DNA from: an uncultured Bacteriovoracaceae bacterium
Lineage (GTDB): Bacteria; Bdellovibrionota; UBA2394
Direction of reading: 5' to 3'
Assembly: GCA_964598565.1 (NCBI GenBank)
Contig: CAZRCG010000006.1
Span: 37,624-101,623 of the forward strand
Length of the DNA stretch: 64,000 nucleotides
This document shows positions 1 to 64,000 of this stretch, piece by piece; the stretch's first letter is position 1, and the number at the start of each line of letters is the position of its first letter. Under the pieces are notes generated by a model. That model made no database searches. It was not told the DNA's origin and saw only the letters and a list, made by a program, of their open reading frames with translations. The translations under genes were made by a program, and so were the position numbers.

Positions 1-13
1 CGGCGCATCTGCC

Positions 14-1354
14 ATGATCAAACTCGAACTTACGATATCTGACCTGCAACTAGCGTCCCAAGGATACAGTGGCAGTCAAGCTCGTACCGATGAGATTACG
101 ACGCGACGACTCTTCGAAGCGGGAGCGATGGTCAAGCAAAGAATCTTGGGTGCCAGCCAAGCTGAAGCCATCGATGAAACAATGAGAATGACCCGGCTTC
201 ACTGGCTGGGTGGCAAACCCAATCCTGTTGTCGTTGCCTTTCACGGCCCCACGGGCACTGGAAAGACTTCGACTGCTATAGAAATTGCAGCGGCCGTATT
301 TCCAGGGGAAGAAGATGCCATTGAAATCATTCCATTATCGGAATATTCAGAAGCGCACTTAGGGACACGGCTCACCGGGGGCTCAGCGACTTATATTGGC
401 TACGATGACGAACCGCTCTTGCCGATGGTCATTCGACGTCGTGGTGGAAAAGAATTTGTACTGGTTTTGGATGAAATCGAAAAGGCCCATCGGGATGTGT
501 TGAGAAAGGTCATGCAGTTCATCGATACAGGAAGAATTCAAGATCAAAAGAGCCAGATCCACATAGCAGAAAAAATGTTGGTTGTAATGACGAGCAACCT
601 TGCCGACAAGACAATCGCGGGCTTTTTGCATCACAATCAACAATTAGCCCGAGATCTAGAAAGTGTTTTGGGTAGACCTCCAACGGCGGCGGAAAAGGCT
701 GCAGTGAATAGCCTTGATTACGTGCAAAGAGCGGCAGTGGTAGAGGAAGTTCGCCGTCATTTTGAAGAGGCCGTTTTTGCCAGAATTCAAGCTAACTTTA
801 TACTTCAGCCAGTCGACGATATCAAAAAACTCATGCAACAGAAGTTTTCAGCCGCGCTGAAAGACTTTCCACGGCTTAGAGAGCACGGCATCTCCGAACT
901 GGTGTTAGATGAATCAATGGAGAAACTACTTGAAAAACGGGCTTATTCGGCCTTCCTGGGAGTTCGGGGGACAAATTCTTATATGGCGAGATATCTCCTT
1001 GCAGAGGCTACTGAACTTTTAGATCCGAGAGGCGGCTTTCGCTACGCTCCTGGTGACAAACTGTCTTATCGAGTACAAAAGATAGGAGATATAGAATCAG
1101 GAGACGATCAAGTCGTGTTTGAAATAGTGAGCGCAACACAAGAAATAAAATTCTCTAAAGTGCTCTTTAGTGTTGCTGATATGCCTTATGTAGATGACCG
1201 CTTAAATCCAAGATTGATAAAAGCTCGAGAAACTATGGCTAGCATGGCCGCTGCAACTTCAGCGCAACAACCTCGCGCTGAAGGGCAAGCACCTGGGCCT
1301 GATGCACCGACCAATCCGAACACTCGAAATGATCCCGAAACGTTCACACCATAA
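14..1354 (+). CDS. ClpA/ClpB-family AAA+ ATPase (Clp D2-type module); frame is open back to the window edge, so the gene may be 5'-partial
   Basis: Walker A GPTGTGKT, Walker B VLVLDEIEKAH, Clp-D2-like HRDVLRKVMQFIDTGRIQD and MTSNL segment; N-terminal TISDLQLASQGYSG resembles the linker preceding D2 in ClpB; no in-frame stop between position 2 and the first ATG. Confidence 0.7.
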   Translation: MIKLELTISDLQLASQGYSGSQARTDEITTRRLFEAGAMVKQRILGASQAEAIDETMRMTRLHWLGGKPNPVVVAFHGPTGTGKTSTAIEIAAAVFPGEEDAIEIIPLSEYSEAHLGTRLTGGSATYIGYDDEPLLPMVIRRRGGKEFVLVLDEIEKAHRDVLRKVMQFIDTGRIQDQKSQIHIAEKMLVVMTSNLADKTIAGFLHHNQQLARDLESVLGRPPTAAEKAAVNSLDYVQRAAVVEEVRRHFEEAVFARIQANFILQPVDDIKKLMQQKFSAALKDFPRLREHGISELVLDESMEKLLEKRAYSAFLGVRGTNSYMARYLLAEATELLDPRGGFRYAPGDKLSYRVQKIGDIESGDDQVVFEIVSATQEIKFSKVLFSVADMPYVDDRLNPRLIKARETMASMAAATSAQQPRAEGQAPGPDAPTNPNTRNDPETFTP

Positions 1355-1362
1355 GGGGGCCT

Positions 1363-1381
1363 CCTGCCATCGCCTGGCAGG
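1363..1381. terminator. Hairpin (7-bp stem cctgcca/tggcagg, 5-nt loop) between convergent Clp-like ATPase and topA; candidate bidirectional terminator
   Basis: Perfect inverted repeat read directly from sequence, located in the 38-bp gap between two convergent stop codons. Confidence 0.4.
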
Positions 1382-1392
1382 TTCGCGAAACC

Positions 1393-4221
1393 TTATCTAC
1401 GCGCCTCAATAAGTTCGATGGCGCGTTCGAGGGTCAGGGTTTCGATGGTTTCGCCCTTGGGAATGGAGGCATTGACTTTGCCACACTTCACATAGGGCCC
1501 GTAGGGCCCATCAAAAATTTCGAGGGGCTTTTTTTCGAGAGGATGATCGCCGAGGGTTTTGAGGGCCTGTCGTTTGGTGCGACCACGGCCGCCTCCGCGG
1601 GTACGCTCTTCTTGGAAAATATCGAGGGCTCGCTGGAGTGATATATTCAAAACATTGTCTTCTTTTTTTAGCGAACGATATTCGGGCTTTTCAAGATCGC
1701 CTCCACTGCGCACGACATAGGGCCCGAAGCGGCCCAGGCCGGCCTTGACGGTGTGGCCCTCGGCGTTCTGGCCGAGAGTGCGCGGTAAATAAAGATAACC
1801 TAAGGCCTCCTCAAGCGTCAGATTGGCGGGGTTCACGCCCTTAGGTACAACGGAGCGCTTCACTTTGAATGCGAGCTCGGCAGTATCGGCAGGTTCTTCT
1901 TGTTTCTTTGGTGTCTGCGATGCTTTTTTTGATTTCGTTTTAGATTTCTTTTTGGGAGCAGCCGCATCGGCGTCTTCGGCTTCGCCCAATTGCAAATAGG
2001 GACCATAGCGACCCGTCATGGCGTAGACCTTCTTGCCACTTTGAGGATCGATGCCCAAATGGGGCGGGCCGTCTTTCTTCTGCTGAATCAGTTGATCAAG
2101 TACCGCTACGTCCACATCGGCGGGAGCGAGGTCTTCAGGAAGAGAGGCTCGAACTTCGACTCCCTCGGAGCCACCGGAAGCGGCCTCTCGCTTCGAAAAG
2201 TAAGGTCCAAACTTACCGATACGAAATTGAATATCAGGAAATTTTTCGAGAGCGACCGAACGAGACTCGTCGGGATCAATATGTTTTGATTGAGCCGCAA
2301 TTTGTGCTCGAAGACCTCGCTTGGGCTCGGAATAAAAATCTCTCAAAAACTGAAGATAAGGTTTTTTTCCCTCAGCAATATCGTCCAAGGTATCTTCCAT
2401 CTGGGCCGTAAATCGCAAATCAATGAGCTCATTAAAGTGCTTCTTCAATAAACGAGTGACGGCAAACGCGGTGAAGGTCGGCACAAGAGCATTGCCCCCA
2501 CGACGAACATAACCACGATCGATGATCGTCGAAATAATGGCGGCATAAGTGGACGGTCGACCGATGCCCTCTTTTTCAAGAGTTTGAATAAGCGTGGCCT
2601 CAGTGAATCGTGCCGGAGGTTTGGTCTCATGCTCCGTAACCTCGAGCTCTGAATGGACCAGATTTTGGCCCACTTTCAGTGCAGGCAGCAAAACTTCACG
2701 CTCTTCGAGCGCGGCGTCGGTATCATCCCGGCCTTCCACATAACAGCGTAAAAATCCTGGAAACAAAATGCGCGTGCCGGTGGCCTGAAACTCTGCCTCG
2801 CCCGCTCGAATAGAAACCGTGGTGGTCATCTGCTTGGAGTCTGCCATTTGCGTGGCCATGGTTCGTTTCCAAATCAAATCATAGAGCTGCATCTCGAGAC
2901 CCGACAAACCACTCTCACTGGCTGTTTTAAAATCGGAGCCCGCCGGTCGTATGGCTTCATGTGCTTCTTGCGCGCCTCGAGACTTCGATTGATATTGCCT
3001 TGGGCCATCGGAAAGAAAGTCGGCACCATAAAGTTTTTGAATCGCTCGCCTCGCACCATCGAGCGCCTCTTGCGACAGCGTCACCGAGTCGGTACGCATA
3101 TAGGTGATAAACCCTTTTTCGTAAAGACCCTGCGCCACTCTCATCGCTTCGCGCCCCGAAAGACCCAGCTTACGATTCGCCTCTTGCTGGAGGGTCGATG
3201 TAATAAAAGGCGGGGCCGGTTTTCGAGCAAAGGGCTTTTCTTGAAGATCGGCCACAGTAAATGATTGCGCCTTAAGCGATTGCTTCAGTGTCTCAGCTTC
3301 GGGCTTTAATAAGAGACGAATATCTTTGCCTTCAAAAAGTTTTCCGGTTTGTTCGTCAAAATCTTTTCCAGTGGCAATTCGCTGCTCATTTATTTTAACT
3401 AATTTGGCTTCGAAACTGGCGGCGTCTTTCTGAGGGTCCGATGGAGTTTTAGCCTGTGAGAGCGTCGCTAACATTCCACAATAGGACGCCTTCTTAAATC
3501 GCATGCGCTCTTCTTCACGCTCAACAATAAGGCGGGTCGCCACCGACTGAACACGACCTGCACTAAGACCATACGCAATTTTGGTCCATAAGAGCGGCGA
3601 AAGCGAATACCCATAAAGACGATCGAGTATACGACGAGACTCTTGGGCCTCAACCAGTTTACGATCGACCTCTCTAAAATTATTCAGCGAGTCTTCGATC
3701 GCCTTGCGAGTAATTTCGTGAAAGACCATTCGTTTCACCGGAATGGTCGGCTTTAAAACCTCGACCAAATGATGAGAGATACTTTCTCCTTCACGGTCCT
3801 CGTCGGTAGCGAGAATCAACTCATCGGCATCGCGCAAACATTCTTTTAAATGGCGAATCACTTTGGCCTTCGCCGACGGAATTACATAGAGAGGTGTGAA
3901 ATCGGAATCGACATTAATGCCGAGACTCGCCCACTTTTCTTTTTTGTATTTTTCAGGAATTTCTTTGGCCGATGCGGGCAGATCGCGAATATGCCCGACA
4001 CAAGCTTCTACATGAAAGCCGGGGGGCAAAAATTTCTTGATGGTCTTAGCTTTCGTCGGTGATTCGACGATGACAAAGACTCGTTTGGCGCCGCGAGAAC
4101 TTGGTGTGGGGGCTGCCACGGATTTTTTTTGAGATGGAGAACTCTCGGTTTGAAGAGATTCCGCTTTTGGTTTTTTAGATTTTGTAGTTCGTTTTGTCAT
4201 TCTATTGTCATTGCTTCCCAA
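1393..4221 (-). CDS. topA: DNA topoisomerase I with C-terminal zinc-ribbon repeats and lysine-rich tail
   Basis: N-terminal TOPRIM VFVIVESPTKAKTIKKFL, central topo IA core, 942 aa, C-terminal KKKSKTKSKK basic tail. Confidence 0.95.
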   Translation of the reverse strand: MGSNDNRMTKRTTKSKKPKAESLQTESSPSQKKSVAAPTPSSRGAKRVFVIVESPTKAKTIKKFLPPGFHVEACVGHIRDLPASAKEIPEKYKKEKWASLGINVDSDFTPLYVIPSAKAKVIRHLKECLRDADELILATDEDREGESISHHLVEVLKPTIPVKRMVFHEITRKAIEDSLNNFREVDRKLVEAQESRRILDRLYGYSLSPLLWTKIAYGLSAGRVQSVATRLIVEREEERMRFKKASYCGMLATLSQAKTPSDPQKDAASFEAKLVKINEQRIATGKDFDEQTGKLFEGKDIRLLLKPEAETLKQSLKAQSFTVADLQEKPFARKPAPPFITSTLQQEANRKLGLSGREAMRVAQGLYEKGFITYMRTDSVTLSQEALDGARRAIQKLYGADFLSDGPRQYQSKSRGAQEAHEAIRPAGSDFKTASESGLSGLEMQLYDLIWKRTMATQMADSKQMTTTVSIRAGEAEFQATGTRILFPGFLRCYVEGRDDTDAALEEREVLLPALKVGQNLVHSELEVTEHETKPPARFTEATLIQTLEKEGIGRPSTYAAIISTIIDRGYVRRGGNALVPTFTAFAVTRLLKKHFNELIDLRFTAQMEDTLDDIAEGKKPYLQFLRDFYSEPKRGLRAQIAAQSKHIDPDESRSVALEKFPDIQFRIGKFGPYFSKREAASGGSEGVEVRASLPEDLAPADVDVAVLDQLIQQKKDGPPHLGIDPQSGKKVYAMTGRYGPYLQLGEAEDADAAAPKKKSKTKSKKASQTPKKQEEPADTAELAFKVKRSVVPKGVNPANLTLEEALGYLYLPRTLGQNAEGHTVKAGLGRFGPYVVRSGGDLEKPEYRSLKKEDNVLNISLQRALDIFQEERTRGGGRGRTKRQALKTLGDHPLEKKPLEIFDGPYGPYVKCGKVNASIPKGETIETLTLERAIELIEARR

Positions 4222-4339
4222 GATTCCTTAACTATTGTGAATCATTTCTCATTTCTTACAAGAAATTCAAAATGACAAGCATTCGAATGCTGTAAATCAT
4301 GCTTGATCTTTTATTCGTTTAGCGTCCAGAGTCACTCGC

Positions 4340-5881
4340 GTGACAGAAAAACCGTTGACACCCCTTTCAGCGTCATGGCCTGAGCTGGCTGCAAACTACG
4401 ATGTCGTCGTCATTGGAGCGGGACTCGCAGGGTCGGAGGCTGCGCTTCGCATTGCGGCAGAAGGTCGTCGCGTTTTATTGCTCGAGCAGAAACCTCAACG
4501 CTTTTCACCTGCCCACCGATTACCGGGAGCTGCAGAGTTAGTTTGCAGCAACAGCTTTAAATCGCTCGAGACGCGCTCAGCACATGGTCTGATGAAAGAA
4601 GAACTCAGGCGACTAGGCTCGCCCTTACTCAAATTGGCTCTTCAGTCTCGAGTTCCAGGCGGAAAAGCCTTGGCCGTGCATCGAGAGGCCTTTAGTGAGG
4701 CTGCTGAACATGCGATTTCTTCTCATTCGTTCATCACAAAGATGGGGCTAGAGGTGAAAGAGATTCCTCGTGTGCCAATTCCTGTCATTATTGCCAGCGG
4801 CCCTCTCACGTCGGATGCTCTGGCACAAGATCTCTGCCGACATCTGGGGGATGAATCACTTTATTTTTACGATGCCACCGCCCCGGTTGTGAGCTTGGAT
4901 TCTCTCGATCTTGATTTCTTCTTTTGGGGGAATCGCCATCAGGACGGACAAGACTATCTAAACTTGCCGTTAACGCAAAGTGAGTATCATTATTTTCGAG
5001 AGCAACTTTTGAAAGCAGAGAAAATGGAATCGCATATGACGGACGAACTTCGATTTTTCGAAGGCTGCCTGCCCGTCGAAGAACTCGCCTCACGCGGCGA
5101 AGAAACCTTGGCCTACAGCTGCATGCGTCCCGTGGGTCTTTCGATGAGCGAATGGCCATCCCCTCGGCGCGAGGCCTTTGCCCCTCGTTACCAGGCCCAT
5201 GCCGTGATTCAATTTCGTCGCGAACGAGCCAGTGGGGAGCTTCTCAATATGGTGGGCTTTCAAACCCGCATGAAGTGGCCCGAGCAGCAGCGCGTATTTC
5301 GAGAACTTCCGGGTATGGGCTCGGCGGATTTTGTTCGCCTTGGAGCGATGCATCGCAATACGTTTGTCAATACACCGAAGCATTGCCGCGATCATCTCGA
5401 ACTTAAAAATCTCGAAAGCTCGACGCTTGGCCCCGTATTTGTTGCCGGGCAAATTTCTGGGTCTGAAGGTTATACGGAGGCGATTGCCTCGGGCCATTAT
5501 GTCGCCCTTCGCGTGCTGGGGTATCCTTGTCTGCCTGAAACCTCGTGTTTAAGGTCGATGGTGCGCTTTCTTATAGAATCAGATTCTCGGTATTTTCAGC
5601 CCATGAATTTTAATTTTGGTCTCTTACCTTCGTCTCCCCCTGAAAGCCACGCTAACGCTACAATAAAAGAAGGGTCGCCTGCTGGCCGACCCCCGAAGAG
5701 GCGAAAACTCTCTAAAGCAGAGCGCATTGCCGAACGCGTGGAGTGCAGCCTGGGAGACTTAGATACGTGGATTTTAAGTCATTTCAAAGAGCCATTGAAA
5801 ACTACCTTAACGACGCAGTGGCCTTCGAACGATTTAGCCCCCATAGTCACCGAGCACGATGCACAGATCTTAAGCGCTTAG
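4340..5881 (+). CDS. trmFO: Methylenetetrahydrofolate--tRNA-(uracil-5-)-methyltransferase TrmFO (Gid), with extended C-terminal tail
   Basis: FAD-binding N-terminus YDVVVIGAGLAGSEAA, conserved FQPMNFNFGLLP near C-terminus; GTG start; 3' end overlaps the xerC reading frame. Confidence 0.9.
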   Translation: MTEKPLTPLSASWPELAANYDVVVIGAGLAGSEAALRIAAEGRRVLLLEQKPQRFSPAHRLPGAAELVCSNSFKSLETRSAHGLMKEELRRLGSPLLKLALQSRVPGGKALAVHREAFSEAAEHAISSHSFITKMGLEVKEIPRVPIPVIIASGPLTSDALAQDLCRHLGDESLYFYDATAPVVSLDSLDLDFFFWGNRHQDGQDYLNLPLTQSEYHYFREQLLKAEKMESHMTDELRFFEGCLPVEELASRGEETLAYSCMRPVGLSMSEWPSPRREAFAPRYQAHAVIQFRRERASGELLNMVGFQTRMKWPEQQRVFRELPGMGSADFVRLGAMHRNTFVNTPKHCRDHLELKNLESSTLGPVFVAGQISGSEGYTEAIASGHYVALRVLGYPCLPETSCLRSMVRFLIESDSRYFQPMNFNFGLLPSSPPESHANATIKEGSPAGRPPKRRKLSKAERIAERVECSLGDLDTWILSHFKEPLKTTLTTQWPSNDLAPIVTEHDAQILSA

Positions 5882-6678
5882 AAAATTTTTTAGAGGGCCA
5901 GCCTCTCTGCGTTAACATCTGGAATAAATTTTGCCACCATATTTCAAAAACCCTTTCGATAAACTCTCAAAAGAGAGCCTACTCGACATATCGAGTATTT
6001 TTTCAAAGCCTGAAGGCGCGTAATCGCCAGATCGATTTACCTCGACTAGAGATTCCTAAACTCCGTGGGCATCGAAAATTACCGCGTACGCTCAGCTACG
6101 ATGAAGTGGCCGAGACTTTAAGCGCTGAATCTAAGGTACAGCTTTTTGTGGAATTTCTTTATGCGACGGGGGCACGTGTTTCTGAGGCCTGTCATGCTCA
6201 GTGGTCCGATCTGGAGATGAATCCCCCCTCGATCCGACTCTATGGCAAAGGCCGGAAATGGCGAATCTGTCCGCTGCCAAAATCTCTGGTCGAGCGATTG
6301 CAAGAAGCGCGCAAAATTTGGGATGAAACTATTCGAGGTACCCCTTCGCGCAGTGGCACTTCGACCCTACAAAGCCAGGCGATGCCTGTCGTGAATCGCT
6401 ATATTTTTTCGTCTCAGAGAGATCCCGCGAAGCCGCTGTCAGATCGTTGGGTACGTAAACAACTTCGAGACCTTTCGCTAAAGATTTCGCACAAAAAGCA
6501 TTTGCATCCTCACCTCTTTCGGCATTCGATTGCCACCCACCTTCTAGATGCCGGGGCCCATCTTCGTTTCATTCAAGACATCTTGGGCCATGCATCGCTC
6601 TCGACCACTCAAAAATATCTGAATGTTTCGAAACAGCGGCTTATGGAAGTTTTCGATCGCTTTCATCCACGAGCTTAA
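5743..6678 (+). CDS. xerC: Tyrosine site-specific recombinase, XerC/XerD family (start uncertain, probably a GTG around 5767)
   Basis: Catalytic-domain motifs LYATGARVSEA, HLFRHSIATHLLDAGAHLRFIQDILGHASLSTTQKYL; N-terminal core-binding-like region; sits in the conserved topA-trmFO-xerC arrangement. Confidence 0.85.
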   Translation: MQPGRLRYVDFKSFQRAIENYLNDAVAFERFSPHSHRARCTDLKRLENFLEGQPLCVNIWNKFCHHISKTLSINSQKRAYSTYRVFFQSLKARNRQIDLPRLEIPKLRGHRKLPRTLSYDEVAETLSAESKVQLFVEFLYATGARVSEACHAQWSDLEMNPPSIRLYGKGRKWRICPLPKSLVERLQEARKIWDETIRGTPSRSGTSTLQSQAMPVVNRYIFSSQRDPAKPLSDRWVRKQLRDLSLKISHKKHLHPHLFRHSIATHLLDAGAHLRFIQDILGHASLSTTQKYLNVSKQRLMEVFDRFHPRA

Positions 6679-6763
6679 CGTTGAGATTACTATCGGGCTT
6701 CACGTTAAACCTAACGCTCAGCTTAACGCTGTCTTTTTTCACGATCATCGATAAAATCATTCT

Positions 6764-7780
6764 GTGGGGTCTGATCATACGCCAACCAATTCGGAGTCAA
6801 TGAAGAGCACAACTATTGACGGCAATGCCATTGAAAAGCAACTTGACGAAGACGACAAAGTTCCTGAACTAAAAAAAATTGATCGAGATTTTAGACGCAT
6901 GATTTTGCTGAGCCTCGCGAAGGCAAACGATGATAATCCGTATCTCATCCTCGACTTAAAGGTAGGCGTTTCGATTGAAACCGTTCGTTTGCGCTACCAC
7001 GATCTTTCTCGGTCGCTCCATCCTGATAAGCATTACCGTAAGGAACTTGGCCCCTACAAGCGCAAGCTCGAAAGTTTGTTCAGTCGCATTCAGAAGGCTT
7101 ACTCCAAACTGAAAGACCCCTACTCTAAGGAAGCTCTCGATAAACTTCTGAAGCTTAAAGATACACCGGCCAAAACCAGACCGATTCAAGGCGACGGCTC
7201 CACGTTCAAAGCCTCGTCCAAGCCGAAGCCACCCACGCAGTTATCGAAAGAGATGGAGCGATGGGGAAAAGCAGAAGCCGCTTACAAGAAGGGCCTTGAT
7301 TTTGAAAAGAACGGCTTTGCTTGGGACGCTTATATGCATTTTGTAGAGGCCGTCAAATTAGAACCTAAACGAGACACTTATAAGGCGGCTCACCAAAGAA
7401 TTCAAGCCGCCGCCTTTCGAGAGAGATCTCAAAGAGAAATTCAAGAATTGAAAAATGAGATTACTTCCTCAGGCGCTTCTCAGGCCATTTTGCGAAAATC
7501 GGAAGAACTCTTGCGACTCGAACCAGAGTCTCTGGATGCTAAAATTATTTTTAGTCGATGTATTGTCGAACGAAAAATGGAAGATCGCTACCACGAAGCC
7601 GAAGTCTTGTTGCAACGCTTAAAGTCGGCTCGTCCGCAAGATAGTGATCCGTGCTTATGGCTTGCACGGCTTTATGAAAATCGGGGCGAGAAAAAGGCGG
7701 CTATGAAAGAAGCTAAAGAGGCTCTGAATAGAAATCCAAAAAACTCGTCGGCTGAAAAACTCATTCAGCGATTGAAATAA
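6764..7780 (+). CDS. J-domain (DnaJ-like) co-chaperone with TPR-like C-terminal repeats
   Basis: J-domain with HPD tripeptide (LSRSLHPDKH); helical repeat-rich C-terminal half; not a canonical DnaJ (no Gly/Phe or zinc-finger region). Confidence 0.75.
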   Translation: MGSDHTPTNSESMKSTTIDGNAIEKQLDEDDKVPELKKIDRDFRRMILLSLAKANDDNPYLILDLKVGVSIETVRLRYHDLSRSLHPDKHYRKELGPYKRKLESLFSRIQKAYSKLKDPYSKEALDKLLKLKDTPAKTRPIQGDGSTFKASSKPKPPTQLSKEMERWGKAEAAYKKGLDFEKNGFAWDAYMHFVEAVKLEPKRDTYKAAHQRIQAAAFRERSQREIQELKNEITSSGASQAILRKSEELLRLEPESLDAKIIFSRCIVERKMEDRYHEAEVLLQRLKSARPQDSDPCLWLARLYENRGEKKAAMKEAKEALNRNPKNSSAEKLIQRLK

Positions 7781-8041
7781 ACTAGGGTAAAATGGGCCTA
7801 TCACCGATCTCCCGTTCGGTGCACCTCGACGCCAAAAACGAAACCTGCATCCTTGACTGCCTATCGCCTACCGCGCGAAAAGTTCTTAAGCCGTGGCGCA
7901 GTGCATTGATCTGTCGAAATGGCACCTCTTGCGGCGCTGGCTCTTGACGTCTTTGAGTCTCGAAGACTTTAAGTCGTAACGACTTTCACTCATGAGGACT
8001 TTTTGAGAGATTTCAACTGGCATCGGCGTTAAACTGAAAGC

Positions 8042-9646
8042 GTGTCAGAGATCGTTTTGGGTATTGATTTAGGAACGACCTATTCTTGTGTGGCGATAGC
8101 CGACAAAGATGGGCCCAGAGTTATTGAGCAACATGGAGGCTATCGCACCTTTCCTTCCGTCGTGGCCTTCACGGCCAATGGGTCTAAACTCATTGGTCAT
8201 ATTGCCAAGCGCCAATCGATTACGAATGCTGAAAATACGGTCTACTCCGCGAAGCGGCTAATCGGGCGAGGCTTCGAGGCTCCCGAGGTGCAAAAGGCAA
8301 TAAAATCGGTGCCCTATAAAATTGTTCAAGGCCCCAATAGAGATCCGAGAATATCTATTTTTGGCCGCAATCATCCAATCTCTGAAATTTCGGCGCTCAT
8401 TTTAAAGCAAATTAAAGAGATCGCCGAGGAGAGTCTTCACACCAAAATAGATAAGGCCGTGATTACCGTGCCAGCCTATTTTTCAGATGGTCAGAGGCAG
8501 GCAACCAAAGACGCAGGTTTCATTGCCGGCCTCGAGGTGCTGCGTATTATCAATGAACCTACGGCGGCGGCTCTTGCCTTCGGATACAAGCGTCGTATGG
8601 ACAAAAAGATTGTGGTTTACGATTTGGGTGGGGGTACGTTTGATGTTTCAATACTCGATATTTCTCGCGATACCTTCGAAGTATTGGCGACCGCAGGAAA
8701 TACCTTTCTGGGTGGAGAAGACTTTGATCAACGACTTATCGATTTTATTTCGAAATCGTTTGAAGCAGACCATGGCATTTCACTGAAAGATGATCGAATG
8801 GCCCTTCAGCGTCTGAAAGATGCTGCTGAAACCGCTAAGAGCCAGCTGTCGACTCTGCTTGAGACCGAAGTGAACTTACCCTTTCTCATTACCATCAACG
8901 GTGAGGCGAAACATTTGAAGATGACGCTTCATCGACTTGATCTTGAGCGAATCACTCAAGACTTGGTCGATGAAACTATCCGCATTTGTCGGGACGCCCT
9001 CGATATGGCAGCTCTCAAAGTGGGAGAAATCGATGATGTTTTGTTGGTGGGGGGTATGACTCGCATGCCGTTGGTTCAGCAAAAGGTGCGGGAATTCTTT
9101 GAACGCGTTCCATCGAAAAATATTCATCCGGATGAGGCTGTAGCTCTTGGGGCCGCCATTATGGGCGCCACTCTTCTAGAAGAAGAAATGCCTGTGACTC
9201 TTCTCGATGTGACTCCCTTCAGTTTGGGTATTCGAACAGCCGGTGGTTATACCAACTTTCTGATACCCAAAAATTCGACCATTCCGACCGAAGCCAGTCA
9301 TGTCTTTACGACGGTGAGCGAGGGGCAGACATCGGTGAAAATTCAGGTCCTGCAGGGTGAAAGCAAAGTCGCCATCGACAATATTTTACTGGGAGAATTC
9401 ACGCTCACTGATATTCCTCCCCTAAAAGCGGGAGAGCCTGAAATTAATGTGATTTTTAGCATCGATTCAAATGGTATTGTTCATGCGTCAGCGCAAGATA
9501 TGAAAACCATGAAAGAGCAATCGATTATGGTCACCTCAAAGTCGAGCTTAACCGAAGAAGAGCGAGATGAAATTGCCGAACGCTTTAACAGCGATAACGA
9601 TATGGGCGTCACTGAGAAAGTGGGACGACCTGAAGGCTCACAATGA
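8042..9646 (+). CDS. Hsp70-family chaperone, short-lid HscC-like type
   Basis: IDLGTTYS, DLGGGTFDVSIL, VGGMTRMPLVQQKV motifs; 534 aa, i.e. nucleotide-binding domain plus beta substrate-binding domain but truncated helical lid; GTG start. Confidence 0.85.
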   Translation: MSEIVLGIDLGTTYSCVAIADKDGPRVIEQHGGYRTFPSVVAFTANGSKLIGHIAKRQSITNAENTVYSAKRLIGRGFEAPEVQKAIKSVPYKIVQGPNRDPRISIFGRNHPISEISALILKQIKEIAEESLHTKIDKAVITVPAYFSDGQRQATKDAGFIAGLEVLRIINEPTAAALAFGYKRRMDKKIVVYDLGGGTFDVSILDISRDTFEVLATAGNTFLGGEDFDQRLIDFISKSFEADHGISLKDDRMALQRLKDAAETAKSQLSTLLETEVNLPFLITINGEAKHLKMTLHRLDLERITQDLVDETIRICRDALDMAALKVGEIDDVLLVGGMTRMPLVQQKVREFFERVPSKNIHPDEAVALGAAIMGATLLEEEMPVTLLDVTPFSLGIRTAGGYTNFLIPKNSTIPTEASHVFTTVSEGQTSVKIQVLQGESKVAIDNILLGEFTLTDIPPLKAGEPEINVIFSIDSNGIVHASAQDMKTMKEQSIMVTSKSSLTEEERDEIAERFNSDNDMGVTEKVGRPEGSQ

Positions 9647-10440
9647 CGAAGCCCCCGATGAGAGATGGTATTGAGCCCAAGATTTTAATTTCAAAACAAG
9701 AGTGGATGGTGGTCGCCAAGCCGGCAGGTTACCATACGCTTTCGGCCAAGGCATCTTCGGAGCCAGTGAAAGACCCTCACGGCTTATTTCATGATGATGA
9801 AATAAGCGGCGTCTATGACATAAGCCCTAAAGGGCCTCTTGTGATGGATGATTCAGATGATATTTCTGAGGGGCAAAGCTTGGAAGCTTGGTTGTTAGAG
9901 CAGTATCCCGAGCAGAAGTCGATTCCTGACTCGGGCATTGCGCATCGTCTCGATCAGAGGACCTCGGGATGCCTGTTAGTTGCAAGAACCGAAAGCTCCT
10001 ATATGCATCTGAGAGATGATATTCGTTCAGGAGCTATACGAAAAATATATTTGACCTATGTGAAGGGCCTTTGCCGATCGGGAGATTTCACGCTCTATTT
10101 TTCGAGTCGATATAAGCGGTCTCAAAAAGTAACCGTAGCTGAAACAGGTCCGGAAAAAGTTCGAGGTCGCTGTCAGTGGACTATGCTCAAAACCGATCGA
10201 GATCGCAGCCTCCTCGAAGTGGAACTTCTCGGCCGTGGCAAGCGACACCAAATACGCGCCGGCTTTGCGCATCTCGGTCATCCCCTTGTGGGCGATCGAC
10301 TCTACGGAGGTCCCGCTTGGAATTCGCGCTTTGGTCTGCATGCTTGGAAATTACTATGGAAGAAACATGAGGTCATTTGCCCCCCGCCCGATGACTGGCC
10401 AGAGGATTTTAAGAAGATAGGCGAGGAGGGAGAAGCCTAA
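9643..10440 (+). CDS. RluA-family pseudouridine synthase
   Basis: Catalytic HRLDQRTSGCLLVART motif and GRGKRHQIR motif; start ATG overlaps the Hsp70 stop (ATGA). Confidence 0.8.
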   Translation: MTKPPMRDGIEPKILISKQEWMVVAKPAGYHTLSAKASSEPVKDPHGLFHDDEISGVYDISPKGPLVMDDSDDISEGQSLEAWLLEQYPEQKSIPDSGIAHRLDQRTSGCLLVARTESSYMHLRDDIRSGAIRKIYLTYVKGLCRSGDFTLYFSSRYKRSQKVTVAETGPEKVRGRCQWTMLKTDRDRSLLEVELLGRGKRHQIRAGFAHLGHPLVGDRLYGGPAWNSRFGLHAWKLLWKKHEVICPPPDDWPEDFKKIGEEGEA

Positions 10441-10458
10441 GCCTGTTCATCGTCTTGG

Positions 10459-10505
10459 CCTGACCATACCCAATAAATGGCGGACCATTATTGGGTATGG
10501 TCCAG
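10459..10505. terminator. Strong near-perfect hairpin (15-bp perfect inverted repeat gaccatacccaataa/ttattgggtatggtc, extendable to about 19 bp with one bulge) directly downstream of the RluA gene; terminator or protein-binding palindrome
   Basis: Inverted repeat read directly at 10462-10476 and 10488-10502; no strong U-run follows. Confidence 0.45.
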
Positions 10506-10729
10506 CGGCTTCTTAATATTCCTCTGACGCGCAGTTTCTTTCTTTTTGGAGCCCGTTCCACAGGAAAATCTACGTTCATTGAATCCCTACTCCCCGACAC
10601 GAAAGCCATCTGAATTGACCTCCTCAACCCAGACCAAGAGACTGAGTTCTTAAAAAATCCTAGTCGCCTAGATTATCGAGCGGGGCAGAGCAAGACCCTT
10701 TGCAATTGAGATAAAGTCTTCAAACGTCG

Positions 10730-12385
10730 TTGACGAAGCCGAAGTTCGTAAATTTGAACGACTGGCCGCCGATGTTCCTTAAGCTGAGATGCTTTATCTT
10801 TCGAATGATCCCCGGGCTATGCGCATCAACGATGTGGGCTGCCTCCATTGGAAAGATGGAATGTCACGAATATTTGAGCGCGATTTATAGCCTGCAACTT
10901 GACACAATCAAACGTTTGTTTGAAAATCATCGGGTGACGCTGACGCTGGTCTCGCCTTTATTCGTTTTCTTTCTCGTAACCGCAGACGACAAATTACCTC
11001 CCCCTCCGAGCTTGTCGGAGAAAATTCTTTTGGAACGGCTTCAAGAGACAAGCCCGGCTATACAATCGATTCGAGCCCAGAGAGCCGATAGAGAGCTTGA
11101 GCGTTCTCTGCTGCGAGAGAGGTTTGAAAGCACGCTCAGCCCCTCGATATCTTATTTGAACACGAAAGAGCGAGCCATTTCAGCCCTTGAGCCTGTAATA
11201 AGCCCGCAGCTTCAAAGCGCACTGCGGATAAGCCGACGACTACCTTTCGGCGTTGAAATCATAGGTGAAGCTCAGGCGAGGCAGATCAGCGTAGAAGCTT
11301 CCCAGGTTTACGATGCCACTCAGGTGCGAGGCCTGGTGAGAGCCCAGTTTGATTTGTGGAATAATCTATTTGGTATTGCCGATCGAGCTCTGTTGTCAGC
11401 CCTTGTCGCCAGCGAGAAAGGTGCTGAACTTCGCGAAACGCTTCAACGAAAATCGTTGGAGTCTGATATTCGCATTCTCTATTGGCGATGGCTTGCGACC
11501 AATGAACGCCTTCGAGTATCTAAGGAGCTTCTGAGGGGCTCGGATGTGCAGCTGACCGATGCTCGACAGCGTCGGCGTCAATCGGCGGCTGACGAAGGCG
11601 ATGTCGCGCTACTCGAAGCGCAGTGGCTGCAACGCCAGCGCGATCTTGATTTTTTAACCCAGCAGAAAGTGGGGCTCTTAACGACGATTGAAGAGCTGTT
11701 GGGCCCCCTGCCGGTGGAGTGGAAGGCGGCGGACCCCCTCGATCTTGGTTCATTACTGCGAGAAAGAGTGGCCGACGCTCAGTCGTGCGCCGCCAATCCA
11801 TCGAATGAATGGCTGCGATCCGATTGGGACGATGTCGTAGCCCTCTTGCAAACAGAGCGAGATGGCCGAACGCGTTCGGCGCAGTATTCGCATCTACCAA
11901 CCGTTCAGGGCTTCGCGCAATTGCAAACGAGTGGAGCACGGTCGTCGCTTGGTGGAGCCTTCGATGATTGGCGTGACGATACCAAGCTGGGCTATGAGGT
12001 TGGTGTTCAGTTGAGTTTACCTCTGGAGGGCGATCGTTTCACAAGTCGACGAAAAATGATGGAATCGAACCACCTTCGCTTGGATGCTGAAAGTCAAAGA
12101 CTTCAATATCAGCTGAACTCTAAGCGAAGCCAATGGTCTCAAACACTCCCTCTTCTCTATCGCCAACTAGAGGCTCAGCAGAAGAGCTCGCTGGCGCTTG
12201 AAAAAGCCGTGCGATCAAAAAAGCGAAAGTTTGACCAAGCAAGAGCGTCTATTAACGACCTCATCCATGATCAGAACGCGTACTACCAAAGTCGACTTCA
12301 AGAGATCTCGCTGCAAGAAGAGATTCTGGTGACCGTACTCGACTTTAAAAAGACTCTCACTAAACTTTCGTGCTTGGAACTATGA
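10730..12385 (+). CDS. TolC-family outer membrane efflux protein (true start likely downstream of the annotated start)
   Basis: Coiled-coil and beta-barrel repeat pattern typical of outer membrane factor proteins; immediately upstream of an RND pump. Confidence 0.7.
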   Translation: MTKPKFVNLNDWPPMFLKLRCFIFRMIPGLCASTMWAASIGKMECHEYLSAIYSLQLDTIKRLFENHRVTLTLVSPLFVFFLVTADDKLPPPPSLSEKILLERLQETSPAIQSIRAQRADRELERSLLRERFESTLSPSISYLNTKERAISALEPVISPQLQSALRISRRLPFGVEIIGEAQARQISVEASQVYDATQVRGLVRAQFDLWNNLFGIADRALLSALVASEKGAELRETLQRKSLESDIRILYWRWLATNERLRVSKELLRGSDVQLTDARQRRRQSAADEGDVALLEAQWLQRQRDLDFLTQQKVGLLTTIEELLGPLPVEWKAADPLDLGSLLRERVADAQSCAANPSNEWLRSDWDDVVALLQTERDGRTRSAQYSHLPTVQGFAQLQTSGARSSLGGAFDDWRDDTKLGYEVGVQLSLPLEGDRFTSRRKMMESNHLRLDAESQRLQYQLNSKRSQWSQTLPLLYRQLEAQQKSSLALEKAVRSKKRKFDQARASINDLIHDQNAYYQSRLQEISLQEEILVTVLDFKKTLTKLSCLEL

Positions 12386-12397
12386 AAGGACGTCTCC

Positions 12398-15300
12398 ATG
12401 GAACGCCTTGCCCAGTTTTTTCTCGATAATAAAAAATTTACGTATGTCGTGACTCTTATTTTTGCCGTTTACGGAGGTCTCAATCTTCTTCAAATTCATA
12501 CCGAAGAATTTCCTAATGTGAATGTTGGCAACGCAATTGTCACCACCAACTATCCAGGGGCCTCAGCCACCGAAGTAGAGACGAAGATTACAAAGCCAAT
12601 CGAAGATGAAATTCGAAGTGTACGCGGCATTAAAATGGTTCGATCCCTGTCAAAGCCTGGCTTCAGCCAAATTTTCATCGAAGTAGATATCGATCGTTAT
12701 TCCGTTCAAGAAGTCATGGGCGATCTTCAGCGAGCCATCGATCGAACGAGAGACCTGCCCGGCGATTTAGATGAACTGCCGGCGTTTGTTGAAATAAAAA
12801 CTGAAGAATGGCCTGTGATCGAGTTAGCGATTGTGGGGTCCAATGATAATCGACTGCGAAATCGGGTGGCCGATGAACTCAAAGAGGTCATTGAGGAGCA
12901 TCCCGGCATTGTAGAGGTTCTTCCACTCGGCTATGCGCCGAGACAATTTACCATTCAGTTAGATCCCAAAAAACTACAGGCTTTCAATATTGGTATCGAT
13001 GAGGTTGTCGGCGCGATTCGATCGAGAAACGTGACAATTCCTGGCGGAGAGATTAAATCGGCAAGGGATCAGCGCCTTTTAAGAATTGAGGGTAAAGTTC
13101 ATAGTATTTCTGACCTTGAAACGCTTGTCGTGCGATCGACGTTTTCAGGCCGGCCTGTTCTTCTGAAGGATATCGCTCAGCTCTCGGACAACGAGCCCGA
13201 GCAAGACATTCTTTACCGATATGGCCAAGAGCCTGCTACTATGCTGGCGGCGAAGAAGCGAGGCGGCGCGGATATTCGCTCTCTTTCGAGCGACGTCGAA
13301 ACCATCATTGGTAGTTTTAGAGAAAAATATAAAGACGATCTTAAGTTTAATATTTACTTTAACTCCGGCGAACAGACCCATCAACGCATCACAATTTTAG
13401 GATCTAACGCGGTGGTGGGACTTGTCTTGGTATTCTTATTTCTCATGCTGTTTTTGCCAGGACGTCATGGATTTGTGGCGGGGCTATCGCTACCACTCGC
13501 GATGCTAGCGACCGTGGGCTTTATGAATACCGCAGGCCTCACGCTAAACTCTATGAGCATTCTGGCACTCATTATTGCGCTAGGCATGCTCGTCGATAAT
13601 GCGGTTGTCGTCGCAGAGAATACTATCTTTCTACAAAAGAAAGGCTTGCCCACGCGCGAAGCGCTTTTAAAAACGGTTCAGCAACTTTCCTTACCCATTA
13701 CCATGACGACGCTCACCACTATTTTTGCGTTCGTACCGATGCTGGTGACAACGGGGGGTATGGGTCAATTTATCCGAAGTCTTCCCATCATCATTAGTTT
13801 TGCTCTTGCCTTCAGTTTGTTTGAAGCATTTTTTCTGCTACCAACACGATTGGGATGGCTCAAGCTTAAGCTGCCCTCAGACTCCTCATTAAAATCATCC
13901 TCAGAATCTCGAAGTGAACATCATGATTGGTTCACTCGTTGGATAGAGCCCCCCTTTGCGCGCCTGATGACCCTTGTCGTTAAGCATCGCATAATAACGT
14001 TTGGCGTCTATACGGCGATTCTTCTGGGGTCGATGCTCTTGCTTGTGAAAGGCAATGATTTGATTTTATTTCCGGCTGATCAAGCAAAACGCTACTTAAT
14101 GCGTGTTGAAATGCCCGTAGGCACTCCTGTAACAAAAACGTCTGAAGCGCTGGCGCGACTGGCCCAGAAAGTCCAAGACAAGTTTGGAGCGGGCATTGAA
14201 CATATTAAAGTCATTGCTGGAGAGTCTGCGTTTGACCCCAATGATCCTAAAGCAAAGAAAGGGGCTCGCTTTGGTCTGCTCTATATTTTTATTTCAGACG
14301 AGCTAAAAGATACAGTTCCCTACAAGAAAACTTTGGCCGATCTACGAGCCATCACGATACCCGGTATAGAAAAAATTGGCGCTGAAGTGGAAATCATGGG
14401 ACCTCCTATTGGGGATCCCGTAAATATTAGTTTTCGCTCGAACGACGCAGCGGCATTACAAGCGGTTGCGCAGTCTATCGTCGACAAGCTTCGGGAGACG
14501 CCCGGTATTTTTGATGCGCAGGTCAACGAGATCATTGGCGACGAAGAAGTTTTCGTCAGCGTCGACTATCAAAAGGCAGCTCGCTTGGGATTAAATCTGG
14601 CCCATATTGGAGAGACCGTGCGAACGGCGATTGCAGGGACGAAAGTATCGGATATCACCTTGAACAACAAAAAGGTGGATCTCGTCGTTCAGTTTAACCC
14701 CGAAGGACGTGAGTCTTTAGAGAGCTTGAATCTCATTAAGATTCGAGATCCTCAGGGAAATTTGATTCCTCTATCGACCGTGGCCACCTTTAAAAAGGTA
14801 GTGGGCGAACCCCAGATTCAACGCTTTGACTACAAACGATCTAAAACCGTGACCGCCAATGTGAACCTTGATGAACTCACCGCAGTAGAAGCTAATGAAA
14901 TAGCCTTGGCCGCCTATGCTGCCATTCAAGCGGACTATCCAGAAGTAAGCCTCGAGCTAGGGGGTGAGGGAGAAAAAACTCAAGAGTCTATGCAGTCGCT
15001 CTTTCGGGCTCTAATGCTTTCTCTGCTCGCCATTTTTGGCCTGCTCGTTCTTCAATTTAATTCGTATCTCAGACCTCTGATCATTTTGAGCACCATTCCT
15101 CTCGGCATTGTCGGCGTATCCGTCGCGTTTTTCTTTCACGATCGCCCCATCAGCTTTCTCGCGCTTATTGGCATTTTGGGTCTCGGTGGAATCATCGTAA
15201 ATACGGGTATCATTCTCATTAGCTTCATTGATGAGCTACGCAAAGAGAGCGATCGAAGCCTACTAGAAATTGTTCTTGAAGCCGCCACGCGACGCCTTCG

Positions 15301-15556
15301 TGCCGTGGTGGTGACGTCGGTCACAACCGTCGCCGGCCTCATTCCCACAGCGTATGGCATGGGAGGTGCGGATGAATTTATTATTCCCATGTGTATGTCG
15401 CTGGCATGGGGCTTAGTGAGCGGTACGTTACTCTCTTTAATTTGGGTACCCTGCGCCTACATGATCACCGAAGATATCGCCCGCTGGTGTGGTCAAAAAA
15501 TGGGGCGATCGAGCAGAGAACAGTCCCTCAAAGTGCTTCAGTCCGTGAAGGCATAG
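12398..15556 (+). CDS. RND efflux transporter permease, AcrB/CzcA family
   Basis: 1052 aa, 12-TM RND architecture, conserved N-terminus FFLDNKKFTYVVTLIFAVYGG and large periplasmic loops. Confidence 0.9.
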   Translation: MERLAQFFLDNKKFTYVVTLIFAVYGGLNLLQIHTEEFPNVNVGNAIVTTNYPGASATEVETKITKPIEDEIRSVRGIKMVRSLSKPGFSQIFIEVDIDRYSVQEVMGDLQRAIDRTRDLPGDLDELPAFVEIKTEEWPVIELAIVGSNDNRLRNRVADELKEVIEEHPGIVEVLPLGYAPRQFTIQLDPKKLQAFNIGIDEVVGAIRSRNVTIPGGEIKSARDQRLLRIEGKVHSISDLETLVVRSTFSGRPVLLKDIAQLSDNEPEQDILYRYGQEPATMLAAKKRGGADIRSLSSDVETIIGSFREKYKDDLKFNIYFNSGEQTHQRITILGSNAVVGLVLVFLFLMLFLPGRHGFVAGLSLPLAMLATVGFMNTAGLTLNSMSILALIIALGMLVDNAVVVAENTIFLQKKGLPTREALLKTVQQLSLPITMTTLTTIFAFVPMLVTTGGMGQFIRSLPIIISFALAFSLFEAFFLLPTRLGWLKLKLPSDSSLKSSSESRSEHHDWFTRWIEPPFARLMTLVVKHRIITFGVYTAILLGSMLLLVKGNDLILFPADQAKRYLMRVEMPVGTPVTKTSEALARLAQKVQDKFGAGIEHIKVIAGESAFDPNDPKAKKGARFGLLYIFISDELKDTVPYKKTLADLRAITIPGIEKIGAEVEIMGPPIGDPVNISFRSNDAAALQAVAQSIVDKLRETPGIFDAQVNEIIGDEEVFVSVDYQKAARLGLNLAHIGETVRTAIAGTKVSDITLNNKKVDLVVQFNPEGRESLESLNLIKIRDPQGNLIPLSTVATFKKVVGEPQIQRFDYKRSKTVTANVNLDELTAVEANEIALAAYAAIQADYPEVSLELGGEGEKTQESMQSLFRALMLSLLAIFGLLVLQFNSYLRPLIILSTIPLGIVGVSVAFFFHDRPISFLALIGILGLGGIIVNTGIILISFIDELRKESDRSLLEIVLEAATRRLRAVVVTSVTTVAGLIPTAYGMGGADEFIIPMCMSLAWGLVSGTLLSLIWVPCAYMITEDIARWCGQKMGRSSREQSLKVLQSVKA

Positions 15557-15560
15557 ACCG

Positions 15561-16217
15561 ATGTCTCGCCTACGAACCAAAAAAGATACTAAATCGACTC
15601 GAGAGAAAATTCTTCGAGTCGCCTCGCAGATGTTTTCGAATCAAGGCTATGGCAGCACTTCTGTGCGTGATATCGCGAAAGAAGCAGGAGTAAACATTGC
15701 TGCCATCAATTATCACTTTCGTTCGAAACAAGAATTGCTGTGGCAGATTCTTCAAAACTCCAATCGGCATCTCCGAGAAATCGCCGACGAGATAGCGCGC
15801 TCCGATTTGGGCTTCGAGGATGCCAGTGTCGCTTTTTGTGAGCGAATGTTACGTTTATCGAGCGATGTGCGCACGGTCATGCGTGTCTTTATGTCTCCAG
15901 TCGAAGAGGGTTACGAAGCCAACTTTCAAGATATCTGTAAAAAAAGCACGGTGGGCCCCCCTGGCTATGAGGGCCTTTCTGCTATCTTGCAGAGGTCGAT
16001 CAAACGCTCTTTAAGTCCTTCGGAAATGCTCTTTGCCGTTCGCTCTCTCTTTCACTCGATTCTTCTATGGACGACGCTCTCGGACACCCCATTTTTGAAA
16101 ACGCAGTGTCGCTTACATCGCAAACACTTCAGCCGCACCGCGATTCTTAAGGAGATCAGAACGCTGGCACGCGCGCTACTCGTGTATCTTAAGGCCGAAC
16201 CTCGCACTATAGTATAA
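15561..16217 (+). CDS. TetR/AcrR-family transcriptional regulator
   Basis: N-terminal HTH SVRDIAKEAGVNIAAINYHFRSKQEL; 5 bp downstream of the RND gene. Confidence 0.85.
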   Translation: MSRLRTKKDTKSTREKILRVASQMFSNQGYGSTSVRDIAKEAGVNIAAINYHFRSKQELLWQILQNSNRHLREIADEIARSDLGFEDASVAFCERMLRLSSDVRTVMRVFMSPVEEGYEANFQDICKKSTVGPPGYEGLSAILQRSIKRSLSPSEMLFAVRSLFHSILLWTTLSDTPFLKTQCRLHRKHFSRTAILKEIRTLARALLVYLKAEPRTIV

Positions 16218-16261
16218 AGGTAGAATATTAGCGGAGACTAGTTTGCAGAGGGCACAAGAGT

Positions 16262-16289
16262 GCGGCTGGCGACCTTTGCGGCCAGCCGC
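16262..16289. terminator. GC-rich hairpin (9-bp stem gcggctggc/gccagccgc) followed by a T-run, between convergent TetR and efp genes; candidate bidirectional terminator
   Basis: Perfect inverted repeat read directly; ccattttt follows within 10 nt. Confidence 0.5.
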
Positions 16290-16355
16290 AACAGATAGCC
16301 ATTTTTCGGATGGGCTCTAAATAGAAACTCACTATGCTAACGGGTCTCGGCCCTG

Positions 16356-16916
16356 TTAGGCGCGACTCATGTATTCGCCGGTCTCTGTGTTCACGATGAT
16401 GGACTCTCCCTCGTTGATGAAGGCAGGAACCCCTACCGTAATACCTGTCTCTAGCTTCGCCGCTTTGTTCACATTAGTGGCGGTGGCGTTGCGGATGCCT
16501 GGCTCTGTCTCGACGACTTTCAGCGTGACGCGTGCGGGAGGTTCGACGCTCACCGGTTGCCCTTCAATATACGAGATAGTCACCTTCGAATTGGGAAGTA
16601 AATAACCCGCAATACTATCGACAAACTCCGCAGGCACGGGATTTTGTTCGTAGTTATCAGGATTCATGAAAACGTAGGCATCCCCATCTTTATAAAGAAA
16701 TTCCATGGTGATGACGTCCAAATTTAGTTTTTCGACGGTATCATCCGATCGAAATCGATGAGACACATTGCTGTTCGAAAGAATATCTTTCATTTCGACT
16801 TGCATCATAGCGCGTAAATTGCCCGGCGTATGGTGAGTTGCCGAAATGACCTTCACCATACGGTTCTTGTACTTTAAGACATAGCCTTTGCGAATATCGG
16901 TCGCTTTTATATTCAT
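16356..16916 (-). CDS. efp: Elongation factor P
   Basis: MNIKATDIRKGYVLKYKNRMVKVISATHHTPGNLRAMMQVEMKD is a typical EF-P N-terminus; 186 aa. Confidence 0.92.
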   Translation of the reverse strand: MNIKATDIRKGYVLKYKNRMVKVISATHHTPGNLRAMMQVEMKDILSNSNVSHRFRSDDTVEKLNLDVITMEFLYKDGDAYVFMNPDNYEQNPVPAEFVDSIAGYLLPNSKVTISYIEGQPVSVEPPARVTLKVVETEPGIRNATATNVNKAAKLETGITVGVPAFINEGESIIVNTETGEYMSRA

Positions 16917-16998
16917 AGAGGATAGTTTTCACGCAGGCCAATCGCTGTCAACAGATGGATCCTTGAGTTTTAGGGCGACTTCGACCAAATTGGACACC

Positions 16999-17358
16999 AT
17001 GACCATGGATGTCGAAAAAATTGCATCGCTTGCCTATCTCAAAGTAAAAAACGACGAGAAAGAGCGAATATCTTCCCATTTAGAGAAAATTCTTCATTAC
17101 GTGGAGCAGCTCAACGAGGTGCCGATGACGGCTGACGAAGCGCGTTCGATGGGTCAGTTTCATATTTTGTCGGCATTTTTTGAAGCCGAAGGTTGGACGT
17201 TTGGCCAGTCCCTAAGAGCGGATGATCTGGAAGGCAACCGTGCGAACAGCGTTGCCAAACTCAACCTGAGCAACTCGGAGGCGCTGAGCAATTCACCAGC
17301 CTCGGCAGGACTGCCGGAGGGCTTAATGTTTGAAGTGCCCTCTATTATTGAAAGGTAA
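16999..17358 (+). CDS. gatC: Asp/Glu-tRNA amidotransferase subunit C
   Basis: Small protein MTMDVEKIASLAYLKVKNDEKERISSHLEKILHYVEQLNEV immediately upstream of gatA; start refined to internal ATG of the longer ORF. Confidence 0.85.
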   Translation: MTMDVEKIASLAYLKVKNDEKERISSHLEKILHYVEQLNEVPMTADEARSMGQFHILSAFFEAEGWTFGQSLRADDLEGNRANSVAKLNLSNSEALSNSPASAGLPEGLMFEVPSIIER

Positions 17359-17366
17359 TCGCTGCC

Positions 17367-18803
17367 ATGGGTAGACTTTTTGACTTACGAAGAAAATTTA
17401 TTTCGAAAGAAATTCATCCGCGTGATTACTTTCGTAGCTTGCTGTTAGACGTGCGAAAGAAGAATGAGAAGCTCAACTGCTATTTAGAAATTTTTGAAGA
17501 CGACTTTGAGCGGGCTGCGGATCTTACGTTTGATGAAGCCAAACCGCTGTCGTGCATGCCAATCGCCATCAAAGATATGATTTCTATTCGAGGCAAACGC
17601 CTGTCAGCCGCCTCTCGTATGCTGGAAAACTATCGTGCGCCTCGCTCGGCTACTGTGACTGAGCGCCTCGAGGAGGCCGGCGCTTTTTTTGTGGGGCGTG
17701 CGCACTGTGATGAATTCGCCATGGGTTCTTCGAATGAAAATGGGCCGTTTGGACCCGCGAGAAATCCCTTTGATTTAACGCGCACGCCAGGGGGCAGTAG
17801 CGGCGGCTCCGCATCAGCCGTAGCGGCTGAAACCTGTGTTGGTTCTCTGGGCACAGATACCGGCGGCAGTATTCGCTTGCCCGCCGCCTTTTGTGGTCTG
17901 ACGGGCCTTAAACCCACCTATGGACGAGTCTCTCGCTCCGGGGTGATTGCATTTGCAAGTTCGCTTGATCAGGTGGGCCCTTTTGCAGACGACGCACTCG
18001 ACTGCGCCGCGCTGGCTCAAGTCATTGCCGGACGAGATCCTCGCGACGCCACAACGGCGCCAGCGGCCGTACCGTCATATACCGATGCCGTCGCTCGTGG
18101 CACTTTGAAGGGTCTACGCATTGGTTTGCCCAAAGAGTATTTTTTAAAAGACGGCGTTAGTGCCGATATTCAGAAATACTGCGAACAAGCGATCGATCTT
18201 TTTAAATCGCAAGGCGCCATTCTTTCAGAAGTCTCACTGCCCCATAGTCCTTACGGCATTGCGGCCTATTATCTTGTCGCCACCGCAGAGGCGGCGAGCA
18301 ATCTAGCACGCTACGATGGCATTCGTTACGGACATCGCGCTCGCTCGTATCAATCGCTCAAAGATCTGATTGCCGAGTCACGAACGGAAGGCTTTGGAGA
18401 AGAAGTCAAACGCCGCATTATGTTAGGAACTTTTGCGCTTAGCTCGGGCTACTACGATGCATTTTATTCGAAAGCTCAGTTTGTGCGATCGAAAATTCAG
18501 CAAGAATTTTTAGAAGCCTTTAAAAAGGTGGACGTGCTTTTCACACCTGTGTCACCCGTGAGCGCTTTTCCGCTTGGATCAAAAGTGAATGATCCACTCC
18601 AACTTTATTTATTGGATATTTTTACGGTGTCTTGCAATTTAGGCGGAGTGCCTGCGATTGCTTTTCCTATGGGCTATGATTCACTCAATCTGCCGGTAGG
18701 CGGACAATTCATTGCGGGCCCCTACCAAGAGGCTCGCCTCTTTGAGGCAGTCGGGGCATTTGAAAGAGCGTGTCCGTTTAAGAAGAGGGCCTTAGCATGC
18801 TGA
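17367..18803 (+). CDS. gatA: Glu-tRNA(Gln)/Asp-tRNA(Asn) amidotransferase subunit A
   Basis: Amidase-signature family, GGSSGGSASAVAA motif; 478 aa. Confidence 0.93.
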   Translation: MGRLFDLRRKFISKEIHPRDYFRSLLLDVRKKNEKLNCYLEIFEDDFERAADLTFDEAKPLSCMPIAIKDMISIRGKRLSAASRMLENYRAPRSATVTERLEEAGAFFVGRAHCDEFAMGSSNENGPFGPARNPFDLTRTPGGSSGGSASAVAAETCVGSLGTDTGGSIRLPAAFCGLTGLKPTYGRVSRSGVIAFASSLDQVGPFADDALDCAALAQVIAGRDPRDATTAPAAVPSYTDAVARGTLKGLRIGLPKEYFLKDGVSADIQKYCEQAIDLFKSQGAILSEVSLPHSPYGIAAYYLVATAEAASNLARYDGIRYGHRARSYQSLKDLIAESRTEGFGEEVKRRIMLGTFALSSGYYDAFYSKAQFVRSKIQQEFLEAFKKVDVLFTPVSPVSAFPLGSKVNDPLQLYLLDIFTVSCNLGGVPAIAFPMGYDSLNLPVGGQFIAGPYQEARLFEAVGAFERACPFKKRALAC

Positions 18804-20254
18804 GCGAAATTCTCGATCGTTATGAGCTAGTAATTGGACTCGAAGTTCATGCGCAGCTTCGAACTCATACTAAATTGATGAGCGCGGCATCGAATCAGTT
18901 TGGAGAAAATCCTAATACCGCTGTTTCAACCATATGCACCGGACTGCCAGGAGCGCTGCCTGTTCTCAATGAAGAAGCCGTCCGCCAAGCGCTTCTTGTG
19001 GCTATGGCTCTGGAGTGCTCCATTCAAAAAGTGTCAATTTTTTCTCGTAAGCATTATTTTTATCCTGATCTACCCAAGGGCTATCAAATTTCGCAGTACG
19101 ATCGACCCTATGCTTTAAAGGGCCGTGTGCCTTTTTATTTTAAAGGCGAAAAGAAATCGATCGGGCTGACGCGCATCCATATCGAAGAAGATGCGGGAAA
19201 AAATCTTCATTTTGAAGAACGAGGCGCTAGCTTGGTAGACCTTAATCGCTCGAGCGTGCCACTTATTGAGATTGTTTCAGAGCCCGAACTGCGATCGGCC
19301 GAAGAGGCTGCCGCTTATTTGAAAGCTTTGAGACTTATTTTGAGAACCTGCAACGTATGCGATGGAAATTTAGAAGAAGGTAATTTTCGTGTTGATGCCA
19401 ATGTGAGCTTGAGGCCTCTAAGTCAAAAAGCATTTGGTACTCGTGTGGAACTTAAGAACATCAACAGCTTTCGCAATCTTGAGAAAGCGATCGAGTACGA
19501 AGCCCTGAGGCAATTTGATGTCTTGGAACAGGGCGGCACCCTATCTCAAGAAACGAGACTCTGGGATGCCGAACAAAACAAATCGCATAGTATGCGCTCT
19601 AAAGAAGAGGCCTCGGACTATCGCTATATGCCAGAGCCAGATTTGCTGCCGCTTATTCTTGATGAGAGCCTCTGGCCTGAGATAAAAGCCAAACTGCCTC
19701 GCCTACCGATGGAAACGATGGATCATTTTATGACCACCTATGGTCGCAGTCTTTACGATGCCGAAGTGCTAACGGCTTCACGAGATTTAGCTGATTTGTA
19801 TGAGACGACTGCCACGGGTATTAATGACGCTCAATTGGCATCGAATTTCATTCAAACCCATGTTCTGGCAAAGATTGCAGATCCAGAACGAGATATCGCG
19901 ACGTTTTATCCGGACGCTCCGGCCCTCACTCTGCTACTGAAGCGTATTAAAGATGGTACGCTCTCTCTGAATCTGGCCAAAGATGTTTTTGAAGAGATGA
20001 TGATTTCCAAAAAATCGGCCGATGAAATTATCTCTGAGAAAAATCTCGCTCAAATCAGCGATGAAAGCGCGTTGGTGTCTGCACTACGAAGCGTATTGGC
20101 AGCTCATCCCACGCAAGTAAACGATTTTAGATCGGGTAAAGAAAAGATTTTTGGTTTTCTTATGGGACAGTGCCAGAAAGCTCTCGCTGGCAAAGCCAAT
20201 CCGGCCTTGCTAAAATCACTGCTTGAAAAGGAACTTAGAACAGGTTCTAACTAA
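18797..20254 (+). CDS. gatB: Glu-tRNA(Gln)/Asp-tRNA(Asn) amidotransferase subunit B
   Basis: Typical GatB N-terminus YELVIGLEVHAQL; 485 aa; overlaps gatA stop. Confidence 0.93.
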   Translation: MLSEILDRYELVIGLEVHAQLRTHTKLMSAASNQFGENPNTAVSTICTGLPGALPVLNEEAVRQALLVAMALECSIQKVSIFSRKHYFYPDLPKGYQISQYDRPYALKGRVPFYFKGEKKSIGLTRIHIEEDAGKNLHFEERGASLVDLNRSSVPLIEIVSEPELRSAEEAAAYLKALRLILRTCNVCDGNLEEGNFRVDANVSLRPLSQKAFGTRVELKNINSFRNLEKAIEYEALRQFDVLEQGGTLSQETRLWDAEQNKSHSMRSKEEASDYRYMPEPDLLPLILDESLWPEIKAKLPRLPMETMDHFMTTYGRSLYDAEVLTASRDLADLYETTATGINDAQLASNFIQTHVLAKIADPERDIATFYPDAPALTLLLKRIKDGTLSLNLAKDVFEEMMISKKSADEIISEKNLAQISDESALVSALRSVLAAHPTQVNDFRSGKEKIFGFLMGQCQKALAGKANPALLKSLLEKELRTGSN

Positions 20255-20271
20255 AATGAAGGAGGGTCGCT

Positions 20272-21261
20272 ATGTCAAAGATCGTACCACACACAAAGGC
20301 AAATGAAGGTGAGGCGGCTGTGACCACAAAACCTTACGGTTCCAAGCTCGGCAAAAAAATTTGGTTTAATGGTGAGCTCAAAAATGCGGAAGATACGAAT
20401 GTTCATATTACCGCACATTCGCTGCACTACGGCCTTGCGGCTTTTGAAGGGATTCGAGCTTACAAACTGACGGACGGATCGATTGGCATTTTTCGTTGCG
20501 AAGACCATATGCTTCGTTTCATTCAGAGCTGTCATACAGGAGTTTTGCCGCTCAAATATACGCTGGACGAGCTTGTAGAAGCTTGTCGACTCACGGTGAA
20601 AGAATCAGGTTTTGGCGCCTGCTACCTGCGACCTCTCGGATTTTTGGATGCTGGCCCCTTGGGCGTGTATTTTGATCCTCAGACGCATCCTTTTTCGGTA
20701 GCGATTATCGCGATGGATTGGGGCAAGTACCTCGGGGACAATGCCATGAAAAAGGGCTCGCGACTTAAAATTTCGTCCTTCACAAGACATCATCCCAATA
20801 TCGCGATGACCAAGGCTAAATTTACGGGAAATTATATTAACGGTGTTATGGCAAAAGCAGAAGCTCGATCGATGGGCTTTGATGAAGCGCTGATGCTTGA
20901 CCCTGAAGGTTATGTAGCCGAAGGCACCGGAGAGAATATTTTTCTCTACAGTCGAGGCAAAATATTCACTCCGTCCGTTGAGACCGTATTGTCCGGAATT
21001 ACTCGTGACACAGTGGGTCATATTTTAAAGGACATGAACCTCACGGTGGTCGAGCGTCGTCTCACCCGCGATGAACTTTATAATGCGGACGAGGTTTTTT
21101 TGACCGGCACGGCGGCCGAGATTACTCCTGTGGCCGAGATTGATATGCGTGCCATTGGCACAGGAAGGCCTGGCCCAATAACTCTTGAAGTTCAGCGACG
21201 ATTTTTTGACATTGTGACCGGCGTGGACTCACAATATAGCAAGTGGATTACCAAAGTCTGA
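20272..21261 (+). CDS. ilvE: Branched-chain amino acid aminotransferase (class IV)
   Basis: IWFNGELKNAEDTNVHITAHSLHYGLAAFEGIRAY matches the IlvE N-terminal signature. Confidence 0.88.
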   Translation: MSKIVPHTKANEGEAAVTTKPYGSKLGKKIWFNGELKNAEDTNVHITAHSLHYGLAAFEGIRAYKLTDGSIGIFRCEDHMLRFIQSCHTGVLPLKYTLDELVEACRLTVKESGFGACYLRPLGFLDAGPLGVYFDPQTHPFSVAIIAMDWGKYLGDNAMKKGSRLKISSFTRHHPNIAMTKAKFTGNYINGVMAKAEARSMGFDEALMLDPEGYVAEGTGENIFLYSRGKIFTPSVETVLSGITRDTVGHILKDMNLTVVERRLTRDELYNADEVFLTGTAAEITPVAEIDMRAIGTGRPGPITLEVQRRFFDIVTGVDSQYSKWITKV

Positions 21262-21839
21262 TTAAAAGAGATTCTAAAACGCGTTCTCATTTCGCTATTT
21301 TTTCCTACGGGATTGCTGTGCCTGTAGTCGTGGCGCTGGGCCTACTGGGTTTAACGGGATGTGCCGCCCATCAAGAACCTGTTCGTACATCAGATGCCCT
21401 CAATTTTAAGCGCATTTTTCTGCCGTTCACCTCTGTCACAAAAGCAACTCGCGACAGCCTTCTGTGGATCGAGGGCATGGAGCTTAGAGTAGAAGATATG
21501 GCCCGAGGTCTCTTTGTAACCGAGTGGCAAAACAATTCACCTGACAATCGCTTCAGAATCACCCTTCGAATTCAACAAGAGTTCTCATCCAGTGGGGAAA
21601 GCAGCATGATCTCTGCGCATGCTGAAGAGCAGGTTTTGATCAACAATAGCTGGCAAGAGGTACCCTCGTCGGGACAATGGGAGAAAGATATCATGAACGC
21701 CATTGAATCGAGACTCGTATCACGCTCGCCAGGCACGGGGCCAGACGCAGGCAGACATTTAAGCATAGGGACCGGTGCAGGGCCAGATATCGAGGCCCGC
21801 CCCATCCATACTAATCCTACCAAGAGGGCGCATGACTGA
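21243..21839 (+). CDS. Putative lipoprotein (hypothetical); start uncertain
   Basis: Signal peptide with lipobox-like LLGLTGC; no recognised domain. Confidence 0.5.
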   Translation: MDYQSLIKRDSKTRSHFAIFSYGIAVPVVVALGLLGLTGCAAHQEPVRTSDALNFKRIFLPFTSVTKATRDSLLWIEGMELRVEDMARGLFVTEWQNNSPDNRFRITLRIQQEFSSSGESSMISAHAEEQVLINNSWQEVPSSGQWEKDIMNAIESRLVSRSPGTGPDAGRHLSIGTGAGPDIEARPIHTNPTKRAHD

Positions 21840-23505
21840 GAAGCCAGGCGCTCCACTGCCACCTCCCCCTCAAGCACCGCAGGTTTTTGGACGTTACCAA
21901 ATTATAGAACCGCTGGCCAAGGGCGGTATGGCTCAGGTCTATCGAGCCAAATCCACTCAAGGCCGAATTTTCACTCTCAAGAAAATTTTGAAGGATTATT
22001 CAGACAATCCTGATTTTGTAAAAATGTTTTTGGAAGAAGCCAAGCTCTCCCTGTCGATGAAACATCCTCAGGTGGTTCGCGTATTAGACTTTGGACAAAT
22101 TGAAGAGTCTTACTTTTTAGCCATGGAATACGTCTTTGGCAGAGACTTAAGCGCGGTTCTTAAAAAATCAGCCGAGCTTAAAATTTTTATACCCATCGAT
22201 GTGGTCTGCAATATCATTTATCAGTGTTGTTTAGGTTTGCACTACGCTCATACCCTACAAGATACGTTTGGGAATCCGCTCAATATCGTTCACCGAGATA
22301 TTTCTCCTCCGAATGTGCTCGTGAGCTACAACGGCGAAGTAAAAATTCTCGATTTTGGCATTGCCAAAGCGGTGAGCTCCTCGCGACGGGAAGAAACGCG
22401 AAGTGGCGTTCTAAAAGGCAAATTTTCGTATATGTCTCCGGAGCAAGCCAGCGGCAAACCGCTCACCGCTCAAAGCGATGTATTTAGTTTAGGAACGGTT
22501 TTTTATGAGCTTCTCACCTCGAAGAATCTTTTCTACCGCCCCGATGAGTTAGAAACCCTAGAGGCCGTGAAAAAGGGAGTCATTCCACCCATTCGAAAAA
22601 TTCGAGGTGATGTAACGGCAGGTCTTGAAAAAATTGTTTTGAAGGCTTTGGCCGCTAAAACAAAAAATCGGTATTCGTCGGCCGCTGAGATGAGTGAAGA
22701 CGTTCGACTTTTTATGCACGAGCATTATTCGCATAGCGACGCGCGTATGACGGCTCGTTTTTTGAGAAAGCTTTTCTCTCAAGACTTTGAGGTTAGAAGC
22801 CCCGTGGCAATCAGCGAAGGCTGGCAAGATATTTTAGATGTAGGCGGCTTAGATGAAGACCTTCTTCTCGACGTTTCAGAGCCGGGTACCGAAACACAGT
22901 CGCTTCGACCCCTCGTTCGCCCGCATCAACTTCAGTGGCATGAGAAGCTTATTTATGATCCTCATATGGTGAGACGTATTCAAACGGGCTTTCTACAGTT
23001 CATTCTCTTGGTGGGTGTATTTTTAGCGTCATTCATGAGCTACGATTATATTCGTAGGTGGCAGGATGAACCTCTGACAACGAATCAAGTGGTCGTGGCG
23101 CCGATTGACTCACTTACACCTTCTGCCTCTCCTGCAGCCGTCGGCACCTTTCAATACTGGAAGAGTCAGGGAGAAAATCATGAGGCGCAGAAGAACCTCG
23201 AAGCCGCCCTACAAAGTTATAAGCGCGCTCTTGAAATCAGCCCCTTTGACGAAGACTTGCTGACGCGTGTCGATTTCTTGGAACTTGCGACCGGGGCCAT
23301 CACCTCATCGTGCGAGCGCTTGATGCGATCGACTAAATTGGCGACTCGAGAGCGTTTACTATCCGAGGCTTACTGCTTGCATGCCCAAGGCTTTCGAATG
23401 CGAGCACTCACAGCCTATAGCCAATTTATTTCTCGATTTCCTGAAGATCCTTTGGTGCCGGCGCTGCAACTGGCCCTCGCAGAACTAAAACGAAATCAGC
23501 CCTGA
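21832..23505 (+). CDS. Eukaryotic-like Ser/Thr protein kinase with C-terminal transmembrane segment and TPR-like region
   Basis: Kinase subdomains: AKGGMAQVYRA, HRDISPPNVLV, DFGIAKA, SYMSPEQ; hydrophobic segment FLQFILLVGVFLASF; start refined to ATG at 21832. Confidence 0.85.
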   Translation: MTEKPGAPLPPPPQAPQVFGRYQIIEPLAKGGMAQVYRAKSTQGRIFTLKKILKDYSDNPDFVKMFLEEAKLSLSMKHPQVVRVLDFGQIEESYFLAMEYVFGRDLSAVLKKSAELKIFIPIDVVCNIIYQCCLGLHYAHTLQDTFGNPLNIVHRDISPPNVLVSYNGEVKILDFGIAKAVSSSRREETRSGVLKGKFSYMSPEQASGKPLTAQSDVFSLGTVFYELLTSKNLFYRPDELETLEAVKKGVIPPIRKIRGDVTAGLEKIVLKALAAKTKNRYSSAAEMSEDVRLFMHEHYSHSDARMTARFLRKLFSQDFEVRSPVAISEGWQDILDVGGLDEDLLLDVSEPGTETQSLRPLVRPHQLQWHEKLIYDPHMVRRIQTGFLQFILLVGVFLASFMSYDYIRRWQDEPLTTNQVVVAPIDSLTPSASPAAVGTFQYWKSQGENHEAQKNLEAALQSYKRALEISPFDEDLLTRVDFLELATGAITSSCERLMRSTKLATRERLLSEAYCLHAQGFRMRALTAYSQFISRFPEDPLVPALQLALAELKRNQP

Positions 23506-23567
23506 CGATAGCGAATGGGGGAATGTCACTATGCGGCAGCCGATTGGGTGATTGAAGATGGCAGTTA

Positions 23568-25130
23568 TTACGGCTGGATCACCTCTATAAGGCGCGCCGC
23601 ACGTTCAGGACTAAAGCCGTGAAAAACGGGTGAGTCGGCAGGGCCTACGTTCGAGGAGTAGCCGATGATATCGTGAGAGGCGGGCAGTGGCTTGATACCC
23701 GAAAAAATCCATTGAGATTTTTGAGGCAATTCCTGGGGTGATTCTTGAGACGATTCTTGAGGAGCTTTTGAGCCCCCCGCAGGCTTAGGCCATGGGCTCG
23801 AAACCACCGTCTCTTTAAACTCAACCAAAAGACCTCGGTCGAATTGTTGGCTATTATTCTTAACAATGATTCCGTAGGCACGACGGCCTGACCCATCATC
23901 TTTCGAAGGCTGCGAGATCATCTCGGGTCGACTCACAATTTCAACTCCCGGATACCCCGCATTTAGCAAATGCCTATTTAGGGACTCCCATGACGCCCCC
24001 ATGGCTTTCCCGACTTGCGCATGAAACGGAGTTGTCATGACGTGAATCATTTCTGTCTGAAGGGCCTCTGAAATAATTTCACGTTGCTGAAGGTCGTTTG
24101 ATTCGGCGGCAAGAGCCCAAGCGTTCAGTTCAGACTCTAAAGACTTAGAACCTAACTGATGTATCAGAGAACCTCCGGCGAGCAGGCCGGCTGCAAGACT
24201 CAGGCCTTTAAGACGAGACCCACAAGAACGAAAATCTGAATAACTTCTCCACTCGGAGCCACTCATCTCTCGAGATGCTCGCAGCACCTGTCGACGTTCT
24301 TGAAAACTCCGAACCGTTTGTCTCAAATGGTTTCGATAGGTCTTTTCACTTGAAAGTGTCCATGAGCCCGCTTCGATGGCACTCTGCCTTTTTGCACCTA
24401 GTGCTTCGACGGCATTGATGGTCTGTTCCCACGGCTTCAAGATAAGTGATCCCACACGACCATAGTCTTTTTCAAAGGCTTTCTTTATTGAGACCAACAT
24501 CTGATTTTGTCGGCGCGCCGCATGAAGAGTCTGTTGAAATGCGGGCGACTGATTGCGAATCAACGATCTATCAGGCGCCGATAATTTTTTAGAGGTCATC
24601 CATTCTTGTATCTTCGATTCTTGAAGGCCCCCACTCGACAGGCTAAGGAGCCTGGATGATCTTAAACCTGCGTTTTGAAAACTGGGGGCCAAATTAGTTT
24701 TGGACGATAAGAACGTTTTCAGTTTCTGAACAGCGAACGGAACTGCCGCCAATACAAGAAGACTCTCGGTAAGTGTCACGACATCCAGCGAATCCCCATA
24801 GCGCTGTAAGACCGACGAATTATTCCACTCTTGTATTTTGGCCTGATAAGCTTGCGGCGATCGTTCGTAGACTTGAGCCGTCACCTCCGACGAAAGCTCT
24901 AAAGGACTCTGTTGGAGAGCGCGTTCGATGAGGCGTATCTCCGTGGGCGACCAAGAATCATCGGCTACCGAGGCTTGCAGTAAAATGGCCATGAAGACAG
25001 CGAAACCTACGGTAAGGAGACGCAAAAATGGCTGCGATAATTTGCACGCCGATAAGCAGGTTTCTAACGACGTACACAAGCTAAAGATCATACGCTCTAT
25101 ATAGAGAGCAAAGACTGTGCCAAATATCAA
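23568..25130 (-). CDS. Hypothetical protein, low-complexity Ser/Gln-rich, probably secreted or membrane-anchored
   Basis: Long ORF (520 aa) with N-terminal hydrophobic segment; no recognisable catalytic motifs. Confidence 0.45.
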   Translation of the reverse strand: MIFGTVFALYIERMIFSLCTSLETCLSACKLSQPFLRLLTVGFAVFMAILLQASVADDSWSPTEIRLIERALQQSPLELSSEVTAQVYERSPQAYQAKIQEWNNSSVLQRYGDSLDVVTLTESLLVLAAVPFAVQKLKTFLSSKTNLAPSFQNAGLRSSRLLSLSSGGLQESKIQEWMTSKKLSAPDRSLIRNQSPAFQQTLHAARRQNQMLVSIKKAFEKDYGRVGSLILKPWEQTINAVEALGAKRQSAIEAGSWTLSSEKTYRNHLRQTVRSFQERRQVLRASREMSGSEWRSYSDFRSCGSRLKGLSLAAGLLAGGSLIHQLGSKSLESELNAWALAAESNDLQQREIISEALQTEMIHVMTTPFHAQVGKAMGASWESLNRHLLNAGYPGVEIVSRPEMISQPSKDDGSGRRAYGIIVKNNSQQFDRGLLVEFKETVVSSPWPKPAGGSKAPQESSQESPQELPQKSQWIFSGIKPLPASHDIIGYSSNVGPADSPVFHGFSPERAARLIEVIQP

Positions 25131-25264
25131 TTATCTGTGAGCGCACCCTAAAGATGATCAGTCCAATTGAAATTGGTCTAGAGCACGTATTGCACGCAAT
25201 TGCATAACCAGGATTTTGAGGAGATGGCCCTGTAGCGCCCTTATAAATAGCCTGGCCTTTAAAC

Positions 25265-25335
25265 AAGGCGGCACCCGGATTTGAACCGGGGATGAGGATT
25301 TTGCAGACCCTTGCCTTACCACTTGGCTATGCCGC
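25265..25335 (-). tRNA. tRNA-Cys (anticodon GCA)
   Basis: Manual fold of the minus-strand sequence GGCGGCAUAGCCAAGUGGUAAGGCAAGGGUCUGCAAAAUCCUCAUCCCCGGUUCAAAUCCGGGUGCCGCCU: 7-bp acceptor stem, anticodon loop CUGCAAA, T-loop UUCAAAU, U discriminator typical of tRNA-Cys; no encoded CCA. Confidence 0.9.
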
Positions 25336-25426
25336 CATCATCTTGCGCGAGGACCAAGCCGTCTCGATTGAGTCGCCATGGTTCGTCGCCATCAAACCCC
25401 TAAAACTACGCACTACTCTCTTCGTC

Positions 25427-25765
25427 CTACGCACCGTCTTCTTCGTCGACAAGTGAAATGATTCGCTGTCGATCGGACTCTTTGAGGTCTAAAAACTGAA
25501 TACCAAAGCCTGCCGGCAGAGAGCCATAACTATGTTCGAGAGAATGCCGCACTTCTCCCGTTACTTCAATGGGGTGACCATCAGGCAACTCAAACGATAC
25601 ACGAATTAGCGCGGCTAAAGGGGGCGGAAGTAAGGTCTGCGCATAAAGCCCCCCTTCCCCAAGCGTGGTGGTTAAACAAGAACGGGCTTCTCCGTCCACC
25701 ACAAATTTAATAGGAATTGAGAGATCTCGACGTAAGTAACGTCGTTTAATTGACGGAGCATCCAT
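25427..25765 (-). CDS. PilZ-domain protein (putative c-di-GMP receptor)
   Basis: RRYLRR (RxxxR-like) and TTLGEGGLY (DxSxxG-like) motifs in a 112-aa protein. Confidence 0.65.
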   Translation of the reverse strand: MDAPSIKRRYLRRDLSIPIKFVVDGEARSCLTTTLGEGGLYAQTLLPPPLAALIRVSFELPDGHPIEVTGEVRHSLEHSYGSLPAGFGIQFLDLKESDRQRIISLVDEEDGA

Positions 25766-25799
25766 AGGATGAAGTTAGACGAGAGTCTTTTGTTCTGTC

Positions 25800-26345
25800 A
25801 TGATCAAAAAGGTGCTGCCTCTTCTCATCGATGGCTATAATCTTCTGCATGCTGTCTTTAAAGATACATCGTCCACGACCCTTGAAGCCCAGCGTGGAGC
25901 TCTTTTACGGCAATTGAGCGCCTACCAAGCCACCAAAGAGGTGGCGATCACCATCGTCTTCGACGGTTCTGAAGAGGCGGCCGTCTTTCAACCTCGAGAC
26001 CGTTATGGCGCGATTGACATCGTTTTTACTCACCGAGGCGTTACGGCCGACGACTGGATTATTGGGGAATGTGAGGCAAAGCCTGGCGCTTTTGTGGTGG
26101 TCACGAACGATCGTCAGATTGCCACCACCGTCGAGACGTATTCGTGCTGGGTCGTATCGTGCCAAGAATTTTTGTCGAGACTTCGCGCCAATCTCGAAGA
26201 AAATGACGACAACTTCATTGCCTTCGAAAAACTAGAAATGGAAGACCTGCCGCTTTATCCAAAGGTATCGACAAAAAAAAGAGGCTCCGCAAAAAAGCTT
26301 CCTAAACGAGCGCGTAAGAAACAGCAGTTTCTCAATCGACTCTAG
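25800..26345 (+). CDS. NYN-domain protein (YacP/Rae1-like predicted ribonuclease)
   Basis: N-terminal LLIDGYNLLHA motif typical of YacP-like NYN domains; basic C-terminal tail. Confidence 0.7.
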   Translation: MIKKVLPLLIDGYNLLHAVFKDTSSTTLEAQRGALLRQLSAYQATKEVAITIVFDGSEEAAVFQPRDRYGAIDIVFTHRGVTADDWIIGECEAKPGAFVVVTNDRQIATTVETYSCWVVSCQEFLSRLRANLEENDDNFIAFEKLEMEDLPLYPKVSTKKRGSAKKLPKRARKKQQFLNRL

Positions 26346-26637
26346 GGGAAAAATTCTCTACGGCTGCCAGACGAAAAACCACGATGAGAAGTCATCCCCA
26401 AGCTCAAACGAGTGGTCAGCGACCAAACCCACCCATGGGCCCTAGAATGACTCCAACTTGTCATTCGTTTATGAAATCGTCATAACGATTCGTGGGAAGA
26501 AAGAAGTACGCACCCAGCTCAGAAAAAGAGGAACAACCAGGGCATCTCCCCATTTGGATCGATGGCCATCGTGAGCGAGGCAGATACATCACCATTTGCT
26601 TGTTGATTGCCTCATTGATTACACACGTCAACCGTCA

Positions 26638-27447
26638 CTACTTCGCCTTGTGCGAAGCCATATAGGGCCACTCCGAAAAACTGAGTGAAACAGGATTTAC
26701 CGGACTACCGTCGCGACGGACCTCAAAATGTAAATGGGGTCCTGAGGTACGACCACTCTGACCCGCGCTTCCCACTATATCCCCACGATCTACCGAAGCT
26801 CCGCGACGCAGACTCAGCTCTGAAAGATGCGCGTAAAGACTCGACCAGCCATCACCATGGTATACGACCACGGTCTTTCCATAGCCCGACATCGTACCCG
26901 AAAAAACAACGCGACCCGGTAAGGTCGAACGCACCGGCGTCCCGTAAGCCGCACGAAGATCGAGTCCCTCATGCACGCGACCCCGTCGTAGGCCGAAACC
27001 TGAAATAATTCTTGCGTTCTCAACGGGCCAAAGCCAACTGGCTTGCTTTTTGATGCGAGGATAGAGCGTGCGATGCGAGGCCCATGGAATTTCTTTGAGG
27101 TCCGCACGCTCCTCGACGGTGACTGTGGTGGGAGCGATGACTGTGGAGGAATCTGCACCAGAAGCGGTACCTGGCGTAGAAGTCGTGGTTGACGTCGAAG
27201 GTACAGTCGAAGATGCAATCGCCGTGGCCGCTTTCGATGCCGATCGCTTGGAAGATGTCTTTGACGAGTTACCCTTGGAATTAGACGAAGGTGTGATAGC
27301 CGACAGACCATCGTTCAAACTTTTAAAGAAAATTTGGCGAGCATTTTCTCGTTCACGAGAGACCCAGGGGGCGGAAGCTTGAGAACCGTTTTGCCAGGGC
27401 GTCGCGGCCACAAGAAAGGTGAGACAGAGAGAAAACATCTGCCTCAT
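26638..27447 (-). CDS. M23-family metallopeptidase with signal peptide and Ser/Thr-rich linker
   Basis: HEGLDLRA ... GYGKTVVVYHGDGWSSLYAHLS ... GPHLHFEV motifs of the M23/LytM fold. Confidence 0.85.
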   Translation of the reverse strand: MRQMFSLCLTFLVAATPWQNGSQASAPWVSRERENARQIFFKSLNDGLSAITPSSNSKGNSSKTSSKRSASKAATAIASSTVPSTSTTTSTPGTASGADSSTVIAPTTVTVEERADLKEIPWASHRTLYPRIKKQASWLWPVENARIISGFGLRRGRVHEGLDLRAAYGTPVRSTLPGRVVFSGTMSGYGKTVVVYHGDGWSSLYAHLSELSLRRGASVDRGDIVGSAGQSGRTSGPHLHFEVRRDGSPVNPVSLSFSEWPYMASHKAK

Positions 27448-27565
27448 TGTAACTCATTCCAAAACATGACCTGCAGTGTTAAACTGGCACTATATTTGTC
27501 ACTTTTCTGGCATCCTTCTTGCCGCTCTTATGGAAGTGAATGAGCCTCACCCCCCAAGTTTTGTA

Positions 27566-27892
27566 TCAAAAAGGCCCAAGCTCTTGAGAAAATGCCGCTG
27601 AGTCAGAATGCGGCCTAAGAAACTGGACACCCACTTGATAGCCCTGAGCGACACGACGACAATAGGTGACAACCGCCTGACGTTCTTGCTTTTGAGACAT
27701 TTCGGCACCGCGGCGCAGCGTGAAACAAATCAGCAAGGACATTCCAATGGGAAAGTCGGCGTCTGATAAGAGCTGAAGGCCTCCCGCCCCTAAATCTTGA
27801 GCTGTGGCATATTCAATGCCTCGAGAAGAAACAATACGTAGGGCCTCAGAAAACTGGCTCCGAGGAAACGATCTTTTTGCGCTGTATGCCAT
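27566..27892 (-). CDS. PilZ-domain-like small protein
   Basis: KRSFPRSQF and AQDLGAGGLQL resemble PilZ RxxxR and DxSxxG motifs; weaker match than the other two PilZ proteins. Confidence 0.55.
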   Translation of the reverse strand: MAYSAKRSFPRSQFSEALRIVSSRGIEYATAQDLGAGGLQLLSDADFPIGMSLLICFTLRRGAEMSQKQERQAVVTYCRRVAQGYQVGVQFLRPHSDSAAFSQELGPF

Positions 27893-27973
27893 AGAGGGCT
27901 TTATTAGACTATTATTTCAAGGTTCACAAGCCCCCCCATACCGTTAACGACTAAGGCCCTTTACAATAAAAGA

Positions 27974-28927
27974 GTGAACAAGGGACGCTTTATTCCACCC
28001 ATCGACTCTGAAGACAGCTCGGTCGACGAAGAATCACAATTCATGGAACGAACGATTGTTAGTCCCATTGAGTCGATTGATCCTATTGCTGCAGAAACGA
28101 CTCCCGCCCTACTTGTGATTTCGGGCCCGCAGATTGGTCGATCGTATCCCCTCGAAAAAGAAGAATTCATGGTCGGTCGAGGCGAACACTGCGATTTGAT
28201 GGTAGAAGATGATCTTGTTTCCAGACATCACTGCAAGCTTGTCATTACCAAAGAGAAAACGCTTTTAGTCGATTTGGCTAGTACCAATGGGACTCTCGTC
28301 AATGGCCGCAAAACCGATCGCTGCATCCTCAATGAGGGGGATCAAATTCAAGTAGGTTCCTCGTTTATATGTAAGTATCACCTACAAGAAGATGTTCAAC
28401 GAAAGTTTCTGGCAGAGCTATTCGACGCCGCCACGAAAGATTTTTTAACGGGAGCCTACAATAAGAGATTTTTTCTAGACCGCCTTCAGGGAGAATTCTC
28501 GTATATTCTGCGCAACGAAGGCCTCATGTCGATTATTGTATGCGATCTCGACCATTTCAAATTGGTCAACGATACCCACGGCCACTTAGCGGGCGATTTT
28601 GTCTTGAAGAAAGTGGCTCAGCATCTCACCCAGAACACGCGACGCCATGATATTGTGGCGCGATTTGGGGGTGAAGAATTTGTGATTTTCTTAAGAGATT
28701 GTGATCACAAACAAGCCTTCATTTTGGCCGAACATCTTCGACAGGGTATCGACAGGTTGAAACTCATGTTCAATAACAAATCAATTCCTATAACGATTTC
28801 GATGGGCATTGGAACCGTCGATAATGATACGAGGGCTCAGTTTAAGACAATCGAAAACCTTCTGGCCAAAGCGGATGAGAAGCTTTACGAAGCTAAAACT
28901 CAGGGCCGAAATCGAGTTTGTATTTAG
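27974..28927 (+). CDS. FHA-domain diguanylate cyclase (FHA-GGDEF)
   Basis: FHA core (GRSYPLEKEEFMVGRGEHCDLMVEDDLVSRHHCKL ... NGTLVNG) followed by GGDEF domain with intact GGEEF active-site motif. Confidence 0.88.
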   Translation: MNKGRFIPPIDSEDSSVDEESQFMERTIVSPIESIDPIAAETTPALLVISGPQIGRSYPLEKEEFMVGRGEHCDLMVEDDLVSRHHCKLVITKEKTLLVDLASTNGTLVNGRKTDRCILNEGDQIQVGSSFICKYHLQEDVQRKFLAELFDAATKDFLTGAYNKRFFLDRLQGEFSYILRNEGLMSIIVCDLDHFKLVNDTHGHLAGDFVLKKVAQHLTQNTRRHDIVARFGGEEFVIFLRDCDHKQAFILAEHLRQGIDRLKLMFNNKSIPITISMGIGTVDNDTRAQFKTIENLLAKADEKLYEAKTQGRNRVCI

Positions 28928-29475
28928 GGCCCATCAGACTGAATCCGCCGTTTCAATGAGTCGTTTGGCGTGATCAAATCTCCAGCACGAATCTTCCAAT
29001 GCTTGGCAAGACCACCGCGAATTTCAAGAACATGATGAACCGGATTCTTTGAGCGCTGTGGAGATTCCGTCAGAGGTTCTGCATTTTCAATGAGAGAATC
29101 GACAATCCAACGCGGCTTCTTTTGGGCATCTAATTCAACTCGAATAAAAATCATATCGAGAGAAATGAGAGTATTTTTCATCCAAAAACTTCGAAGCTCA
29201 GCTCTTTGCCCTATGAAAAGCATCCCTTCATGATCGGCCAATTTCTTTTCGTACATAAGACCGCGCTGCCATTCGTTCGGGCTAATCGCCAAACGCAAAT
29301 AGATAGTTTGACCTCGAATCGTCACCGAGGGCCTGTCGCCGAGAGGTTGAGCTACGAGCGGCTGACCGATGCAAGCTGCGAATGTCGCACACAAAAGAAT
29401 CTGCCCTAGAGCTCGTTTTGCCAATGCCCTAGCCCCAAAACAGTGTTTGGCAACAGTTTCATTAACGAACTTCAT
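28924..29475 (-). CDS. DUF192-family protein (secreted); start placed at internal ATG
   Basis: Signal peptide then GMLFIGQRAELRSFWMKNTLISLDMIF, matching the DUF192 (COG1430) core pattern. Confidence 0.65.
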   Translation of the reverse strand: MKFVNETVAKHCFGARALAKRALGQILLCATFAACIGQPLVAQPLGDRPSVTIRGQTIYLRLAISPNEWQRGLMYEKKLADHEGMLFIGQRAELRSFWMKNTLISLDMIFIRVELDAQKKPRWIVDSLIENAEPLTESPQRSKNPVHHVLEIRGGLAKHWKIRAGDLITPNDSLKRRIQSDGP

Positions 29476-30562
29476 GGAGAAACCGCTGCAAGAGCCCCAT
29501 CGGGACCAAACCCGAGAACCGCCTGCCATTTAAGAAAAAGGTGGGTGTGCTCTCTATATTAAGTTCTTGGCCCACACGCACGATCGACAATAGACGCTCT
29601 TGGGTCTCGGGCTCTTGCATACATCGATCAAGCGCCCCTCGGTCGATCCCAATTTCGGGGAACCACTCCCCCATTGAAACCAGCCGTTGTCCCTTCAAAA
29701 CTCTTTCGAAGATCGCGTCGTGCAAGGCCCATGATTTATCTTGCTGTTGAGCACAGAGAACCGCCTTTGACCACTCACAGGAATAAGGATGCACGGGACG
29801 AGGCAACTTTGAATTGCACGCAGAATCTAAGGGATACGGAAAAAAAACATAGGTAATATCGGGCTGACTCTTTATGAACGGAACAATGACTTGATTGGCT
29901 TTAGCACAGAAAGGGCAACCAAAATCCGAAAATTTTACGACGGTCAGTCGACTTTGATCACTGGCCTTATTCATTAACGGCGAAACCAAAGGCACGACTT
30001 CTTCATAAGCCAGCCATCGAGAGAACTCCTCTTCCGAAAATCGCTTCGACAAAATCGATCGCTCATGGGCTACAAAGGCGGCAAGACCCAAAACGACCAC
30101 AAAGACGGCCGTCACAGCGGCTCGCACAGAGATGATGCGAGAAAAGCCCTTCCAACCAATCACCGCCATCAACCCAATCAGCCCATAGGAGACATAACAC
30201 ACGACGCAACCTGCTTCGACGACAATAACTAAATACGCGCCCATAAAAATGGCCATGGCCATACCAAAGGCCAGCCAGCCGCGAAGATAGCGTGTACCCA
30301 AGAGGGCCAAAATCGCCGCTAGCAAAAACCAAAAGGCCCCAAAGACGCCAATCGGTATCGAAAAAATCGACCCCGCCGCTGAGAGACTGGCTCGATCGCA
30401 GTTCCAGTAGGCACTAATGGTACAGGCCGACGCACCAAGTCGATCGCCACTAAGAAGTGCAAAAAAATCATTCGCAGACCAAAGCAGCGCTGCGCATCCC
30501 GCCGCCGCCGCCAACAAAAAAATAATACGCCGCACCGATGACATGATATTCATCCTGCACAA
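29462..30562 (-). CDS. Vitamin K epoxide reductase (VKOR) domain fused to a DsbA-like thioredoxin domain
   Basis: N-terminal polytopic region with CxxC (CVVCY) followed by periplasmic thioredoxin-like domain with FGCPFC active site. Confidence 0.8.
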   Translation of the reverse strand: MCRMNIMSSVRRIIFLLAAAAGCAALLWSANDFFALLSGDRLGASACTISAYWNCDRASLSAAGSIFSIPIGVFGAFWFLLAAILALLGTRYLRGWLAFGMAMAIFMGAYLVIVVEAGCVVCYVSYGLIGLMAVIGWKGFSRIISVRAAVTAVFVVVLGLAAFVAHERSILSKRFSEEEFSRWLAYEEVVPLVSPLMNKASDQSRLTVVKFSDFGCPFCAKANQVIVPFIKSQPDITYVFFPYPLDSACNSKLPRPVHPYSCEWSKAVLCAQQQDKSWALHDAIFERVLKGQRLVSMGEWFPEIGIDRGALDRCMQEPETQERLLSIVRVGQELNIESTPTFFLNGRRFSGLVPMGLLQRFLHEVR

Positions 30563-30711
30563 AAGCCCCCCACACGTCCATCAGCGGTAATCTCAAATAC
30601 GCCATCAACAACGATGCTTCATCAACCCTCCCAATCTCCAGCGAATGACATTTAGATAACGATGGCCATTTCTTTTCTCAAAGTGTGATATTTCCGATAA
30701 AGTAAACTGAG

Positions 30712-31626
30712 ATGCAAAAAATAGGGCTCTTCTTTTCATCGCTGCTTCAAACCATGCAGAGGCATCAGTCGGCGCTGTGGCGCTGGGCCACCTTGGTGAC
30801 CGTTACTTATTTTCTTGCCAGAGCCATCAATACGGTGGTGGCCTACTACTATTTTCCGATCGAAGCTCCGCCGCGAAAAATTAGTACTGAACCCCTCACC
30901 GCCCCCAAAGAGACTAATACCCAGGTGATCACCTCTCGAAACCTCTTTGATTCTGAAGCTCCGGGCCGTCTTCGAAACGCCTTTACAAATGCCACCACAG
31001 CGATTGTACCGAGTCAGCTGCCTCTGGAACTTATTGGCACGGTCGTTTTTCAAAACTCTCGTTTCTCGGTCGCTCTGATTCGCGAGCGTAGCCAAAAAGG
31101 AGCCCAGTATTATGCTTTGGGTGAGCAAGTGCTGAGCGCTCGAATCCACAAAATTGAGCGGCATCGCGTTATATTAGAAAACGGCGCACGATTAGAAAGT
31201 CTTGAACTAAAAGCGGCCGAAAGCAAACTTTCTGCGTCTAAACCTCTATCGAGCCAACCCACGATAGGCATTTCGCCTGCCACAGATTTTGAAGAACTCA
31301 GCCCCAATCGTTATGTGATTCCTCAGAGCACCGTCGACGATGTGCTTGCTAATTTCAATTTAGTGCTCACGCAGGCACGAATGGTTCCAAATATTACACC
31401 TGAAGGCAAGACCGAGGGCTTCAAAGTCTTTCAAATTCGTGATGGGAGCATTTACCAAAAACTCCAAATGAAGGATAACGATATCATTCGTCGCGTCAAT
31501 GGCGTCGATCTCGATACATTTGAGAAAGCGACGGGTCTTTTTACCGCATTGCGCAATGAAAAATCTATTTCCATCGATTTAGTCCGCAATGGACAAAGGA
31601 TAAACTATACTTATGAAATTCGTTAA
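30712..31626 (+). CDS. Type II secretion system protein C-like (N-terminal TM, C-terminal PDZ)
   Basis: Single N-terminal TM segment, C-terminal PDZ-like region (DNDIIRRVNGVDL); overlaps the start of the secretin gene. Confidence 0.55.
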   Translation: MQKIGLFFSSLLQTMQRHQSALWRWATLVTVTYFLARAINTVVAYYYFPIEAPPRKISTEPLTAPKETNTQVITSRNLFDSEAPGRLRNAFTNATTAIVPSQLPLELIGTVVFQNSRFSVALIRERSQKGAQYYALGEQVLSARIHKIERHRVILENGARLESLELKAAESKLSASKPLSSQPTIGISPATDFEELSPNRYVIPQSTVDDVLANFNLVLTQARMVPNITPEGKTEGFKVFQIRDGSIYQKLQMKDNDIIRRVNGVDLDTFEKATGLFTALRNEKSISIDLVRNGQRINYTYEIR

Positions 31627-34267
31627 GGTTTTGGCGATCGTCGCCCTGCTTCCTCTTTCACTTGAAGCTCAAGATGATTTCATCGAAAACGAAGGGAGCG
31701 CCCCCGATATGGGAGGCCTTTTCGACGAAGAGCTCGAACCTCTCGAACCTCAACCAGCCCCCGCGGCACCAGAACGTCCAAGCCCACAAGCTCGCGCTGT
31801 TGAGTTTCCGGAAGCCAAAAAAGTAACGTCCAATTCTGGCAAAAGGGTTTCCGATCTTCCCGCCGGTGCGATTCCCAATAGCCATGAAAAACTGCGCATG
31901 GATTTTGTTCAGGTCGAAATGGAAGAGTTAGTGAAATATTTCGCCGAGCGTTTGAAGAAAAAATTCATTTATGATCCAGCAGGCCTTCAGGGAAAAATCA
32001 CAATTATTTCTCCAACCGAAGTCACGCTGCAAGAAGCTTGGGGCGCCTTTCTTTCGGCTCTCGAAGTTCGCGGTTACGTGGTCTATCCTGCCGGGGCCTA
32101 TTTAAAACTAGAGAAAGCCGCCAACGCGCGAAAATCGGCTGTTCCTGTCATGGACGGTGTCACTCCCAACGACGACAGTTATGTCACCCGCATCATCACG
32201 CTTAAATATCTTCAGGCGAACGATATTCAAACGGCGGTGCGCACCTTGTTGTCTCGCACAGGTGGCGATCTGATCGTTCATCCTCCCACCAATACACTCA
32301 TTGTGAGCGATTATGCGTTCAATATTCGTCGAGTTATTCGTATCTTGAATATCCTCGATGTCGAAGGATTCCAGGAGCAAATAGAGATCATCACTCTCAG
32401 AAATGCCTCCGCCCAAGATATCGCTAAGAAAGTAAGCGACTTTTTCCCATCGGGCTCGTCCGCGGCCCCCTCTGGTCCAGCGGCGCGTCGTCGACGGGGT
32501 GCTGAGTCGGACGGCGTGATTCAAAAGGTGGTTGCCGACGAACGAACAAATTCTCTTATTGTACTTGGTAGTGAACGGGGCATTGAGCAAGTACGGCGTT
32601 TTGTCACTCGTATTGATGTACCTACCGAAAGTGGCGGTGGGCGCATTCACGTGTATCCCGTTCAAAATGTGAAAGCGAAAGACATTGCGGCAACACTTTC
32701 GGCGCTCACAGCGGCCAAAGGCACGACCTCCCGCTTTCCTACCCCCATGCCAAATATGCCTCCGATGCCCGGGTCTGCTGAGCCTGATGTGGCAAATCTT
32801 GGAGACGTTAAAATTACCGCCGACGAAGCCACCAACTCGCTGGTCATTCAGAGTTCTCCTCGTGACTTCGAAATTCTTAAGTCCATTATTCGAAAATTAG
32901 ATATTCGACGACGTCAGGTATTTATCGAGGGTGCGATTTTAGAGGCGTCAGTTTCAAAGGGCTCCAGTTTCGGCATTCAGGCCGCAGGCCCTCTCGCTCA
33001 AACCTCGGCGTTACAACGTGGCACGGGCCCCAACTCAGGCATCGTGGGAACACTCAACGGTCTAGGCTTTGATTCACTTCTTACCGGAGCCATGCGAGAT
33101 CCCAAGATGCTAACAGGTATGGCTCTGGGTTTTAGGTCGGGCGGCAATTACGAAGTAAACTACCGCGATAGTACCGGTGCTTCTAAAACGATGGAGCTGC
33201 CGCTGCTGTCGGCAGTTCTTCAACTGGCGGCCGTTAATACCGGGGTAAATGTTTTATCGACGCCCCATATTCTGGCCACGGCAAACGAAGAGGCATCGAT
33301 CATCATCGGAAATGAAGTCCCTCAGCTCGCCGGAACCGAAACCACCACCGGAGGCAATGTCTCTCGCAATATTACACGAATGCGAGTAGCGACGGAGCTG
33401 AAGATCAAACCTCAAATCAATGCGGGTGATTATTTAACTTTAAAGATTGATCAAAAAATTGACGATGCGGGCGAAAAATTTCCGGATGGCAATATTTCAA
33501 CCGTAAAACGCGAAGTAAGCACGACAGTCATTATCAAAGATCAACAAACGGTCGTCATTGGCGGCCTCATGCGCGATCGAAAGCGAACCGTCGTATCGAA
33601 GGTGCCCTTCTTGGGGGATATTCCCATTTTAGGCTGGTTATTTAAAACAAGGTCGACCGATACAGAAAAAGTAAACCTCATATTGTTTTTAACCCCCTAT
33701 ATTATTCGCAATACGGGCGATATGAATGATCAGTTCTTTAGAAAACTTAAAGACCGAGAGGGTTTCTTAAAGGATATTGGAATCGGCGAAATGAAGGGGG
33801 TTCCTTCTTTGGGCTTAACCGATGTGCAAAAGAAACTACTCGACCCTGAGTATGTGAAGAGCCTCGATCAATCTCATGTTCCTGCTGAGGCAAAGACGCC
33901 AGTTTCAGACAGTGACAAAGATCCCTTGGATTCGCTTTTGAAGAACGAGTCCGAAGCAAACTCTAAGACGGCACCTGAGACAGCGGGCGAGGCGAATTCT
34001 TCGCTCGTACCCGCCACTTCCGATAGTTCAACTGCACCCGCTACGTCGCCCGAACCAGCGCATGAAAAGATCTTTGTGCCTCGCATGTCGACACCATCGT
34101 CAGGCTCAGTAAGCCCCGCGGAAAGTTTTCGGCCTTCTCCAGGTTCAGATGTTCTCGATGGCATGCCCCCTCCTCTCGGGCTGCCTCCTTCACCGCTCGA
34201 TTTACCACCGCCCGAAGGTGCTGAAGATTTTTTCATTGATACCCCTCCTCCGGGTGAGAACCCTTAA
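31613..34267 (+). CDS. gspD: Type II secretion system secretin GspD with long Pro/Ser-rich C-terminal tail
   Basis: N0-N3 domains and secretin core (VPFLGDIPILGWLFK); about 150 aa low-complexity C-terminal extension. Confidence 0.9.
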   Translation: MKFVKVLAIVALLPLSLEAQDDFIENEGSAPDMGGLFDEELEPLEPQPAPAAPERPSPQARAVEFPEAKKVTSNSGKRVSDLPAGAIPNSHEKLRMDFVQVEMEELVKYFAERLKKKFIYDPAGLQGKITIISPTEVTLQEAWGAFLSALEVRGYVVYPAGAYLKLEKAANARKSAVPVMDGVTPNDDSYVTRIITLKYLQANDIQTAVRTLLSRTGGDLIVHPPTNTLIVSDYAFNIRRVIRILNILDVEGFQEQIEIITLRNASAQDIAKKVSDFFPSGSSAAPSGPAARRRRGAESDGVIQKVVADERTNSLIVLGSERGIEQVRRFVTRIDVPTESGGGRIHVYPVQNVKAKDIAATLSALTAAKGTTSRFPTPMPNMPPMPGSAEPDVANLGDVKITADEATNSLVIQSSPRDFEILKSIIRKLDIRRRQVFIEGAILEASVSKGSSFGIQAAGPLAQTSALQRGTGPNSGIVGTLNGLGFDSLLTGAMRDPKMLTGMALGFRSGGNYEVNYRDSTGASKTMELPLLSAVLQLAAVNTGVNVLSTPHILATANEEASIIIGNEVPQLAGTETTTGGNVSRNITRMRVATELKIKPQINAGDYLTLKIDQKIDDAGEKFPDGNISTVKREVSTTVIIKDQQTVVIGGLMRDRKRTVVSKVPFLGDIPILGWLFKTRSTDTEKVNLILFLTPYIIRNTGDMNDQFFRKLKDREGFLKDIGIGEMKGVPSLGLTDVQKKLLDPEYVKSLDQSHVPAEAKTPVSDSDKDPLDSLLKNESEANSKTAPETAGEANSSLVPATSDSSTAPATSPEPAHEKIFVPRMSTPSSGSVSPAESFRPSPGSDVLDGMPPPLGLPPSPLDLPPPEGAEDFFIDTPPPGENP

Positions 34268-34311
34268 AGGAGAAGCCTTCGAGAAGAACTCTTCGAGGAG
34301 AATCGACCATT

Positions 34312-36201
34312 ATGTCTGAAGAAAAAACCGACGTTCTCCAACTGACCGAACCCATCTCTCCCACTCTTGAGACGACCGATCGTCAGACGTCGAATCCAAA
34401 AGAGCATCCCGGTGACAGAGATAGCAACTTGATTTCTCACCGTGAGCGATTGCGAGAAAGTTTAGCGGACCGCAGCATTCATATTGATTCAGCAGAAGAA
34501 CTCGATCTAGGCGAGCTACTCATTAAAGCCGAATTCATTAACGAAGACCAACTGGCTCAAGCCTTGCAGATTCAGCAAGAACGCGGCGGCTCCACTCGAC
34601 TCGGTGAAGTTCTCATGCAAATGAAGGCGATCACCGAAGCCCAACTTCTTGAGTTGCTAGCCAAACAACTGGGCATACCATTTGTACGATCCATTCACGA
34701 CCGAGATATTCCCGAAGAACTCATTAAGAAAGTTCCGACCCGTTTCGCAAAAAAATTTCAGATGCTTCCTATAGCCTACCGCCATAATGGAGTTTTGGTG
34801 GTCACCTCCGATCCGCTCAACGCGACTGCGCTTGATGATATTCGACTTCTTTTGGAGATGCCGGTGCAAGTAGCGGCCACCCCGAGCGCCGTGATTGTAG
34901 AAGCAATCAATCGATCGTACGATCGAGCCAGCACGACCGATACATCGATGGAAGACTTAGGCCAAGATGTTATTGATGACGGCGCACTTCAAGAGCCCGT
35001 CGATCTCTTAGATTCCGAAGATGAGGCCCCAATTATTCGGCTGGTCAATTCGATTCTGTTTAGAGCCGTCAAAGAGCGAGCCAGTGATATTCACGTCGAG
35101 CCCTACGAGCGAGAAGTATCGGTTCGGTTTCGAATCGACGGCAATCTCTACGATATTTTGAAAATTCCAAAGAGACTTCAAAACTCGGTAGGCTCGCGCA
35201 TCAAACTCTTGGGGGCTCTTAATATTGCGGAGAAGCGTTTACCTCAAGACGGTCGCATTCGAATCAAGATCGCCGGCAAGGACGTTGACCTGCGTCTATC
35301 GACCCTGCCGACAGCTCATGGCGAGCGCATCGTTATGCGTATTCTCGACAAATCGTCGATTGTTCTCGATTTGACGAATTTGGGATTTGAAGAGTCTATG
35401 CTTCGTGCGACCGAAGAACTTATCACGAAACCTTTTGGAATCATTTTGGTCACTGGCCCTACGGGCTCAGGAAAAACGACCACCTTGTATGCGGCCCTCT
35501 CAAAAATTAACAAAGAAGATATTAATATTATTACGGTAGAAGACCCCATTGAATACCAATTGCCCGGCATTGGACAAATTCAAGTTAATGAAAAGATCGG
35601 ACTCACCTTTGCGAATGGTCTTCGATCAATTTTACGTCAAGACCCCGATGTGGTGCTCATCGGAGAAATTCGAGATCGAGAAACCGCCGAGATTGCCGTC
35701 CAGGCCTCTCTCACAGGTCACTTGGTTTTATCTTCGATTCACACCAACGATGCCTGTTCATCGGTGACCCGTTTGGTCGATATGGGCGTAGAGCCCTTTC
35801 TTGTATCCACCTCGCTTATTGGTATTGTGGCTCAACGACTCGTGCGCCGTATTTGTTCCGCTTGCCGAATCCCCCATCAAGCGACGAGCGATCAATTGGC
35901 TCGTTTGGGCTTAGACAAAATTCCTTCGAAAGCCACCGTCTACAAAGCCGTGGGCTGCGACGAATGCTATCATACGGGCTACCGTGGTCGAGTGGGTATC
36001 TACGAACTTCTACCCATTGATGATGAACTGCGATCGGTCATTTTAAAGACCCCCGATGCAGTTCATTTACGAAAGTCGGCCATCGCCAAGGGCTTTAAAC
36101 CCATGCGCTACGATGGCCTCTTGAAGATTCTTCAGGGGGTGACCACTATTGAAGAGGTACTGGCCACCACTCAAGAAGACTCTCGTGTTGATTTTGGTTA
36201 A
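34312..36201 (+). CDS. gspE: Type II secretion system ATPase GspE
   Basis: Walker A GPTGSGKTTT, Asp and His boxes, C-terminal CxxC tetracysteine motif (CSAC ... CDEC). Confidence 0.9.
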   Translation: MSEEKTDVLQLTEPISPTLETTDRQTSNPKEHPGDRDSNLISHRERLRESLADRSIHIDSAEELDLGELLIKAEFINEDQLAQALQIQQERGGSTRLGEVLMQMKAITEAQLLELLAKQLGIPFVRSIHDRDIPEELIKKVPTRFAKKFQMLPIAYRHNGVLVVTSDPLNATALDDIRLLLEMPVQVAATPSAVIVEAINRSYDRASTTDTSMEDLGQDVIDDGALQEPVDLLDSEDEAPIIRLVNSILFRAVKERASDIHVEPYEREVSVRFRIDGNLYDILKIPKRLQNSVGSRIKLLGALNIAEKRLPQDGRIRIKIAGKDVDLRLSTLPTAHGERIVMRILDKSSIVLDLTNLGFEESMLRATEELITKPFGIILVTGPTGSGKTTTLYAALSKINKEDINIITVEDPIEYQLPGIGQIQVNEKIGLTFANGLRSILRQDPDVVLIGEIRDRETAEIAVQASLTGHLVLSSIHTNDACSSVTRLVDMGVEPFLVSTSLIGIVAQRLVRRICSACRIPHQATSDQLARLGLDKIPSKATVYKAVGCDECYHTGYRGRVGIYELLPIDDELRSVILKTPDAVHLRKSAIAKGFKPMRYDGLLKILQGVTTIEEVLATTQEDSRVDFG

Positions 36202-36429
36202 TTATTCGTACACTTGTTCAAAAGACTGATAAGAAAATACCATATCTCCTCTAACATCACCTGCTTCAGGTTTACACATGTCGACGGGGCATCTTTTTTT
36301 GCTCTCAGATCACCCGTCTCATTTTAATGCTGCCACTGATTCTTCTTGATCTGACAGATCACTCATGGTTCTAATCCTTTAGGGTTTTTAAGTTTTAGTG
36401 GCTTTCAGTATTGGTTTGGGGGTGACTTC

Positions 36430-38505
36430 GTGAATTCGTCGTTATTGGCATCGATTGTTTTTTTTCTTTCATTCGTATTTTCAACAGATAATCTCAGGGG
36501 TGGAACCCCGCCCAGAACCAAAGTCGCTCGCCAGGGTATCTATGTCGTTAAGCAACTGGTGACTCCCGATTTTGACCTCCTCCCCCTTCATCGAAAACTT
36601 TTTGCTTACTATTTGAGTAAAGCTATCTCGGCTGGTCGAGACATCGCATGGACTCAACATTCAAAGGGTGGTCTCGAAATTAGACGACTCTTAGAGGGTA
36701 TTTACGCTCATTCCGAATATCTTTCTCCAGTTCAAAAAGCTGCGCTTGAGCAATACTTTTTTAAGGTGCTCCGAAGCCATGGAAACTACGATAAGAAAAA
36801 GAATGAGAAGTTCATTCCTGAGGATCTAGATTTTAAGACTTTTCTTAGAATGGCGGAAAGTGCGGAGGCTGCTGCTAAGAAAAAGGGCGTCATTCTGTCG
36901 CTCGTCGACCAAGCCAAGTCGCTTGAGAGAAATATTTTTGATCTGTCTTATAGGAGAGCTTATCAAGCGAATGCCCCCGCGGATTTAATCGCCGACACCA
37001 ATAGCAATTACTATGGCGATGGTGTGACACAAGCCGATCTCGAATCCCTACCTGAGAACTTGAGAGATCACTTCCTTAGTTATCCCTATAAAGAAGGTAA
37101 TGAAGTCAAAGTGGAGCTCCATCGCATAAATGGGCGTTTCGATCGCGAACTTCGGGCGGTGCACTATTATTTTGAACGGGCGAAACAATTTGCTACCGAG
37201 GAGGAAAAGACGATCATTTCGGCTTTTCAAAAGGCTATTGAAACTGGAGATCCCAAAGATGATTTAGCAGCCGAAGAGCTTTGGGTTCAATACCAACCCG
37301 TCGACATCGACTTCGTTATTGGCTTCAAAGAAGTTTATGATGATCGCCTAGGCAAGCGGGGAGCTTGGGAAGGCTTTATTCTTTTGAAAACACAGAACCC
37401 TGAGACACTTCACCGTACAAAACAGATTCGCTCCAATTCAAACTACTTCGAAGAACAGATGCCTGTGAACCCTGCCTACAAAAAGGCTCCTGGTTTTACG
37501 CCACCCCATGCTGAAGGTGCCTATCTTCTCTTTAGTGGCGGTGCCAGCGGAGAAACTCCATTTTCTGGGGTTAACCTTCCCAATGATCCGTCGATTCGAG
37601 AGCGTTTGGGCTCAAAAAGTTTTACCGCCATCAATGTTATGAATCCGATCGGCCCGAAGGACAAAGCAGAGGCTGCGCTAGAAAACAGAACATTCTATCA
37701 TCCCCGATACTGGGAGGCATTGAGTGAGTGGAACGACGTTCTTGCGGGGGATCTTATGGTGGAATTTCACGAAATTTTGGGCCATGGCTCAGGAAAAAAT
37801 ATGGAAGGAATCACCGATTTAAATCTCAAGGACTATTATAGCTCTCTCGAAGAAGCGCGAGCTGAAATTGCCGCTCTTTACCACGTGCTTGACCCTAAAT
37901 TAATCGAGCTTGAGATCCTCCCGAAGATGACGCCTGAGGCCTTTGCAACTTTTACTGAATTGGTTGTGGTCGATTTTTTTACGAGCCATATTGGTAGCTA
38001 TCGACTTCTTGCTGACACCACGGAGCGAATTAATCAAGCCCACCAATGGGGTCGGCAAGTGATACTCAACCATTTGCTGGCAGGTGGATCATTAAAAATC
38101 TCTTACTCAGAATCAGGCACACCTCTCGTTGAAATCACTGACCTCGCTAAGATTCGTAACGACTTAGGCACCTTGTGGCGAGATATTCAAGAAGCAAAAT
38201 CTACCGGCAATTATGAGATGGCCAAGTCGCTTTTTGAGACACTAGGAGTCTATGGTGATTTACATCGACAGTGGAGGGTCGGGATTAATGCTGCCACTGC
38301 AAAATTAAATTTGCCCAAGGAGGGCGCCTTTTTGAATCCACGCTTCGTTGTGAAAGAGAATTCAGACGGCTCCCCACAGGCCGTGCGACTGAGTTATCAT
38401 CGTGGAAAAGGTTTAGGAGTTTTCTTAGACGCCCAACTTAAAATGGCAGAAGAAAATGAACGTCTCTTGAAGTGTAGAGACTCTTTTAAGGCAATGGCAA
38501 GATAG
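36430..38505 (+). CDS. Secreted zinc metallopeptidase, M49 (dipeptidyl-peptidase III) family
   Basis: HEILGHGSGK (M49 HExxGH zinc motif) and downstream EEARAE second zinc-ligand motif; N-terminal signal peptide. Confidence 0.8.
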   Translation: MNSSLLASIVFFLSFVFSTDNLRGGTPPRTKVARQGIYVVKQLVTPDFDLLPLHRKLFAYYLSKAISAGRDIAWTQHSKGGLEIRRLLEGIYAHSEYLSPVQKAALEQYFFKVLRSHGNYDKKKNEKFIPEDLDFKTFLRMAESAEAAAKKKGVILSLVDQAKSLERNIFDLSYRRAYQANAPADLIADTNSNYYGDGVTQADLESLPENLRDHFLSYPYKEGNEVKVELHRINGRFDRELRAVHYYFERAKQFATEEEKTIISAFQKAIETGDPKDDLAAEELWVQYQPVDIDFVIGFKEVYDDRLGKRGAWEGFILLKTQNPETLHRTKQIRSNSNYFEEQMPVNPAYKKAPGFTPPHAEGAYLLFSGGASGETPFSGVNLPNDPSIRERLGSKSFTAINVMNPIGPKDKAEAALENRTFYHPRYWEALSEWNDVLAGDLMVEFHEILGHGSGKNMEGITDLNLKDYYSSLEEARAEIAALYHVLDPKLIELEILPKMTPEAFATFTELVVVDFFTSHIGSYRLLADTTERINQAHQWGRQVILNHLLAGGSLKISYSESGTPLVEITDLAKIRNDLGTLWRDIQEAKSTGNYEMAKSLFETLGVYGDLHRQWRVGINAATAKLNLPKEGAFLNPRFVVKENSDGSPQAVRLSYHRGKGLGVFLDAQLKMAEENERLLKCRDSFKAMAR

Positions 38506-38577
38506 GTCTGCCTGCCTTTCTACATCCGGGTTTGCGTGATAAGTCATAGTGACATTCTGTCTTTCCATCTGGGTGGA

Positions 38578-40476
38578 CTAACGATGAAAGAGATTCGGCA
38601 CCGAAGGCAGCTTTTTCTGAAGGTTTTGAAGTCCCTCACCCACTTTAGACTCAACCGCACGCTGAGAACGGGCTTTCAAGTCGGCTTCGAGTTTTTTCAC
38701 CTCACGCACTTGCGCATCCAAGAGCGACTGCAATTCATTGGCCTTGGCCTGCACATCACTCGAGAATCGGTCTAATTCATCGAGTGATTTCTTTTTATAA
38801 ACGTCTAAGCGGTTCTCAATTTCTCTCTGAAGTCGCGCTTGAAGATCACTCAACTTTTTCTTTAGCTGAGCCTCAATACCTTGTTTTACGAGAGCGTCCA
38901 TATTGCTCTCGACAGAGAATCCAAGATCCTTGTCATTGAGTTTCATGGTGATTGTCAGAAAGAAATCGTTCACCCCTTTAAAGATATCTTGCAAGATCGG
39001 CACTAAAATACCCTTGTTGGGCACCTCTGAAAAATCCCAGCGCACGTTCGCAAACGATACTTTAGTCGCCCATGAAAAATCACTGCCTTCAAAACGAAGA
39101 TCCGAATCGCTTGCCAGCATCCCCTCTCCCAATCGAACTGGAAATAGACGGGGAATCCCGACCGGCCATGCCTCAATCTTGATTCCTTCAACCGAAGTTT
39201 TAAAGCGCTCTCGATCGACTGCCTCCGTATAATTAAGATCAGCAGTGAACGAAGCTCGCTCGAGCAAGGAGTCTTTCAGTTCAGCTTTTAACGCTACGAG
39301 TGTCGGCTTTCCATAAAGCTTCGGATTAGAGTTCACATCTCGCACCTTGAGCTGGTAAAGCTGATTGACCACTTTACGATCGCCATCTTGAAGACCCTTC
39401 ACACTAAACTCAGACTTTGCCCACACAAAGGAGGGCTGTTTTTTTTCTGTTACAAAAATAATATCTCGTCCTTTGGCGCGCTGTTTCACTTCAACCTTCG
39501 GATCGGGTGACGAAGCCGTCATAAATCGCCGTAGTTTGGCATGAAAGCGAAGAACCTCTTCGGCGCGCTGAATCCATACATCCCCAAAAAGAAGTCGCGA
39601 AAGATTAGAGACTTGAAGGTCTTCAAGACCTACCAGCCGCTGGGCCCGCTCGATATCCGCCTTGAGAGCGGCCTCCGCCTTATCATAGTCTGCCTTGACG
39701 CGTGAATAATCGCTGCGAGCCGCTCCCATCAGCTCATCAACCTTTTTCTTTTCATCCTCAAAAAAGGTTTGTAGTTCTCTCGCCGTCTGAAGGGCTGAGA
39801 CAATGGCCTGAGGATCTTGCGGTGGATTAGACGTAAGGGCTTTTACTTCTCGAGCCCGCCGTTGATATTCTGAAATATCCCTAAAAGCCTTATAGCGCTC
39901 TACCCACTCGCCTCTGAGCTTCTGAGAGGTATCCACCATCGCCATAAACACTTTTTCAGATTCGAGATTAAATTCTTTCAGCAACTCACGCGGGCTATCG
40001 GGCAGACTAAAGTTTGTCCATTTAGAAACCGGGGTTTTAGCCATCTCCTTTTTTAGTGAGCCCATCGCCACGTCCAACTGCTCGCTGAACCACGATGGCT
40101 CTTTAGATTTTTTTCGAGGAGGAAGTCGCCCGGAGGTACGACGCTTCGTGCCCCACTGGATACCCTTCAGTGAAAAATCGTCTACAACGACTCGTTTTCT
40201 CAAAAGAGGAAGCGCTTGAAAATCGACGACGATATCTTCGAACTCCAAGAGATTCTTCCATTCATCATTCTTGGAAGCGATCTCGAGTCGATCGATCGTT
40301 AGGCTTGAATTCTTAAACGAAATCGTGAGAGATCGGATATCTGTTTTAGTATCCGTGATGGCGGATATACCATCTTCAATCCAACCTTTCACCCAAGCAT
40401 CGATGCGGTACAAAACCACAAAGGCCACCAAAACCACCAAAAGAAACGCGGGAATGAACACCTTAAATCGAATCAT
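38578..40476 (-). CDS. Hypothetical membrane-anchored protein with AsmA/DUF748-like N-terminal region and long coiled-coil C-terminus
   Basis: N-terminal TM FIPAFLLVVLVAFVVL; helical heptad-rich C-terminal half; start overlaps the stop of the upstream DUF2062-like gene. Confidence 0.5.
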   Translation of the reverse strand: MIRFKVFIPAFLLVVLVAFVVLYRIDAWVKGWIEDGISAITDTKTDIRSLTISFKNSSLTIDRLEIASKNDEWKNLLEFEDIVVDFQALPLLRKRVVVDDFSLKGIQWGTKRRTSGRLPPRKKSKEPSWFSEQLDVAMGSLKKEMAKTPVSKWTNFSLPDSPRELLKEFNLESEKVFMAMVDTSQKLRGEWVERYKAFRDISEYQRRAREVKALTSNPPQDPQAIVSALQTARELQTFFEDEKKKVDELMGAARSDYSRVKADYDKAEAALKADIERAQRLVGLEDLQVSNLSRLLFGDVWIQRAEEVLRFHAKLRRFMTASSPDPKVEVKQRAKGRDIIFVTEKKQPSFVWAKSEFSVKGLQDGDRKVVNQLYQLKVRDVNSNPKLYGKPTLVALKAELKDSLLERASFTADLNYTEAVDRERFKTSVEGIKIEAWPVGIPRLFPVRLGEGMLASDSDLRFEGSDFSWATKVSFANVRWDFSEVPNKGILVPILQDIFKGVNDFFLTITMKLNDKDLGFSVESNMDALVKQGIEAQLKKKLSDLQARLQREIENRLDVYKKKSLDELDRFSSDVQAKANELQSLLDAQVREVKKLEADLKARSQRAVESKVGEGLQNLQKKLPSVPNLFHR

Positions 40477-41018
40477 GAAAAAGCACTCAAACGGTTACGG
40501 AAGTTTTCGTATTTTAAATAGACTCCATACAGCGGAGTTGCCTTGAGCGACTTGACCAAGGCACTCTTTTGAATCTGCTCGCGCCATTTACTTCGATAAA
40601 TTTTTATAAAATGAATGCCCGCGACAAAGAGCGGTACGAAGAGCAAGAGTCCAAAGCCGAGCGATCCCATGACAATGGTATTGTTGAAATTGAAAAAGGG
40701 CCAAATGGCTCCCGTGGTAATGCTAATCCAAAACGGACGCAAAGAAGTAAAATCAACCAGTAGCCAGTAGCCCAATCGATCAAAGATGGGGTCGCCAAAA
40801 AACCCCAGAATACTAAAGAACGCTAAGCTCATAAAAAACATGGAGAAGTTCACTCGGAACAAACAGACAATCATAAAAATAAAGAGATTGTGCAAACTGA
40901 GAAAGGGGCTGAGACCCACCAACATTCCAAACGTCATTCCAGCTGACAATTGCGAAGGGGCTGTTTCAGAGTTCAAAAGTTTAATAAGACTATTCAGAGT
41001 CTTTAGAAGAAAAAACAT
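40473..41018 (-). CDS. Small polytopic membrane protein, DUF2062-like
   Basis: About 4 hydrophobic segments, GMTFGMLVGLSPF ... FFGDPIFDR pattern; translationally coupled to the downstream 632-aa gene. Confidence 0.55.
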   Translation of the reverse strand: MFFLLKTLNSLIKLLNSETAPSQLSAGMTFGMLVGLSPFLSLHNLFIFMIVCLFRVNFSMFFMSLAFFSILGFFGDPIFDRLGYWLLVDFTSLRPFWISITTGAIWPFFNFNNTIVMGSLGFGLLLFVPLFVAGIHFIKIYRSKWREQIQKSALVKSLKATPLYGVYLKYENFRNRLSAFS

Positions 41019-41078
41019 TCTCCACTATTAAACCTGAGACGATATTCTTCGCCAAGAGAAACCCCTGAAAGTTTACCT

Positions 41079-42863
41079 CTATGAACGACTCTGCAGAGCA
41101 AGAACCAAACGGTGAAAGCCTCCTGGTGAATCCAACGCCGTCTTACCCACCGCCTTAAAAGCATTGTCCGCCCGCTCTTTATAAGTCGCCTCATGCGTGA
41201 GCGCCGCCAATTTATACAGAGCTTCGATCGCTACGGCATAGGCCGACGGCAGAGCCCCATCGCGCACCGTCTTATATCGCACCAAAAGATCCGAGACACT
41301 CTCAGCCGTAAACCAGAAGCCACCCTGCGTTTCATCTGAAAAGGTTTTGATTAGACGGTCCACCGTCACACGGGCCCGATCAAGCCAGAGCTGAGACGCC
41401 TCGCCTTTCATTGATTGAGCGAGATCTAAAAATCCCAAAGCTCCGTAGGCCGAATCTTCTAAGAAAGAGAACGCCTGACGCGAATCTGCCAGATGCCAAA
41501 GCCCCCCTTTGTCCGTATTATGAAGAGTCCAAAGTCGGTTGGCAGCCCTTTCTGCCATCGCTCGCCAATCTTCGATGCCAACGACAGTCGAAGCCCTTGC
41601 GAGTGCCGAGATCATAAGCCCGTTCCACGATGCTTGAATTTTTGTGTCGGTCAGTGGTCGAGTCCGCTGCATTCGTGCGCGCTTCAAAGACTCGAGAGCG
41701 CCTAAAAGCGATTCTTCTTCGGCGAGAGAGAGTGCTTCTTTAGTCACCAAAACTCGCCGACCTTCTAAAACGGCCCCCTCGTCATCGAAACGAAATAAGC
41801 GAGCCAGCTCTTGTTGCTGCTCAATACTATGTCCGCCGGCTCCGAGGACCTGCGCCCATTCATCCAGACTCCACGTATAAAAGAGGCCTTCTTCATGGTC
41901 GCTGTCGGCATCGATGGCCGAGAAAAAACCTCCGTCGCTGGCCGTCATCTCACGACGAATCCACTCAACCGTTTTCTTTAGGACTCGTTCCACTCGCGCA
42001 CAGGTTCTGAGCTCCAGGAGTTCGGCTCCCCAGAGCAGCATCAAGGCATTGTCATAGAGCATCTTCTCAAAATGCGGCACCTTCCAAGCGCGATCGGTTG
42101 AGTAACGATGAAATCCCCCTTCAAGTTGATCAAAAATACCGCCCGCCGCCATTTTTAGATAACTGCGATAGCTAAGGTCGAACGACTCTTCATGACCTTT
42201 GAATCGCCGAGATTCACGAATCAATAGTCGAAAGGCATCGACATGAAAAAACTTAGGGGCCGTGCCTAAGCCCCCTTCTTCAGCGTCGATCTGCGCTTTG
42301 ATATTGAGAAGCACTTTATTTTCGAGTTGATCATCTATCTCGTCGACGCGATCAAAGAACTGGGATTCCTGCGCCAATAAATGTGCCACTTGAAGAGCGT
42401 TCTTGGCCACAAGGTCTCGTTGTTCTTGAAACGTGGCCGCTACCCGCAGCAAAACATCTCGAAAAGGTGGGCGCCCATAGCGAGCATCAGGAGCAAAGTA
42501 GGTTCCCCCAAAGAACGGTTTGAGGTCGGGGGTCAAAAATATTGTTAAGGGCCAGCCTCCCTGTCCTGTCATCATTTGCAAGGCGGACATATAGACATGA
42601 TCTAAATCGGGGCGCTCCTCTCGGTCGAGCTTGATCGAAATGAAGTGGTCTTTGAGGATTTTGGCCACCCGCTCGTCGCAAAAGCTTTCACGCTCCATGA
42701 CATGACACCAATGACAGGTCGAATAGCCGATACTTAAGAAAATGGGTTTGTTTTCAGAACGCGCTCTTTCAAGTGGCTCGGGGCCCCAGGCATACCAATC
42801 GACAGGATTGTCTTTGTGCTGCAACAAATAGGGGGAACTTTCGTTGGCAAGACGATTTTGCAT
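41079..42863 (-). CDS. Thioredoxin-domain protein of the YyaL/DUF255 family
   Basis: N-terminal [39 protein letters not shown] (thioredoxin-like with CxxC) followed by six-hairpin glycosidase-like region. Confidence 0.85.
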
Positions 42864-42980
42864 GGAATCTACCCTAATGGGCCAGCAAGTTGTGGGTCGA
42901 TGCCTAAATCAGCGGAATTTATCTTTCGGGGCTTTTCTTCTTGAAATGCTTGGAAGTTCTTCTTAACGTGAAGGGGCTCC

Positions 42981-44480
42981 ATGGGGTTAATAAGCCTGCT
43001 AAAGCTATTTAAAGGAAAGAAAAAGGAGTCGAAGACCAGAATGAAGAGCGCCCGAGCCTTAAAGCAGAAATCACGTTCACTTAAAAACCCTGCCACCAAG
43101 GCCGCCAAAAAGCCCCCGAAGGCTGTCTCTTCAAAATCATCGTCTAAATCTTCCAAGACCGCCGCCATAAAAAGCACGGTCCCAAAGTCGGTCAAAGAAG
43201 CAGCGTCAAAAGTGGTGTTAACGAGCAAAGCTGGAAAGGCCCTCGCTTCAAAAAGTTTAAAGAAAATGGAAAGTCCCACGATAGAAAGAAAGCCTCTGAC
43301 TGCCAAAAAAGGGGACGCCAAAAAGGTAGACCTTTCTAAAAAAGGAGACGCCAAAAAAATCGACGCAAAGTCGTTGAGCCAGCCTTTTGAGCCATTTATG
43401 GCACAGTGGAAGCCCAAGGCCGAGTCGTTTGACGTCGCGCTCGACCGATTTTTTGATACGGCGGGCATTGAAGCCGCTGACAGTCGCGAAGCCACGCTCG
43501 AGAAACTCCTGTCGGCGATGCGTAAGCAGGAACTACCCGCTCTAGCCGAAGAATTGCTTTTGGAGCGCTATCAGCGTGACCGCGTGCATAAACTATTCTC
43601 TATTCTGTCGATGCGCCCCAAGACGACGGTGCGCCTCAATTTCTTGCGGGCCGATTTGGTAGGATTCTCTGAGAGTCAGGTCGCTAAGGACCTCAAGATC
43701 AAACGTTCGTCGCTTAGTCCTTGGTCTTTTGATGTGGCGAAACCCGAACTACTGTCATCCCATCCATCGTACGGGAAGGGTCTCTATGAGATTCATGAAG
43801 AAAGCTCGCAGCTCATCGCCCTTTTGTCGAACGCGCGTCCGGGTCAACGTATTTTAGCACTCAATGCAGGATCGGGTGAGGCGGCTCTCACTATGGCCAC
43901 CATGATGAAAAATACGGGCTCTCTCTTTGTCTACGAAAGTGACCCAAAAAATATTCGGCGGTTTAAAGAAATGGCCGAGCGCGCTCCTATCGATAACTTC
44001 AGACTATTGTCCGATAACCAGATCGGCGAAGTAAAGAGTCTTGATACCTGTGTCATTCAGGCTCCCTCCACGGGTTTGGGACTCTTAGCCCATCATCCTG
44101 AGTTAAAGTGGAAGCTGAGCAAAGAAGAATCATCTCGTCTTCAAAAACTGCAAGCCGCTCTCTTGAGAGAAGCCGGTCGAAAGTTGAAATTGGGTGGCTA
44201 TATCATTTATGCCAGTCATACCCTGGATAAGAGTGAGAATGAAAACCAGATCGACCATTTTATTCGGGGATCTCATTCGTCGTTTCGTTTAGTATCGATG
44301 TCGACGCACTTAAAGGATTTTGTCATACCCTACATGACCAATCACTTTCAATTTTCATGGGACGATAAAACCTATTTGTCTCTGATTGAGAATGATCCGT
44401 TCTTGCTATTATCTCCGGATGTCCAAGGAACGGCGGGACTCTTTGTGAGCGTACTTCAGCGAATTCGCATCAGTTCGTAA
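42981..44480 (+). CDS. RsmB/NOP2/Sun-fold protein with substituted catalytic cysteines and Lys-rich N-terminal tail (predicted non-canonical or inactive RNA m5C methyltransferase homolog)
   Basis: Clear motif IV and VI homology (CVIQAPSTGLGLLAHHPELKW; LKLGGYIIYASHTL) but PC is PS and TC is SH; motif I is ILALNAGSGEAAL rather than DxCAAPGGKT; first ~120 aa are K/A/S-rich. Confidence 0.7.
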   Translation: MGLISLLKLFKGKKKESKTRMKSARALKQKSRSLKNPATKAAKKPPKAVSSKSSSKSSKTAAIKSTVPKSVKEAASKVVLTSKAGKALASKSLKKMESPTIERKPLTAKKGDAKKVDLSKKGDAKKIDAKSLSQPFEPFMAQWKPKAESFDVALDRFFDTAGIEAADSREATLEKLLSAMRKQELPALAEELLLERYQRDRVHKLFSILSMRPKTTVRLNFLRADLVGFSESQVAKDLKIKRSSLSPWSFDVAKPELLSSHPSYGKGLYEIHEESSQLIALLSNARPGQRILALNAGSGEAALTMATMMKNTGSLFVYESDPKNIRRFKEMAERAPIDNFRLLSDNQIGEVKSLDTCVIQAPSTGLGLLAHHPELKWKLSKEESSRLQKLQAALLREAGRKLKLGGYIIYASHTLDKSENENQIDHFIRGSHSSFRLVSMSTHLKDFVIPYMTNHFQFSWDDKTYLSLIENDPFLLLSPDVQGTAGLFVSVLQRIRISS

Positions 44481-44610
44481 GCGAAGTGTCAGACCACGAG
44501 AATAAGCCCCCGTTAATGGGGCCTTAACCCTCTAAAATAATGAGATTTTTCCTCATTGCCGAAGATTTAGACGATGTTTTATGACGCGCTGCCGATAGAT
44601 CTTAAGATCT

Positions 44611-45672
44611 ATGCGACTCTCTAAGAACAACTACGATAGCTTGGCAGGACTATTATCGGTTCGATCGTCTTCTCAATCGTATGCCGGCATCGCTCGAGGT
44701 TCAGATAGGCGCTCCATTGAAGGTCAAAGAAACCAAGCAAGGATCGAGACGCCGAAAAGCCCTATAGAGCTGCTTCCTTCACACGAAAGTCCCACTCAAA
44801 TTGAGCGCCTGAAGACCCTGGGCTCAGGCTCACTGGTCGATAGCCAGCGCCGTCATGAATTTCGGGGACCAGCCATTTCGTACGAGATAGACACGTCACT
44901 CTATAAAAACTATCTCGACCGGGTTCAGGGGCGGGCGTCGCAAGAAGTCGGGCTTGTTCAACCTGAATTTTTAGGACTCGATAGAGAGCTCGAAGAGGCC
45001 CCTCTTTCGAATACTGATATCTCGCTTACTCAGGATGATCTTCATTTTCTTCGCGGCGCAATCGAATCGGCACTTTCAAGAGCGCTGCGAGATAATCGAG
45101 AATCTACCGAAGACGATATTAATTCGTTTGTAGATGAATCATTTGGATCTGGAACGTCCGAGATACTCGCTGCATCGCGAGTCGATGTGGGCGATGGCCA
45201 CTCGGAAATGCGAATAAGTCAAATCGCCATCGAAGACTTATCTCAAGATGACAAAGAGACCCTTGCCCTGGCGTTCACCAATGCCAAAATGTTTTTCGTT
45301 CAGACCCAAGAACCTCGCCCAATCATCCACAATCTTGAAGTAGCTTCTAAGATGAAGTCGCTAGAGAACCTCTTAGGCCCTGTCTATCACTCCGAGATGA
45401 ATAAGCTAGCCCAGGGCCTTTCAGGATCTGGCGATGGTGGCCCGAGTGAGGCCCTGGCACGGCTGCGCCAAACTATAGAAGACGATACGACTTTAAGCTT
45501 CTCTGTACAGAATCAGGCTCTCGAGCGAATCGATGAACTGTCTGAATTTGCGGAATCTCTGAAGAATACCGTAAGCTCTCCACCCCTATTTGAAGACCTC
45601 GTTATAAGCTTCAAAAGCGGCTCTTATCGACGGGCCTTCACGCCCGATGAGATTCTCTCCGTTTTGGAGTGA
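44611..45672 (+). CDS. Hypothetical protein (acidic, no recognised domain)
   Basis: 353-aa ORF between convergent/divergent neighbours; no motif matches. Confidence 0.4.
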   Translation: MRLSKNNYDSLAGLLSVRSSSQSYAGIARGSDRRSIEGQRNQARIETPKSPIELLPSHESPTQIERLKTLGSGSLVDSQRRHEFRGPAISYEIDTSLYKNYLDRVQGRASQEVGLVQPEFLGLDRELEEAPLSNTDISLTQDDLHFLRGAIESALSRALRDNRESTEDDINSFVDESFGSGTSEILAASRVDVGDGHSEMRISQIAIEDLSQDDKETLALAFTNAKMFFVQTQEPRPIIHNLEVASKMKSLENLLGPVYHSEMNKLAQGLSGSGDGGPSEALARLRQTIEDDTTLSFSVQNQALERIDELSEFAESLKNTVSSPPLFEDLVISFKSGSYRRAFTPDEILSVLE

Positions 45673-45779
45673 GATTTTTGATTGGCAGATAAGGATATAA
45701 ATCGGATCACGGTATCATTTGGCGCACGATTTTCGTTTTCTAATATTCAAGAATTCCGCTTGGGTCTATAAGTTGCTTT

Positions 45780-46367
45780 ATGGCGGTAAACATGATTTCT
45801 CCTCTCACCCAAATCGAAAACTGGATCCAAGAAGCCGAGAAGGCGGGCGAAATCGAAGCTACGGCCGCAGCCCTTGCAACTACAAAAGCCAACCATCAGC
45901 CGAGTGTTCGATTCGTACTGACCAAGGGCTTTCACGAGGGCCGTCTGGCCTTTGTGACAAACTATGAAAGTCCTAAAGCTCACGATTTGAACTCTATTCC
46001 GTACGCCGAACTTTGTTTTTATTGGAAGACACTCTTTAAGCAGGCCCGTATTGCAGGGCGCGTAGAAAGAGCGCCGGCCAACTTCTCAGATACCTACTGG
46101 AGAAGTCGGCCTCGTGAGAGTCAGCTCGGGGCTTGGGCATCCAATCAAAGCGCCCCCATTGAATCGTATGAATCCTTAGAGTCAAAACTCTCTGAGATTT
46201 CTCAAAAATATATAGATCTTGAAGTCCCTCGCCCTCCTCACTGGGGCGCTTACTTTTTGATTCCCGAGCGTGTGGAGCTTTGGTTGGGGCAGAAATTTCG
46301 CATTCACCAACGCTATTTATTTACGCGAGAAGGTGATTATTGGAAGAAAGAGATTCTAGCACCTTAG
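45780..46367 (+). CDS. pdxH: Pyridoxamine 5'-phosphate oxidase
   Basis: Conserved C-terminus HWGAYFLIPERVELWLGQKFRIHQRYLF and FMN-binding fold pattern. Confidence 0.85.
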   Translation: MAVNMISPLTQIENWIQEAEKAGEIEATAAALATTKANHQPSVRFVLTKGFHEGRLAFVTNYESPKAHDLNSIPYAELCFYWKTLFKQARIAGRVERAPANFSDTYWRSRPRESQLGAWASNQSAPIESYESLESKLSEISQKYIDLEVPRPPHWGAYFLIPERVELWLGQKFRIHQRYLFTREGDYWKKEILAP

Positions 46368-46405
46368 ACACTGTCGCCGAAGCTCTAAAGGCCCTATCCC
46401 TTATC

Positions 46406-47182
46406 TCAGAGTCCCATGATATGAAATCCAGAGTCGGCGTAAATGACTTCGCCCGTGATTGATCGAGACTTATCTGATGCTAAAAACGCTGCCAAATCTC
46501 CGACCTCATCGATGGTAACATTTTTTCGTAAGGGCGCCTTTTCTTCAACTTTCGAAAGCATGGAACGAAAATCTTTCACACCACTTGCCGCCAAAGTACG
46601 AATGGGCCCGGCTGAAATTGCATTCACTCGAATGCCATGAGGCCCTCCATCAGCCGCTAAATACCGAACCGACGCCTCCAGACCTGCCTTAGCCACCCCC
46701 ATCACATTATAATTGGGAATCACTCTCTCGGCTCCGTAGTACGACAGAGTAACGACCGAGCCCTTGGCATAACGTAGAGGCTCCCACAGAGCCTGGCAGG
46801 CTCCCACTAAAGAATAGACAGAAATATCCATCGCCATTTGGAATCCGGCTCTCGAGGTCATGACAAAATCTCTTTCTAAATCGGCTCGATCTGCAAAGGC
46901 CACGGAGTGTATTAAAATGTCCAGTCGGTTGTCCCATACGGCCTTCACGGCTTGACCTAAACGCCGAAGATCATCGTCGCTCGAAACATCACATTTCTCG
47001 CAAAGTTTGACGCCCCATTCATCCGCCAGCGGCTTCACGCGCTTCTCCATCGCTTCTAAATAGGTCAACCCTAGCTCGGCACCTTGTTCCTTTAAGGCCT
47101 GCGCAATTCCAAACGCGATGCTTCGCTCATTCGCCAAGCCCATGATCAACGCTCGCTTTCCTTGTAGATTCATGGCTCCCAT
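46406..47182 (-). CDS. fabI: Enoyl-[acyl-carrier-protein] reductase (NADH)
   Basis: LQGKRALIMGLANERSIAFGIAQAL N-terminus and SDR-like catalytic region; 258 aa. Confidence 0.92.
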   Translation of the reverse strand: MGAMNLQGKRALIMGLANERSIAFGIAQALKEQGAELGLTYLEAMEKRVKPLADEWGVKLCEKCDVSSDDDLRRLGQAVKAVWDNRLDILIHSVAFADRADLERDFVMTSRAGFQMAMDISVYSLVGACQALWEPLRYAKGSVVTLSYYGAERVIPNYNVMGVAKAGLEASVRYLAADGGPHGIRVNAISAGPIRTLAASGVKDFRSMLSKVEEKAPLRKNVTIDEVGDLAAFLASDKSRSITGEVIYADSGFHIMGL

Positions 47183-47221
47183 TGAACATAGGATGAGGTC
47201 GTCTGTAAAGAGTCCAGGGAC

Positions 47222-48457
47222 TTAATCCCAGAGAATACTCTCTTCTGAATAGGCTTTTGTCGCTGAGGACAGCCTCTTTCGATACTCTGGATAACGCAAC
47301 AGAAAATCGAGAATGAGATCGCGTCGCCACTCCAACAAATAAAGATCGGTCTTTGCCATCCAAGTCGACAAAAAATTTCGGCTGCCCAAGTAATCATTCA
47401 AGCCCACAAAATCGCCTGCAATTCTGATATCGCCCGCCCCAGACTCAAGCGATTCTTCTACTCGCCCCTGAACAATAAAGTACAATCGATCGGCGCGCTG
47501 ACCACCTTTCGCTAAAGCACGATCTTTAGGAATATTCGTCGCAAGCGCGGCATCATATAAATCGACCAAGGCCTCTTGAGAGAATGGCTTGAACAGCTCG
47601 TGATCTTTTAAACATGATAGATAGAGTCGCCTTTCGTACATTTGATAGAATCGCTCTTTCAAATGAGGAAAATCGGAAAGCAACGAACGAAAAAGTCCTC
47701 TTTCAAATCGAAGGACGGCCGAAGGGCTCCAGGCGATGACACGACTTTGCCGTTGCACTCCTGAAAAGAAAGTGAGATCTCCAAAAAAATCTTCGGGCTT
47801 CAATGTGATAGAGCCGCTTTCTTTTTGCTTTTCAAGATCGCCTTCCAATACTAAATAAAAAGCATCGGGTTGATCTCCCCTATCAAAGACGATCTGTTCG
47901 GCATGTAGGGTTTTGTAATCTGATCGATGAATCAAAATTTCTAGCTCTTGAGGCTTAAACTGAGAGAATATAGAGAAGGCCCGTGGTGGCGTCACCGGTG
48001 ATAACAAACGGGACATTGAAAAATCCTCTGTCTCAAACGATATCGAGGCCTTAATTTCTTGAAATGGGGTGGGCGGCGGAAGCGTATCATCCGTTTTTCG
48101 AGTCTGACGTCGTTGCCCGAAAGCGCGTGCAAACTGCGACAGCAGGTCTGACGCTTCTACCTCAGAGCCCGCACGCTGACGCAACCAATGATAGACACGT
48201 AGAGCTGCAGGGGCCATCCCCAGCTTGATATACCCTTCACCCGCAAGCTTGGCGTAGTGCAAGGCCTTGTCGTGAATATCAGCGACCTGAGGTGACTCTC
48301 TCTCAAGCAAATAATAAATTTGAGCGAGGTCTTCTGCCAAACGACAACCTTCGACAGGATCATCGGCATCGGCCAGTCGATTACGCATTTCGCTTAACGC
48401 AAACTCCAGATCGCCTTGATCCACCAAAGCTTGCGTTGACTTCAAAACAAAGGCCAC
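47222..48457 (-). CDS. Tandem cyclic-nucleotide-binding (CAP-type) domain protein without recognised output domain
   Basis: Two cNMP-binding-like beta-roll segments (FGDLTFFSG..., GDFVGLNDYLG...) after a helical N-terminal region. Confidence 0.7.
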   Translation of the reverse strand: MAFVLKSTQALVDQGDLEFALSEMRNRLADADDPVEGCRLAEDLAQIYYLLERESPQVADIHDKALHYAKLAGEGYIKLGMAPAALRVYHWLRQRAGSEVEASDLLSQFARAFGQRRQTRKTDDTLPPPTPFQEIKASISFETEDFSMSRLLSPVTPPRAFSIFSQFKPQELEILIHRSDYKTLHAEQIVFDRGDQPDAFYLVLEGDLEKQKESGSITLKPEDFFGDLTFFSGVQRQSRVIAWSPSAVLRFERGLFRSLLSDFPHLKERFYQMYERRLYLSCLKDHELFKPFSQEALVDLYDAALATNIPKDRALAKGGQRADRLYFIVQGRVEESLESGAGDIRIAGDFVGLNDYLGSRNFLSTWMAKTDLYLLEWRRDLILDFLLRYPEYRKRLSSATKAYSEESILWD

Positions 48458-48571
48458 GTGAATCCCCCCTTTTTATTGTGCCAGAAGTCCTGCTAAAGTT
48501 CTCAGATGGCCCAGCAATCTCCTAAAAGCAGTGGCATAGCCGCTCGTTCTCACCGCTCTGCACCGAAGCGA

Positions 48572-49528
48572 ATGGCCCATCGGTTCGCAGGGGCGGCGCG
48601 TCACCTGGTGATTGTGGGGCAAGGACCCTGGGGATCCGCACTTCATAAACTTTGGCAATCTAAGTTTGAAAGTGCCCAATTTCTACACTCTCAATCGAAC
48701 TCCACGCAGTGGTCTGCGGTCTTCAACAGCGCCACCGTGGCAGTGCTGGCCTGTCCCTTTCGTGCTCTGCCTTCGATTGTGGCGCAACTCAAAGATCGAC
48801 CAATAGCTCTGGTAATCAATGCCTCTAAAGGCATTGACCCGAAGAGCTTGAGCCCCTTTTCAAGTTTTGCGCCCAAAAGCTTGGCGTGTCCGATACTGTC
48901 CTTATCAGGGCCCACGTTTGCCGCAGAAATTCTTCAGCATAAGCCGGCTGCCGCTGTGATGGCTTCTCGAAATTTTGACTTGGCTAAGCACTGGGCCCAT
49001 AAACTTTCATCCCCTGATCTGCGGCTTTATGCTAGTGAAGATCCCCAAGGTGTCGAGGCATGTGGAGCCTTGAAGAATGTCTTGGCGATAGCCTGCGGTC
49101 TTTCCGACGGATTAAAATTAGGTCAGAATGCTCGAGCGGCTCTTCTGACTCGCGGACTTCGAGAACTACAGATTCTTTCTACCTTTTTGGGAGGTCAGGC
49201 GACGACGGCATTTGGTTTGGCGGGTATTGGAGATCTTTGGCTCACGGCCACAGGCGACCTCAGTCGCAATCGCCAGGTGGGTTTACGTTTAGCAAAGGGA
49301 ATGACGGTGGAAGAAGCTCAGCAGGATATAGGGTCCACCTGTGAAGGTCCCTTCACCTTGCTGCACGTCATGAAACTGGCGAAGAAATTCAAGCTGGATC
49401 TACCCATTACAAAAGAGGTTTTTTCAATTTGCTACCGAGGCAAAGAGCCCCGACAAAGTTTACACGATCTTATGACTCGCGCGCCACGCCGCGAGGAGAC
49501 CATTGTTTCGCCAAAACGTCGAAAATAG
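48572..49528 (+). CDS. gpsA: Glycerol-3-phosphate dehydrogenase [NAD(P)+]
   Basis: LVIVGQGPWGSALH dinucleotide-binding N-terminus, GALKNVLAIACGLSDGL core; start refined to internal ATG. Confidence 0.9.
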   Translation: MAHRFAGAARHLVIVGQGPWGSALHKLWQSKFESAQFLHSQSNSTQWSAVFNSATVAVLACPFRALPSIVAQLKDRPIALVINASKGIDPKSLSPFSSFAPKSLACPILSLSGPTFAAEILQHKPAAAVMASRNFDLAKHWAHKLSSPDLRLYASEDPQGVEACGALKNVLAIACGLSDGLKLGQNARAALLTRGLRELQILSTFLGGQATTAFGLAGIGDLWLTATGDLSRNRQVGLRLAKGMTVEEAQQDIGSTCEGPFTLLHVMKLAKKFKLDLPITKEVFSICYRGKEPRQSLHDLMTRAPRREETIVSPKRRK

Positions 49529-50132
49529 ATTTCCACACGGTGAGTTCCGACTTGAAGGTGCCATCAAGAGCCTTGCGAAACTCGTCCCAGTTTTGCGACC
49601 CTAAATAGAAATGGATCTGAACCAACTGGTACTGCATTCGCGTAATCGATTCCATGAGGTCTGTCTTAGACCATTTTTCACGATTCGCCTCGACATCGCC
49701 CAACGATTGAGCACCCATCATCAACTGAATCAACCACTCCAAGAGAGCCGTCATTTCAATCACACGCTCATGAGCTTCTTCAAACTGACTATTGTTCATA
49801 AACGTCTGCACATCGTCACAATCTTGTACCAATACCTGACATATCGAGGGCGCCGATTGAAGCGACTCGCGAAACAGATCGTCCACATTGCGCGTTCTCA
49901 GCACCACACGACCCAGATCTTTCACGAATTGACTATTTAACTGCTCCTCTTCAGAAATATCGATCGATCGATCATCCACAAAAATCTCCGCAAGAACTCG
50001 ATCGGCGGACAATGAGCCACGAATCTGATCAGAGATCAAACCAAAGGTGAGATTTGAATCAAACTCTTTCAATTCTCCGTCTATCTCTATCGACTTCAAT
50101 GTTGATTCCATACTGTAATTTCCTCCGCGCAA
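49470..50132 (-). CDS. Hypothetical protein
   Basis: 220-aa ORF, helical, no recognised motifs; 3' end overlaps gpsA 3' end. Confidence 0.4.
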   Translation of the reverse strand: MRGGNYSMESTLKSIEIDGELKEFDSNLTFGLISDQIRGSLSADRVLAEIFVDDRSIDISEEEQLNSQFVKDLGRVVLRTRNVDDLFRESLQSAPSICQVLVQDCDDVQTFMNNSQFEEAHERVIEMTALLEWLIQLMMGAQSLGDVEANREKWSKTDLMESITRMQYQLVQIHFYLGSQNWDEFRKALDGTFKSELTVWKSIFDVLAKQWSPRGVARES

Positions 50133-50145
50133 AAACCCCTTGTGT

Positions 50146-50505
50146 TTATCCCCGTGCCTTTAGTCGCTGCCCCTTTTGACTACTGCTTTCCACCAACAAC
50201 TCTTTTTTGAGGGTCTCAAGAAATTTAAGATCCCTTTTTGTCTTCGAGTATTGATAGGCGACTAAACCTTTAATTTCCTCATCGAGGCCCTGAACCATGG
50301 ATATCGAATCGGCTGCCTTTAGGCGTAAAACCTCATCGAGATGGTGGGAGTTCTGCAGCGATGTTTCGAGACGGTGCAAAACAAGATCGCGATGCAACGT
50401 TGATTGTTCGAGCAAGACAGGATTACCAGAACGAGCGGCATCCAGTATTTGCACCGTCAATGTCACGATAGACTCTAAGTCATGTTTTAACTGCAAGGCT
50501 TCCAT
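50146..50505 (-). CDS. Hypothetical protein (small helical protein, weakly FlgN/chaperone-like)
   Basis: 119-aa ORF immediately upstream of the 220-aa hypothetical on the same strand. Confidence 0.4.
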   Translation of the reverse strand: MEALQLKHDLESIVTLTVQILDAARSGNPVLLEQSTLHRDLVLHRLETSLQNSHHLDEVLRLKAADSISMVQGLDEEIKGLVAYQYSKTKRDLKFLETLKKELLVESSSQKGQRLKARG

Positions 50506-50613
50506 ACCTACTTGACTATTCTAACATTGATCGCTCGATTGAGGAGATCTTCCTTTAACGAACCTTCATTGACACGCCGAGTCTTTCGAACTATCAGGCC
50601 TTGAGAGGCTGGC

Positions 50614-51747
50614 ATGGTGCATCAACAGGGCGATATTTTGGAAGTGACGATTGAAGGACTGGGATCTTTTGGTGAGGGCCTCGGGCGCGTCCAAAACACC
50701 GAGATTTTTGTTCCCAAAACGGCTCGTGGCGACAAGATCGAATGTCAGTTATTAGAACAGAAAAAAGGGCGATGGCGTGCTCGCCTCGTCAGACTGATTG
50801 AACCTGGGCCTTCGCGTGTACAGGCTCCCTGCAAACACTTTGATGCATGCGGAGGCTGTGATTTTCAGCATCTCGCGAACGACGAACAGCGCGCCTGGAA
50901 AATGCGCATCATCAAACATTGGATTCGACGTTCTCCCCTAGCCCCTCAGCTCGAATCGATAATATTCGATCAAATTACGTCACCTCACGCCTACCACTAT
51001 CGACATCGAGTGCGATTGCAAGTTCAAGACCATAAGCTCCATTTTTTTAAACCCCACTCTCATGACCTACTGCACCTTGAAGAATGCCCTATCTTGGTAG
51101 ACGGTTTCTTTGACGCTTTGAGTGATCGTGCCCGGTCTTTAGGCGATACCAAGAATTGGAATCAAAGCTATTCCAATCATGCCTTGGTCGACGACGCTGG
51201 ATATTATGAAATCGATGGATGCATGATTCGCTTTGGCCCTGATTGCTTCACTCAAGCCAATGAAAGTGTCAATCAACTCATGTGGCAGCGAATCAAGGAA
51301 GATGCTGTAGGCCAGCATTTCAGACGGCACGCGCTTGATTTATTCTGTGGCGTCGGAAATTTTTCACTGCCTCTGAAGACGATGTTTGAAAAGGTAACAG
51401 GCATTGAGAATTATGCCCCCGCGATTGAATGGGCTAAGAAAAATTCATCGGACATTGAATGGAAATGTATGGATTCTCATGACGGCGTCTTAGAGTTCAT
51501 TCGCGATAGAAGAGCCGTCGATTTTGTATTGCTCGATCCGCCCCGTCTGGGGGCCCTTCGTGAAATACAGGCCCTCAGTCAACTTATGCCGCCGATCATC
51601 GTTTACGTCTCGTGCCATCCTGAAACTTTGGTACGAGACCTTATCCAACTGCGTAAAAAATCGCCTTATAAAATCAAACGTTGGACAGTCGTTGATCTAT
51701 TTCCCCAGACGCATCATATCGAAAGCATTGTCACGCTCACTCTTTGA
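50614..51747 (+). CDS. 23S rRNA (uracil-C5)-methyltransferase, RlmD/RumA family (TRAM plus class I MTase)
   Basis: N-terminal TRAM, four Cys CKHFDACGGCDFQH, SAM motif LDLFCGVGNFSLPL, catalytic-Cys region VYVSCHPETL. Confidence 0.85.
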   Translation: MVHQQGDILEVTIEGLGSFGEGLGRVQNTEIFVPKTARGDKIECQLLEQKKGRWRARLVRLIEPGPSRVQAPCKHFDACGGCDFQHLANDEQRAWKMRIIKHWIRRSPLAPQLESIIFDQITSPHAYHYRHRVRLQVQDHKLHFFKPHSHDLLHLEECPILVDGFFDALSDRARSLGDTKNWNQSYSNHALVDDAGYYEIDGCMIRFGPDCFTQANESVNQLMWQRIKEDAVGQHFRRHALDLFCGVGNFSLPLKTMFEKVTGIENYAPAIEWAKKNSSDIEWKCMDSHDGVLEFIRDRRAVDFVLLDPPRLGALREIQALSQLMPPIIVYVSCHPETLVRDLIQLRKKSPYKIKRWTVVDLFPQTHHIESIVTLTL

Positions 51748-51759
51748 TATAATGAGGTC

Positions 51760-52290
51760 ATGGACAAAAGATCCTTTCTTCGGGGTATTTCCGAAGGCAT
51801 TCAGAACTCTGATGAGAGACCGATGCAGGCAGCCTTTCTGCTGTGGGCCGGACTATTTATTTTGGTGATCATTGCCATTTATATCATTCAGCTTAAGCGC
51901 ATGCACTTGAAGCACCTCTGGATTCGGTTGAAAAAACAGTTTCAAGGAGCCTTCGTCACTACCAATCGCTACCGATTAAAAACCGAGGTGACGCTCGAGC
52001 TTCCCGGCTATGATTCTGAGTTGCTTCGCACATCCACCACCAACATGAGTAGCCACGGTATGTTTGTGAAATTGAATCCTCCCGCACAGATGGGTGAACG
52101 TCTGCGCTTTCATTTGTTTTTAGAGACTGGACTCACGATTTCGGGTGATGGAGAGGTGAGATGGGTTCAAGATGGCTGGTCGGAGCACCATCCCACCGGC
52201 ATCGGTATAAAATTTCTTAATATTCCTGCGGAGCAAGAGAATCGACTGCGCCTCTGGATTCAGAAGAAAAAGCTGAAGCGAGCCGCGTAG
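51760..52290 (+). CDS. Membrane-anchored PilZ-domain protein
   Basis: N-terminal TM (AAFLLWAGLFILVIIAIYII), then NRYRL and TTNMSSHGMFV PilZ-like motifs. Confidence 0.6.
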   Translation: MDKRSFLRGISEGIQNSDERPMQAAFLLWAGLFILVIIAIYIIQLKRMHLKHLWIRLKKQFQGAFVTTNRYRLKTEVTLELPGYDSELLRTSTTNMSSHGMFVKLNPPAQMGERLRFHLFLETGLTISGDGEVRWVQDGWSEHHPTGIGIKFLNIPAEQENRLRLWIQKKKLKRAA

Positions 52291-52944
52291 AGATTTGAGG
52301 GTACTTTTTTCTACTTCAGACTCTAAAGTAGCTCTCTATTTTTGCCGAACCGTAATATTGAACTGCCATCAGGCGAATTGATTTTAGGATATAGCGCGAC
52401 TGAGGCGCAGTTATCTCTGCGACGGCGTCCTTTGGGCTTTGCTGGTTCAGTTCTTCTTGTTTCTCATGCGAACTTTCCTCTAGATGAACCGCCTTCAACT
52501 TTGGCGTGTTGACTGTGGCCGGAAAAGGTCAATTTCGAGAGAATAGCTCTCTAATACCCTTAGCAGCTGAGACTATTACAAAATGGTTTTCTGATATTGA
52601 GTCTGGTCTTCAGAACGCTATCAATGACGGCCCATCTTCAGACATTGCAGACTATCAACCGAGACTTCTCATTTATGCGACCAGCTATCGACGGCAGTCG
52701 ATACACCCATTATGGGGGTCCTTTCAGAACACGTTATAAATTATTCAGTCTTGGTTTCCGCACTTGAAGATTCCGTCAAACTCAACAAAAGCTTGAGTGC
52801 GGCCACACAGGACCCTGTAACGGTTGTGAATTCAGTGATGAATACGAGTGGGCCTGCGGCCTGTGATTTGCCCTGAGGCAATCGGGTGAGTATAGGGCAC
52901 AGGCATGGAGCACGCTCCTTGGTCGTTTCAACCTTTAATCACAA

Positions 52945-53814
52945 TTAAAAAACTTTTCTAACTTCGTCTTCCACCGCGACGACGAGATCGGCCTTACGAG
53001 CTATACTTGGTTTCAAGCCAGCTTGTCTAACAACAGCGGCCGTGGTGGCTCCCAGCGTAACGAAACGAGCTCGCAGGCTTGTTAAGCGGCGCACTGAAAC
53101 ACTAGACACAAGGGCCTTAAACGCCGAAGGGCTGGTCACCACAAAAATGAAGTTGCGTGAGAGACTCGTGGTATCATCGTGACGATCGAGGCTACTGCGC
53201 CGACTGGGGAGACTGTAACCACGATGCCGACTCGAAAGTTTAAGCCGGCCGTGACGACTTAAGCGTCTGCGCTGATCTATATAATCTCTCAATCGCGATT
53301 GAATCGCCACGAGGCTGGTCTCGTAGTGGATACCCTCCTCCACGAGCAGCGGAGAGCCTCGCTTTCCACGCAAGCCACACTGCAACCATGGTTCGGCGAG
53401 CGACGAATGCGGATACAGCAGTGTTCCACGTAGAGTCTTTACCAGACGAAGAACGCCCTTCTGATCGCTTTGCTGAAGCACGGTGAGCCGACTCCAAAAT
53501 GCGGCCGCCTTAAATCTTTCTTTCAGAGCTTTGGCGGTTTGAGCGCCGATGGCAATGACGTGAGTGGCTTTCAAGGTCTTCGGCAAAAAATGGACCGCAC
53601 GTGCAGAAGTCACCAAGAGGTGATCATAGTGGCATTGCTTGGGTTTCCATGAGACTCGCTTGTACTTTAATACCGTAAACTCCTTAATAGAAAATCCCGA
53701 AGCCCTAGCCGCTTTCCGTAGTGAAGCCTTTAGGCTCTTCACTACGGTGGGCTTTCGAGGCCCCCTCAGGATGACGAGGAAAGTTTGTTTAGAATTTCTT
53801 TTGCGCCGTAGCAT
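52945..53814 (-). CDS. hemD: Uroporphyrinogen-III synthase with Arg/Ser-rich internal insertion (start uncertain)
   Basis: Two HemD-like half-domains (LLVTSARAV; FIFVVTSPSAF ... FVTLGATTAA); immediately downstream of hemC in a hemA-hemC-hemD operon. Confidence 0.7.
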   Translation of the reverse strand: MLRRKRNSKQTFLVILRGPRKPTVVKSLKASLRKAARASGFSIKEFTVLKYKRVSWKPKQCHYDHLLVTSARAVHFLPKTLKATHVIAIGAQTAKALKERFKAAAFWSRLTVLQQSDQKGVLRLVKTLRGTLLYPHSSLAEPWLQCGLRGKRGSPLLVEEGIHYETSLVAIQSRLRDYIDQRRRLSRHGRLKLSSRHRGYSLPSRRSSLDRHDDTTSLSRNFIFVVTSPSAFKALVSSVSVRRLTSLRARFVTLGATTAAVVRQAGLKPSIARKADLVVAVEDEVRKVF

Positions 53815-54695
53815 AAAAATCGATCGGCCAAGACCTCGCCCAAATCTTGGGCATAGCCCACAGGCGCCACGGCTCGGTCCATAAGAACCATGGTGCCATC
53901 AAGATTACCCACAAAGGCCTGAAGCCGCATTTGAAACTGCTCAATCTCGCACCAGGCTCCAATAGGCAAATGGCAGTCAGCGCCCAAGACTCGTAGAAAA
54001 GCTCGTTCGGCATCTACCGCTTGTCCGCTCTCGTCATGATGAATACGGCGAAGCTTGATACGTAAATCTTCATCGTCTGATCGACACTCCACCGCAATCG
54101 CACCTTGGCCGGGCGATGGAATAAAGAGACGAGGATCTAAATATTCTGTAATCTCATTTTCGAGACCCAAGCGCAGAAGACCCGCCGCTGCTAAAATGAG
54201 TCCGTCTACTTCTCCCTCTTTCATCTTTCGAATCCGAGTGTCGACATTGCCTCGAATAGGAACAATGGCAGATCGATTATCGATTGATCTTAAAAGGCTC
54301 GTACGACGCAAGCTTGAGGTTCCAATTTTCATGGTTTCATTGAACGCCGACAGGGGCCGACGATCTCGGCTTAAGAAAACGTCTCGCACCTCACCGCGCT
54401 CCACAATGGCAGCGAGAGCCAAACCATTTTGAGCCACCGTCGGATAATCTTTAAGACTATGCACACAAAAATCGACACGCTTTTCAATAAGAGCCTGTTG
54501 AAGCTCCTTCACATAAAGCCCTTTACCACCCTGCTCTGAAATTGAGATCGATGTATCATCGCCACTCGTTTTAATACCCACCACCGTAAAGTGGTCCTCC
54601 GGCCATCGTTCTTCCATCAACCATTGCACAAACTGAGCCTGCCAAAGAGCCAGCGGCGAAGCTCGCGTTCCTAAAATATAGGTTCGACTCGACAT
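53766..54695 (-). CDS. hemC: Hydroxymethylbilane synthase (porphobilinogen deaminase)
   Basis: ILGTRASPLALWQA N-terminus, cofactor-binding Cys region; 309 aa. Confidence 0.92.
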   Translation of the reverse strand: MSSRTYILGTRASPLALWQAQFVQWLMEERWPEDHFTVVGIKTSGDDTSISISEQGGKGLYVKELQQALIEKRVDFCVHSLKDYPTVAQNGLALAAIVERGEVRDVFLSRDRRPLSAFNETMKIGTSSLRRTSLLRSIDNRSAIVPIRGNVDTRIRKMKEGEVDGLILAAAGLLRLGLENEITEYLDPRLFIPSPGQGAIAVECRSDDEDLRIKLRRIHHDESGQAVDAERAFLRVLGADCHLPIGAWCEIEQFQMRLQAFVGNLDGTMVLMDRAVAPVGYAQDLGEVLADRFLCYGAKEILNKLSSSS

Positions 54696-54773
54696 TAGGT
54701 TATCTTATCCATCGTTCGCATTCTGGCTCAATCGTTATACCTTGGGTCGCGATTTCAAAACGCCCCTCTCACT

Positions 54774-55997
54774 CTAAACCTTAAAGAGGTGTCGAAAGTA
54801 AGACACCAGCCCCTCTCCTTCTCGATTATCCGACGTCTCAAGTTGCTGCTTCACGGTCTGCATGGGCTCCTGCAAGACTCGGTAAATCATTCGCTGCGCA
54901 GTCTTTTCAATCATTATCCAATCAGACTCGGAAAGATCCGACAATCGACTTCGCAACTCTTTCAACTCTTCTTGACGAATAACCTTCAACTTCTCTTCTA
55001 AACTCTCAAAGATATCTTGAAATAAGAAAGCTTTGAGAGACTGCCAAAAACGCTCGGTCTCTTGCTGAATAATGGTCTCAGCTCTATCAAGCTCAGCTTG
55101 GCGAAACGATCGATTCTCCTCAGCAATTTTTCGAAGGTCATCAATAGAAAAATGGTAATGATCTCCCCAGTCGGCAACATTCAAACTCGTCGGCACAGAC
55201 AAATCGATAAAGACCCGTTGAGACAGGCCTTCCAATTGCCGGGCATCTAAAGAAACTTCTGTGGAAGCCGCCGATACAATCACTTGAGCCTGACTAAGAA
55301 CGGAGGCGACATCTTGTGCTACGACTGCCTGAACTTTCTCAGCCCTAAGTTTTGCTACTAGATCATGGCTTATTTCCTGACGCCGACTGAGCAATAGCAA
55401 GCGCTGAGGCTGCAATGAGCCAAAGTACTCCGCGGCTAGGCGGCCCATATCGCCGAGTCCTACGACGGCCACTGTCTTGCGACTTAAATCTCCCACCACT
55501 TTCTCAGCCAGTTTCACTGCGATGGAGGGAATACTTACCGGAAATCGTCCCACTTCTGTTTCAGACCGAATCTTTTTTGCCACGCGAAAGGCCCTCTGAA
55601 AGAGTCGGTGAAGAATGGTACCCGCACTGCGACTTTCACTGGCACGTTCATAGGCCGCTTTGACCTGACCGATGATTTGTGTCTCACCCACTACCATCGA
55701 CTCCAAACTGGAAGCCACCCGAAACAAATGTCGGACAGCATCAAAATCTTGATAGCAAACAAAGGCCTCTTTGGATCCTACCAAGTCAGACCAGGCATTA
55801 ATAATTCGCTGAGAGTCCCCAGCGTCAAACGATACAATCTCAACGCGATTGCAGGTCGATATCTCCACAAACTCAGCGACCGATGGCAAAATGGAACTAC
55901 GAAGGTCGATCAGCGTTTGAAGCCCCTTCACGCGCATATCCAAACTGGCCTCTTGAAAATCGAGACCTACAATAGAAAGTCGACCCCTAAGTGTCAT
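54774..55997 (-). CDS. hemA: Glutamyl-tRNA reductase
   Basis: EISTCNRVEI catalytic-Cys motif, NAD(P)-binding VAVVGLGDMG. Confidence 0.92.
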   Translation of the reverse strand: MTLRGRLSIVGLDFQEASLDMRVKGLQTLIDLRSSILPSVAEFVEISTCNRVEIVSFDAGDSQRIINAWSDLVGSKEAFVCYQDFDAVRHLFRVASSLESMVVGETQIIGQVKAAYERASESRSAGTILHRLFQRAFRVAKKIRSETEVGRFPVSIPSIAVKLAEKVVGDLSRKTVAVVGLGDMGRLAAEYFGSLQPQRLLLLSRRQEISHDLVAKLRAEKVQAVVAQDVASVLSQAQVIVSAASTEVSLDARQLEGLSQRVFIDLSVPTSLNVADWGDHYHFSIDDLRKIAEENRSFRQAELDRAETIIQQETERFWQSLKAFLFQDIFESLEEKLKVIRQEELKELRSRLSDLSESDWIMIEKTAQRMIYRVLQEPMQTVKQQLETSDNREGEGLVSYFRHLFKV

Positions 55998-56826
55998 AGA
56001 TCTCCATCATTGACCTCTGAAAGGGATGCCGGGATGGAAGAATTGTATCCATACCCAAAGCAAGAAAGAGCAATAAAACAAAAACCACAAGGGCCGCCCA
56101 AGACAGAGATTTTCCATGAGTGAGCATACCTCGCCATCGAAGGCCAAGAATGATGGCATAGGTAAGCCACGTCGCCATGGCCACTAAGACCTTAGGGTCC
56201 GCTAACCACTGGCCATCCCAAAACTGATTGGCGAAGAAAATTCCTAAAACCAGGCCACCCGTCATCAAGCAAAACCCCCACTGCAAAGTCTGCACCAGGA
56301 CACGTTCAAAATCTGCGAGACTTGCCATGCGGGCAACAAAAATGGACGGAACTTTCTTTCTCAAAGTCCAATCGGCCGCCAAATAAGCCATGGCTACTAG
56401 TGCCGCCACGATTAACAGAATTTCCCCACTTAGCGCCAAGGCGATATGAAGCCAGAGCCATGGCGATACCATAACGGAGTATTCCACAGAGTCTCCAAAG
56501 ATCTGAACATAGCTCCAAAAAAGAGCCACCAGTGGAATGAGAAAAAAATTGATTGAGTTAAGACTCGATCGCAGCGAAAAAAACCATGCAACCCACGTAA
56601 GTATAGAAGCCAGGAGAAGCTGCCCCTCCACAGCGGCCGTGATTACCAAAGCGTGTTTTGAGAAAAACCAAGAACCAATAAATACGGCAGATGCAAAAGC
56701 CGCCAGAAAGAGAATTCGCTGCGCCCATAATCGAGACTCGAGGGTGGAGCGGCGCCACAAATCGATTTCTAGCGCCCATGCCAAAATCAACAGCACTACC
56801 ACAATGACAGGAAAATAGGAGTTCAT
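55987..56826 (-). CDS. Cytochrome c assembly protein family membrane protein (CcsA/HemX-like) upstream of hemA
   Basis: Polytopic membrane protein with Trp-rich segments (WLWLHIALALSG..., LWSYVQIFGD); position equivalent to hemX-type genes of hem operons. Confidence 0.7.
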   Translation of the reverse strand: MNSYFPVIVVVLLILAWALEIDLWRRSTLESRLWAQRILFLAAFASAVFIGSWFFSKHALVITAAVEGQLLLASILTWVAWFFSLRSSLNSINFFLIPLVALFWSYVQIFGDSVEYSVMVSPWLWLHIALALSGEILLIVAALVAMAYLAADWTLRKKVPSIFVARMASLADFERVLVQTLQWGFCLMTGGLVLGIFFANQFWDGQWLADPKVLVAMATWLTYAIILGLRWRGMLTHGKSLSWAALVVFVLLLFLALGMDTILPSRHPFQRSMMEIYDT

Positions 56827-56874
56827 GAGACAAACTTTCTCTGGCTAAATTTTTTATGAACAAACTTTCTCACG

Positions 56875-58413
56875 TTAGACTTTCTTTTGAATTCTCATTC
56901 TCAATACTCGCGCCTCTGATTGAGCCTCGCTGTGATTAGGATCAATGGCAATCGCTCGATCAAAATCTTTCACGGCTTGCTCCAATTGGCCATCCATTTT
57001 TGATAACATTCCTCGATAATAATAGCCCGACGCATACGTTGCTCGATTTTCTAAGGCTTGATTGATCCACTGTCGAAGACGGCCTATCTCTCCCTTGAGA
57101 TTTTGTTTCGTTTCAATCATCCACATCATTTCAGCGTAAACTCGGTCAGCTAAGATCTCTCCGTCAGTGGGCATAACTTCTCGAATCGAATCGAGAAGCT
57201 CGAGCGCGTGCTTAAAATGCCGCTTGCGAAGAAGCTGCTGCGCGTGAGGAATCTGCATCTCAGCTTCTACTCTCTTCTGAAGGGCCTCAACACCCCCCAT
57301 CTGTTCAAGTTCCATCGCCGCAATAAACTCAGCGCGCTTACCAGGATGAATCATCGTATCGTAAGCCAAGTTGATAATAGGAAAAGTCGCCTCGGCGAGC
57401 TTTCGTAGCTCGGGAGTTGGCATTCGGTCGGGATGAAAACGACGGATGAGCCGATTGAAAGTGCTTCGAATCTTGTCGTCTGTTTCGATCAGTCCTAAGC
57501 CTAAAATTTCGTGATAGCGCTTCTTGGGAGCCATAGCTCGCAAGTTCAATAGCTCTTTTTCCAAAATATGAGGCTCAGCGGCCTCATAGACTTCTTCGGC
57601 CTCTTCATTTTTCCACTCGAGGCCTCCACCTATCTGCAACAGCAGAAGGAGTTTCAATTTCAAACCTTGCAACGTGGAAGGTGATTTAATCTTCACTTTC
57701 ATCTCTTGAAATGCTTTTTCCTCCTCGTCTTTGAGAGGAAAGTAAAATTGATCGACCGTTACTTTGGCAGATCCTTCTCGCCTAAGGCTCTCATGCCCCA
57801 TAAACAAACTATCTTTGAGACTGCGAAGCTTCTCCATAAGATGAGCGCCAAAGGGCGTGGGCCACGTCATGAGATCAGAACCAAATGAATGGCATTTATC
57901 GAGCTCCTGAAACGACCAGCGTCCCAGAAGCTGTGGTGTTGTCTGTAGCAAACGATAAATCGAATAGAGATTCTGAAGTTCCGCCATGCGGGCCCCATCC
58001 ATGCCAGCCGCCTGAATAAGATAGACTCGAATATCTGGTTTTGGCTGTAAGACCTCGTAATCTTTGACGATCGTTTTTAATTGCTCGAGAGAGAGAACTT
58101 TCTCAACCGACAGAAATCGCAGAAAACTGTCTTCGGGATCGTTCGAACGCACAATCACAGGACTGCCTTCTACAAAGCCAATCTGCTTTTTCAGGGCGTC
58201 CCGCTCGACGGTTAAGAGCCCAGATCCACGTTGTGCAGCGATTTTAGCCAGCAGAAGAAGTCCCTGAAGGGGTGCCGACTTAACCACACAGTCCCACGCG
58301 ATTTTCTTTGTAGCTTGCGCCGATGGCGCTTTAGGCTGGGGCTTCACTTCGGCCATACTCCACTTTACACCAGAGGCAGTTTCACGTTCTATGAAGCATG
58401 GCAGCAGATTCAT
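56875..58413 (-). CDS. DUF4388-domain protein fused to a J-domain and TPR repeats
   Basis: N-terminal LQGLLLLAKIAAQRGSGLLTVERDALKKQIGFVEGSPVIV (DUF4388-like), central J-domain with HPD (RRFHPDRMP), C-terminal TPR-like repeats. Confidence 0.7.
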   Translation of the reverse strand: MNLLPCFIERETASGVKWSMAEVKPQPKAPSAQATKKIAWDCVVKSAPLQGLLLLAKIAAQRGSGLLTVERDALKKQIGFVEGSPVIVRSNDPEDSFLRFLSVEKVLSLEQLKTIVKDYEVLQPKPDIRVYLIQAAGMDGARMAELQNLYSIYRLLQTTPQLLGRWSFQELDKCHSFGSDLMTWPTPFGAHLMEKLRSLKDSLFMGHESLRREGSAKVTVDQFYFPLKDEEEKAFQEMKVKIKSPSTLQGLKLKLLLLLQIGGGLEWKNEEAEEVYEAAEPHILEKELLNLRAMAPKKRYHEILGLGLIETDDKIRSTFNRLIRRFHPDRMPTPELRKLAEATFPIINLAYDTMIHPGKRAEFIAAMELEQMGGVEALQKRVEAEMQIPHAQQLLRKRHFKHALELLDSIREVMPTDGEILADRVYAEMMWMIETKQNLKGEIGRLRQWINQALENRATYASGYYYRGMLSKMDGQLEQAVKDFDRAIAIDPNHSEAQSEARVLRMRIQKKV

Positions 58414-58742
58414 CCGTTACTGAGGTTAGCGATCAAAGTTTTCAAAAAGAAGTACTCGAATCGTCGGTTCCCGTTCTCGTCGATTTCTGGGCGCCCTGGT
58501 GTGCGCCGTGTCGAGCCATAGCGCCTATTATTGAAGACGTGTCCAAAGAATTGGGCGGTAAAGTTAAAATCTTAAAGATGAACGTCGACGATAACGCTGA
58601 AGTTCCGAGCAAGCTTTCGATACGTAGTATTCCGACCCTTAAAGTTTTTGTCGGTGGCAAAGAAGTTAATCAAATGGTAGGTGCCGCTTCAAAAGATGCG
58701 TTACTTCAACTTTTGAAGCCCTACACCGCGTCAGTTAATTAG
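58398..58742 (+). CDS. trxA: Thioredoxin
   Basis: VLVDFWAPWCAPCR active-site motif; 114 aa. Confidence 0.9.
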   Translation: MAADSSVTEVSDQSFQKEVLESSVPVLVDFWAPWCAPCRAIAPIIEDVSKELGGKVKILKMNVDDNAEVPSKLSIRSIPTLKVFVGGKEVNQMVGAASKDALLQLLKPYTASVN

Positions 58743-59660
58743 AGACATCAACCCCTTCTGCAATTCAAAACATAGTTCGGACAGAAGACGAAGGCGCTGC
58801 TGGTCGCGCTTTGGATTTTCTGAAAACCGTAGGCGTAGGACCGAGGGCAATCTAACCTCGAGTAAATCTCGAGCGAGGGATTGTGCGGCTGATAAGGCGA
58901 CTGAATCGTTGTTAACACGTAAAATCAGAGAAATTGCCGCTCGCAAGGCGGCCTCAAAACTGAGGGAATGGTCCAATACGACACTAGCATCTACAATACC
59001 GCCCTCCTCGCTTAGTGAAACAATCTGCCTTCGGCCGTGCGTCAATGCCTTGATCGCCTCTTGAATCTGTGTGGTCACCTTTTTCGCCTGCTTAGGATGA
59101 ATAAAGAGATCGCTGGCGTGGGTGGCTAACAATAATGCAGCGCTAGTGTCTTGAGGCTCTGGGGCTAAAAAAATCCAAGGCATGGCTTCGCTCCAATGAG
59201 CTTCGGCAATGCGAATCACCTTATTATGACCGACGATTGTCTCTTCAATTACCGGCGCTCCTAAATTCTCAAGCACCAACGTCAACCACCGCTGCGTACT
59301 ACGGGCGAGCGACGGCCTGGCTTCTAATAAACGAATCACCTCAAGATAGTCGTCGAACGAGCCTGAATAGGGCCTTTGCAACAAAGATCGCGACAAGGCC
59401 GCTGCCGAGGGCGAGAGCTTGAAAACTCGTCTCGCAAATTCAAAATAAACTTTCAAAGGAGATTGCTTTCCAAGAACCTCTCCCAACGTTTCATAGTTGC
59501 TATGTGACAGCGATTTCTCAGATGTCAGCCGTCTAAATTCTGAAAAACAGCCCTGCGGCCCACTCGCCCCATCGTCGCCATCTCGCGCCGATGCGACTTC
59601 GTGAAACGCCAATAATCCTAAAAGACAATAATAGCCAGAACCCCTAGATATCGACCCCAT
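58731..59660 (-). CDS. Hypothetical protein
   Basis: 309-aa ORF directly downstream of the HD-GYP gene on the same strand; no recognised motifs. Confidence 0.4.
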   Translation of the reverse strand: MGSISRGSGYYCLLGLLAFHEVASARDGDDGASGPQGCFSEFRRLTSEKSLSHSNYETLGEVLGKQSPLKVYFEFARRVFKLSPSAAALSRSLLQRPYSGSFDDYLEVIRLLEARPSLARSTQRWLTLVLENLGAPVIEETIVGHNKVIRIAEAHWSEAMPWIFLAPEPQDTSAALLLATHASDLFIHPKQAKKVTTQIQEAIKALTHGRRQIVSLSEEGGIVDASVVLDHSLSFEAALRAAISLILRVNNDSVALSAAQSLARDLLEVRLPSVLRLRFSENPKRDQQRLRLLSELCFELQKGLMSLIN

Positions 59661-59680
59661 AAAACCCCACAGAAAAAAAA

Positions 59681-60667
59681 CTAGCGTTTTTTATCGACGT
59701 TGAGAAGTAAAATGAAATGCTCGACGATACGAGAATTAAAATGGCCGGCCATTTGCTGAGTGATGATAGAAAAGGCCTCAAAGGGCGTTTTAGCCCGTTG
59801 ATAACAGCGATTCGTCGTCATGGCATCGTAGGCATCACAGATTGAAACGACCTGCGAAACCATTTGAATTTTATCGCCTCGAAGCCCGTAAGGGTAGCCT
59901 ATGCCATTTACCTTTTCGTGATGCTGAAGAATAATATCTTTGCCTCGTTCAGGAATCGGCCGGGCGTGAAGCAAATCAATGCCCCATTCAGGATGCTTCT
60001 TCATGATGCGCCACTCATCTTCGGTGAGGGGCCCTGGTTTATTCAATACGGCCAGCGGCACTTTCGTTTTACCTACATCATGCAAAAACGCCCCTATGGC
60101 CGCTTCTTCCAAGATCTTGCGATCGCGAATTCCAAGTGACGAAAGCAGGCCCAGAGTAAAGGTCATCACGTTTACACAATGGGTATAGGTATAGTAATCG
60201 TGCGACGAAAGAGTGATCATACTTACGAAGGCTTCCGAGTCTTTCGCTAAAAGCTCTATGGTGTGATTCACCACCTTCTTAGTTTTAGTAAACGTCTCTG
60301 AGCTTGAGGGATTCTTAAATATATTTTCAGCAATTCCCGTGGCACACTGATACAGGGCGGATGTTTTCTTGATGAGAGGCGCTTTAGGTTCGCTCAACAA
60401 GCGACTAAGATTGCTCTCCAAAAACTGAAAGTGCTCAATCTCGGTTTCACATAAAATAAACAACTCTTGGGCGCCAAACTCTTGCAGCTTTTCAGCGTCC
60501 TCTGCCGTCCATCGGCTCCCCTTCGCTCGATACACCAAGTAGTTACCCTGATAGAGCATAAAGAGATCTTTATCTAAGATATTGCCCTCTCGATAAAGAT
60601 CGACCGGCACCCGAAAATACTGAGCTCCAGAATCAGCGACTGGAAGGTTTTCTGGAGTCGTGGCCAC
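59681..60667 (-). CDS. HD-GYP domain protein (putative c-di-GMP phosphodiesterase)
   Basis: HD motif (GAFLHDVGK), HHEKVNGIGYP (GYP signature), about 150-aa N-terminal sensor-like region. Confidence 0.85.
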   Translation of the reverse strand: MATTPENLPVADSGAQYFRVPVDLYREGNILDKDLFMLYQGNYLVYRAKGSRWTAEDAEKLQEFGAQELFILCETEIEHFQFLESNLSRLLSEPKAPLIKKTSALYQCATGIAENIFKNPSSSETFTKTKKVVNHTIELLAKDSEAFVSMITLSSHDYYTYTHCVNVMTFTLGLLSSLGIRDRKILEEAAIGAFLHDVGKTKVPLAVLNKPGPLTEDEWRIMKKHPEWGIDLLHARPIPERGKDIILQHHEKVNGIGYPYGLRGDKIQMVSQVVSICDAYDAMTTNRCYQRAKTPFEAFSIITQQMAGHFNSRIVEHFILLLNVDKKR

Positions 60668-60859
60668 TACCCCCTAGTGTATCACGAGCGCCCTCCTACC
60701 CTAGAAAGAGGGTTTGGCGACTAACGCTGCGCCACTAAAGACCATCCTTAGGTGCCATTATAAGCTGGTCCAATAAACCTGCGGAGTCGCCTGTTTTTAA
60801 TAAGTTCAATAGTTTCATTGGCTTAGAAAGCCCGCAATGATTGTCTGGCACTGTCTCAC

Positions 60860-63055
60860 CTACCCTCGACTTCTTTCTGCCGAGATAATTCCATCAATCT
60901 TCTCTAAATTTTGCAAAATAATATGAAGATGCGAAATATTTTTTACTACGACTTCTAACTCAATCGAAGCTCGCTTATCGCGAGAGGTTTCAACATTGGC
61001 CGATGTTATATTGCCATCAAGGTTCGATACCGTTTTAGTTACCTGAGCCAGGATGCCAGGCTTATCAACCGACAAGACTCGAATGGAAGCTCGAAACTCT
61101 TGAGACTCATCTCCACGTTCCCAGTCCAGCTCCACTTTTCGCGCCGAATCAAAGGTCAGGGCTTTTTCACAGTCAGACGAATGCACTGAGATGCCACGTC
61201 CTATAGAAACAAAACCAATAATGGGTTCGCCTGGCAGTGGATTACAACATTTCGCAAAACGAATGAGCATATTCTCAATGCCTTGAACTCGCACCGGCGA
61301 ACGAGACTTCTTTTGCGTGACCCTCTTGAAAATATTTCGAATGAATGATCCCGACCCCTCTTTGCCTGCGTCTTCATCAGGGGACGCCTCTAGATTTACA
61401 TCAGCTCCTCCCGCTAACTTTGAAAAAGATCGCGCAATATCGAGAGCCAATAATTTGCCGTATCCAATTTTTGTCAGCAGATCTTCTTCGTTGGATGCAC
61501 CCACCGACGAAGCCCACTCATTGAGCTTACCGTCTTTCTTCAGGCGATTCAGATTGAGTTTTACTCGCTTCAGCTCGCGCTCTAGCAATTTTACGCCGAG
61601 CTCATGTGATCGATCTCGCTGCTCTTTCTTAATAATTTGCCGAATTTTATTTTTAGCTCGGCTTGTCACCACAAACTCGAGCCAATCTTTGCGCGGGCTC
61701 TGCGCCTCTGAAGTGACGATCTCTACTTCGTCCCCGCTTCGAAGCTTTTCTCTCAGCGGCACGATGCGGCCGTTGACTTTTGCCCCCACACAACGATCAC
61801 CAACTTTAGAGTGAATCGAATAGGCGAAATCGACCGGCGTGGCCCCCTTTGGCAGCGCCATAACGTCGCCTTTCGGGGTAAACACAAAAACCTCTTCTTC
61901 AAAAAGATCAATCTTAAGAGTCTTCATGAACTCGTGTGAGTCTTTCACCTCTTCTTGATCTTCTAAAAGCTTTCGAAGCCAAGCAAACTTCTGCAAGTCG
62001 CCTGCCGAGACCGAGCCGTCTTCTTTGTAGGTCCAGTGCGCTGCAATCCCCTGCTCTGCAATTCGATGCATCTCGAACGTACGAATTTGAATCTCCATTC
62101 TCTCGCCCGACGGGCTGATCACGGTGGTATGCAAACTTTGATAAAGATTGGCCTTCGGCATCGCGATATAATCTTTAAAGCGTCCGGGAACCGGCTTCCA
62201 CATCGAATGCACAATTCCGAGGGCCTGATAGCAACCCCGAATATCGTCACAGACAATACGAAACGCCAACAAATCATGAACTTGCTCAAAGGGAACCTGA
62301 TTTTTCTCCATCTTTTTATAAATGGAATAAAAGTTTTTAGAACGACCCGAAATTTCGAAACGTGATCCAACGCTCTCCTTCATTCGTTCCTGCAAGACAT
62401 TCATGACTTCTTCGACGTATTTCTCACGCGCCTTTCGTGTTTTGGCAACCAGCTGAACCAGGCGAAAATAAACATCGGGCTTTGCATATCGAAGACATAG
62501 ATCTTCGAGCTCAATTTTGATCCAATGAATTCCCAAGCGATGCGCTAGAGGCGCATAGATATCTTCAGTCTCTTCGGCAATTTCAATTTGCTTCTCAGAG
62601 CTCATGAATTGAAGCGTGCGCATATTGTGAAGACGGTCGGCGAGTTTAATGAGAATCACGCGGACATCTTTACCCATGGCCAAAATCATCTTTCGAAAGT
62701 TTTCAGCTTGCGCGGTGGCTTTCGAGTGAAACGAAAGTTTCGAAAGTTTGGTCACACCATCGACGAGAAATGCGATGTCGGCTCCAAAATCTCTCTTGAT
62801 ATCGTCCAGTGTAAGAAAAGTATCTTCTACGGTATCGTGTAGTAAACCCGCCACCAGTGAAGGCAGGTCTAAATTCATTTTCAATAGAATGCGAACGACT
62901 TCGACCGGATGAACAATATAGGGCTCGCCACTTTTTCGGGTCTGATTGCCATGGCAACGCACGGCGATATCAAAAGCCTTCTCAAGGGGCTCGACTTTAA
63001 AATCGGGATGAGCAGCTTTGACCTCTTTGAGCAGGTCCCCAAGTATGTTCACCAA
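60860..63055 (-). CDS. spoT: Bifunctional (p)ppGpp synthetase/hydrolase, RelA/SpoT (RSH) family
   Basis: HD hydrolase domain (RKSGEPYIVHPVEV ... LLHDTVEDT), synthetase domain, TGS and ACT regions; 731 aa; gmk-rpoZ-spoT synteny. Confidence 0.93.
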   Translation of the reverse strand: MVNILGDLLKEVKAAHPDFKVEPLEKAFDIAVRCHGNQTRKSGEPYIVHPVEVVRILLKMNLDLPSLVAGLLHDTVEDTFLTLDDIKRDFGADIAFLVDGVTKLSKLSFHSKATAQAENFRKMILAMGKDVRVILIKLADRLHNMRTLQFMSSEKQIEIAEETEDIYAPLAHRLGIHWIKIELEDLCLRYAKPDVYFRLVQLVAKTRKAREKYVEEVMNVLQERMKESVGSRFEISGRSKNFYSIYKKMEKNQVPFEQVHDLLAFRIVCDDIRGCYQALGIVHSMWKPVPGRFKDYIAMPKANLYQSLHTTVISPSGERMEIQIRTFEMHRIAEQGIAAHWTYKEDGSVSAGDLQKFAWLRKLLEDQEEVKDSHEFMKTLKIDLFEEEVFVFTPKGDVMALPKGATPVDFAYSIHSKVGDRCVGAKVNGRIVPLREKLRSGDEVEIVTSEAQSPRKDWLEFVVTSRAKNKIRQIIKKEQRDRSHELGVKLLERELKRVKLNLNRLKKDGKLNEWASSVGASNEEDLLTKIGYGKLLALDIARSFSKLAGGADVNLEASPDEDAGKEGSGSFIRNIFKRVTQKKSRSPVRVQGIENMLIRFAKCCNPLPGEPIIGFVSIGRGISVHSSDCEKALTFDSARKVELDWERGDESQEFRASIRVLSVDKPGILAQVTKTVSNLDGNITSANVETSRDKRASIELEVVVKNISHLHIILQNLEKIDGIISAERSRG

Positions 63056-63083
63056 TTTAGACTATCAGAAACTAGCGACGGCT

Positions 63084-63305
63084 CTAGACTTTAGTTTGAA
63101 GCGAACCATTCGAAGGCGATCGCTTTACAAAACCCGCTGCCACTTCTCTCAAGGACAAGACGATCAAGCGGTTTTGAGTAAAGGTATTGTCTACTAAGGC
63201 TCTGGAACCTTTCAACAATTGCCTGGCTCTTTGCGAACCGACGTGAACGAGTTCAAAACGACTTTTACAGTTCTTAAGACAGTCTTCGACAGTAATACGC
63301 GCCAT
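63084..63305 (-). CDS. rpoZ: DNA-directed RNA polymerase subunit omega
   Basis: MARITVEDCLKNCKSRFELVHVGSQRARQL is the typical omega N-terminus; start refined to internal ATG. Confidence 0.85.
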   Translation of the reverse strand: MARITVEDCLKNCKSRFELVHVGSQRARQLLKGSRALVDNTFTQNRLIVLSLREVAAGFVKRSPSNGSLQTKV

Positions 63306-63359
63306 ATATGATGCATAGCGAGCCTGGTCGCCTTTCTGCAACAAGAACCTATGCCAATT

Positions 63360-63980
63360 TTAAGCTAAGGCCCAAGGGGCCTTCAATCTGCTGACTCGCT
63401 GTCGCTCGGCCACGACGATACCTTCGAGCTCTCGGTAGGCACGGGCGAAATCGCAGTTTTGAATAATATAATCGAACTTGGAGGCATCTCGAATCTCACT
63501 CTCGGCCATTTTGAGACGATGCGAGAGGTCGTCGGCCGAGTTCTTGCCTCGCGCTCGCAAGCGCTTCTCAAGTTCGGCCATCGAAGGCGGCACAATAAAA
63601 AGTAATACCGTGTCCTGAGGCTTGAGACTTTTAATGCGTAAGGCCCCCACCGTATCAATATCCATGACAATCACACGCCCTTTAGAAAGGGCGTCTTCGA
63701 CGGGCTGCCGAGGGGTGCCGTACCAATTCTTGAAGACCTGAGCGGTTTCAAGAAAGTGACCTTCGCTTTCGAGTTTCTTAAACCGTTCTTCATCGACAAA
63801 CTCATAATCGCGCTTCGATAATTCCCCCTCACGCTGAGGCCTAGTCGTTACAGAAATCGAGCGAGTCGCAAACGCATGATCTTCAGCCAAACGATCGCAA
63901 AGACTTGTCTTGCCCGTGCCACTGGGCGCGGACACTGCCAAAATATACCCTCGCTCTACAATGATTGGACCTAACTCCAT
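63360..63980 (-). CDS. gmk: Guanylate kinase
   Basis: P-loop SAPSGTGKTSL, guanylate kinase core (TTRPQREGE ... YEFV); 206 aa. Confidence 0.92.
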   Translation of the reverse strand: MELGPIIVERGYILAVSAPSGTGKTSLCDRLAEDHAFATRSISVTTRPQREGELSKRDYEFVDEERFKKLESEGHFLETAQVFKNWYGTPRQPVEDALSKGRVIVMDIDTVGALRIKSLKPQDTVLLFIVPPSMAELEKRLRARGKNSADDLSHRLKMAESEIRDASKFDYIIQNCDFARAYRELEGIVVAERQRVSRLKAPWALA

Positions 63981-64000
63981 AGCTATTCCCCATTCTGAAG

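What the first reader, a model, noticed from the sequence alone, without database searches (positions are those of the whole stretch)
1..1354. Divergent Clp-type AAA+ ATPase module running off the 5' window edge
The ORF carries a complete Clp D2-type ATPase module (Walker A GPTGTGKT, Walker B VLVLDEIEKAH, HRDVLRKVMQFIDTGRIQD), but the rest of the protein is much more divergent than housekeeping ClpB/ClpA/ClpX. The reading frame is open from position 2, and the first residues resemble the linker that precedes D2 in two-ring Clp proteins, so the gene probably starts upstream of the window. A specialised Clp-like unfoldase convergent with topA is not part of the usual topA neighbourhood.
Basis: partly seen in the sequence, partly recalled or inferred. 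Interest (0 to 1): 0.45.

Follow-up and report, generated by a model that had tools for sequence, protein, structure and literature searches.

The report
Orphan ClpB-like ATPase, dead first ring
The first 1.35 kb of the window is the back half of an 884-residue, one-of-a-kind relative of the protein-unfolding chaperone ClpB: its first motor ring has lost its catalytic residues and a hydrophobic membrane or signal segment replaces the usual N-terminal domain. It is real and unusual, but it was seen in only one genome and its role is unknown.

Summary
Window 2-1351 (+) encodes a Clp D2-type AAA+ module (Pfam AAA_2, E 2.6e-21) and the gene does start upstream of the window. An identical public contig supplies the missing 434 codons, giving an 884-aa protein (P0121).

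P0121 is collinear with ClpB: D1, a long M-domain coiled coil, D2 and the D2-small domain. It differs in four ways:
- It has no Clp_N domain. Residues 43-62 form a single hydrophobic helix instead.
- D1 keeps only its P-loop. Walker B DE is QN, the arginine fingers RR are NH, and the pore-loop Tyr is absent.
- D2 keeps every catalytic and pore-loop motif.
- Where ClpA/ClpC carry the ClpP-docking [ILV]GF, P0121 has LGR. A ~70-aa C-terminal extension has no match anywhere.

An exhaustive HMMER search of 1.84 billion representative proteins found only P0121 itself. The next hits (E 3e-38) match the ATPase core alone. Two relatives (GatB ~69% identical, Bdellovibrionota-like MAGs) have topA, then a small secreted protein, then a giant orphan protein, with no Clp gene. 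The gene and its divergent 524-aa neighbour are therefore a lineage-specific insertion.

Most likely it is a ClpP-independent unfoldase driven by D2 and tethered to the membrane. Its substrate is unknown. It is a new variant of a known kind, of moderate interest.

The parts
1..1354 (+). 3' part (codons 435-884 plus stop) of the 884-codon Clp/Hsp100-like gene P0121. The 5' 1,301 nt lie upstream of the window (L001 14201-15501, minus strand of that locus).
2..229 (+). End of the D1-small domain and the linker helices leading into D2 (full-length residues 435-510).
   Evidence: Alignment to ClpB; AF2 helices 446-457, 461-481 and 485-503
230..709 (+). D2 large ATPase domain (Pfam AAA_2).
   Evidence: (E 2.6e-21)
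245..268 (+). D2 Walker A, GPTGTGKT (residues 516-523).
389..403 (+). D2 pore loop TYIGY. It keeps the substrate-gripping Tyr of the ClpB GYVG loop.
458..490 (+). D2 Walker B, VLVLDEIEKAH (D591/E592 intact).
587..598 (+). D2 sensor-1 motif MTSN.
605..775 (+). Helical insertion after sensor-1 (residues 636-692). It contains VLGRPP (nt 665-682) in the alignment column where ClpA/ClpC-type proteins carry the ClpP-docking [ILV]GF. ClpB-type proteins have a deletion here.
776..790 (+). D2 arginine-finger motif FARIQ (R695, an invariant column in the alignment).
791..1135 (+). Divergent D2-small domain, including the sensor-2 motif GVR (nt 956-970, GAR in ClpB) and the terminal beta-hairpin. It falls below the Pfam ClpB_D2-small threshold but is covered by the NCBIfam ClpB alignment.
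1136..1351 (+). C-terminal extension with no match anywhere: one extra strand, a helix (residues 837-855) and a disordered Ala/Pro/Gln-rich tail (residues 856-884).
1363..1381 (.). GC-rich hairpin (CCTGCCA-TCGCC-TGGCAGG) in the 38-nt gap between the convergent Clp-like gene and topA. It could serve as a terminator for both genes, though it has no T tract.
   Evidence: -19.6 kcal/mol, z -2.7

Best explanation
P0121 is a lineage-specific, highly diverged paralogue of the two-ring ClpB/Hsp104-type AAA+ unfoldases. I propose that it forms a hexamer in which only the second ring (D2) hydrolyses ATP and threads polypeptide through its Tyr pore loop. The first ring (D1) still binds nucleotide through its intact P-loop GPVGSGKS. 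D1 cannot hydrolyse ATP because Walker B is QN and the arginine fingers are NH, and it cannot grip substrate because the pore-loop Tyr is absent. It therefore serves as a static assembly or regulatory ring that carries a ClpB-length M-domain coiled coil. The Clp_N substrate/adaptor domain is replaced by one hydrophobic helix (residues 43-62). I infer that this helix tethers the machine to the cytoplasmic face of the inner membrane. The protein lacks a hydrophobic ClpP-docking tripeptide, so it works as a stand-alone unfoldase, extractor or disaggregase rather than as the ATPase of a protease. What is shown: the domain architecture, the state of each motif, the orphan status and the insertion into a conserved locus. 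What is inferred: hexamer formation, D2-only motor activity, membrane tethering with the ATPase facing the cytoplasm, and action on membrane-proximal or export-bound substrates, possibly the adjacent secreted orphan proteins.
For: Architecture. P0121 aligns collinearly to E. coli ClpB 177-725. Its residues 77-343 match a ClpB/C D1 profile that excludes it (hhalign probability 95.9%, E 5.6e-9). The AF2 model built with the alignment has pLDDT 78.8 and shows the D1 and D2 Rossmann-type strand/helix patterns plus three long M-domain helices at 331-349, 353-404 and 410-433. Foldseek matches full-length ClpC/ClpB chains over 740-846 columns at E 1e-29 to 1e-27.

D1 degeneracy. Three independent alignments agree: ClpB D278/E279 align with Q197/N198, R331/R332 with N250/H251, and the KYRG pore loop with GKPLSPSD. 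The Walker A motif is retained.

D2 is intact: Walker A, Walker B DE, the TYIGY pore loop, sensor-1 N, the Arg finger R695 and the sensor-2 GVR are all present.

No ClpP tip. P0121 has LGR in the [ILV]GF column. The nearby IAGF lies inside a confidently predicted helix.

N-terminus. There is no Clp_N hit. Kyte-Doolittle hydropathy is 2.17 over residues 44-62, the only such peak in the protein. The in-frame coding score is positive from codon 31 onward, and a Shine-Dalgarno sequence AAGGGAG sits 5 nt before M1.

Selection. The ORF is intact at 884 codons, its coding score is positive throughout, and its GC content equals that of its neighbours.
Against: The positive-inside rule argues against a cytoplasmic ATPase. 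The N flank has net charge +5 and the C flank -1, which would place the ATPase outside the cytoplasm. The protein is a singleton, so there is no conservation or covariation evidence that the degenerate D1 or the hydrophobic helix is maintained by selection. In two relatives the neighbouring giant-protein locus exists without this gene, so a functional link to it is weak. The AF2 model was built from a ClpB/C alignment and leans toward that fold. No expression or biochemical data exist. The LGR-bearing insertion resembles the ClpA/C loop region more than ClpB does, so a ClpC-like ancestry or residual ClpP coupling is not excluded.
Confidence: 0.55

Rival explanations
1. P0121 is an exported ClpB-like unfoldase. 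Residues 1-68 would be a long Sec signal peptide or signal anchor (positively charged n-region, hydrophobic core 44-57, V-L-A|A cleavage-like site at 66-69), and the AAA+ rings would work outside the producer's cytoplasm. In a predatory Bdellovibrionota-like bacterium that could mean inside the prey, where ATP is available. The precedent would be Plasmodium HSP101 in the PTEX translocon.
For: Charge distribution is +5 on the N flank and -1 on the C flank. All three divergently transcribed neighbours are also exported or anchored: p524 has a TM segment at 40-58, and p278 and the giant protein have signal peptides, the giant's ending ...SLSA|ATP, similar to ...SVLA|ATP here. GatB places the organism near Bacteriovoracaceae / 'Deltaproteobacteria' MAGs. 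HSP101 is among the PDB sequence hits and is described as a ClpB-like exported chaperone in PMC8896661.
Against: To my knowledge no bacterial AAA+ ATPase is known to work in the periplasm or outside the cell. The 43-residue n-region and 11-residue c-region are atypical for Sec signal peptides. No translocon-like partner was identified. The predatory lifestyle is inferred only from GatB similarity of about 64-72%.
Confidence: 0.1
2. P0121 is a decaying or neutrally drifting paralogue: a duplicated or acquired clp gene that is losing function, with D1 already dead. It would have no specialised role.
For: It is a singleton with no ortholog. D1 has lost catalytic motifs. It sits in a fast-evolving, insertion-prone locus.
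Against: The reading frame is intact over 884 codons. Every D2 catalytic and pore residue is retained despite about 70% sequence divergence. The gene has a good Shine-Dalgarno sequence and positive coding statistics throughout. The loss in D1 is selective: the P-loop and fold are kept, which is typical of regulatory pseudo-ATPase rings.
Confidence: 0.15
3. P0121 is a ClpP-coupled unfoldase of the ClpA/ClpC type that delivers substrates to ClpP.
For: After sensor-1 it has an insertion in the same place as the ClpA/C helix-loop-helix, with L-G at the first two tripeptide positions. The best Foldseek hits include ClpC-ClpP complexes.
Against: The third tripeptide residue is Arg rather than Phe or Leu. 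The M-domain has ClpB length, about 105 aa in three helices. No clpP gene lies within about 20 kb upstream or in the 64-kb window (not every ORF was scanned).
Confidence: 0.07
4. P0121 is the ATPase component of an anti-phage defence system or mobile element, similar to DolB or PDC-M37B.
For: PADLOC hits to DolB (E 2e-12) and PDC-M37B (E 3e-12). The gene is a lineage-specific insertion.
Against: The PADLOC hits cover only the generic AAA_2 core. The neighbours p524 and p278 match no PADLOC, Pfam or NCBIfam model. There are no flanking repeats and no integrase specific to the insertion, GC content is normal, and there is no relative in viral contigs.
Confidence: 0.04
5. P0121 is an ordinary housekeeping ClpB/ClpA, or the T6SS ATPase ClpV.
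For: The best NCBIfam matches are ClpB (107 bits) and TssH (100.5 bits).
Against: Those scores are about tenfold below the equivalog cut-offs of 1232 and 885. There is no Clp_N or ClpV N-domain, D1 is degenerate, and no T6SS genes are nearby.
Confidence: 0.02

Closest known systems
ClpB / Hsp104 disaggregases (class I Clp/Hsp100)
   Same: The domain order is the same: D1, then an M-domain coiled coil inserted in D1-small, then D2 and D2-small. The M-domain has ClpB-like length (about 105 aa, three helices). D2 has canonical Walker A/B, pore-loop Tyr, sensor-1, Arg finger and sensor-2. There is no hydrophobic ClpP-docking tripeptide.
   Different: There is no Clp_N domain; a hydrophobic helix takes its place. 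D1 Walker B is QN, the D1 Arg fingers are NH and the D1 pore-loop Tyr is absent. A 17-25-residue helical insertion follows D2 sensor-1 and a ~70-aa extension follows D2-small. Overall identity is about 20%. The NCBIfam ClpB score is 107 against a cut-off of 1232.
ClpC / ClpA / ClpE (ClpP-partner class I unfoldases)
   Same: Two-ring architecture. An insertion after D2 sensor-1 aligns with the ClpP-loop region and carries L-G.
   Different: The tripeptide is LGR rather than [ILV]G[FL]. The M-domain is about twice as long as in ClpC and is absent in ClpA. There is no Clp_N, UVR or zinc-finger domain, and no clpP gene nearby.
Plasmodium HSP101 (PTEX) and other ClpB-type ATPases with N-terminal targeting or hydrophobic segments (human CLPB/Skd3, torsins)
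   Same: A ClpB-type D2 motor preceded by an N-terminal hydrophobic or signal segment. HSP101 is a sequence hit at E 7.6e-17. The literature describes HSP101 as a ClpB-like exported chaperone (PMC8896661) and torsins as ER-resident AAA+ proteins (PMC5425593). That Skd3 and torsins carry N-terminal hydrophobic segments is from my own knowledge.
   Different: These are eukaryotic proteins. HSP101 keeps a Clp_N-like domain and two canonical rings (own knowledge). Skd3 and torsins have a single ring. Nothing shows that P0121 is exported.
Uncharacterised metagenomic proteins with tandem AAA_2 modules, some with N-terminal TM segments (for example P0128, P0129, P0132, P0161, P0254)
   Same: They give the best full-sequence scores to the D2 module (E 3e-38 to 1e-27). 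Several have predicted N-terminal TM helices.
   Different: Their high scores are sums over 2-3 repeated D2-type modules. They have no ClpB-type D1 or M-domain. Only the ATPase core aligns, at 27-34% identity.

Membership tests
Clp/Hsp100 class I (two-ring AAA+ unfoldases) | Two tandem AAA+ modules collinear with ClpB/ClpA/ClpC | tested here: met
   phmmer alignment to E. coli ClpB 177-725; hhalign of the N half against a D1 profile, probability 95.9%; Foldseek hits to full-length ClpC/ClpB at E 1e-29
Clp/Hsp100 class I (two-ring AAA+ unfoldases) | D2 is a Pfam AAA_2 domain above the gathering score, with Walker A/B, pore-loop Tyr, sensor-1, Arg finger and sensor-2 | tested here: met
   AAA_2 scores 76.8-80.7 bits against a cut-off of 27; motif columns
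Clp/Hsp100 class I (two-ring AAA+ unfoldases) | Catalytically competent D1 (Walker B DE, Arg fingers, pore-loop Tyr) | tested here: not met
   DE is QN, RR is NH and KYRG is GKPL in three independent alignments. Only Walker A GPVGSGKS is kept.
Clp/Hsp100 class I (two-ring AAA+ unfoldases) | N-terminal Clp_N (Clp R) domain | tested here: not met
   No PF02861 hit at E <= 0.1 and none in the precomputed list. Residues 1-90 hold a single hydrophobic helix.
ClpB/Hsp104 subfamily | Long M-domain coiled coil (motifs 1 and 2) inserted in D1-small | tested here: met
   AF2 helices 331-349, 353-404 and 410-433, collinear with ClpB residues 400-520. Sequence conservation of the DnaK-binding motif 2 could not be assessed.
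ClpB/Hsp104 subfamily | Reaches the NCBIfam equivalog score for ClpB (TIGR03346, NF008118) | tested here: not met
   107 bits against a cut-off of 1232, and 86 bits against 1417 (window fragment only)
ClpB/Hsp104 subfamily | Cooperation with DnaK/Hsp70 through the M-domain | not testable with these tools
   A truncated Hsp70 and its DnaJ-TPR partner lie 5-8 kb away (window 6764-9646), but the pair is also conserved in relatives that lack this gene.
ClpA/ClpC/ClpE/ClpX (ClpP partners) | Surface loop carrying the [ILV]-G-[FL] ClpP-docking tripeptide | tested here: not met
   The alignment column holds LGR (VLGRPP, residues 656-661). IAGF (639-642) lies inside predicted helix 636-657.
ClpV/TssH (T6SS) | Reaches the TIGR03345 score, has the ClpV N-domain and has T6SS neighbours | tested here: not met
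   100.5 bits against a cut-off of 885. Neither the called genes within about 20 kb on the upstream side nor the window ORFs that were scanned carry T6SS families.
PADLOC DolB / PDC-M37B defence ATPases | Full-length match plus the cognate partner genes | tested here: not met
   Only the ATPase core matches (E about 2e-12). The neighbours have no PADLOC hit.
Inner-membrane-anchored or Sec-exported protein | Functional TM helix or cleavable signal peptide | tested here: inconclusive
   Kyte-Doolittle hydropathy is 2.17 over residues 44-62. Flank charges are +5 and -1, and a VLA|A cleavage-like site is present. No dedicated predictor or experiment was available, and the topology is unresolved.

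The most novel reading that the evidence does not exclude
A bacterial ClpB-derived unfoldase is exported through its N-terminal signal or anchor and works outside the producer's cytoplasm, for instance in the prey or bdelloplast of a predatory Bdellovibrionota-like bacterium. There a single active ring would unfold or translocate the adjacent secreted giant orphan proteins. This would be a prokaryotic counterpart of Plasmodium HSP101/PTEX.
Probability: 0.07. Interest if true: 0.85.

Novelty: new variant of a known kind. Interest (0 to 1): 0.4.

Why it matters
Class I Clp/Hsp100 machines are usually described as having two working rings and a Clp_N domain. P0121 appears to be a natural version in which D1 is reduced to a nucleotide-binding, non-hydrolysing, non-gripping ring. 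Its Walker B QN resembles the E-to-Q 'trap' mutations used in the laboratory, and a hydrophobic anchor replaces the N-domain. If the protein is active, three things would follow. It would be a natural experiment on how much of the two-ring design a D2 motor needs. It would add a membrane-tethered member to the bacterial Hsp100 repertoire, which I did not find described in three literature searches. It would also mark a fast-evolving locus of giant secreted orphan proteins in a poorly sampled predatory-type lineage. Its value is limited because it is a singleton: no comparative evidence exists and no partner or substrate can be named.

Tried and rejected
**Ortholog searches** (all negative beyond the generic AAA_2 core)
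- Word-indexed search with the C half gave a best hit of 30% identity. This search also failed to return P0121 itself, although P0121 is in that collection.
- Word-indexed search with the N half gave nothing.
- The exhaustive phmmer search of 1.84e9 representatives found P0121 at E 1.8e-291 and then nothing above 3e-38.
- Peptide-pattern scans of GTDB genomes, JGI metagenomes and IMG/VR found nothing relevant.
- The top 'relatives' P0128-P0138 only score well because they carry 2-3 tandem AAA_2 modules.

**Structure**
- Single-sequence AF2 failed (pLDDT 41). The run with alignment A1 worked.
- The afdb50 fold library was unavailable.

**Gene start and ClpP motif**
- M83, just before the ClpB-homologous region, was considered as the start. 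It was rejected because it has no Shine-Dalgarno sequence and the in-frame coding score is already positive from codon 31. M50, preceded by GGAGG 8 nt upstream, cannot be excluded, but it still includes the hydrophobic segment.
- 'IAGF' was considered as a ClpP-docking motif. It was rejected because it lies in a confident helix and off the IGF alignment column.

**Mobile element or horizontal transfer**
- No GC deviation and no flanking repeats.

**Neighbours and context**
- p524, p278 and the giant protein have no Pfam, NCBIfam, PADLOC or PDB-sequence match.
- No second Clp gene lies in the window. The genome's bona fide clpB, clpA and clpX could not be retrieved.
I worked around this by registering the proteins through.
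- Three literature searches found no bacterial precedent.
Full report
**1. The observation**

Window 2-1351 (+) is an open frame ending at the TAA at 1352-1354.

Pfam AAA_2 matches fragment residues 77-236 at E 2.6e-21, 76.8 bits against a gathering score of 27. NCBIfam aligns fragment 35-334 to positions 554-824 of the 853-position ClpB model, which is D2 plus D2-small. The score is only 107 bits against an equivalog cut-off of 1232. ClpV, ClpG, ClpK and ClpA follow closely. The D2-type module is therefore real, and it is far more diverged than a housekeeping Clp protein.

**2. Recovering the whole gene**

An exact look-up of the adjacent topA product (window 1396-4200, minus strand) found a Logan contig, SRR15237806_11416. 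The same proteins are also on a 167,954-bp NCBI contig. The Logan contig is identical to the window over all 14,200 overlapping bases, with no mismatches.

On that contig the gene runs 1,301 nt further upstream and encodes 884 aa, named P0121 here. The start M1 is preceded by AAGGGAG five nucleotides upstream. A codon-usage log-odds score trained on 14 confident genes of the window is positive in frame from codon 31 onward. An alternative start at M83, which would delete the hydrophobic segment, has no Shine-Dalgarno sequence and lies inside sequence that already scores as coding. M50 remains possible but keeps the hydrophobic segment.

**3. Anatomy**

P0121 aligns to E. coli ClpB as one collinear stretch, residues 90-639 to ClpB 177-725, with the D2-small region following. 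A ClpB/C D1 profile built without P0121 matches residues 77-343 by hhalign at probability 95.9% and E 5.6e-9.

AlphaFold2 with a 60-sequence ClpB/C alignment gives a mean pLDDT of 78.8. The single-sequence run was useless at pLDDT 41. Foldseek against the PDB returns full-length ClpC and ClpB chains over 740-846 columns at E 1e-29 to 1e-27. Because the model was built from a ClpB/C alignment, the fold match is supportive rather than independent evidence.

The domains are:
- **Residues 1-42:** a basic N-terminal tail.
- **Residues 43-62:** a hydrophobic helix. Kyte-Doolittle hydropathy is 2.17, the only such peak in the protein.
- **Residues ~95-330:** D1.
- **Residues 331-433:** a three-helix coiled coil of ClpB length, not ClpC length.
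- **Residues ~505-700:** D2.
- **Residues ~700-812:** D2-small.
- **Residues 813-884:** an extension made of one strand, one helix and a disordered Ala/Pro/Gln-rich tail. It matches nothing.

There is no Clp_N hit.

**4. State of the motifs**

Three independent alignments agree on D1: phmmer, MAFFT and hhalign.
- Walker A is intact (GPVGSGKS).
- Walker B I-D-E is L-Q-N (Q197/N198).
- The arginine fingers R331/R332 of ClpB are N250/H251.
- The KYRG pore loop is replaced by GKPLSPSD.
- The D1 sensor-2 region DRxLPDKAID is degenerate.

D2 retains Walker A, Walker B D591/E592, the pore loop TYIGY, sensor-1 TSN, the Arg finger R695 (an invariant alignment column) and sensor-2 GVR.

After sensor-1, P0121 has a helical insertion. 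In the column where ClpA/ClpC-type sequences carry [ILV]GF it has LGR. ClpB-type sequences have a deletion there. The nearby IAGF sits inside a confidently predicted helix. The defining ClpP-docking tripeptide is therefore not present.

**5. Rarity**

Every search for a relative was negative beyond the generic ATPase core:
- A word-indexed search of 5.8e9 proteins with the C half gave nothing above about 30-45% identity, and that only over the ATPase core.
- The N half gave nothing at E <= 0.01.
- An exhaustive phmmer search of 1.84e9 cluster representatives returned P0121 itself at E 1.8e-291, then dropped to 3e-38.
- The next hits are proteins with two or three tandem AAA_2 modules whose scores simply add up. 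Only the ATPase core aligns, at 27-34% identity.
- Peptide-pattern scans of GTDB species genomes, JGI metagenomes and IMG/VR found only ordinary ClpB-like genes or nothing.

**6. Organism and locus history**

The window is an ordinary Gram-negative chromosome segment. It encodes topA, trmFO, gatCAB, ilvE, a Ser/Thr kinase, an RND efflux pair, T2SS GspD/GspE and RelA/SpoT.

Its GatB is 61-72% identical to a cluster of about 45 metagenomic proteins. The named ones are 'Deltaproteobacteria bacterium', 'Bacteriovoracaceae bacterium' and 'Bradymonadales bacterium' MAGs. The organism is therefore probably a poorly sampled Bdellovibrionota-like lineage. That placement is an inference.

Gene order from topA to gatB and beyond is conserved in relatives. 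In two of them, GCA_017302715.1 and GCA_964622975.1, the region downstream of topA reads, on the same strand: topA, then a small signal-peptide protein (311 or 339 aa), then a giant orphan protein (2907 or 3351 aa). Neither has any Clp-like gene there.

In the source genome the order is: topA, then P0121 on the opposite strand (convergent with topA), then a 210-bp divergent intergenic region, then p524, p278 and a giant protein of 3457 aa. The giants are only faintly similar to one another (E 1e-4 to 1e-5 in the same region). p524 and P0121 have no tblastn match in the relatives' loci.

P0121 plus p524 is thus a lineage-specific insertion into a positionally conserved, fast-evolving locus. It shows no GC anomaly and no flanking repeats.

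p524 has a ~40-residue N-terminal tail followed by one TM helix, the same layout as P0121. p278 and the giant protein have signal peptides. None of the three matches Pfam, NCBIfam, PADLOC or PDB sequences.

**7. Interpretation**

The best-supported reading is a ClpB-derived hexameric unfoldase in which D2 is the only motor. D1 would be a nucleotide-binding but non-hydrolysing ring with no pore loop, carrying a ClpB-type M-domain. The machine would not dock ClpP. A hydrophobic N-terminal helix replaces the substrate/adaptor-binding N-domain and most plausibly tethers the protein to the inner membrane.

The main uncertainty is topology. The positive-inside rule, with flank charges of +5 and -1, favours an exported C-terminal bulk. 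The need for ATP argues for a cytoplasmic one. This leaves a low-probability but interesting rival: an exported unfoldase comparable to Plasmodium HSP101 in PTEX (PMC8896661).

Other rivals are weaker or already refuted:
- **Decaying paralogue.** This is weakened by the fully intact D2 and the intact 884-codon frame.
- **ClpP partner.** The tripeptide is LGR, not [ILV]G[FL].
- **Defence ATPase.** Only the ATPase core matches, and the neighbours have no defence hits.
- **Housekeeping ClpB or ClpV.** This is refuted by the upstream sequence.

Three literature searches found no bacterial Hsp100 with this combination of features. Absence from those searches does not prove novelty.

**8. Verdict**

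The gene is a new variant of a known kind: Clp/Hsp100 class I, ClpB-like, with a degenerate D1 and an N-terminal hydrophobic anchor. Interest is moderate at 0.4. The architecture is unusual, but the gene is a singleton with no conserved partner and no testable substrate yet.

Noticed in passing
Upstream of the window: L006 7978-9552, 10001-10837 and 11058 to beyond 20837 (+). Relatives: L008 1-5506 and L011 1-6994.: The locus 'small signal-peptide protein followed by a giant (2900-3460 aa) secreted orphan protein' sits downstream of topA in three related genomes. Its position is conserved, but the sequences are almost unrecognisably diverged (E 1e-4 to 1e-5). None matches any Pfam or NCBIfam model.
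   Followed up: partly
window 6764-7780 (+) and 8042-9646 (+): A DnaJ-TPR protein is followed by a truncated DnaK-like Hsp70 of 534 aa that aligns to DnaK model positions 3-509 of 625, so the C-terminal lid is missing. The pair is conserved in synteny in all four relatives examined. A second DnaJ-TPR gene lies at 56875-58413 (-).
   Followed up: partly
window 10730-15556 (+): An RND efflux pair (OEP outer-membrane factor and a 1052-aa AcrB-type pump) lies between rluD and the efp/gatC block. Three relatives (P0279, P0282 and P0283 genomes) have only a ~195-226-aa gene at that position, and a fourth has feoAB, so this is another lineage-specific insertion.
   Followed up: partly
window 31613-36201 (+): T2SS secretin GspD (884 aa, by coincidence the same length as P0121) and a GspE-type ATPase with an MshEN domain.
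   Followed up: no
window 23568-25130 (-) and 38578-40476 (-): Two large ORFs (519 and 631 aa) have no Pfam or NCBIfam match.
   Followed up: no
window 25266-25336 (-): A single tRNA gene is the only Rfam family reaching its gathering score in the whole window.
   Followed up: no
window 1363-1381: A GC-rich 7-bp hairpin without a T tract lies in the 38-nt gap between the convergent Clp-like gene and topA (-19.6 kcal/mol, z -2.7).
   Followed up: partly
Database proteins P0167 and P0172: Other ~850-aa ClpB/C-like proteins in public data also have degenerate D1 Walker B motifs (IEN, LDP) and degenerate D1 Arg-finger positions (YRRLMS, VERNAV in place of LERRFQ), yet keep an IGF loop. Natural D1-dead class I Clp proteins may be a recurrent, undescribed theme. 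They are not specifically related to P0121.
   Followed up: no
Database proteins P0128, P0129, P0131, P0135, P0161, P0254: Metagenomic proteins with two or three tandem D2-type AAA_2 modules. Some have N-terminal TM helices and one (P0136) has a C-terminal trypsin-like domain. As far as these tools show, they are uncharacterised.
   Followed up: partly
Tool behaviour: the search for homologous proteins did not return P0121 when queried with its own C-terminal 450 residues. P0121 is nevertheless in that collection, and the representative search does find it. Negative results and alone should therefore be read with caution.
   Followed up: partly

What the first reader, a model, noticed from the sequence alone, without database searches (positions are those of the whole stretch)
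6764..10505. Non-canonical J-protein / short-lid Hsp70 pair translationally coupled to an RluA pseudouridine synthase
A TPR-containing J-domain protein (HPD present) precedes an Hsp70 of only 534 aa, which has the nucleotide-binding and beta substrate-binding domains but a truncated helical lid, as in HscC-type Hsp70s. The Hsp70 stop overlaps the start codon of an RluA-family pseudouridine synthase with an intact HRLD catalytic motif, implying co-translation. A strong hairpin closes the unit. I am not aware of a described functional link between an Hsp70/J pair and an RNA pseudouridine synthase, so this may be a dedicated chaperone-RNA-modification module.
Basis: partly seen in the sequence, partly recalled or inferred. 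Interest (0 to 1): 0.6.

Follow-up and report, generated by a model that had tools for sequence, protein, structure and literature searches.

The report
Lid-less DnaK, J-TPR partner, pseudouridine synthase operon
A three-gene operon encodes a J-domain/TPR co-chaperone, a DnaK-type Hsp70 that naturally lacks almost its whole helical lid, and an RNA pseudouridine synthase whose start codon overlaps the Hsp70 stop. The trio is kept intact across a whole clade of Bdellovibrio-related bacteria, but nothing yet shows that the chaperone and the RNA enzyme work on the same target.

Summary

The Hsp70 is not HscC-like. It is DnaK-type (50% identity to E. coli DnaK, 33% to HscC) and has none of the HscC indels. 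Catalytic and allosteric residues are intact. Only lid helix A remains (AlphaFold: helix 505-520, then disorder).

It belongs to a tight family of about 37 protein clusters, 524-548 aa, 61-88% identical. In all 7 family loci with readable context, a J-TPR gene lies upstream and an RluA gene overlaps the Hsp70 stop by 4-29 nt. The flanks are rearranged on both sides.

The two closest full-lid relatives (605 and 610 aa) keep the J-TPR partner but have no RluA. Three lineages of RluA homologs outside the clade stand alone, and 0 of 80 other DnaK loci carry an RluA. So the J-TPR/Hsp70 pair is ancestral, and lid loss and RluA capture coincide.

The linked RluAs look like ordinary members of a widespread S4-less subfamily. 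Co-expression is well supported; a shared substrate is not. I found no description of this arrangement in the literature.

The parts
6764..7780 (+). Class-C J-domain protein: N-terminal J domain (about residues 58-126, with HPD), a disordered Lys/Pro-rich linker and a C-terminal TPR domain (about residues 170-338). It is the dedicated co-chaperone of the downstream Hsp70.
   Evidence: ORF. Pfam DnaJ and TPR_19 both above cut-off. Orthologs lie immediately upstream of the Hsp70 in L002, L004/L007, L008, L016, L017, L018, the P0157 contig, L024 and L109. Family-specific J-domain insertion FHPDxxFRKxLGxYK. About 26 representative clusters at E<1e-30. No PDB sequence relative.
7781..8041 (+). 261-nt J-hsp70 spacer, specific to this lineage. 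Relatives have about 10-57 nt; the closest relative, L002, has 15 nt. It may hold an internal promoter, but this is not shown.
   Evidence: Sequence. No ORF, no repeat elsewhere in the window. No Rfam match. No consensus sigma-70 site or CIRCE element. L002 junction.
8042..9646 (+). DnaK-type Hsp70 paralog, 534 aa: complete nucleotide-binding domain, linker and beta substrate-binding domain. The lid is reduced to one helix (residues 505-520) followed by a 14-residue disordered tail.
   Evidence: Pfam and NCBIfam. PDB alignment to DnaK residues 4-516. Alignment and key residues. AlphaFold2 model m6437e92e6710. Family of about 37 clusters of 524-548 aa.
9643..9646 (+). ATGA stop/start overlap between hsp70 and rluA, indicating translational coupling.
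   Evidence: Sequence. Equivalent overlaps of 4, 4, 14, 26 and 29 nt in L018, the P0157 contig, L004, L017 and L016.
9643..10440 (+). S4-less RluA-family pseudouridine synthase, 265 aa, with the catalytic Asp in HRLD (D104) and the GRGKRHQIR motif.
   Evidence: Pfam PF00849. Below every NCBIfam equivalog cut-off. AlphaFold2 model pLDDT 86. Foldseek top hits are the RluD, RluC and RluA catalytic domains, TM 0.65-0.80. Invariant residues.
9760..9867 (+). Acidic, disordered insertion in RluA (about residues 40-75), specific to this lineage.
   Evidence: Absent from the 213-225 aa relatives. pLDDT 44-55.
10462..10502 (+). Stem-loop 22 nt after the rluA stop. Probably the 3' end or terminator of the operon; it has no canonical U-tract.
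   Evidence: Fold: -33.4 kcal/mol for the 95-nt stretch folded, z = -4.4. Inverted-repeat arms 10462-10476 and 10488-10502.

Best explanation
This is a vertically inherited three-gene operon of a Bdellovibrionota-related clade.

The first two genes encode a specialised, self-contained Hsp70 system: a class-C J-domain protein with a TPR client- or partner-binding domain, and a DnaK-type paralog. This pair is old. The closest full-length relatives (605-610 aa, including Myxococcota) have the same J-TPR gene directly upstream.

In the ancestor of the short-Hsp70 clade, an ordinary S4-less RluA-family pseudouridine synthase gene came to lie at the 3' end of hsp70, overlapping its stop codon. The region encoding lid helices B-E and the C-terminal tail was lost at the same time.

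Since then the three genes have been co-transcribed, and rluA has been translationally coupled to hsp70.

How it most likely works (inferred):
- The TPR domain selects the client or site.
- The HPD J domain triggers ATP hydrolysis in an allosterically intact Hsp70.
- Without a lid and latch, the beta domain binds and releases quickly and can accept bulky or folded clients.
- RluA is made in a fixed ratio and isomerises uridine in a stable RNA, as its free-standing homologs do in other phyla.

The link that is demonstrated is co-expression. I put a shared substrate or pathway at only about one in three.
For: Gene order, overlap and domain content.

Trio conserved in 7 of 7 informative short-Hsp70 loci. 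J identity is 30-57%, Hsp70 68-88% and RluA 36-50%. Rearrangements occur on both sides:
- L017 lacks the upstream topA/trmFO/xerC genes.
- L018 and L016 have extra genes upstream.
- The window has a TolC/AcrB/TetR cassette between rluA and efp.

Their adjacency was not verified.

Sister loci L024 (610 aa) and L109 (605 aa, 60% identical) have J-TPR directly upstream and no RluA. The length distribution is bimodal, 520-548 versus 600-620 aa, with nothing in between.

Outside the clade, RluA homologs at 39-44% identity are free-standing (L021/L022, L023, L027/L028). Of 80 other DnaK loci, none has an RluA-family ORF within 5 kb.

Hsp70 residues D8, T11, K70, R71, D148, R167, N170, E171, D194, T199, D201, the VxLLD linker, F426, Q433, V436, I438 and V440 are all kept. 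So are K55, R56 and E267. Latch residue R467 is Ala.

Linked RluAs have no distinguishing signature compared with free ones. The catalytic residues are invariant.
Against: Stop/start overlap kept across order-level divergence (TopA only 63-74% identical) is more than typical neutral operons show. The exact coincidence of lid loss with rluA capture could reflect a functional trade rather than a single accident.

The neighbourhood is rich in translation genes (trmFO, efp, gatCAB), which hints at a shared theme.

No expression data are available. All relatives are metagenome assemblies. I could not check whether these genomes also carry a canonical dnaK/grpE/dnaJ or other RluA paralogs.
Confidence: 0.6

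Rival explanations
1. True functional module. The J-TPR/lid-less Hsp70 pair and the pseudouridine synthase act in the same process, most plausibly maturation of ribosomal subunits or another stable RNP. The chaperone remodels protein components of an assembly intermediate while RluA modifies its RNA. Fixed-ratio co-translation serves that joint action.
For: 7 of 7 conservation with overlapping junctions despite flank rearrangements, against 0 of 80 and 0 of 2 in other Hsp70 loci.

The surrounding genes are translation-related: trmFO, efp and gatCAB.

[quoted passage not shown] RluD, the closest structural relative, is seen bound to a pre-50S particle (PDB 7bl5).

A lid-less beta domain is suited to folded or bulky clients (inference from DnaK lid-truncation work, recalled from memory).
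Against: The same RluA subfamily works without any adjacent Hsp70 in Planctomycetota and other lineages. Linked RluAs carry no specific signature. The full-lid sister pair works without an RluA. No interaction or expression data exist.
Confidence: 0.3
2. RluA is itself the client or a structural partner of the Hsp70. It either needs the chaperone for folding or activity, or it docks on the beta domain and takes the place of the lost lid.
For: Lid loss and rluA juxtaposition coincide exactly in the sampled phylogeny. Translational coupling would deliver nascent RluA next to freshly made Hsp70. Beta-domain changes are invariant in the short family: E402R, M404A and A429V.
Against: Linked RluAs are no more similar to one another (45%) than to free-standing homologs (42%) and have no conserved extension or patch specific to the linked state. 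The Hsp70 C-terminal tail is not conserved. A429V is shared with the full-lid sisters, which carry V at 404 and M at 402, so only E402R and M404A are specific to the short family. Complex prediction was not possible with these tools.
Confidence: 0.08
3. An ordinary HscC/DjlC-type system next to a standard rluA or rluD gene, or a chance or assembly-artefact adjacency.
For: Short overall length and a non-DnaJ J protein resemble HscC/DjlC only superficially (finding text). Stop/start overlaps are common in bacteria.
Against: 33% identity to HscC against 50% to DnaK. There is no 76-101 deletion and no L1,2 insertion, and the salt-bridge residues are kept. The partner is J-TPR, not a DjlC-type protein. 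The RluA fails all equivalog cut-offs. The same arrangement appears on independent assemblies from NCBI, JGI, ENA and Logan.
Confidence: 0.02

Closest known systems
E. coli DnaK / DnaJ / GrpE (canonical bacterial Hsp70 system)
   Same: 50% identity over 533 aligned residues. Passes the NCBIfam DnaK equivalog NF001413. All catalytic, J-interface (R167, N170) and allosteric residues are kept, as are the linker, the central pocket (F426, V436, I438), the nucleotide-cleft salt-bridge residues and the subdomain IIB loop region.
   Different: Lid helices B-E and the acidic C-terminal tail are missing. Latch residue R467 is Ala. The arch is reversed in size (404 Ala, 429 Val) and E402 is Arg. The loop containing D211 is deleted. 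The partner is a J-TPR class-C protein rather than DnaJ. The operon context is J-hsp70-rluA rather than dnaK-dnaJ, and no grpE is nearby.
E. coli HscC / DjlC (specialised Hsp70; Mayer 2021, PMC8215388)
   Same: A shorter-than-normal Hsp70 encoded next to its own non-DnaJ J protein, which implies a specialised rather than generalist role.
   Different: Only 33% identical. Lacks the HscC deletion of DnaK 76-101, the 4-8 residue L1,2 insertion and the 9-residue helix B deletion. HscC keeps a lid; this protein has none. The salt-bridge residues that most HscCs lack are kept here. The J partner has TPR repeats, unlike DjlC, which PMC8215388 describes as tail-anchored in the membrane.
Full-lid (605-620 aa), C-terminal-tail-less DnaK paralogs of Myxococcota and relatives, encoded after a J-TPR gene (loci L024, L109)
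   Same: 56-60% identical and the nearest sequence relatives. They have the same J-TPR gene directly upstream, with the same J-domain insertion, the same D211-loop deletion, and 429 Val and 467 Ala.
   Different: They have a complete helical lid, and the Myxococcota members end in a conserved MFKGV(V/I)GK motif. No rluA lies downstream.

Whether they correspond to the M. xanthus SglK group (a PRK00290 paralog without the C-terminal tail, PMC8265645) could not be tested. From memory, sglK is preceded by a grpE-like gene, which would argue against that.
rRNA-modification genes in proteostasis operons: E. coli rluD-yfiH-clpB and rrmJ(rlmE)-ftsH
   Same: A pseudouridine synthase or rRNA methyltransferase gene sits next to, or is co-transcribed with, a chaperone or protease gene (PMC3384335).
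   Different: No Hsp70 is involved in those cases. There is no stop/start overlap with the chaperone gene, and no dedicated J protein. A mechanistic link there is at most indirect.
Engineered lid-truncated DnaK variants (from memory, not checked here)
   Same: The same domain content as this natural protein: nucleotide-binding domain, linker, beta domain and helix A.
   Different: Those are laboratory constructs with weakened substrate retention. Here the truncation is natural, and the family is conserved at 61-88% identity.

Membership tests
HscC-type Hsp70 | Deletion in nucleotide-binding-domain lobe I corresponding to DnaK residues 76-101 (PMC8215388) | tested here: not met
   The window protein and all 11 family members in the alignment have the full segment. 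E. coli HscC shows the gap.
HscC-type Hsp70 | 4-8 residue insertion in loop L1,2 of the beta substrate-binding domain | tested here: not met
   No insertion (GIRTAGGY aligns to DnaK GIETMGGV). HscC has VNRQ inserted.
HscC-type Hsp70 | Lid present with a 9-residue deletion in helix B; total length 550-580 aa | tested here: not met
   534 aa. The sequence ends at about DnaK 520-538, and AlphaFold shows only helix 505-520.
HscC-type Hsp70 | Loss of the nucleotide-cleft salt bridges K55-E267 and R56-E264 | tested here: not met
   K55, R56 and E267 are kept, and E264 is Asp. HscC has V, S and A at 55, 56 and 264 but keeps E267.
HscC-type Hsp70 | Cognate J protein of the DjlC/DjlB type (tail-anchored in the membrane) | tested here: not met
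   The partner is J plus TPR_19. Its highly charged C-terminus (...AEKLIQRLK) was read from the translation. The E. coli djlC/hscC locus was fetched as a reference. No formal transmembrane prediction was run.
DnaK (NCBIfam equivalogs) | Score at or above the curated cut-off | tested here: inconclusive
   NF001413: 700.9 against a cut-off of 648 (passes). TIGR02350: 674.1 against 822.55 (fails, because profile positions 509-596 are unmatched).
DnaK (functional architecture) | Catalytic and allosteric residues, conserved linker and hydrophobic pocket | tested here: met
   All listed residues are identical to DnaK across the family.
DnaK (functional architecture) | Complete alpha-helical lid (helices A-E) and a disordered acidic C-terminal tail | tested here: not met
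   Only helix A remains. No lid-coding remnant lies downstream.
DnaK (functional architecture) | Works with GrpE (subdomain IIB loop region and salt bridges retained) | tested here: inconclusive
   The subdomain IIB loop region has no deletion and the salt-bridge residues are present. No grpE is in the window or in any fetched flank. Biochemistry would be needed.
HscA | Score above the HscA cut-off; N-terminal extension; HscB partner | tested here: not met
   TIGR01991: 522.7 against a cut-off of 708.55. There is no N-terminal extension, and the partner is J-TPR.
J-domain protein, class C (J-TPR architecture) | J domain with HPD; no Gly/Phe region, zinc finger or DnaJ C-terminal domain; other domains present instead | tested here: met
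   PF00226 above cut-off, HPD present, TPR_19 above cut-off, no DnaJ_C or DnaJ_CXXCXGXG hit. The NCBIfam DnaJ equivalog scores 20 against a cut-off of 377.
RluA family of pseudouridine synthases | PseudoU_synth_2 domain, catalytic Asp in the HRLD motif, RluA-type fold | tested here: met
   PF00849: 64.4 against 26.8. D104 is invariant in 57 sequences. Foldseek matches the RluD, RluC and RluA catalytic domains at E 1e-12 to 1e-17.
Orthologs of E. coli RluA / RluC / RluD / TruC | NCBIfam equivalog score above cut-off; S4 domain for RluC and RluD | tested here: not met
   Scores are 41.8, 35.9, 65.6 and 36.5 against cut-offs of 286, 378, 351 and 328. There is no S4 domain. The same holds for relatives P0005, P0007, P0021 and P0027.

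The most novel reading that the evidence does not exclude
A natural lid-less DnaK paralog, with its dedicated TPR-J co-chaperone, forms a machine together with the co-translated pseudouridine synthase. The synthase would be either an obligate client or lid surrogate, or a partner acting on the same RNP. This would be a bacterial Hsp70 system dedicated to RNA modification or ribosome maturation. A still stronger variant, not excluded here, is that these genomes have no canonical DnaK, so a lid-less Hsp70 would be their housekeeping chaperone.
Probability: 0.13. Interest if true: 0.8.

Novelty: new variant of a known kind. Interest (0 to 1): 0.5.

Why it matters
Hsp70 mechanism is usually explained with the helical lid as the element that traps clients. 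Here is a natural family, conserved at 61-88% identity, that has shed the lid but keeps every allosteric residue and its own J-TPR targeting factor. That makes it a ready-made test of what an Hsp70 can do without a lid, and of what bacterial TPR-J proteins recruit.

The obligate genetic coupling to a pseudouridine synthase gives a concrete, testable candidate for a link between protein chaperoning and stable-RNA maturation. So far that link rests on co-purification data and on heat-shock regulation of rrmJ.

If the coupling turns out to be only transcriptional, the case is still useful. It would be a clean example of a single rearrangement that both truncated a chaperone and locked an unrelated gene to it. 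It also corrects the automatic annotation 'molecular chaperone DnaK' given to these proteins.

Tried and rejected
1. Genome-collection scan with the whole Hsp70. The peptide patterns chosen were too specific, so only two true relatives (L007, L008) came back. I could not map the taxonomic spread.

2. Metagenome scan with an alignment of the beta domain and tail. It was flooded by canonical DnaK (pattern LDVTP[FML]SLG) and returned no short-family member. I reused the 80 loci as a negative control.

3. Word-based search with the J protein found only 3 relatives. The exhaustive HMMER search showed about 26 representative clusters at E<1e-30.

4. Neighbour-joining tree of 126 RluA sequences. It was star-like. 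Linked sequences fall in a basal grade, and monophyly is not resolved.

5. Specificity-position analysis of linked against free RluAs. Only 5 weak positions emerged, so no partner-specific signature.

6. Search for lid-coding remnants downstream of hsp70 in six loci: none.

7. Rfam, consensus promoter/terminator scan, CIRCE element, and repeats or ORFs in the 261-nt spacer: nothing.

8. Homology between the small genes downstream of rluA in relatives and the gene downstream of hsp70 in L024: none.

9. Literature. No paper combines Hsp70, pseudouridine synthase, operon and J-domain. The Hsp70 review does not mention TPR, pseudouridine, Bdellovibrio or Myxococcus. The sglK/grpS searches were unproductive, so the relation to M. 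xanthus SglK remains open.

10. Cluster look-up gave no organism names.

11. HscC/DjlC reading: rejected on the membership tests.

Full report
**1. Is it there?**

Yes. The ORF list gives three consecutive + strand genes:
- 6764-7780: 338 aa, GTG start
- 8042-9646: 534 aa, GTG start
- 9643-10440: 265 aa, ATG start

Pfam assigns DnaJ plus TPR_19 to the first, HSP70 (profile positions 1-515 of 599) to the second and PseudoU_synth_2 to the third. The HPD and HRLD motifs are read directly from the translations. The hsp70 stop and rluA start overlap as ATGA at 9643-9646.

The downstream hairpin (stem 10462-10502) folds within a 95-nt stretch at -33.4 kcal/mol, z = -4.4, and none of 200 shuffles fold as well. 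No clear U-run follows it.

That spacer has no ORF, no repeat, no Rfam match, no consensus promoter and no CIRCE element. It is only about 10-57 nt in relatives and 15 nt in the closest one.

The rest of the window is an ordinary chromosomal region: topA, trmFO, xerC, efp, gatCAB, T2SS genes, hem genes, relA/spoT and gmk. It has no second DnaK.

**2. What kind of Hsp70?**

It is DnaK-type, not HscC-type.
- Identity is 50% to E. coli DnaK and 33% to E. coli HscC.
- It passes the NCBIfam DnaK equivalog NF001413 (700.9 against 648). It fails TIGR02350 only because the last ~90 profile positions are unmatched.
- I used the defining features listed in Mayer's review (PMC8215388). It has none of the HscC indels: no deletion of DnaK 76-101, no L1,2 insertion and no helix B micro-deletion.
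- It keeps the cleft salt-bridge residues K55, R56 and E267, with E264 changed to Asp.
- Every catalytic, J-interface and allosteric residue I checked is identical to DnaK.

What is missing is the lid. The sequence ends at about DnaK residue 520-538. The AlphaFold2 model (pLDDT 87.7) shows one helix at 505-520 followed by a disordered tail. Latch residue R467 is Ala. The arch is 404 Ala and 429 Val, and E402 is Arg throughout the family. No remnant of lid-coding sequence lies downstream.

**3. A family, not a one-off**

The protein search returned about 37 clusters of 524-548 aa at 61-88% identity. There is then a sharp step to proteins of 605-620 aa at 56-60% identity, mostly labelled Myxococcota, with no intermediate lengths. 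So the truncation is a conserved family trait.

**4. Conservation of the trio**

I obtained context for these short-Hsp70 loci:

| Locus | Source | J / Hsp70 / RluA identity to the window |
|---|---|---|
| L002 | activated-sludge contig; ends inside hsp70 | 57 / 88 / not available |
| L004, L007 | Bacteriovoracaceae MAG | 38-39 / 79 / 50 |
| L008 | MAG labelled Bradymonadales | 30 / 71 / 36 |
| L016 | GCA_017302715.1 | 34 / 72 / 43 |
| L017 | JGI contig | 31 / 70 / 41 |
| L018 | ENA contig | 33 / 68 / 39 |
| P0157 contig | gene table only | not computed |

Counting the window itself, all 7 loci that reach past the hsp70 stop have an RluA gene overlapping it, by 4, 4, 4, 14, 26 and 29 nt in the six whose start coordinates I read. 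All 8 short-Hsp70 loci, L002 included, have the J-TPR gene directly upstream.

The flanks are not constant:
- L017 has entirely different upstream genes.
- L016 and L018 have extra genes between xerC/trmFO and J.
- L018 lacks efp.
- The window alone carries a TolC/AcrB/TetR cassette between rluA and efp.

Breakpoints therefore fall on both sides of the trio but never inside it. The genomes are well diverged, with TopA 63-74% identical.

This suggests co-residence, but I did not verify adjacency for them.

**5. Outside the clade**

The two closest full-lid relatives both have a J-TPR gene immediately upstream and no RluA downstream:
- L109: 605 aa, 60% identical.
- L024: 610 aa, from a 9-Mb Myxococcota genome. 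There the pair follows xerC-hslV-hslU.

The J proteins are orthologous across both groups. They share an unusual 6-residue insertion after HPD (FHPDxxFRKxLGxYK). An exhaustive HMMER search finds about 26 representative clusters at E<1e-30.

Conversely, RluA homologs at 39-44% identity from Planctomycetota and other lineages are free-standing (L021/L022, L023, L027/L028). Among 80 unrelated metagenomic DnaK loci, none has an RluA-family ORF within 5 kb.

The picture is this: the J-TPR/Hsp70 pair is ancestral, and lid loss and rluA juxtaposition appear together in one clade. The raw contrast (7 of 7 against 0 of 82) cannot be read as a probability, because the seven loci share ancestry.

**6. 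The RluA**

It is a genuine RluA-family catalytic domain.
- D104 and the RHQIR motif are invariant in 57 sequences.
- The model has pLDDT 86. Foldseek matches the RluD, RluC and RluA catalytic domains at E 1e-12 to 1e-17.
- It has no S4 domain.
- It is below every NCBIfam equivalog cut-off, as are its relatives. So it is not an ortholog of the characterised E. coli enzymes, and its RNA target is unknown.
- The ~35-residue acidic insertion is disordered and specific to the window's lineage.

Importantly, operon-linked RluAs are no more alike (45%) than linked against free ones (42%). Only five weak positions discriminate the groups. The enzyme has not visibly adapted to a chaperone partner.

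**7. Interpretation**

Shown:
- a conserved, translationally coupled three-gene unit;
- a dedicated J-TPR/Hsp70 pair;
- a natural lid-less but otherwise intact DnaK-type ATPase;
- an apparently active pseudouridine synthase.

Inferred:
- the TPR domain supplies client or site specificity;
- the lid-less beta domain cycles quickly and tolerates bulky clients;
- RluA is produced in a fixed ratio.

I consider the most economical account to be a single ancestral rearrangement that placed rluA at the 3' end of hsp70 and removed the lid region. After that, the overlap and the dependence on the upstream promoter locked the genes together (confidence 0.6).

A true shared pathway remains a serious rival (0.3), with ribosome or RNP maturation the obvious candidate. 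This fits the trmFO/efp/gatCAB neighbourhood and the published co-purification of DnaK and DnaJ with rRNA-modification enzymes (PMC3384335). RluA as a client or lid surrogate is possible but has no specific support (0.08). The HscC/DjlC reading is refuted.

**8. Known or new?**

- Bacterial J-TPR proteins are a recognised class-C architecture (PMC10410713).
- Extra DnaK paralogs without the C-terminal tail are known in myxobacteria (PMC8265645).
- rRNA-modification genes next to chaperone genes exist in E. coli, for example rluD-yfiH-clpB.

I found no description of a natural lid-less DnaK family, of its J-TPR partner, or of an Hsp70-pseudouridine synthase operon. I therefore class it as a new variant of a known kind, of moderate interest.

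Limits:
- All relatives are metagenome assemblies.
- I could not inspect whole genomes for a canonical DnaK.
- I could not run complex predictions.
- The relation to M. xanthus SglK is unresolved.

Noticed in passing
window 56875-58413 (-): A second J-domain protein in the same window, with a different architecture: weak DUF4388 match, then J domain, then TPR (512 aa). It lies next to the ccsA/hemA/hemC/hemD genes. It is only distantly related to the operon's J-TPR protein (no direct BLASTP hit; both match P0003). So the genome encodes at least two TPR-J co-chaperones.
   Followed up: partly
window 1393-6678; L024 1-2570: The topA(-)/trmFO/xerC arrangement upstream of the trio mirrors the topA-trmFO-xerC(codV)-hslV-hslU cluster known from Firmicutes (from memory). 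Here hslVU is absent, and the J-TPR/Hsp70 pair sits where it would be. In the Myxococcota locus L024 the order is xerC-hslV-hslU-argB-(argF)-J-TPR-Hsp70.
   Followed up: partly
window 10730-16217 (+): A TolC-like (OEP) / AcrB-like (ACR_tran) / TetR cassette lies between rluA and efp in this genome only. Relatives instead carry small hypothetical genes of 159-226 aa that are not homologous to one another.
   Followed up: yes
window 7781-8041: The J-hsp70 spacer is 261 nt here but about 10-57 nt in relatives (15 nt in the closest, L002). It is unique sequence with no ORF, Rfam hit, repeat or consensus promoter. Its origin and role are unexplained; an internal promoter is one possibility.
   Followed up: partly
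P0164, P0168, P0176, P0186, P0197, P0223 (C-termini): The full-lid Myxococcota relatives end in a conserved motif, ...RTQRMFKGV(V/I)GK. The closest full-lid relative, P0162 (locus L109), and the short family lack it. A conserved C-terminal peptide next to a TPR co-chaperone recalls the EEVD-TPR docking of eukaryotic Hsp70/Hsp90. This was not tested.
   Followed up: no
L016 6824-7150, L017, L018, L008, L109, L024 (N-termini of the J-TPR proteins); L024 8420-8553: Longer J-TPR orthologs carry an extra N-terminal domain of about 60-100 aa (...EEGFLLSRL...), which is absent from the window, L002 and L007 proteins. Weak BLAST matches (E 1e-4 to 1e-6) link it to the C-terminus of the 235-aa gene downstream of hsp70 in L024, and to a region between the DUF4388 and J domains of P0003.
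   Followed up: partly
window 14-1354 (+): A ClpB/Hsp100-like AAA_2 ATPase lies just upstream of topA. It is cut by the window start; the full gene is 884 aa in L001. It is a further chaperone gene in the neighbourhood and is conserved in position in the P0157 contig and L018.
   Followed up: no
window 4340-5881 and 5743-6678: The longest trmFO and xerC ORFs overlap by 139 nt. The true xerC start is probably further downstream (relatives align from about residue 17), so the mechanical ORF is over-extended.
   Followed up: no
window 27974-28927 (+); 30712-36201 (+): An FHA-GGDEF diguanylate cyclase and a gspC/gspD/gspE type II secretion cluster. Both look ordinary and unrelated to the finding.
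   Followed up: no

What the first reader, a model, noticed from the sequence alone, without database searches (positions are those of the whole stretch)
25427..28927. Dense cyclic-di-GMP module cluster: PilZ, NYN nuclease, M23 peptidase, PilZ, FHA-GGDEF
Within 3.5 kb there are two single-domain PilZ proteins, a YacP-like NYN predicted RNase, an M23 peptidase and an FHA-GGDEF cyclase with an intact GGEEF motif. As I recall it, FHA-GGDEF is the architecture of Bdellovibrio DgcB, the cyclase needed for prey invasion. Two more c-di-GMP components (a membrane PilZ at 51760 and an HD-GYP at 59681) and a tandem cNMP-binding protein lie elsewhere in the window, so the region is rich in second-messenger signalling linked to cell-wall hydrolysis.
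Basis: partly seen in the sequence, partly recalled or inferred. Interest (0 to 1): 0.45.

Follow-up and report, generated by a model that had tools for sequence, protein, structure and literature searches.

The report
Conserved DgcB-like c-di-GMP gene block
The five genes are real and form a block conserved across an uncultured group of Bdellovibrio-related bacteria, pairing a phosphorylation-gated c-di-GMP synthase with two small c-di-GMP-receptor-type proteins, a cell-wall peptidase and an RNA-cutting enzyme, but a direct equivalence to the Bdellovibrio prey-invasion enzyme DgcB is not shown.

Summary
All five ORFs pass Pfam thresholds: PilZ, NYN_YacP, Peptidase_M23, PilZ and FHA+GGDEF. The distant PilZ, HD-GYP and tandem cNMP genes are also real.

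The block is not a chance clustering. tRNA-Cys<-PilZa<>NYN | M23<-PilZb<>FHA-GGDEF recurs in every orthologous locus long enough to show it. That is 10 complete blocks, counting one with a chemoreceptor gene inserted at the NYN|M23 junction. One further genome has the two halves on different contigs. All come from uncultured MAGs labelled Bacteriovoracaceae, Bdellovibrionota or Deltaproteobacteria. FHA-GGDEF genes of about 40% identity elsewhere lack all four partners.

The cyclase has every feature described for DgcB: a conserved tail Thr, FHA phosphothreonine-binding residues, GGEEF and an RxxD I-site. However, it is only 35% identical to Bd0742, does not group with it in a tree, and sits in a different gene context.

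PilZb is canonical across its family, but this genome's copy carries S->G in DxSxxG. PilZa is very conserved, keeps RxxxR and lacks D/NxSxxG. The M23 has intact catalytic motifs and a likely signal peptide. The NYN protein is Rae1/YacP-like.

My best reading is a Ser/Thr-kinase-gated local c-di-GMP module with a cell-wall output. The RNase half is less securely linked. This is a moderately interesting variant of a known kind.

The parts
27974..28927 (+). Tail-FHA-GGDEF diguanylate cyclase, DgcB-like, 317 aa. Features: tail Thr27 (ERTIVSPI), FHA residues GR68-69, S83-R84 and T104-N105, DxLT at 156, RxxD at 223-226, GGEEF at 232-236.
   Evidence: Pfam FHA 63 bits and GGDEF 149.5 bits. Best solved relative is 6hbz (DgcB), full length, E 2e-48. 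Invariant residues across 25 homologues. Motif positions. Start codon argument.
27566..27892 (-). PilZb, a 108-aa single-domain PilZ. It is the first gene of a PilZb-M23 operon transcribed divergently from the cyclase. RxxxR is KRSFPR. The second motif is DLGAGG, where every other family member examined has D/N-x-S.
   Evidence: Pfam PilZ 33.4 bits. Ten orthologues from loci have D[LVI]SxGG. Eighteen library representatives have [DN]xSx[GV]G. The family is small: 26 hits at E<=1e-3 among 1.84 billion representatives.
26638..27447 (-). Exported M23/LytM-type metallopeptidase, 269 aa. It has an N-terminal hydrophobic signal-like segment, conserved PW motifs, a Ser/Thr-rich linker, and a catalytic domain with HEGLD (159), YAH (205) and HLH (238).
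   Evidence: Pfam M23 113 bits. Closest solved relatives are Neisseria NMB0315 (3slu) and NGO1686/Mpg (6muk), E about 1e-26. Motifs are conserved in 13 orthologues. Positions.
25800..26345 (+). Rae1/YacP-type NYN endoribonuclease, 181 aa, with a conserved basic C-terminal tail (LYPKVSTKKRGSAKKLPKRARKK...LNRL). It is transcribed divergently from PilZa across a 34-nt spacer.
   Evidence: Pfam NYN_YacP 86.5 bits. Only PDB sequence hits are B. subtilis YacP 5mq8/5mq9. AF2 model pLDDT 82; best Foldseek hits 5mq8/5mq9, E 1e-7. D11, D55, D84 and D104 are invariant in 40 homologues.
25427..25765 (-). PilZa, a 112-aa single-domain PilZ and the most conserved protein of the block. N-terminal KRRYLRRD (RxxxR) is invariant. 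The second motif is T-[LVI]-G-E-G-G rather than D/NxSxxG.
   Evidence: Pfam PilZ 48 bits. 57 clusters in 5.8 billion proteins, all >=60% identical. Invariant columns. AF2 pLDDT 83.7 with a PilZ barrel plus C-terminal helix; Foldseek top hits are MotI/DgrA, Alg44 and MapZ.
25266..25336 (-). tRNA-Cys(GCA), 90 nt downstream of PilZa on the same strand. It is a conserved member of the block.
   Evidence: ARAGORN. Rfam tRNA 65.5 bits. Found in the same position in 12 of 13 orthologous loci.
21775..23505 (+). Candidate upstream kinase, peripheral and inferred. It is a Hanks-type Ser/Thr kinase (residues 41-301) with one transmembrane helix (404-422) and a C-terminal TPR region.
   Evidence: Pfam Pkinase 137 bits plus TPR. 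TM segment. Orthologues of 44-54% identity lie 2-8 kb from the PilZa side in L082, L085, L089 and L093; a truncated Pkinase gene sits in the same place in L110. Kinases are enriched near distant FHA-GGDEF genes: 4 of 14 against 0 of 69, p = 5e-4.

Best explanation
The region is a lineage-specific, conserved gene block of an uncultured Bdellovibrionota-type clade. It is built from two back-to-back divergent units.

Unit 1 is a local c-di-GMP module. A DgcB-type cyclase is kept off until a Hanks-type Ser/Thr kinase phosphorylates the conserved Thr27 in its N-terminal tail. The best candidate kinase is the TM-TPR kinase at 21775-23505. The FHA domain then captures the phospho-tail, the GGDEF domains pair productively and c-di-GMP is made. 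The product then shuts the enzyme off through the RxxD I-site. The nearest receptor is PilZb. It is encoded just across the divergent promoter region and co-transcribed with a secreted, catalytically intact LytM/M23 endopeptidase. The output of this unit is therefore peptidoglycan remodelling.

Unit 2 (tRNA-Cys<-PilZa<>NYN) pairs a very conserved PilZ-fold adaptor with a Rae1/YacP-like ribosome-associated endoribonuclease. If PilZa binds c-di-GMP, the same signal would also reach mRNA cleavage and translation.

Shown here: domain identities, motif states, folds, gene order and its conservation.

Inferred: the kinase-to-cyclase step (by analogy with DgcB), any nucleotide binding by either PilZ, and any PilZ-effector contact.
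For: Cyclase:
- Full-length best solved match is DgcB 6hbz.
- Tail Thr is present in >=90% of 25 homologues. FHA residues G-R, S-R, S/T-N and GGEEF, RxxD are invariant.
- The DgcB mechanism comes from PMC6733907.

Kinase:
- An orthologous kinase lies 2-8 kb away in 6 clade loci, counting the window.
- A kinase is directly adjacent in two distant loci, L004 and L088.
- Enrichment near distant FHA-GGDEF genes is 4 of 14 against 0 of 69, Fisher p = 5e-4.

Block conservation:
- M23<-PilZb<>DGC occurs in 11 of 11 loci. PilZa<>NYN occurs in 16 of 16.
- The block is kept in L084, where both flanks differ.
- PilZb-M23 spacers are 9-26 nt in orthologues.
- All four partner families are small and confined to the same clade. 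PilZa has 57 clusters and the DGC subclade 53 clusters. NYN has 24 close clusters. PilZb has about 20 representatives.
- At least 14 PilZa and DGC hits appear to share a contig, judged by identical longest-contig lengths.

Receptors and effectors:
- PilZb family members have canonical RxxxR and D/NxSxxG.
- M23 catalytic motifs are intact.
- The PilZa model is a PilZ barrel like the adaptor MapZ.
- The NYN model matches Rae1.
Against: - The clade is narrow: DGC identity is 52-82%. The wider region (GatCAB-aminotransferase-kinase on one side, DUF192-VKOR/DsbA-T2SS on the other) is also syntenic in most loci. Part of the conservation may therefore be plain inheritance.
- The two units can separate. 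A chemoreceptor gene is inserted between NYN and M23 in L083. The units lie on different contigs in GCA_028287765.1.
- PilZb in this very genome has S->G in the binding motif. PilZa lacks D/NxSxxG altogether.
- M23 is exported while PilZb is cytoplasmic, so no direct regulatory contact is obvious.
- The kinase is separated from the block by variable genes. It is absent within 8 kb in L084.
- A second-tier NYN homologue (31% identity) has no PilZ neighbour.
Confidence: 0.5

Rival explanations
1. There are two unrelated units that are neighbours only by descent. tRNA-Cys-PilZa-NYN would be a translation or RNA-housekeeping unit. The YacP family has an old link to Cys-tRNA genes. In this reading PilZa is a PilZ-fold protein that does not sense c-di-GMP. 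Only PilZb-M23-DGC would be a c-di-GMP module.
For: - The split point between NYN and M23 recurs.
- tRNA-Cys is fixed next to PilZa in 13 of 14 loci, counting the window.
- The second-tier NYN homologue sits in a yacL-like PIN-TRAM/ispD/ispF/cysE context without PilZ.
- PilZa lacks D/NxSxxG in all 47 sequences aligned.
- PilZa is as conserved as the neighbouring housekeeping enzymes.
Against: - The two units are adjacent in 10 of 11 genomes, despite variable insertions elsewhere.
- The PilZa family (57 clusters) and the DGC subclade (53 clusters) have matching, clade-restricted distributions.
- PilZa keeps an invariant KRRYLRxD arginine motif. From my knowledge of PilZ families, non-binding PilZ proteins usually lose it.
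Confidence: 0.3
2. The cyclase is the functional orthologue of Bdellovibrio DgcB, licensing prey invasion. The M23 peptidase would be a prey-wall or entry-pore hydrolase released under its control.
For: - Same architecture and the same regulatory residues as DgcB.
- Homologue labels point to Bacteriovoracaceae and Bdellovibrionota.
- Hobley et al. proposed that DgcB targets regulate hydrolytic, prey-modifying proteins (PMC3271064).
- A T2SS cluster lies 1.8 kb downstream.
Against: - Identity to Bd0742 is 35%, with no specific grouping in the tree.
- The gene context in HD100 is different: an operon with the phosphatase bd0740 (PMC6733907).
- FHA-GGDEF proteins closer to DgcB (L008, L087) lack all four partners.
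- No cultured predator appears among the PilZa, NYN or DGC-subclade hits.
- The lifestyle of the organism is unknown.
- The closest solved M23 relatives act on the cell's own wall.
Confidence: 0.15
3. The M23 peptidase opens the cell's own peptidoglycan so that a trans-envelope machine can assemble. That machine would be the adjacent T2SS or type IV pili. c-di-GMP would coordinate this through PilZb and the MshEN-type N-terminus of GspE.
For: - The best solved M23 relatives include gonococcal Mpg/NGO1686, which is needed for full piliation (PMC3735123, PMC11980366).
- DUF192-VKOR/DsbA-GspC-GspD-GspE follows the cyclase in 6 loci.
- GspE has a Pfam MshEN domain and two MshEN-like 24-residue motifs.
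Against: - The similarity to Mpg is confined to the generic M23 domain.
- The MshEN motifs are partly degenerate: R->D and G->E in the first, G->K in the second.
- The T2SS side is replaced by other genes in L084 and L082.
Confidence: 0.1
4. The block is an anti-phage defence or toxin-antitoxin island, with a NYN/PIN-like nuclease toxin and a kinase.
For: - The kinase domain matches PADLOC PD-T4-6 and mad6 kinase models.
- The variable region next to tRNA-Cys holds PIN, AbiEii and transposase genes in other loci.
Against: - None of the five block proteins matches any PADLOC model.
- The kinase hits are generic kinase-domain matches.
- The block lies in a housekeeping chromosomal region with even GC content.
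- It is vertically conserved across the clade.
Confidence: 0.02

Closest known systems
Bdellovibrio bacteriovorus DgcB (Bd0742; PDB 6HBZ, 6HC0, 6HC1)
   Same: It shares the N-terminal tail with a conserved Thr, an FHA domain with consensus phosphothreonine-binding residues, the DxLT linker motif, the GGEEF active site and the RxxD I-site. DgcB is the best full-length match among solved structures.
   Different: Identity is only 35% and there is no specific tree grouping. The HD100 gene lies in an operon with the calcineurin-like phosphatase bd0740 (PMC6733907). Here the gene is transcribed divergently from a PilZ-M23 operon, and no phosphatase was seen nearby.
Single-domain PilZ adaptors (MapZ/PA4608, the Alg44 PilZ domain, the MotI/DgrA C-terminal domain)
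   Same: PilZa and PilZb are stand-alone PilZ domains of about 110 aa with an N-terminal RxxxR. The PilZa model superposes on these structures with TM 0.7-0.8.
   Different: PilZa has T-x-G-x-G-G instead of D/N-x-S-x-x-G. The window's PilZb has S->G. Their partners are unknown. No solved PilZ matches either one by sequence.
Bacillus subtilis Rae1 (YacP), a ribosome-associated endoribonuclease (PDB 5MQ8)
   Same: It matches the NYN_YacP Pfam family. Rae1 is the only PDB sequence hit and the best fold match. Four invariant Asp residues are shared.
   Different: Identity is about 23-25%. Rae1 is described for Gram-positives, cyanobacteria and chloroplasts (PMC10351889), not for this group. This protein carries a conserved Lys/Arg-rich C-terminal tail. 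It is paired with a PilZ gene and tRNA-Cys rather than sitting in a cysE-cysS operon.
Neisseria M23B peptidases NMB0315 and NGO1686 (Mpg), and other active LytM-type endopeptidases (ShyA, Csd3, Pgp3)
   Same: The M23 catalytic domain has HxxxD, a catalytic His and HxH. The protein is exported.
   Different: The N-terminal region is unrelated. It has short PW motifs plus a Ser/Thr-rich linker, with no LysM or coiled-coil domains. It is co-transcribed with a PilZ gene.

Membership tests
DgcB-type tail-FHA-GGDEF diguanylate cyclases | FHA domain with consensus phosphothreonine-binding residues (DgcB R61, S75, R76, T96, N97) | tested here: met
   Pfam FHA 63 bits. The G-R, S-R and S-T-N-G-T residues are invariant or nearly so in 25 homologues. 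Positions in the window protein: R69, S83-R84, T104-N105.
DgcB-type tail-FHA-GGDEF diguanylate cyclases | Catalytically competent GGDEF domain (GG[D/E]EF plus metal and GTP-binding residues) with an RxxD I-site five residues upstream | tested here: met
   GGDEF 149.5 bits. GGEEF at 232 and RRHD at 223. DxD..K..ND, RxxD and GGEEF are all invariant.
DgcB-type tail-FHA-GGDEF diguanylate cyclases | N-terminal tail carrying a conserved Thr (DgcB T14) that serves as the self-ligand | tested here: met
   Thr27 in ERTIVSPI. This Thr is present in >=90% of 25 aligned homologues and in all 11 clade orthologues.
DgcB-type tail-FHA-GGDEF diguanylate cyclases | Specific orthology to Bd0742 (closest relationship, shared gene context) | tested here: inconclusive
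   Identity is 35%. Other phyla's FHA-GGDEF proteins are equally close. In the NJ tree DgcB pairs with L008, not with the window clade. The HD100 operon partner bd0740 was not seen here. The reciprocal search against the window organism's genome is impossible with only 64 kb.
DgcB-type tail-FHA-GGDEF diguanylate cyclases | Phosphorylation-dependent cyclase activity; role in prey invasion | not testable with these tools
   This needs enzyme assays and genetics.
PilZ c-di-GMP receptors (PF07238) | Match to the PilZ profile above the gathering score | tested here: met
   PilZa 48 bits and PilZb 33.4 bits, against a cut-off of 22.5.
PilZ c-di-GMP receptors (PF07238) | RxxxR motif in the N-terminal arm | tested here: met
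   PilZa has KRRYLRRD, with invariant K7 R8 R9 L11 R12 D14. PilZb has KRSFPR, and R7/R11 are invariant.
PilZ c-di-GMP receptors (PF07238) | [D/N]xSxxG motif | tested here: not met
   PilZa has T-[LVI]-G-E-G-G in 15 of 16 loci. The window's PilZb has DLGAGG. All 10 locus orthologues and 18 library representatives of PilZb have [DN]xSx[GV]G. The PilZb family therefore meets the feature, but this copy does not.
PilZ c-di-GMP receptors (PF07238) | PilZ beta-barrel fold | tested here: met
   PilZa only. AF2 pLDDT 83.7. Foldseek probability 1.0 to the MotI, Alg44, MapZ and YcgR PilZ domains. PilZb was not modelled.
PilZ c-di-GMP receptors (PF07238) | Binding of c-di-GMP | not testable with these tools
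   This needs DRaCALA, ITC or similar.
Catalytically active M23/LytM metallopeptidases | HxxxD and HxH zinc ligands plus the catalytic His | tested here: met
   HEGLD at 159, YAH at 205 and HLH at 238. These are conserved in 13 orthologues. Pfam 113 bits.
Rae1/YacP NYN endoribonucleases | NYN_YacP profile match, Rae1-like fold and conserved acidic active-site residues | tested here: met
   86.5 bits. 5mq8/5mq9 are the only PDB sequence hits and the best fold hits, E 1e-7. D11, D55, D84 and D104 are invariant.
Rae1/YacP NYN endoribonucleases | Ribosome- and translation-dependent mRNA cleavage | not testable with these tools
   This needs biochemistry.

The most novel reading that the evidence does not exclude
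The block would be a complete, genetically linked DgcB-type pathway, supplying the components that are still missing for Bdellovibrio DgcB.
- The upstream kinase would be a TM-TPR Hanks kinase.
- The dedicated receptors would be PilZb and PilZa.
- There would be two outputs. One is secretion or activity of a LytM endopeptidase.
- The other, new for c-di-GMP, is control of a Rae1-like ribosome-associated endoribonuclease through a PilZ adaptor co-transcribed with tRNA-Cys.
Probability: 0.15. Interest if true: 0.7.

Novelty: new variant of a known kind. Interest (0 to 1): 0.4.

Why it matters
For Bdellovibrio DgcB, the activating kinase is unidentified and more than one c-di-GMP target is suspected (PMC6733907). 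I found no later paper in the library that resolves this.

In this clade a DgcB-type cyclase is physically linked to two private PilZ proteins, an active cell-wall peptidase and a Rae1-like RNase. A receptor-type Ser/Thr kinase lies nearby. That gives concrete, testable candidates for each step of such a pathway. It also suggests that c-di-GMP might reach ribosome-associated mRNA cleavage.

If the links are only inherited synteny, the region is an ordinary example of c-di-GMP gene clustering.

Tried and rejected
- **Reference-genome scan.** I scanned genome contigs with the cyclase alignment. No B. bacteriovorus locus and no close clade member were obtained, so the HD100 neighbourhood could not be read directly. 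I relied on PMC6733907 for it.
- **PDB profile searches.** Profile searches of the PDB sequence set with the PilZa and PilZb alignments gave no hit. The fold search was used instead.
- **Rfam.** I searched the whole window at gathering thresholds, and 25100-28100 at E<=1. Only tRNA-Cys was found. There is no c-di-GMP riboswitch.
- **Promoter and terminator scan.** Counts did not differ from shuffled sequence, so I drew no operon boundary from it.
- **292-nt NYN-M23 spacer.** It shows no relic of the chemoreceptor gene inserted at that site in L083. It has no copy elsewhere in the sequences held.
- **Island by tRNA-Cys.** I looked for an att-like direct repeat of the tRNA-Cys end around ORF 23568-25130. 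None was convincing.
- **PADLOC.** No block protein matched. The defence reading is rejected.
- **Literature.** No paper combines PilZ with YacP, or PilZ, M23, Bdellovibrio and c-di-GMP.
- **PilZ-NYN domain fusion.** I looked for one among NYN homologues. None was listed.

Full report
**1. What is in the sequence**

ORF listing and Pfam scans confirm the five genes at the stated coordinates.
- PilZ, 25427-25765(-), 48 bits. I call it PilZa.
- NYN_YacP, 25800-26345(+), 86.5 bits.
- Peptidase_M23, 26638-27447(-), 113 bits.
- PilZ, 27566-27892(-), 33.4 bits against a cut-off of 22.5. I call it PilZb.
- FHA plus GGDEF, 27974-28927(+), 63 and 149.5 bits.

A tRNA-Cys(GCA) gene lies at 25266-25336(-), 90 nt downstream of PilZa.

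The other ORFs that overlap the M23 gene on either strand have no support and are best ignored.

The cyclase most likely starts at the GTG at 27974. The residues between it and the ATG used by the public gene call ('...EESQFMERTIVSPI') align with orthologues ('EDSQF[LS]ERTIVSPI'). There is no other in-frame start codon between the two.

- A PilZ with one hydrophobic helix at 51760-52290.
- An HD-GYP protein at 59681-60667, with HD, HHE and GYP motifs visible.
- A protein with two cNMP-binding domains at 47222-48457.

The window is otherwise ordinary chromosomal core with flat GC content. It holds topA, dnaK, an RND efflux system, efp, gatCAB, a T2SS, heme biosynthesis genes, relA/spoT and gmk.

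**2. The block is conserved**

The window overlaps a Logan contig, and its PilZa and NYN proteins also occur on a 168-kb NCBI MAG contig.

The cyclase's homologues fall into a sharply bounded subclade of 53 clusters with 52-82% identity. Scores then drop to 47% identity and below. The labelled members are MAGs named Bacteriovoracaceae, Bdellovibrionota, Deltaproteobacteria or Bradymonadales.

I read the neighbourhoods of clade members through three routes: encoding-contig look-ups, a metagenome scan seeded with PilZa, and my own HMMs built from the orthologues.
- The whole order PilZa<>NYN | M23<-PilZb<>DGC is present in the window, L082, L083, L084, L085, L089, L093, L094, L097 and L110.
- Short contigs (L090-L092, L095, L096) show the expected parts of it.
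- PilZa<>NYN is adjacent in 16 of 16 loci.
- M23<-PilZb<>DGC is adjacent in 11 of 11 loci.
- tRNA-Cys follows PilZa in 12 of the 13 other loci scanned.

There are two exceptions, and both break at the same junction. In L083 a chemoreceptor gene sits between NYN and M23. In MAG GCA_028287765.1 the two halves lie on different contigs. The block is therefore two units.

FHA-GGDEF genes of about 40% identity in other lineages have none of the four partners within 8 kb. These are L002-L011, L017 and L086-L088.

The partner families are all small and restricted to the same clade.
- PilZa: 57 clusters among 5.8 billion proteins, all >=60% identical.
- NYN: 24 close clusters, then a gap.
- PilZb: 26 hits at E<=1e-3 among 1.84 billion representatives.

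**A caution on that conservation**

The larger region is also syntenic in most loci. On one side lie gatB, a class IV aminotransferase, DUF3576 and the kinase. On the other lie DUF192, VKOR-DsbA and gspCDE. Variable genes are inserted at two places: next to tRNA-Cys, and after the cyclase.

L084 keeps the block while both flanks differ. That is the best single argument for selection on the block itself.

Median identities within the clade are PilZa 66-68%, DGC 56%, NYN 43-44%, M23 41-42% and PilZb 37-40%.

**3. The parts**

*Cyclase.* The best solved relative is 6hbz, matched over the full length at E 2e-48. Meek et al. (PMC6733907) identify 6HBZ as B. bacteriovorus DgcB. They show that its FHA domain binds phospho-Thr14 of its own N-terminal tail to activate the enzyme. 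They also show that RxxD binds inhibitory c-di-GMP, and they state that the kinase is unknown.

In a 25-sequence alignment the corresponding residues are invariant or nearly so. These are the tail Thr, G-R, S-R, S-T-N-G-T, the DxD..K..ND catalytic residues, RxxD, GGEEF and a secondary Arg.

Window positions are T27, R69, S83-R84, T104-N105, R223-D226 and G232-F236. The protein therefore very probably works like DgcB.

Membership as its orthologue is a separate matter.
- I rebuilt the 6hbz sequence from the printed alignment. It is 35% identical to the window protein, 43% to an Oligoflexia MAG protein (L008) and 33-39% to proteins from other phyla.
- A neighbour-joining tree shows the window clade as a tight group that does not pair with DgcB.
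- dgcB in HD100 shares an operon with the phosphatase bd0740 (PMC6733907), not with PilZ-M23.

*Kinase.* The ORF at 21775-23505 is a Hanks-type kinase with one TM helix (404-422) and a C-terminal TPR region.
- Orthologues lie 2-8 kb from the PilZa side in L082, L085, L089 and L093. A truncated Pkinase gene occupies the same position in L110.
- In two distant loci a kinase directly abuts the FHA-GGDEF gene (L004, L088).
- Overall, 4 of 14 distant full-length FHA-GGDEF loci have a kinase within 8 kb. None of 69 GGDEF-only loci does (Fisher p = 5e-4).

This makes the neighbouring kinase a reasonable candidate, but nothing more.

*PilZb.* RxxxR is conserved. All 10 orthologues from loci and all 18 library representatives carry [DN]xSx[GV]G. 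The window's copy alone has DLGAGG. That is a one-residue change which could weaken binding, or could be an assembly error.

PilZb sits 9-26 nt upstream of M23 in orthologues and 118 nt upstream here.

*M23.* HxxxD, the catalytic His and HxH are intact in all 13 orthologues. There is an N-terminal hydrophobic signal-like segment, followed by conserved PW motifs and a variable linker.

The closest solved relatives are the Neisseria enzymes NMB0315 and NGO1686/Mpg. Mpg is needed for full piliation (PMC3735123).

*PilZa.* The AlphaFold model (pLDDT 83.7) is a PilZ barrel with a C-terminal helix. It is most like MotI/DgrA, Alg44 and MapZ. KRRYLRxD is invariant, but the second motif is T-x-G-E-G-G.

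*NYN.* B. subtilis Rae1/YacP is the only PDB sequence hit and the best fold hit. Four Asp residues are invariant. A Lys/Arg-rich C-terminal tail is conserved.

Rae1 cleaves mRNA on stalled ribosomes (PMC12407103). It is described for Gram-positives, cyanobacteria and chloroplasts (PMC10351889).

A second-tier homologue (31% identity) lies next to an AMIN-Amidase_3 gene. Its surroundings are a PIN-TRAM/ispD/ispF/cysE context reminiscent, from my memory, of the B. subtilis yac region. It has no PilZ neighbour.

**4. Interpretation**

I judge the following chain most likely:
1. A Ser/Thr kinase phosphorylates Thr27 of the cyclase tail.
2. The FHA domain captures the phospho-tail and c-di-GMP is synthesised.
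3. The product feeds back on the enzyme through the I-site.
4. PilZb senses the signal locally.
5. The output involves the co-expressed LytM-type peptidase.

The first three steps rest on residue-level agreement with an experimentally characterised enzyme. The last two rest on gene arrangement only. A cytoplasmic receptor and an exported enzyme also leave the physical link open.

Whether the tRNA-Cys-PilZa-NYN unit belongs to the same circuit is uncertain. Its constant adjacency and matching distribution argue for it. The degenerate second motif, the recurrent split point and the PilZ-less relatives of the NYN protein argue against it.

The rivals are listed separately. The defence-system reading is rejected.

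**5. Novelty and verdict**

Cyclases clustered with PilZ receptors are a familiar theme, and the cyclase itself is a new member of the DgcB-like family.

I found no description of this fixed combination: a PilZ-M23 operon and a PilZ-Rae1-like pair next to tRNA-Cys. I therefore rate it a new variant of a known kind.

Interest is moderate at 0.4. It offers candidate partners for an open question about DgcB-type signalling, but every functional link is still inferred.

Noticed in passing
window 25266-25336 (-), and the same position in L082-L085, L089-L091, L094, L096, L097, L108 and L110: tRNA-Cys(GCA) lies 15-248 nt downstream of PilZa on the same strand in 13 of 14 loci, counting the window. 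It may be co-transcribed with PilZa. From my memory, YacP/Rae1 in B. subtilis sits in the cysE-cysS operon, so the NYN family may have an old association with Cys-tRNA genes.
   Followed up: partly
window 34312-36201 (+): The T2SS ATPase GspE has a Pfam MshEN domain. It also has two N-terminal 24-residue motifs, DLGELLIKAEFINEDQLAQALQIQ and RLGEVLMQMKAITEAQLLELLAKQ. These resemble the MshEN c-di-GMP-binding motif as I recall it, but are partly degenerate. GspE could be a further c-di-GMP receptor 5.4 kb from the cyclase.
   Followed up: partly
window 23568-25130 (-), and the equivalent position in L082, L083, L085 and L110: The segment between the kinase and tRNA-Cys is variable. The window has a 520-aa protein with no Pfam match and N-terminal hydrophobic segments. 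Other loci have unrelated large ORFs, a Y1 transposase, a PIN toxin pair or AbiEii. This looks like a tRNA-adjacent insertion hot spot, but no att-like repeat was found in the window.
   Followed up: partly
window 27566-27892 (-), residue 35: This genome's PilZb has Gly where all 28 other family members examined have Ser in D/NxSxxG. That includes its 59%-identical closest relative. It could be a real loss-of-function drift or a single-base error.
   Followed up: yes
L111 6633-8528 and L112 2135-4030: In another lineage, a YacP-type NYN gene 31% identical to the window's is transcribed divergently from an AMIN-Amidase_3 (AmiC-like) cell-wall amidase. This is a second case of this RNase family sitting beside a peptidoglycan hydrolase.
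   Followed up: no
L088 6528-8900 and L004 6031-8855: In two distant lineages a Hanks-type Ser/Thr kinase is immediately adjacent to a tail-FHA-GGDEF gene. This is independent support for kinase-cyclase pairing in this family.
   Followed up: partly
window 26346-26637 and 27448-27565: The NYN-M23 spacer (292 nt) and the PilZb-M23 spacer (118 nt) are much longer here than in orthologues (4-46 nt and 9-26 nt). No RNA family, repeat or gene relic was found in them.
   Followed up: partly
window 60860-63055 (-), 59681-60667 (-), 63360-63980 (-): A RelA/SpoT (p)ppGpp synthetase-hydrolase, the HD-GYP phosphodiesterase and guanylate kinase lie within 4.3 kb of one another. This is a small concentration of guanine-nucleotide signalling genes at the far end of the window.
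   Followed up: no
window 56875-58413 (-) and 6764-7780 (+): There are two DnaJ-domain proteins with TPR repeats. One also gives a weak DUF4388 match. Their function is unknown.
   Followed up: no
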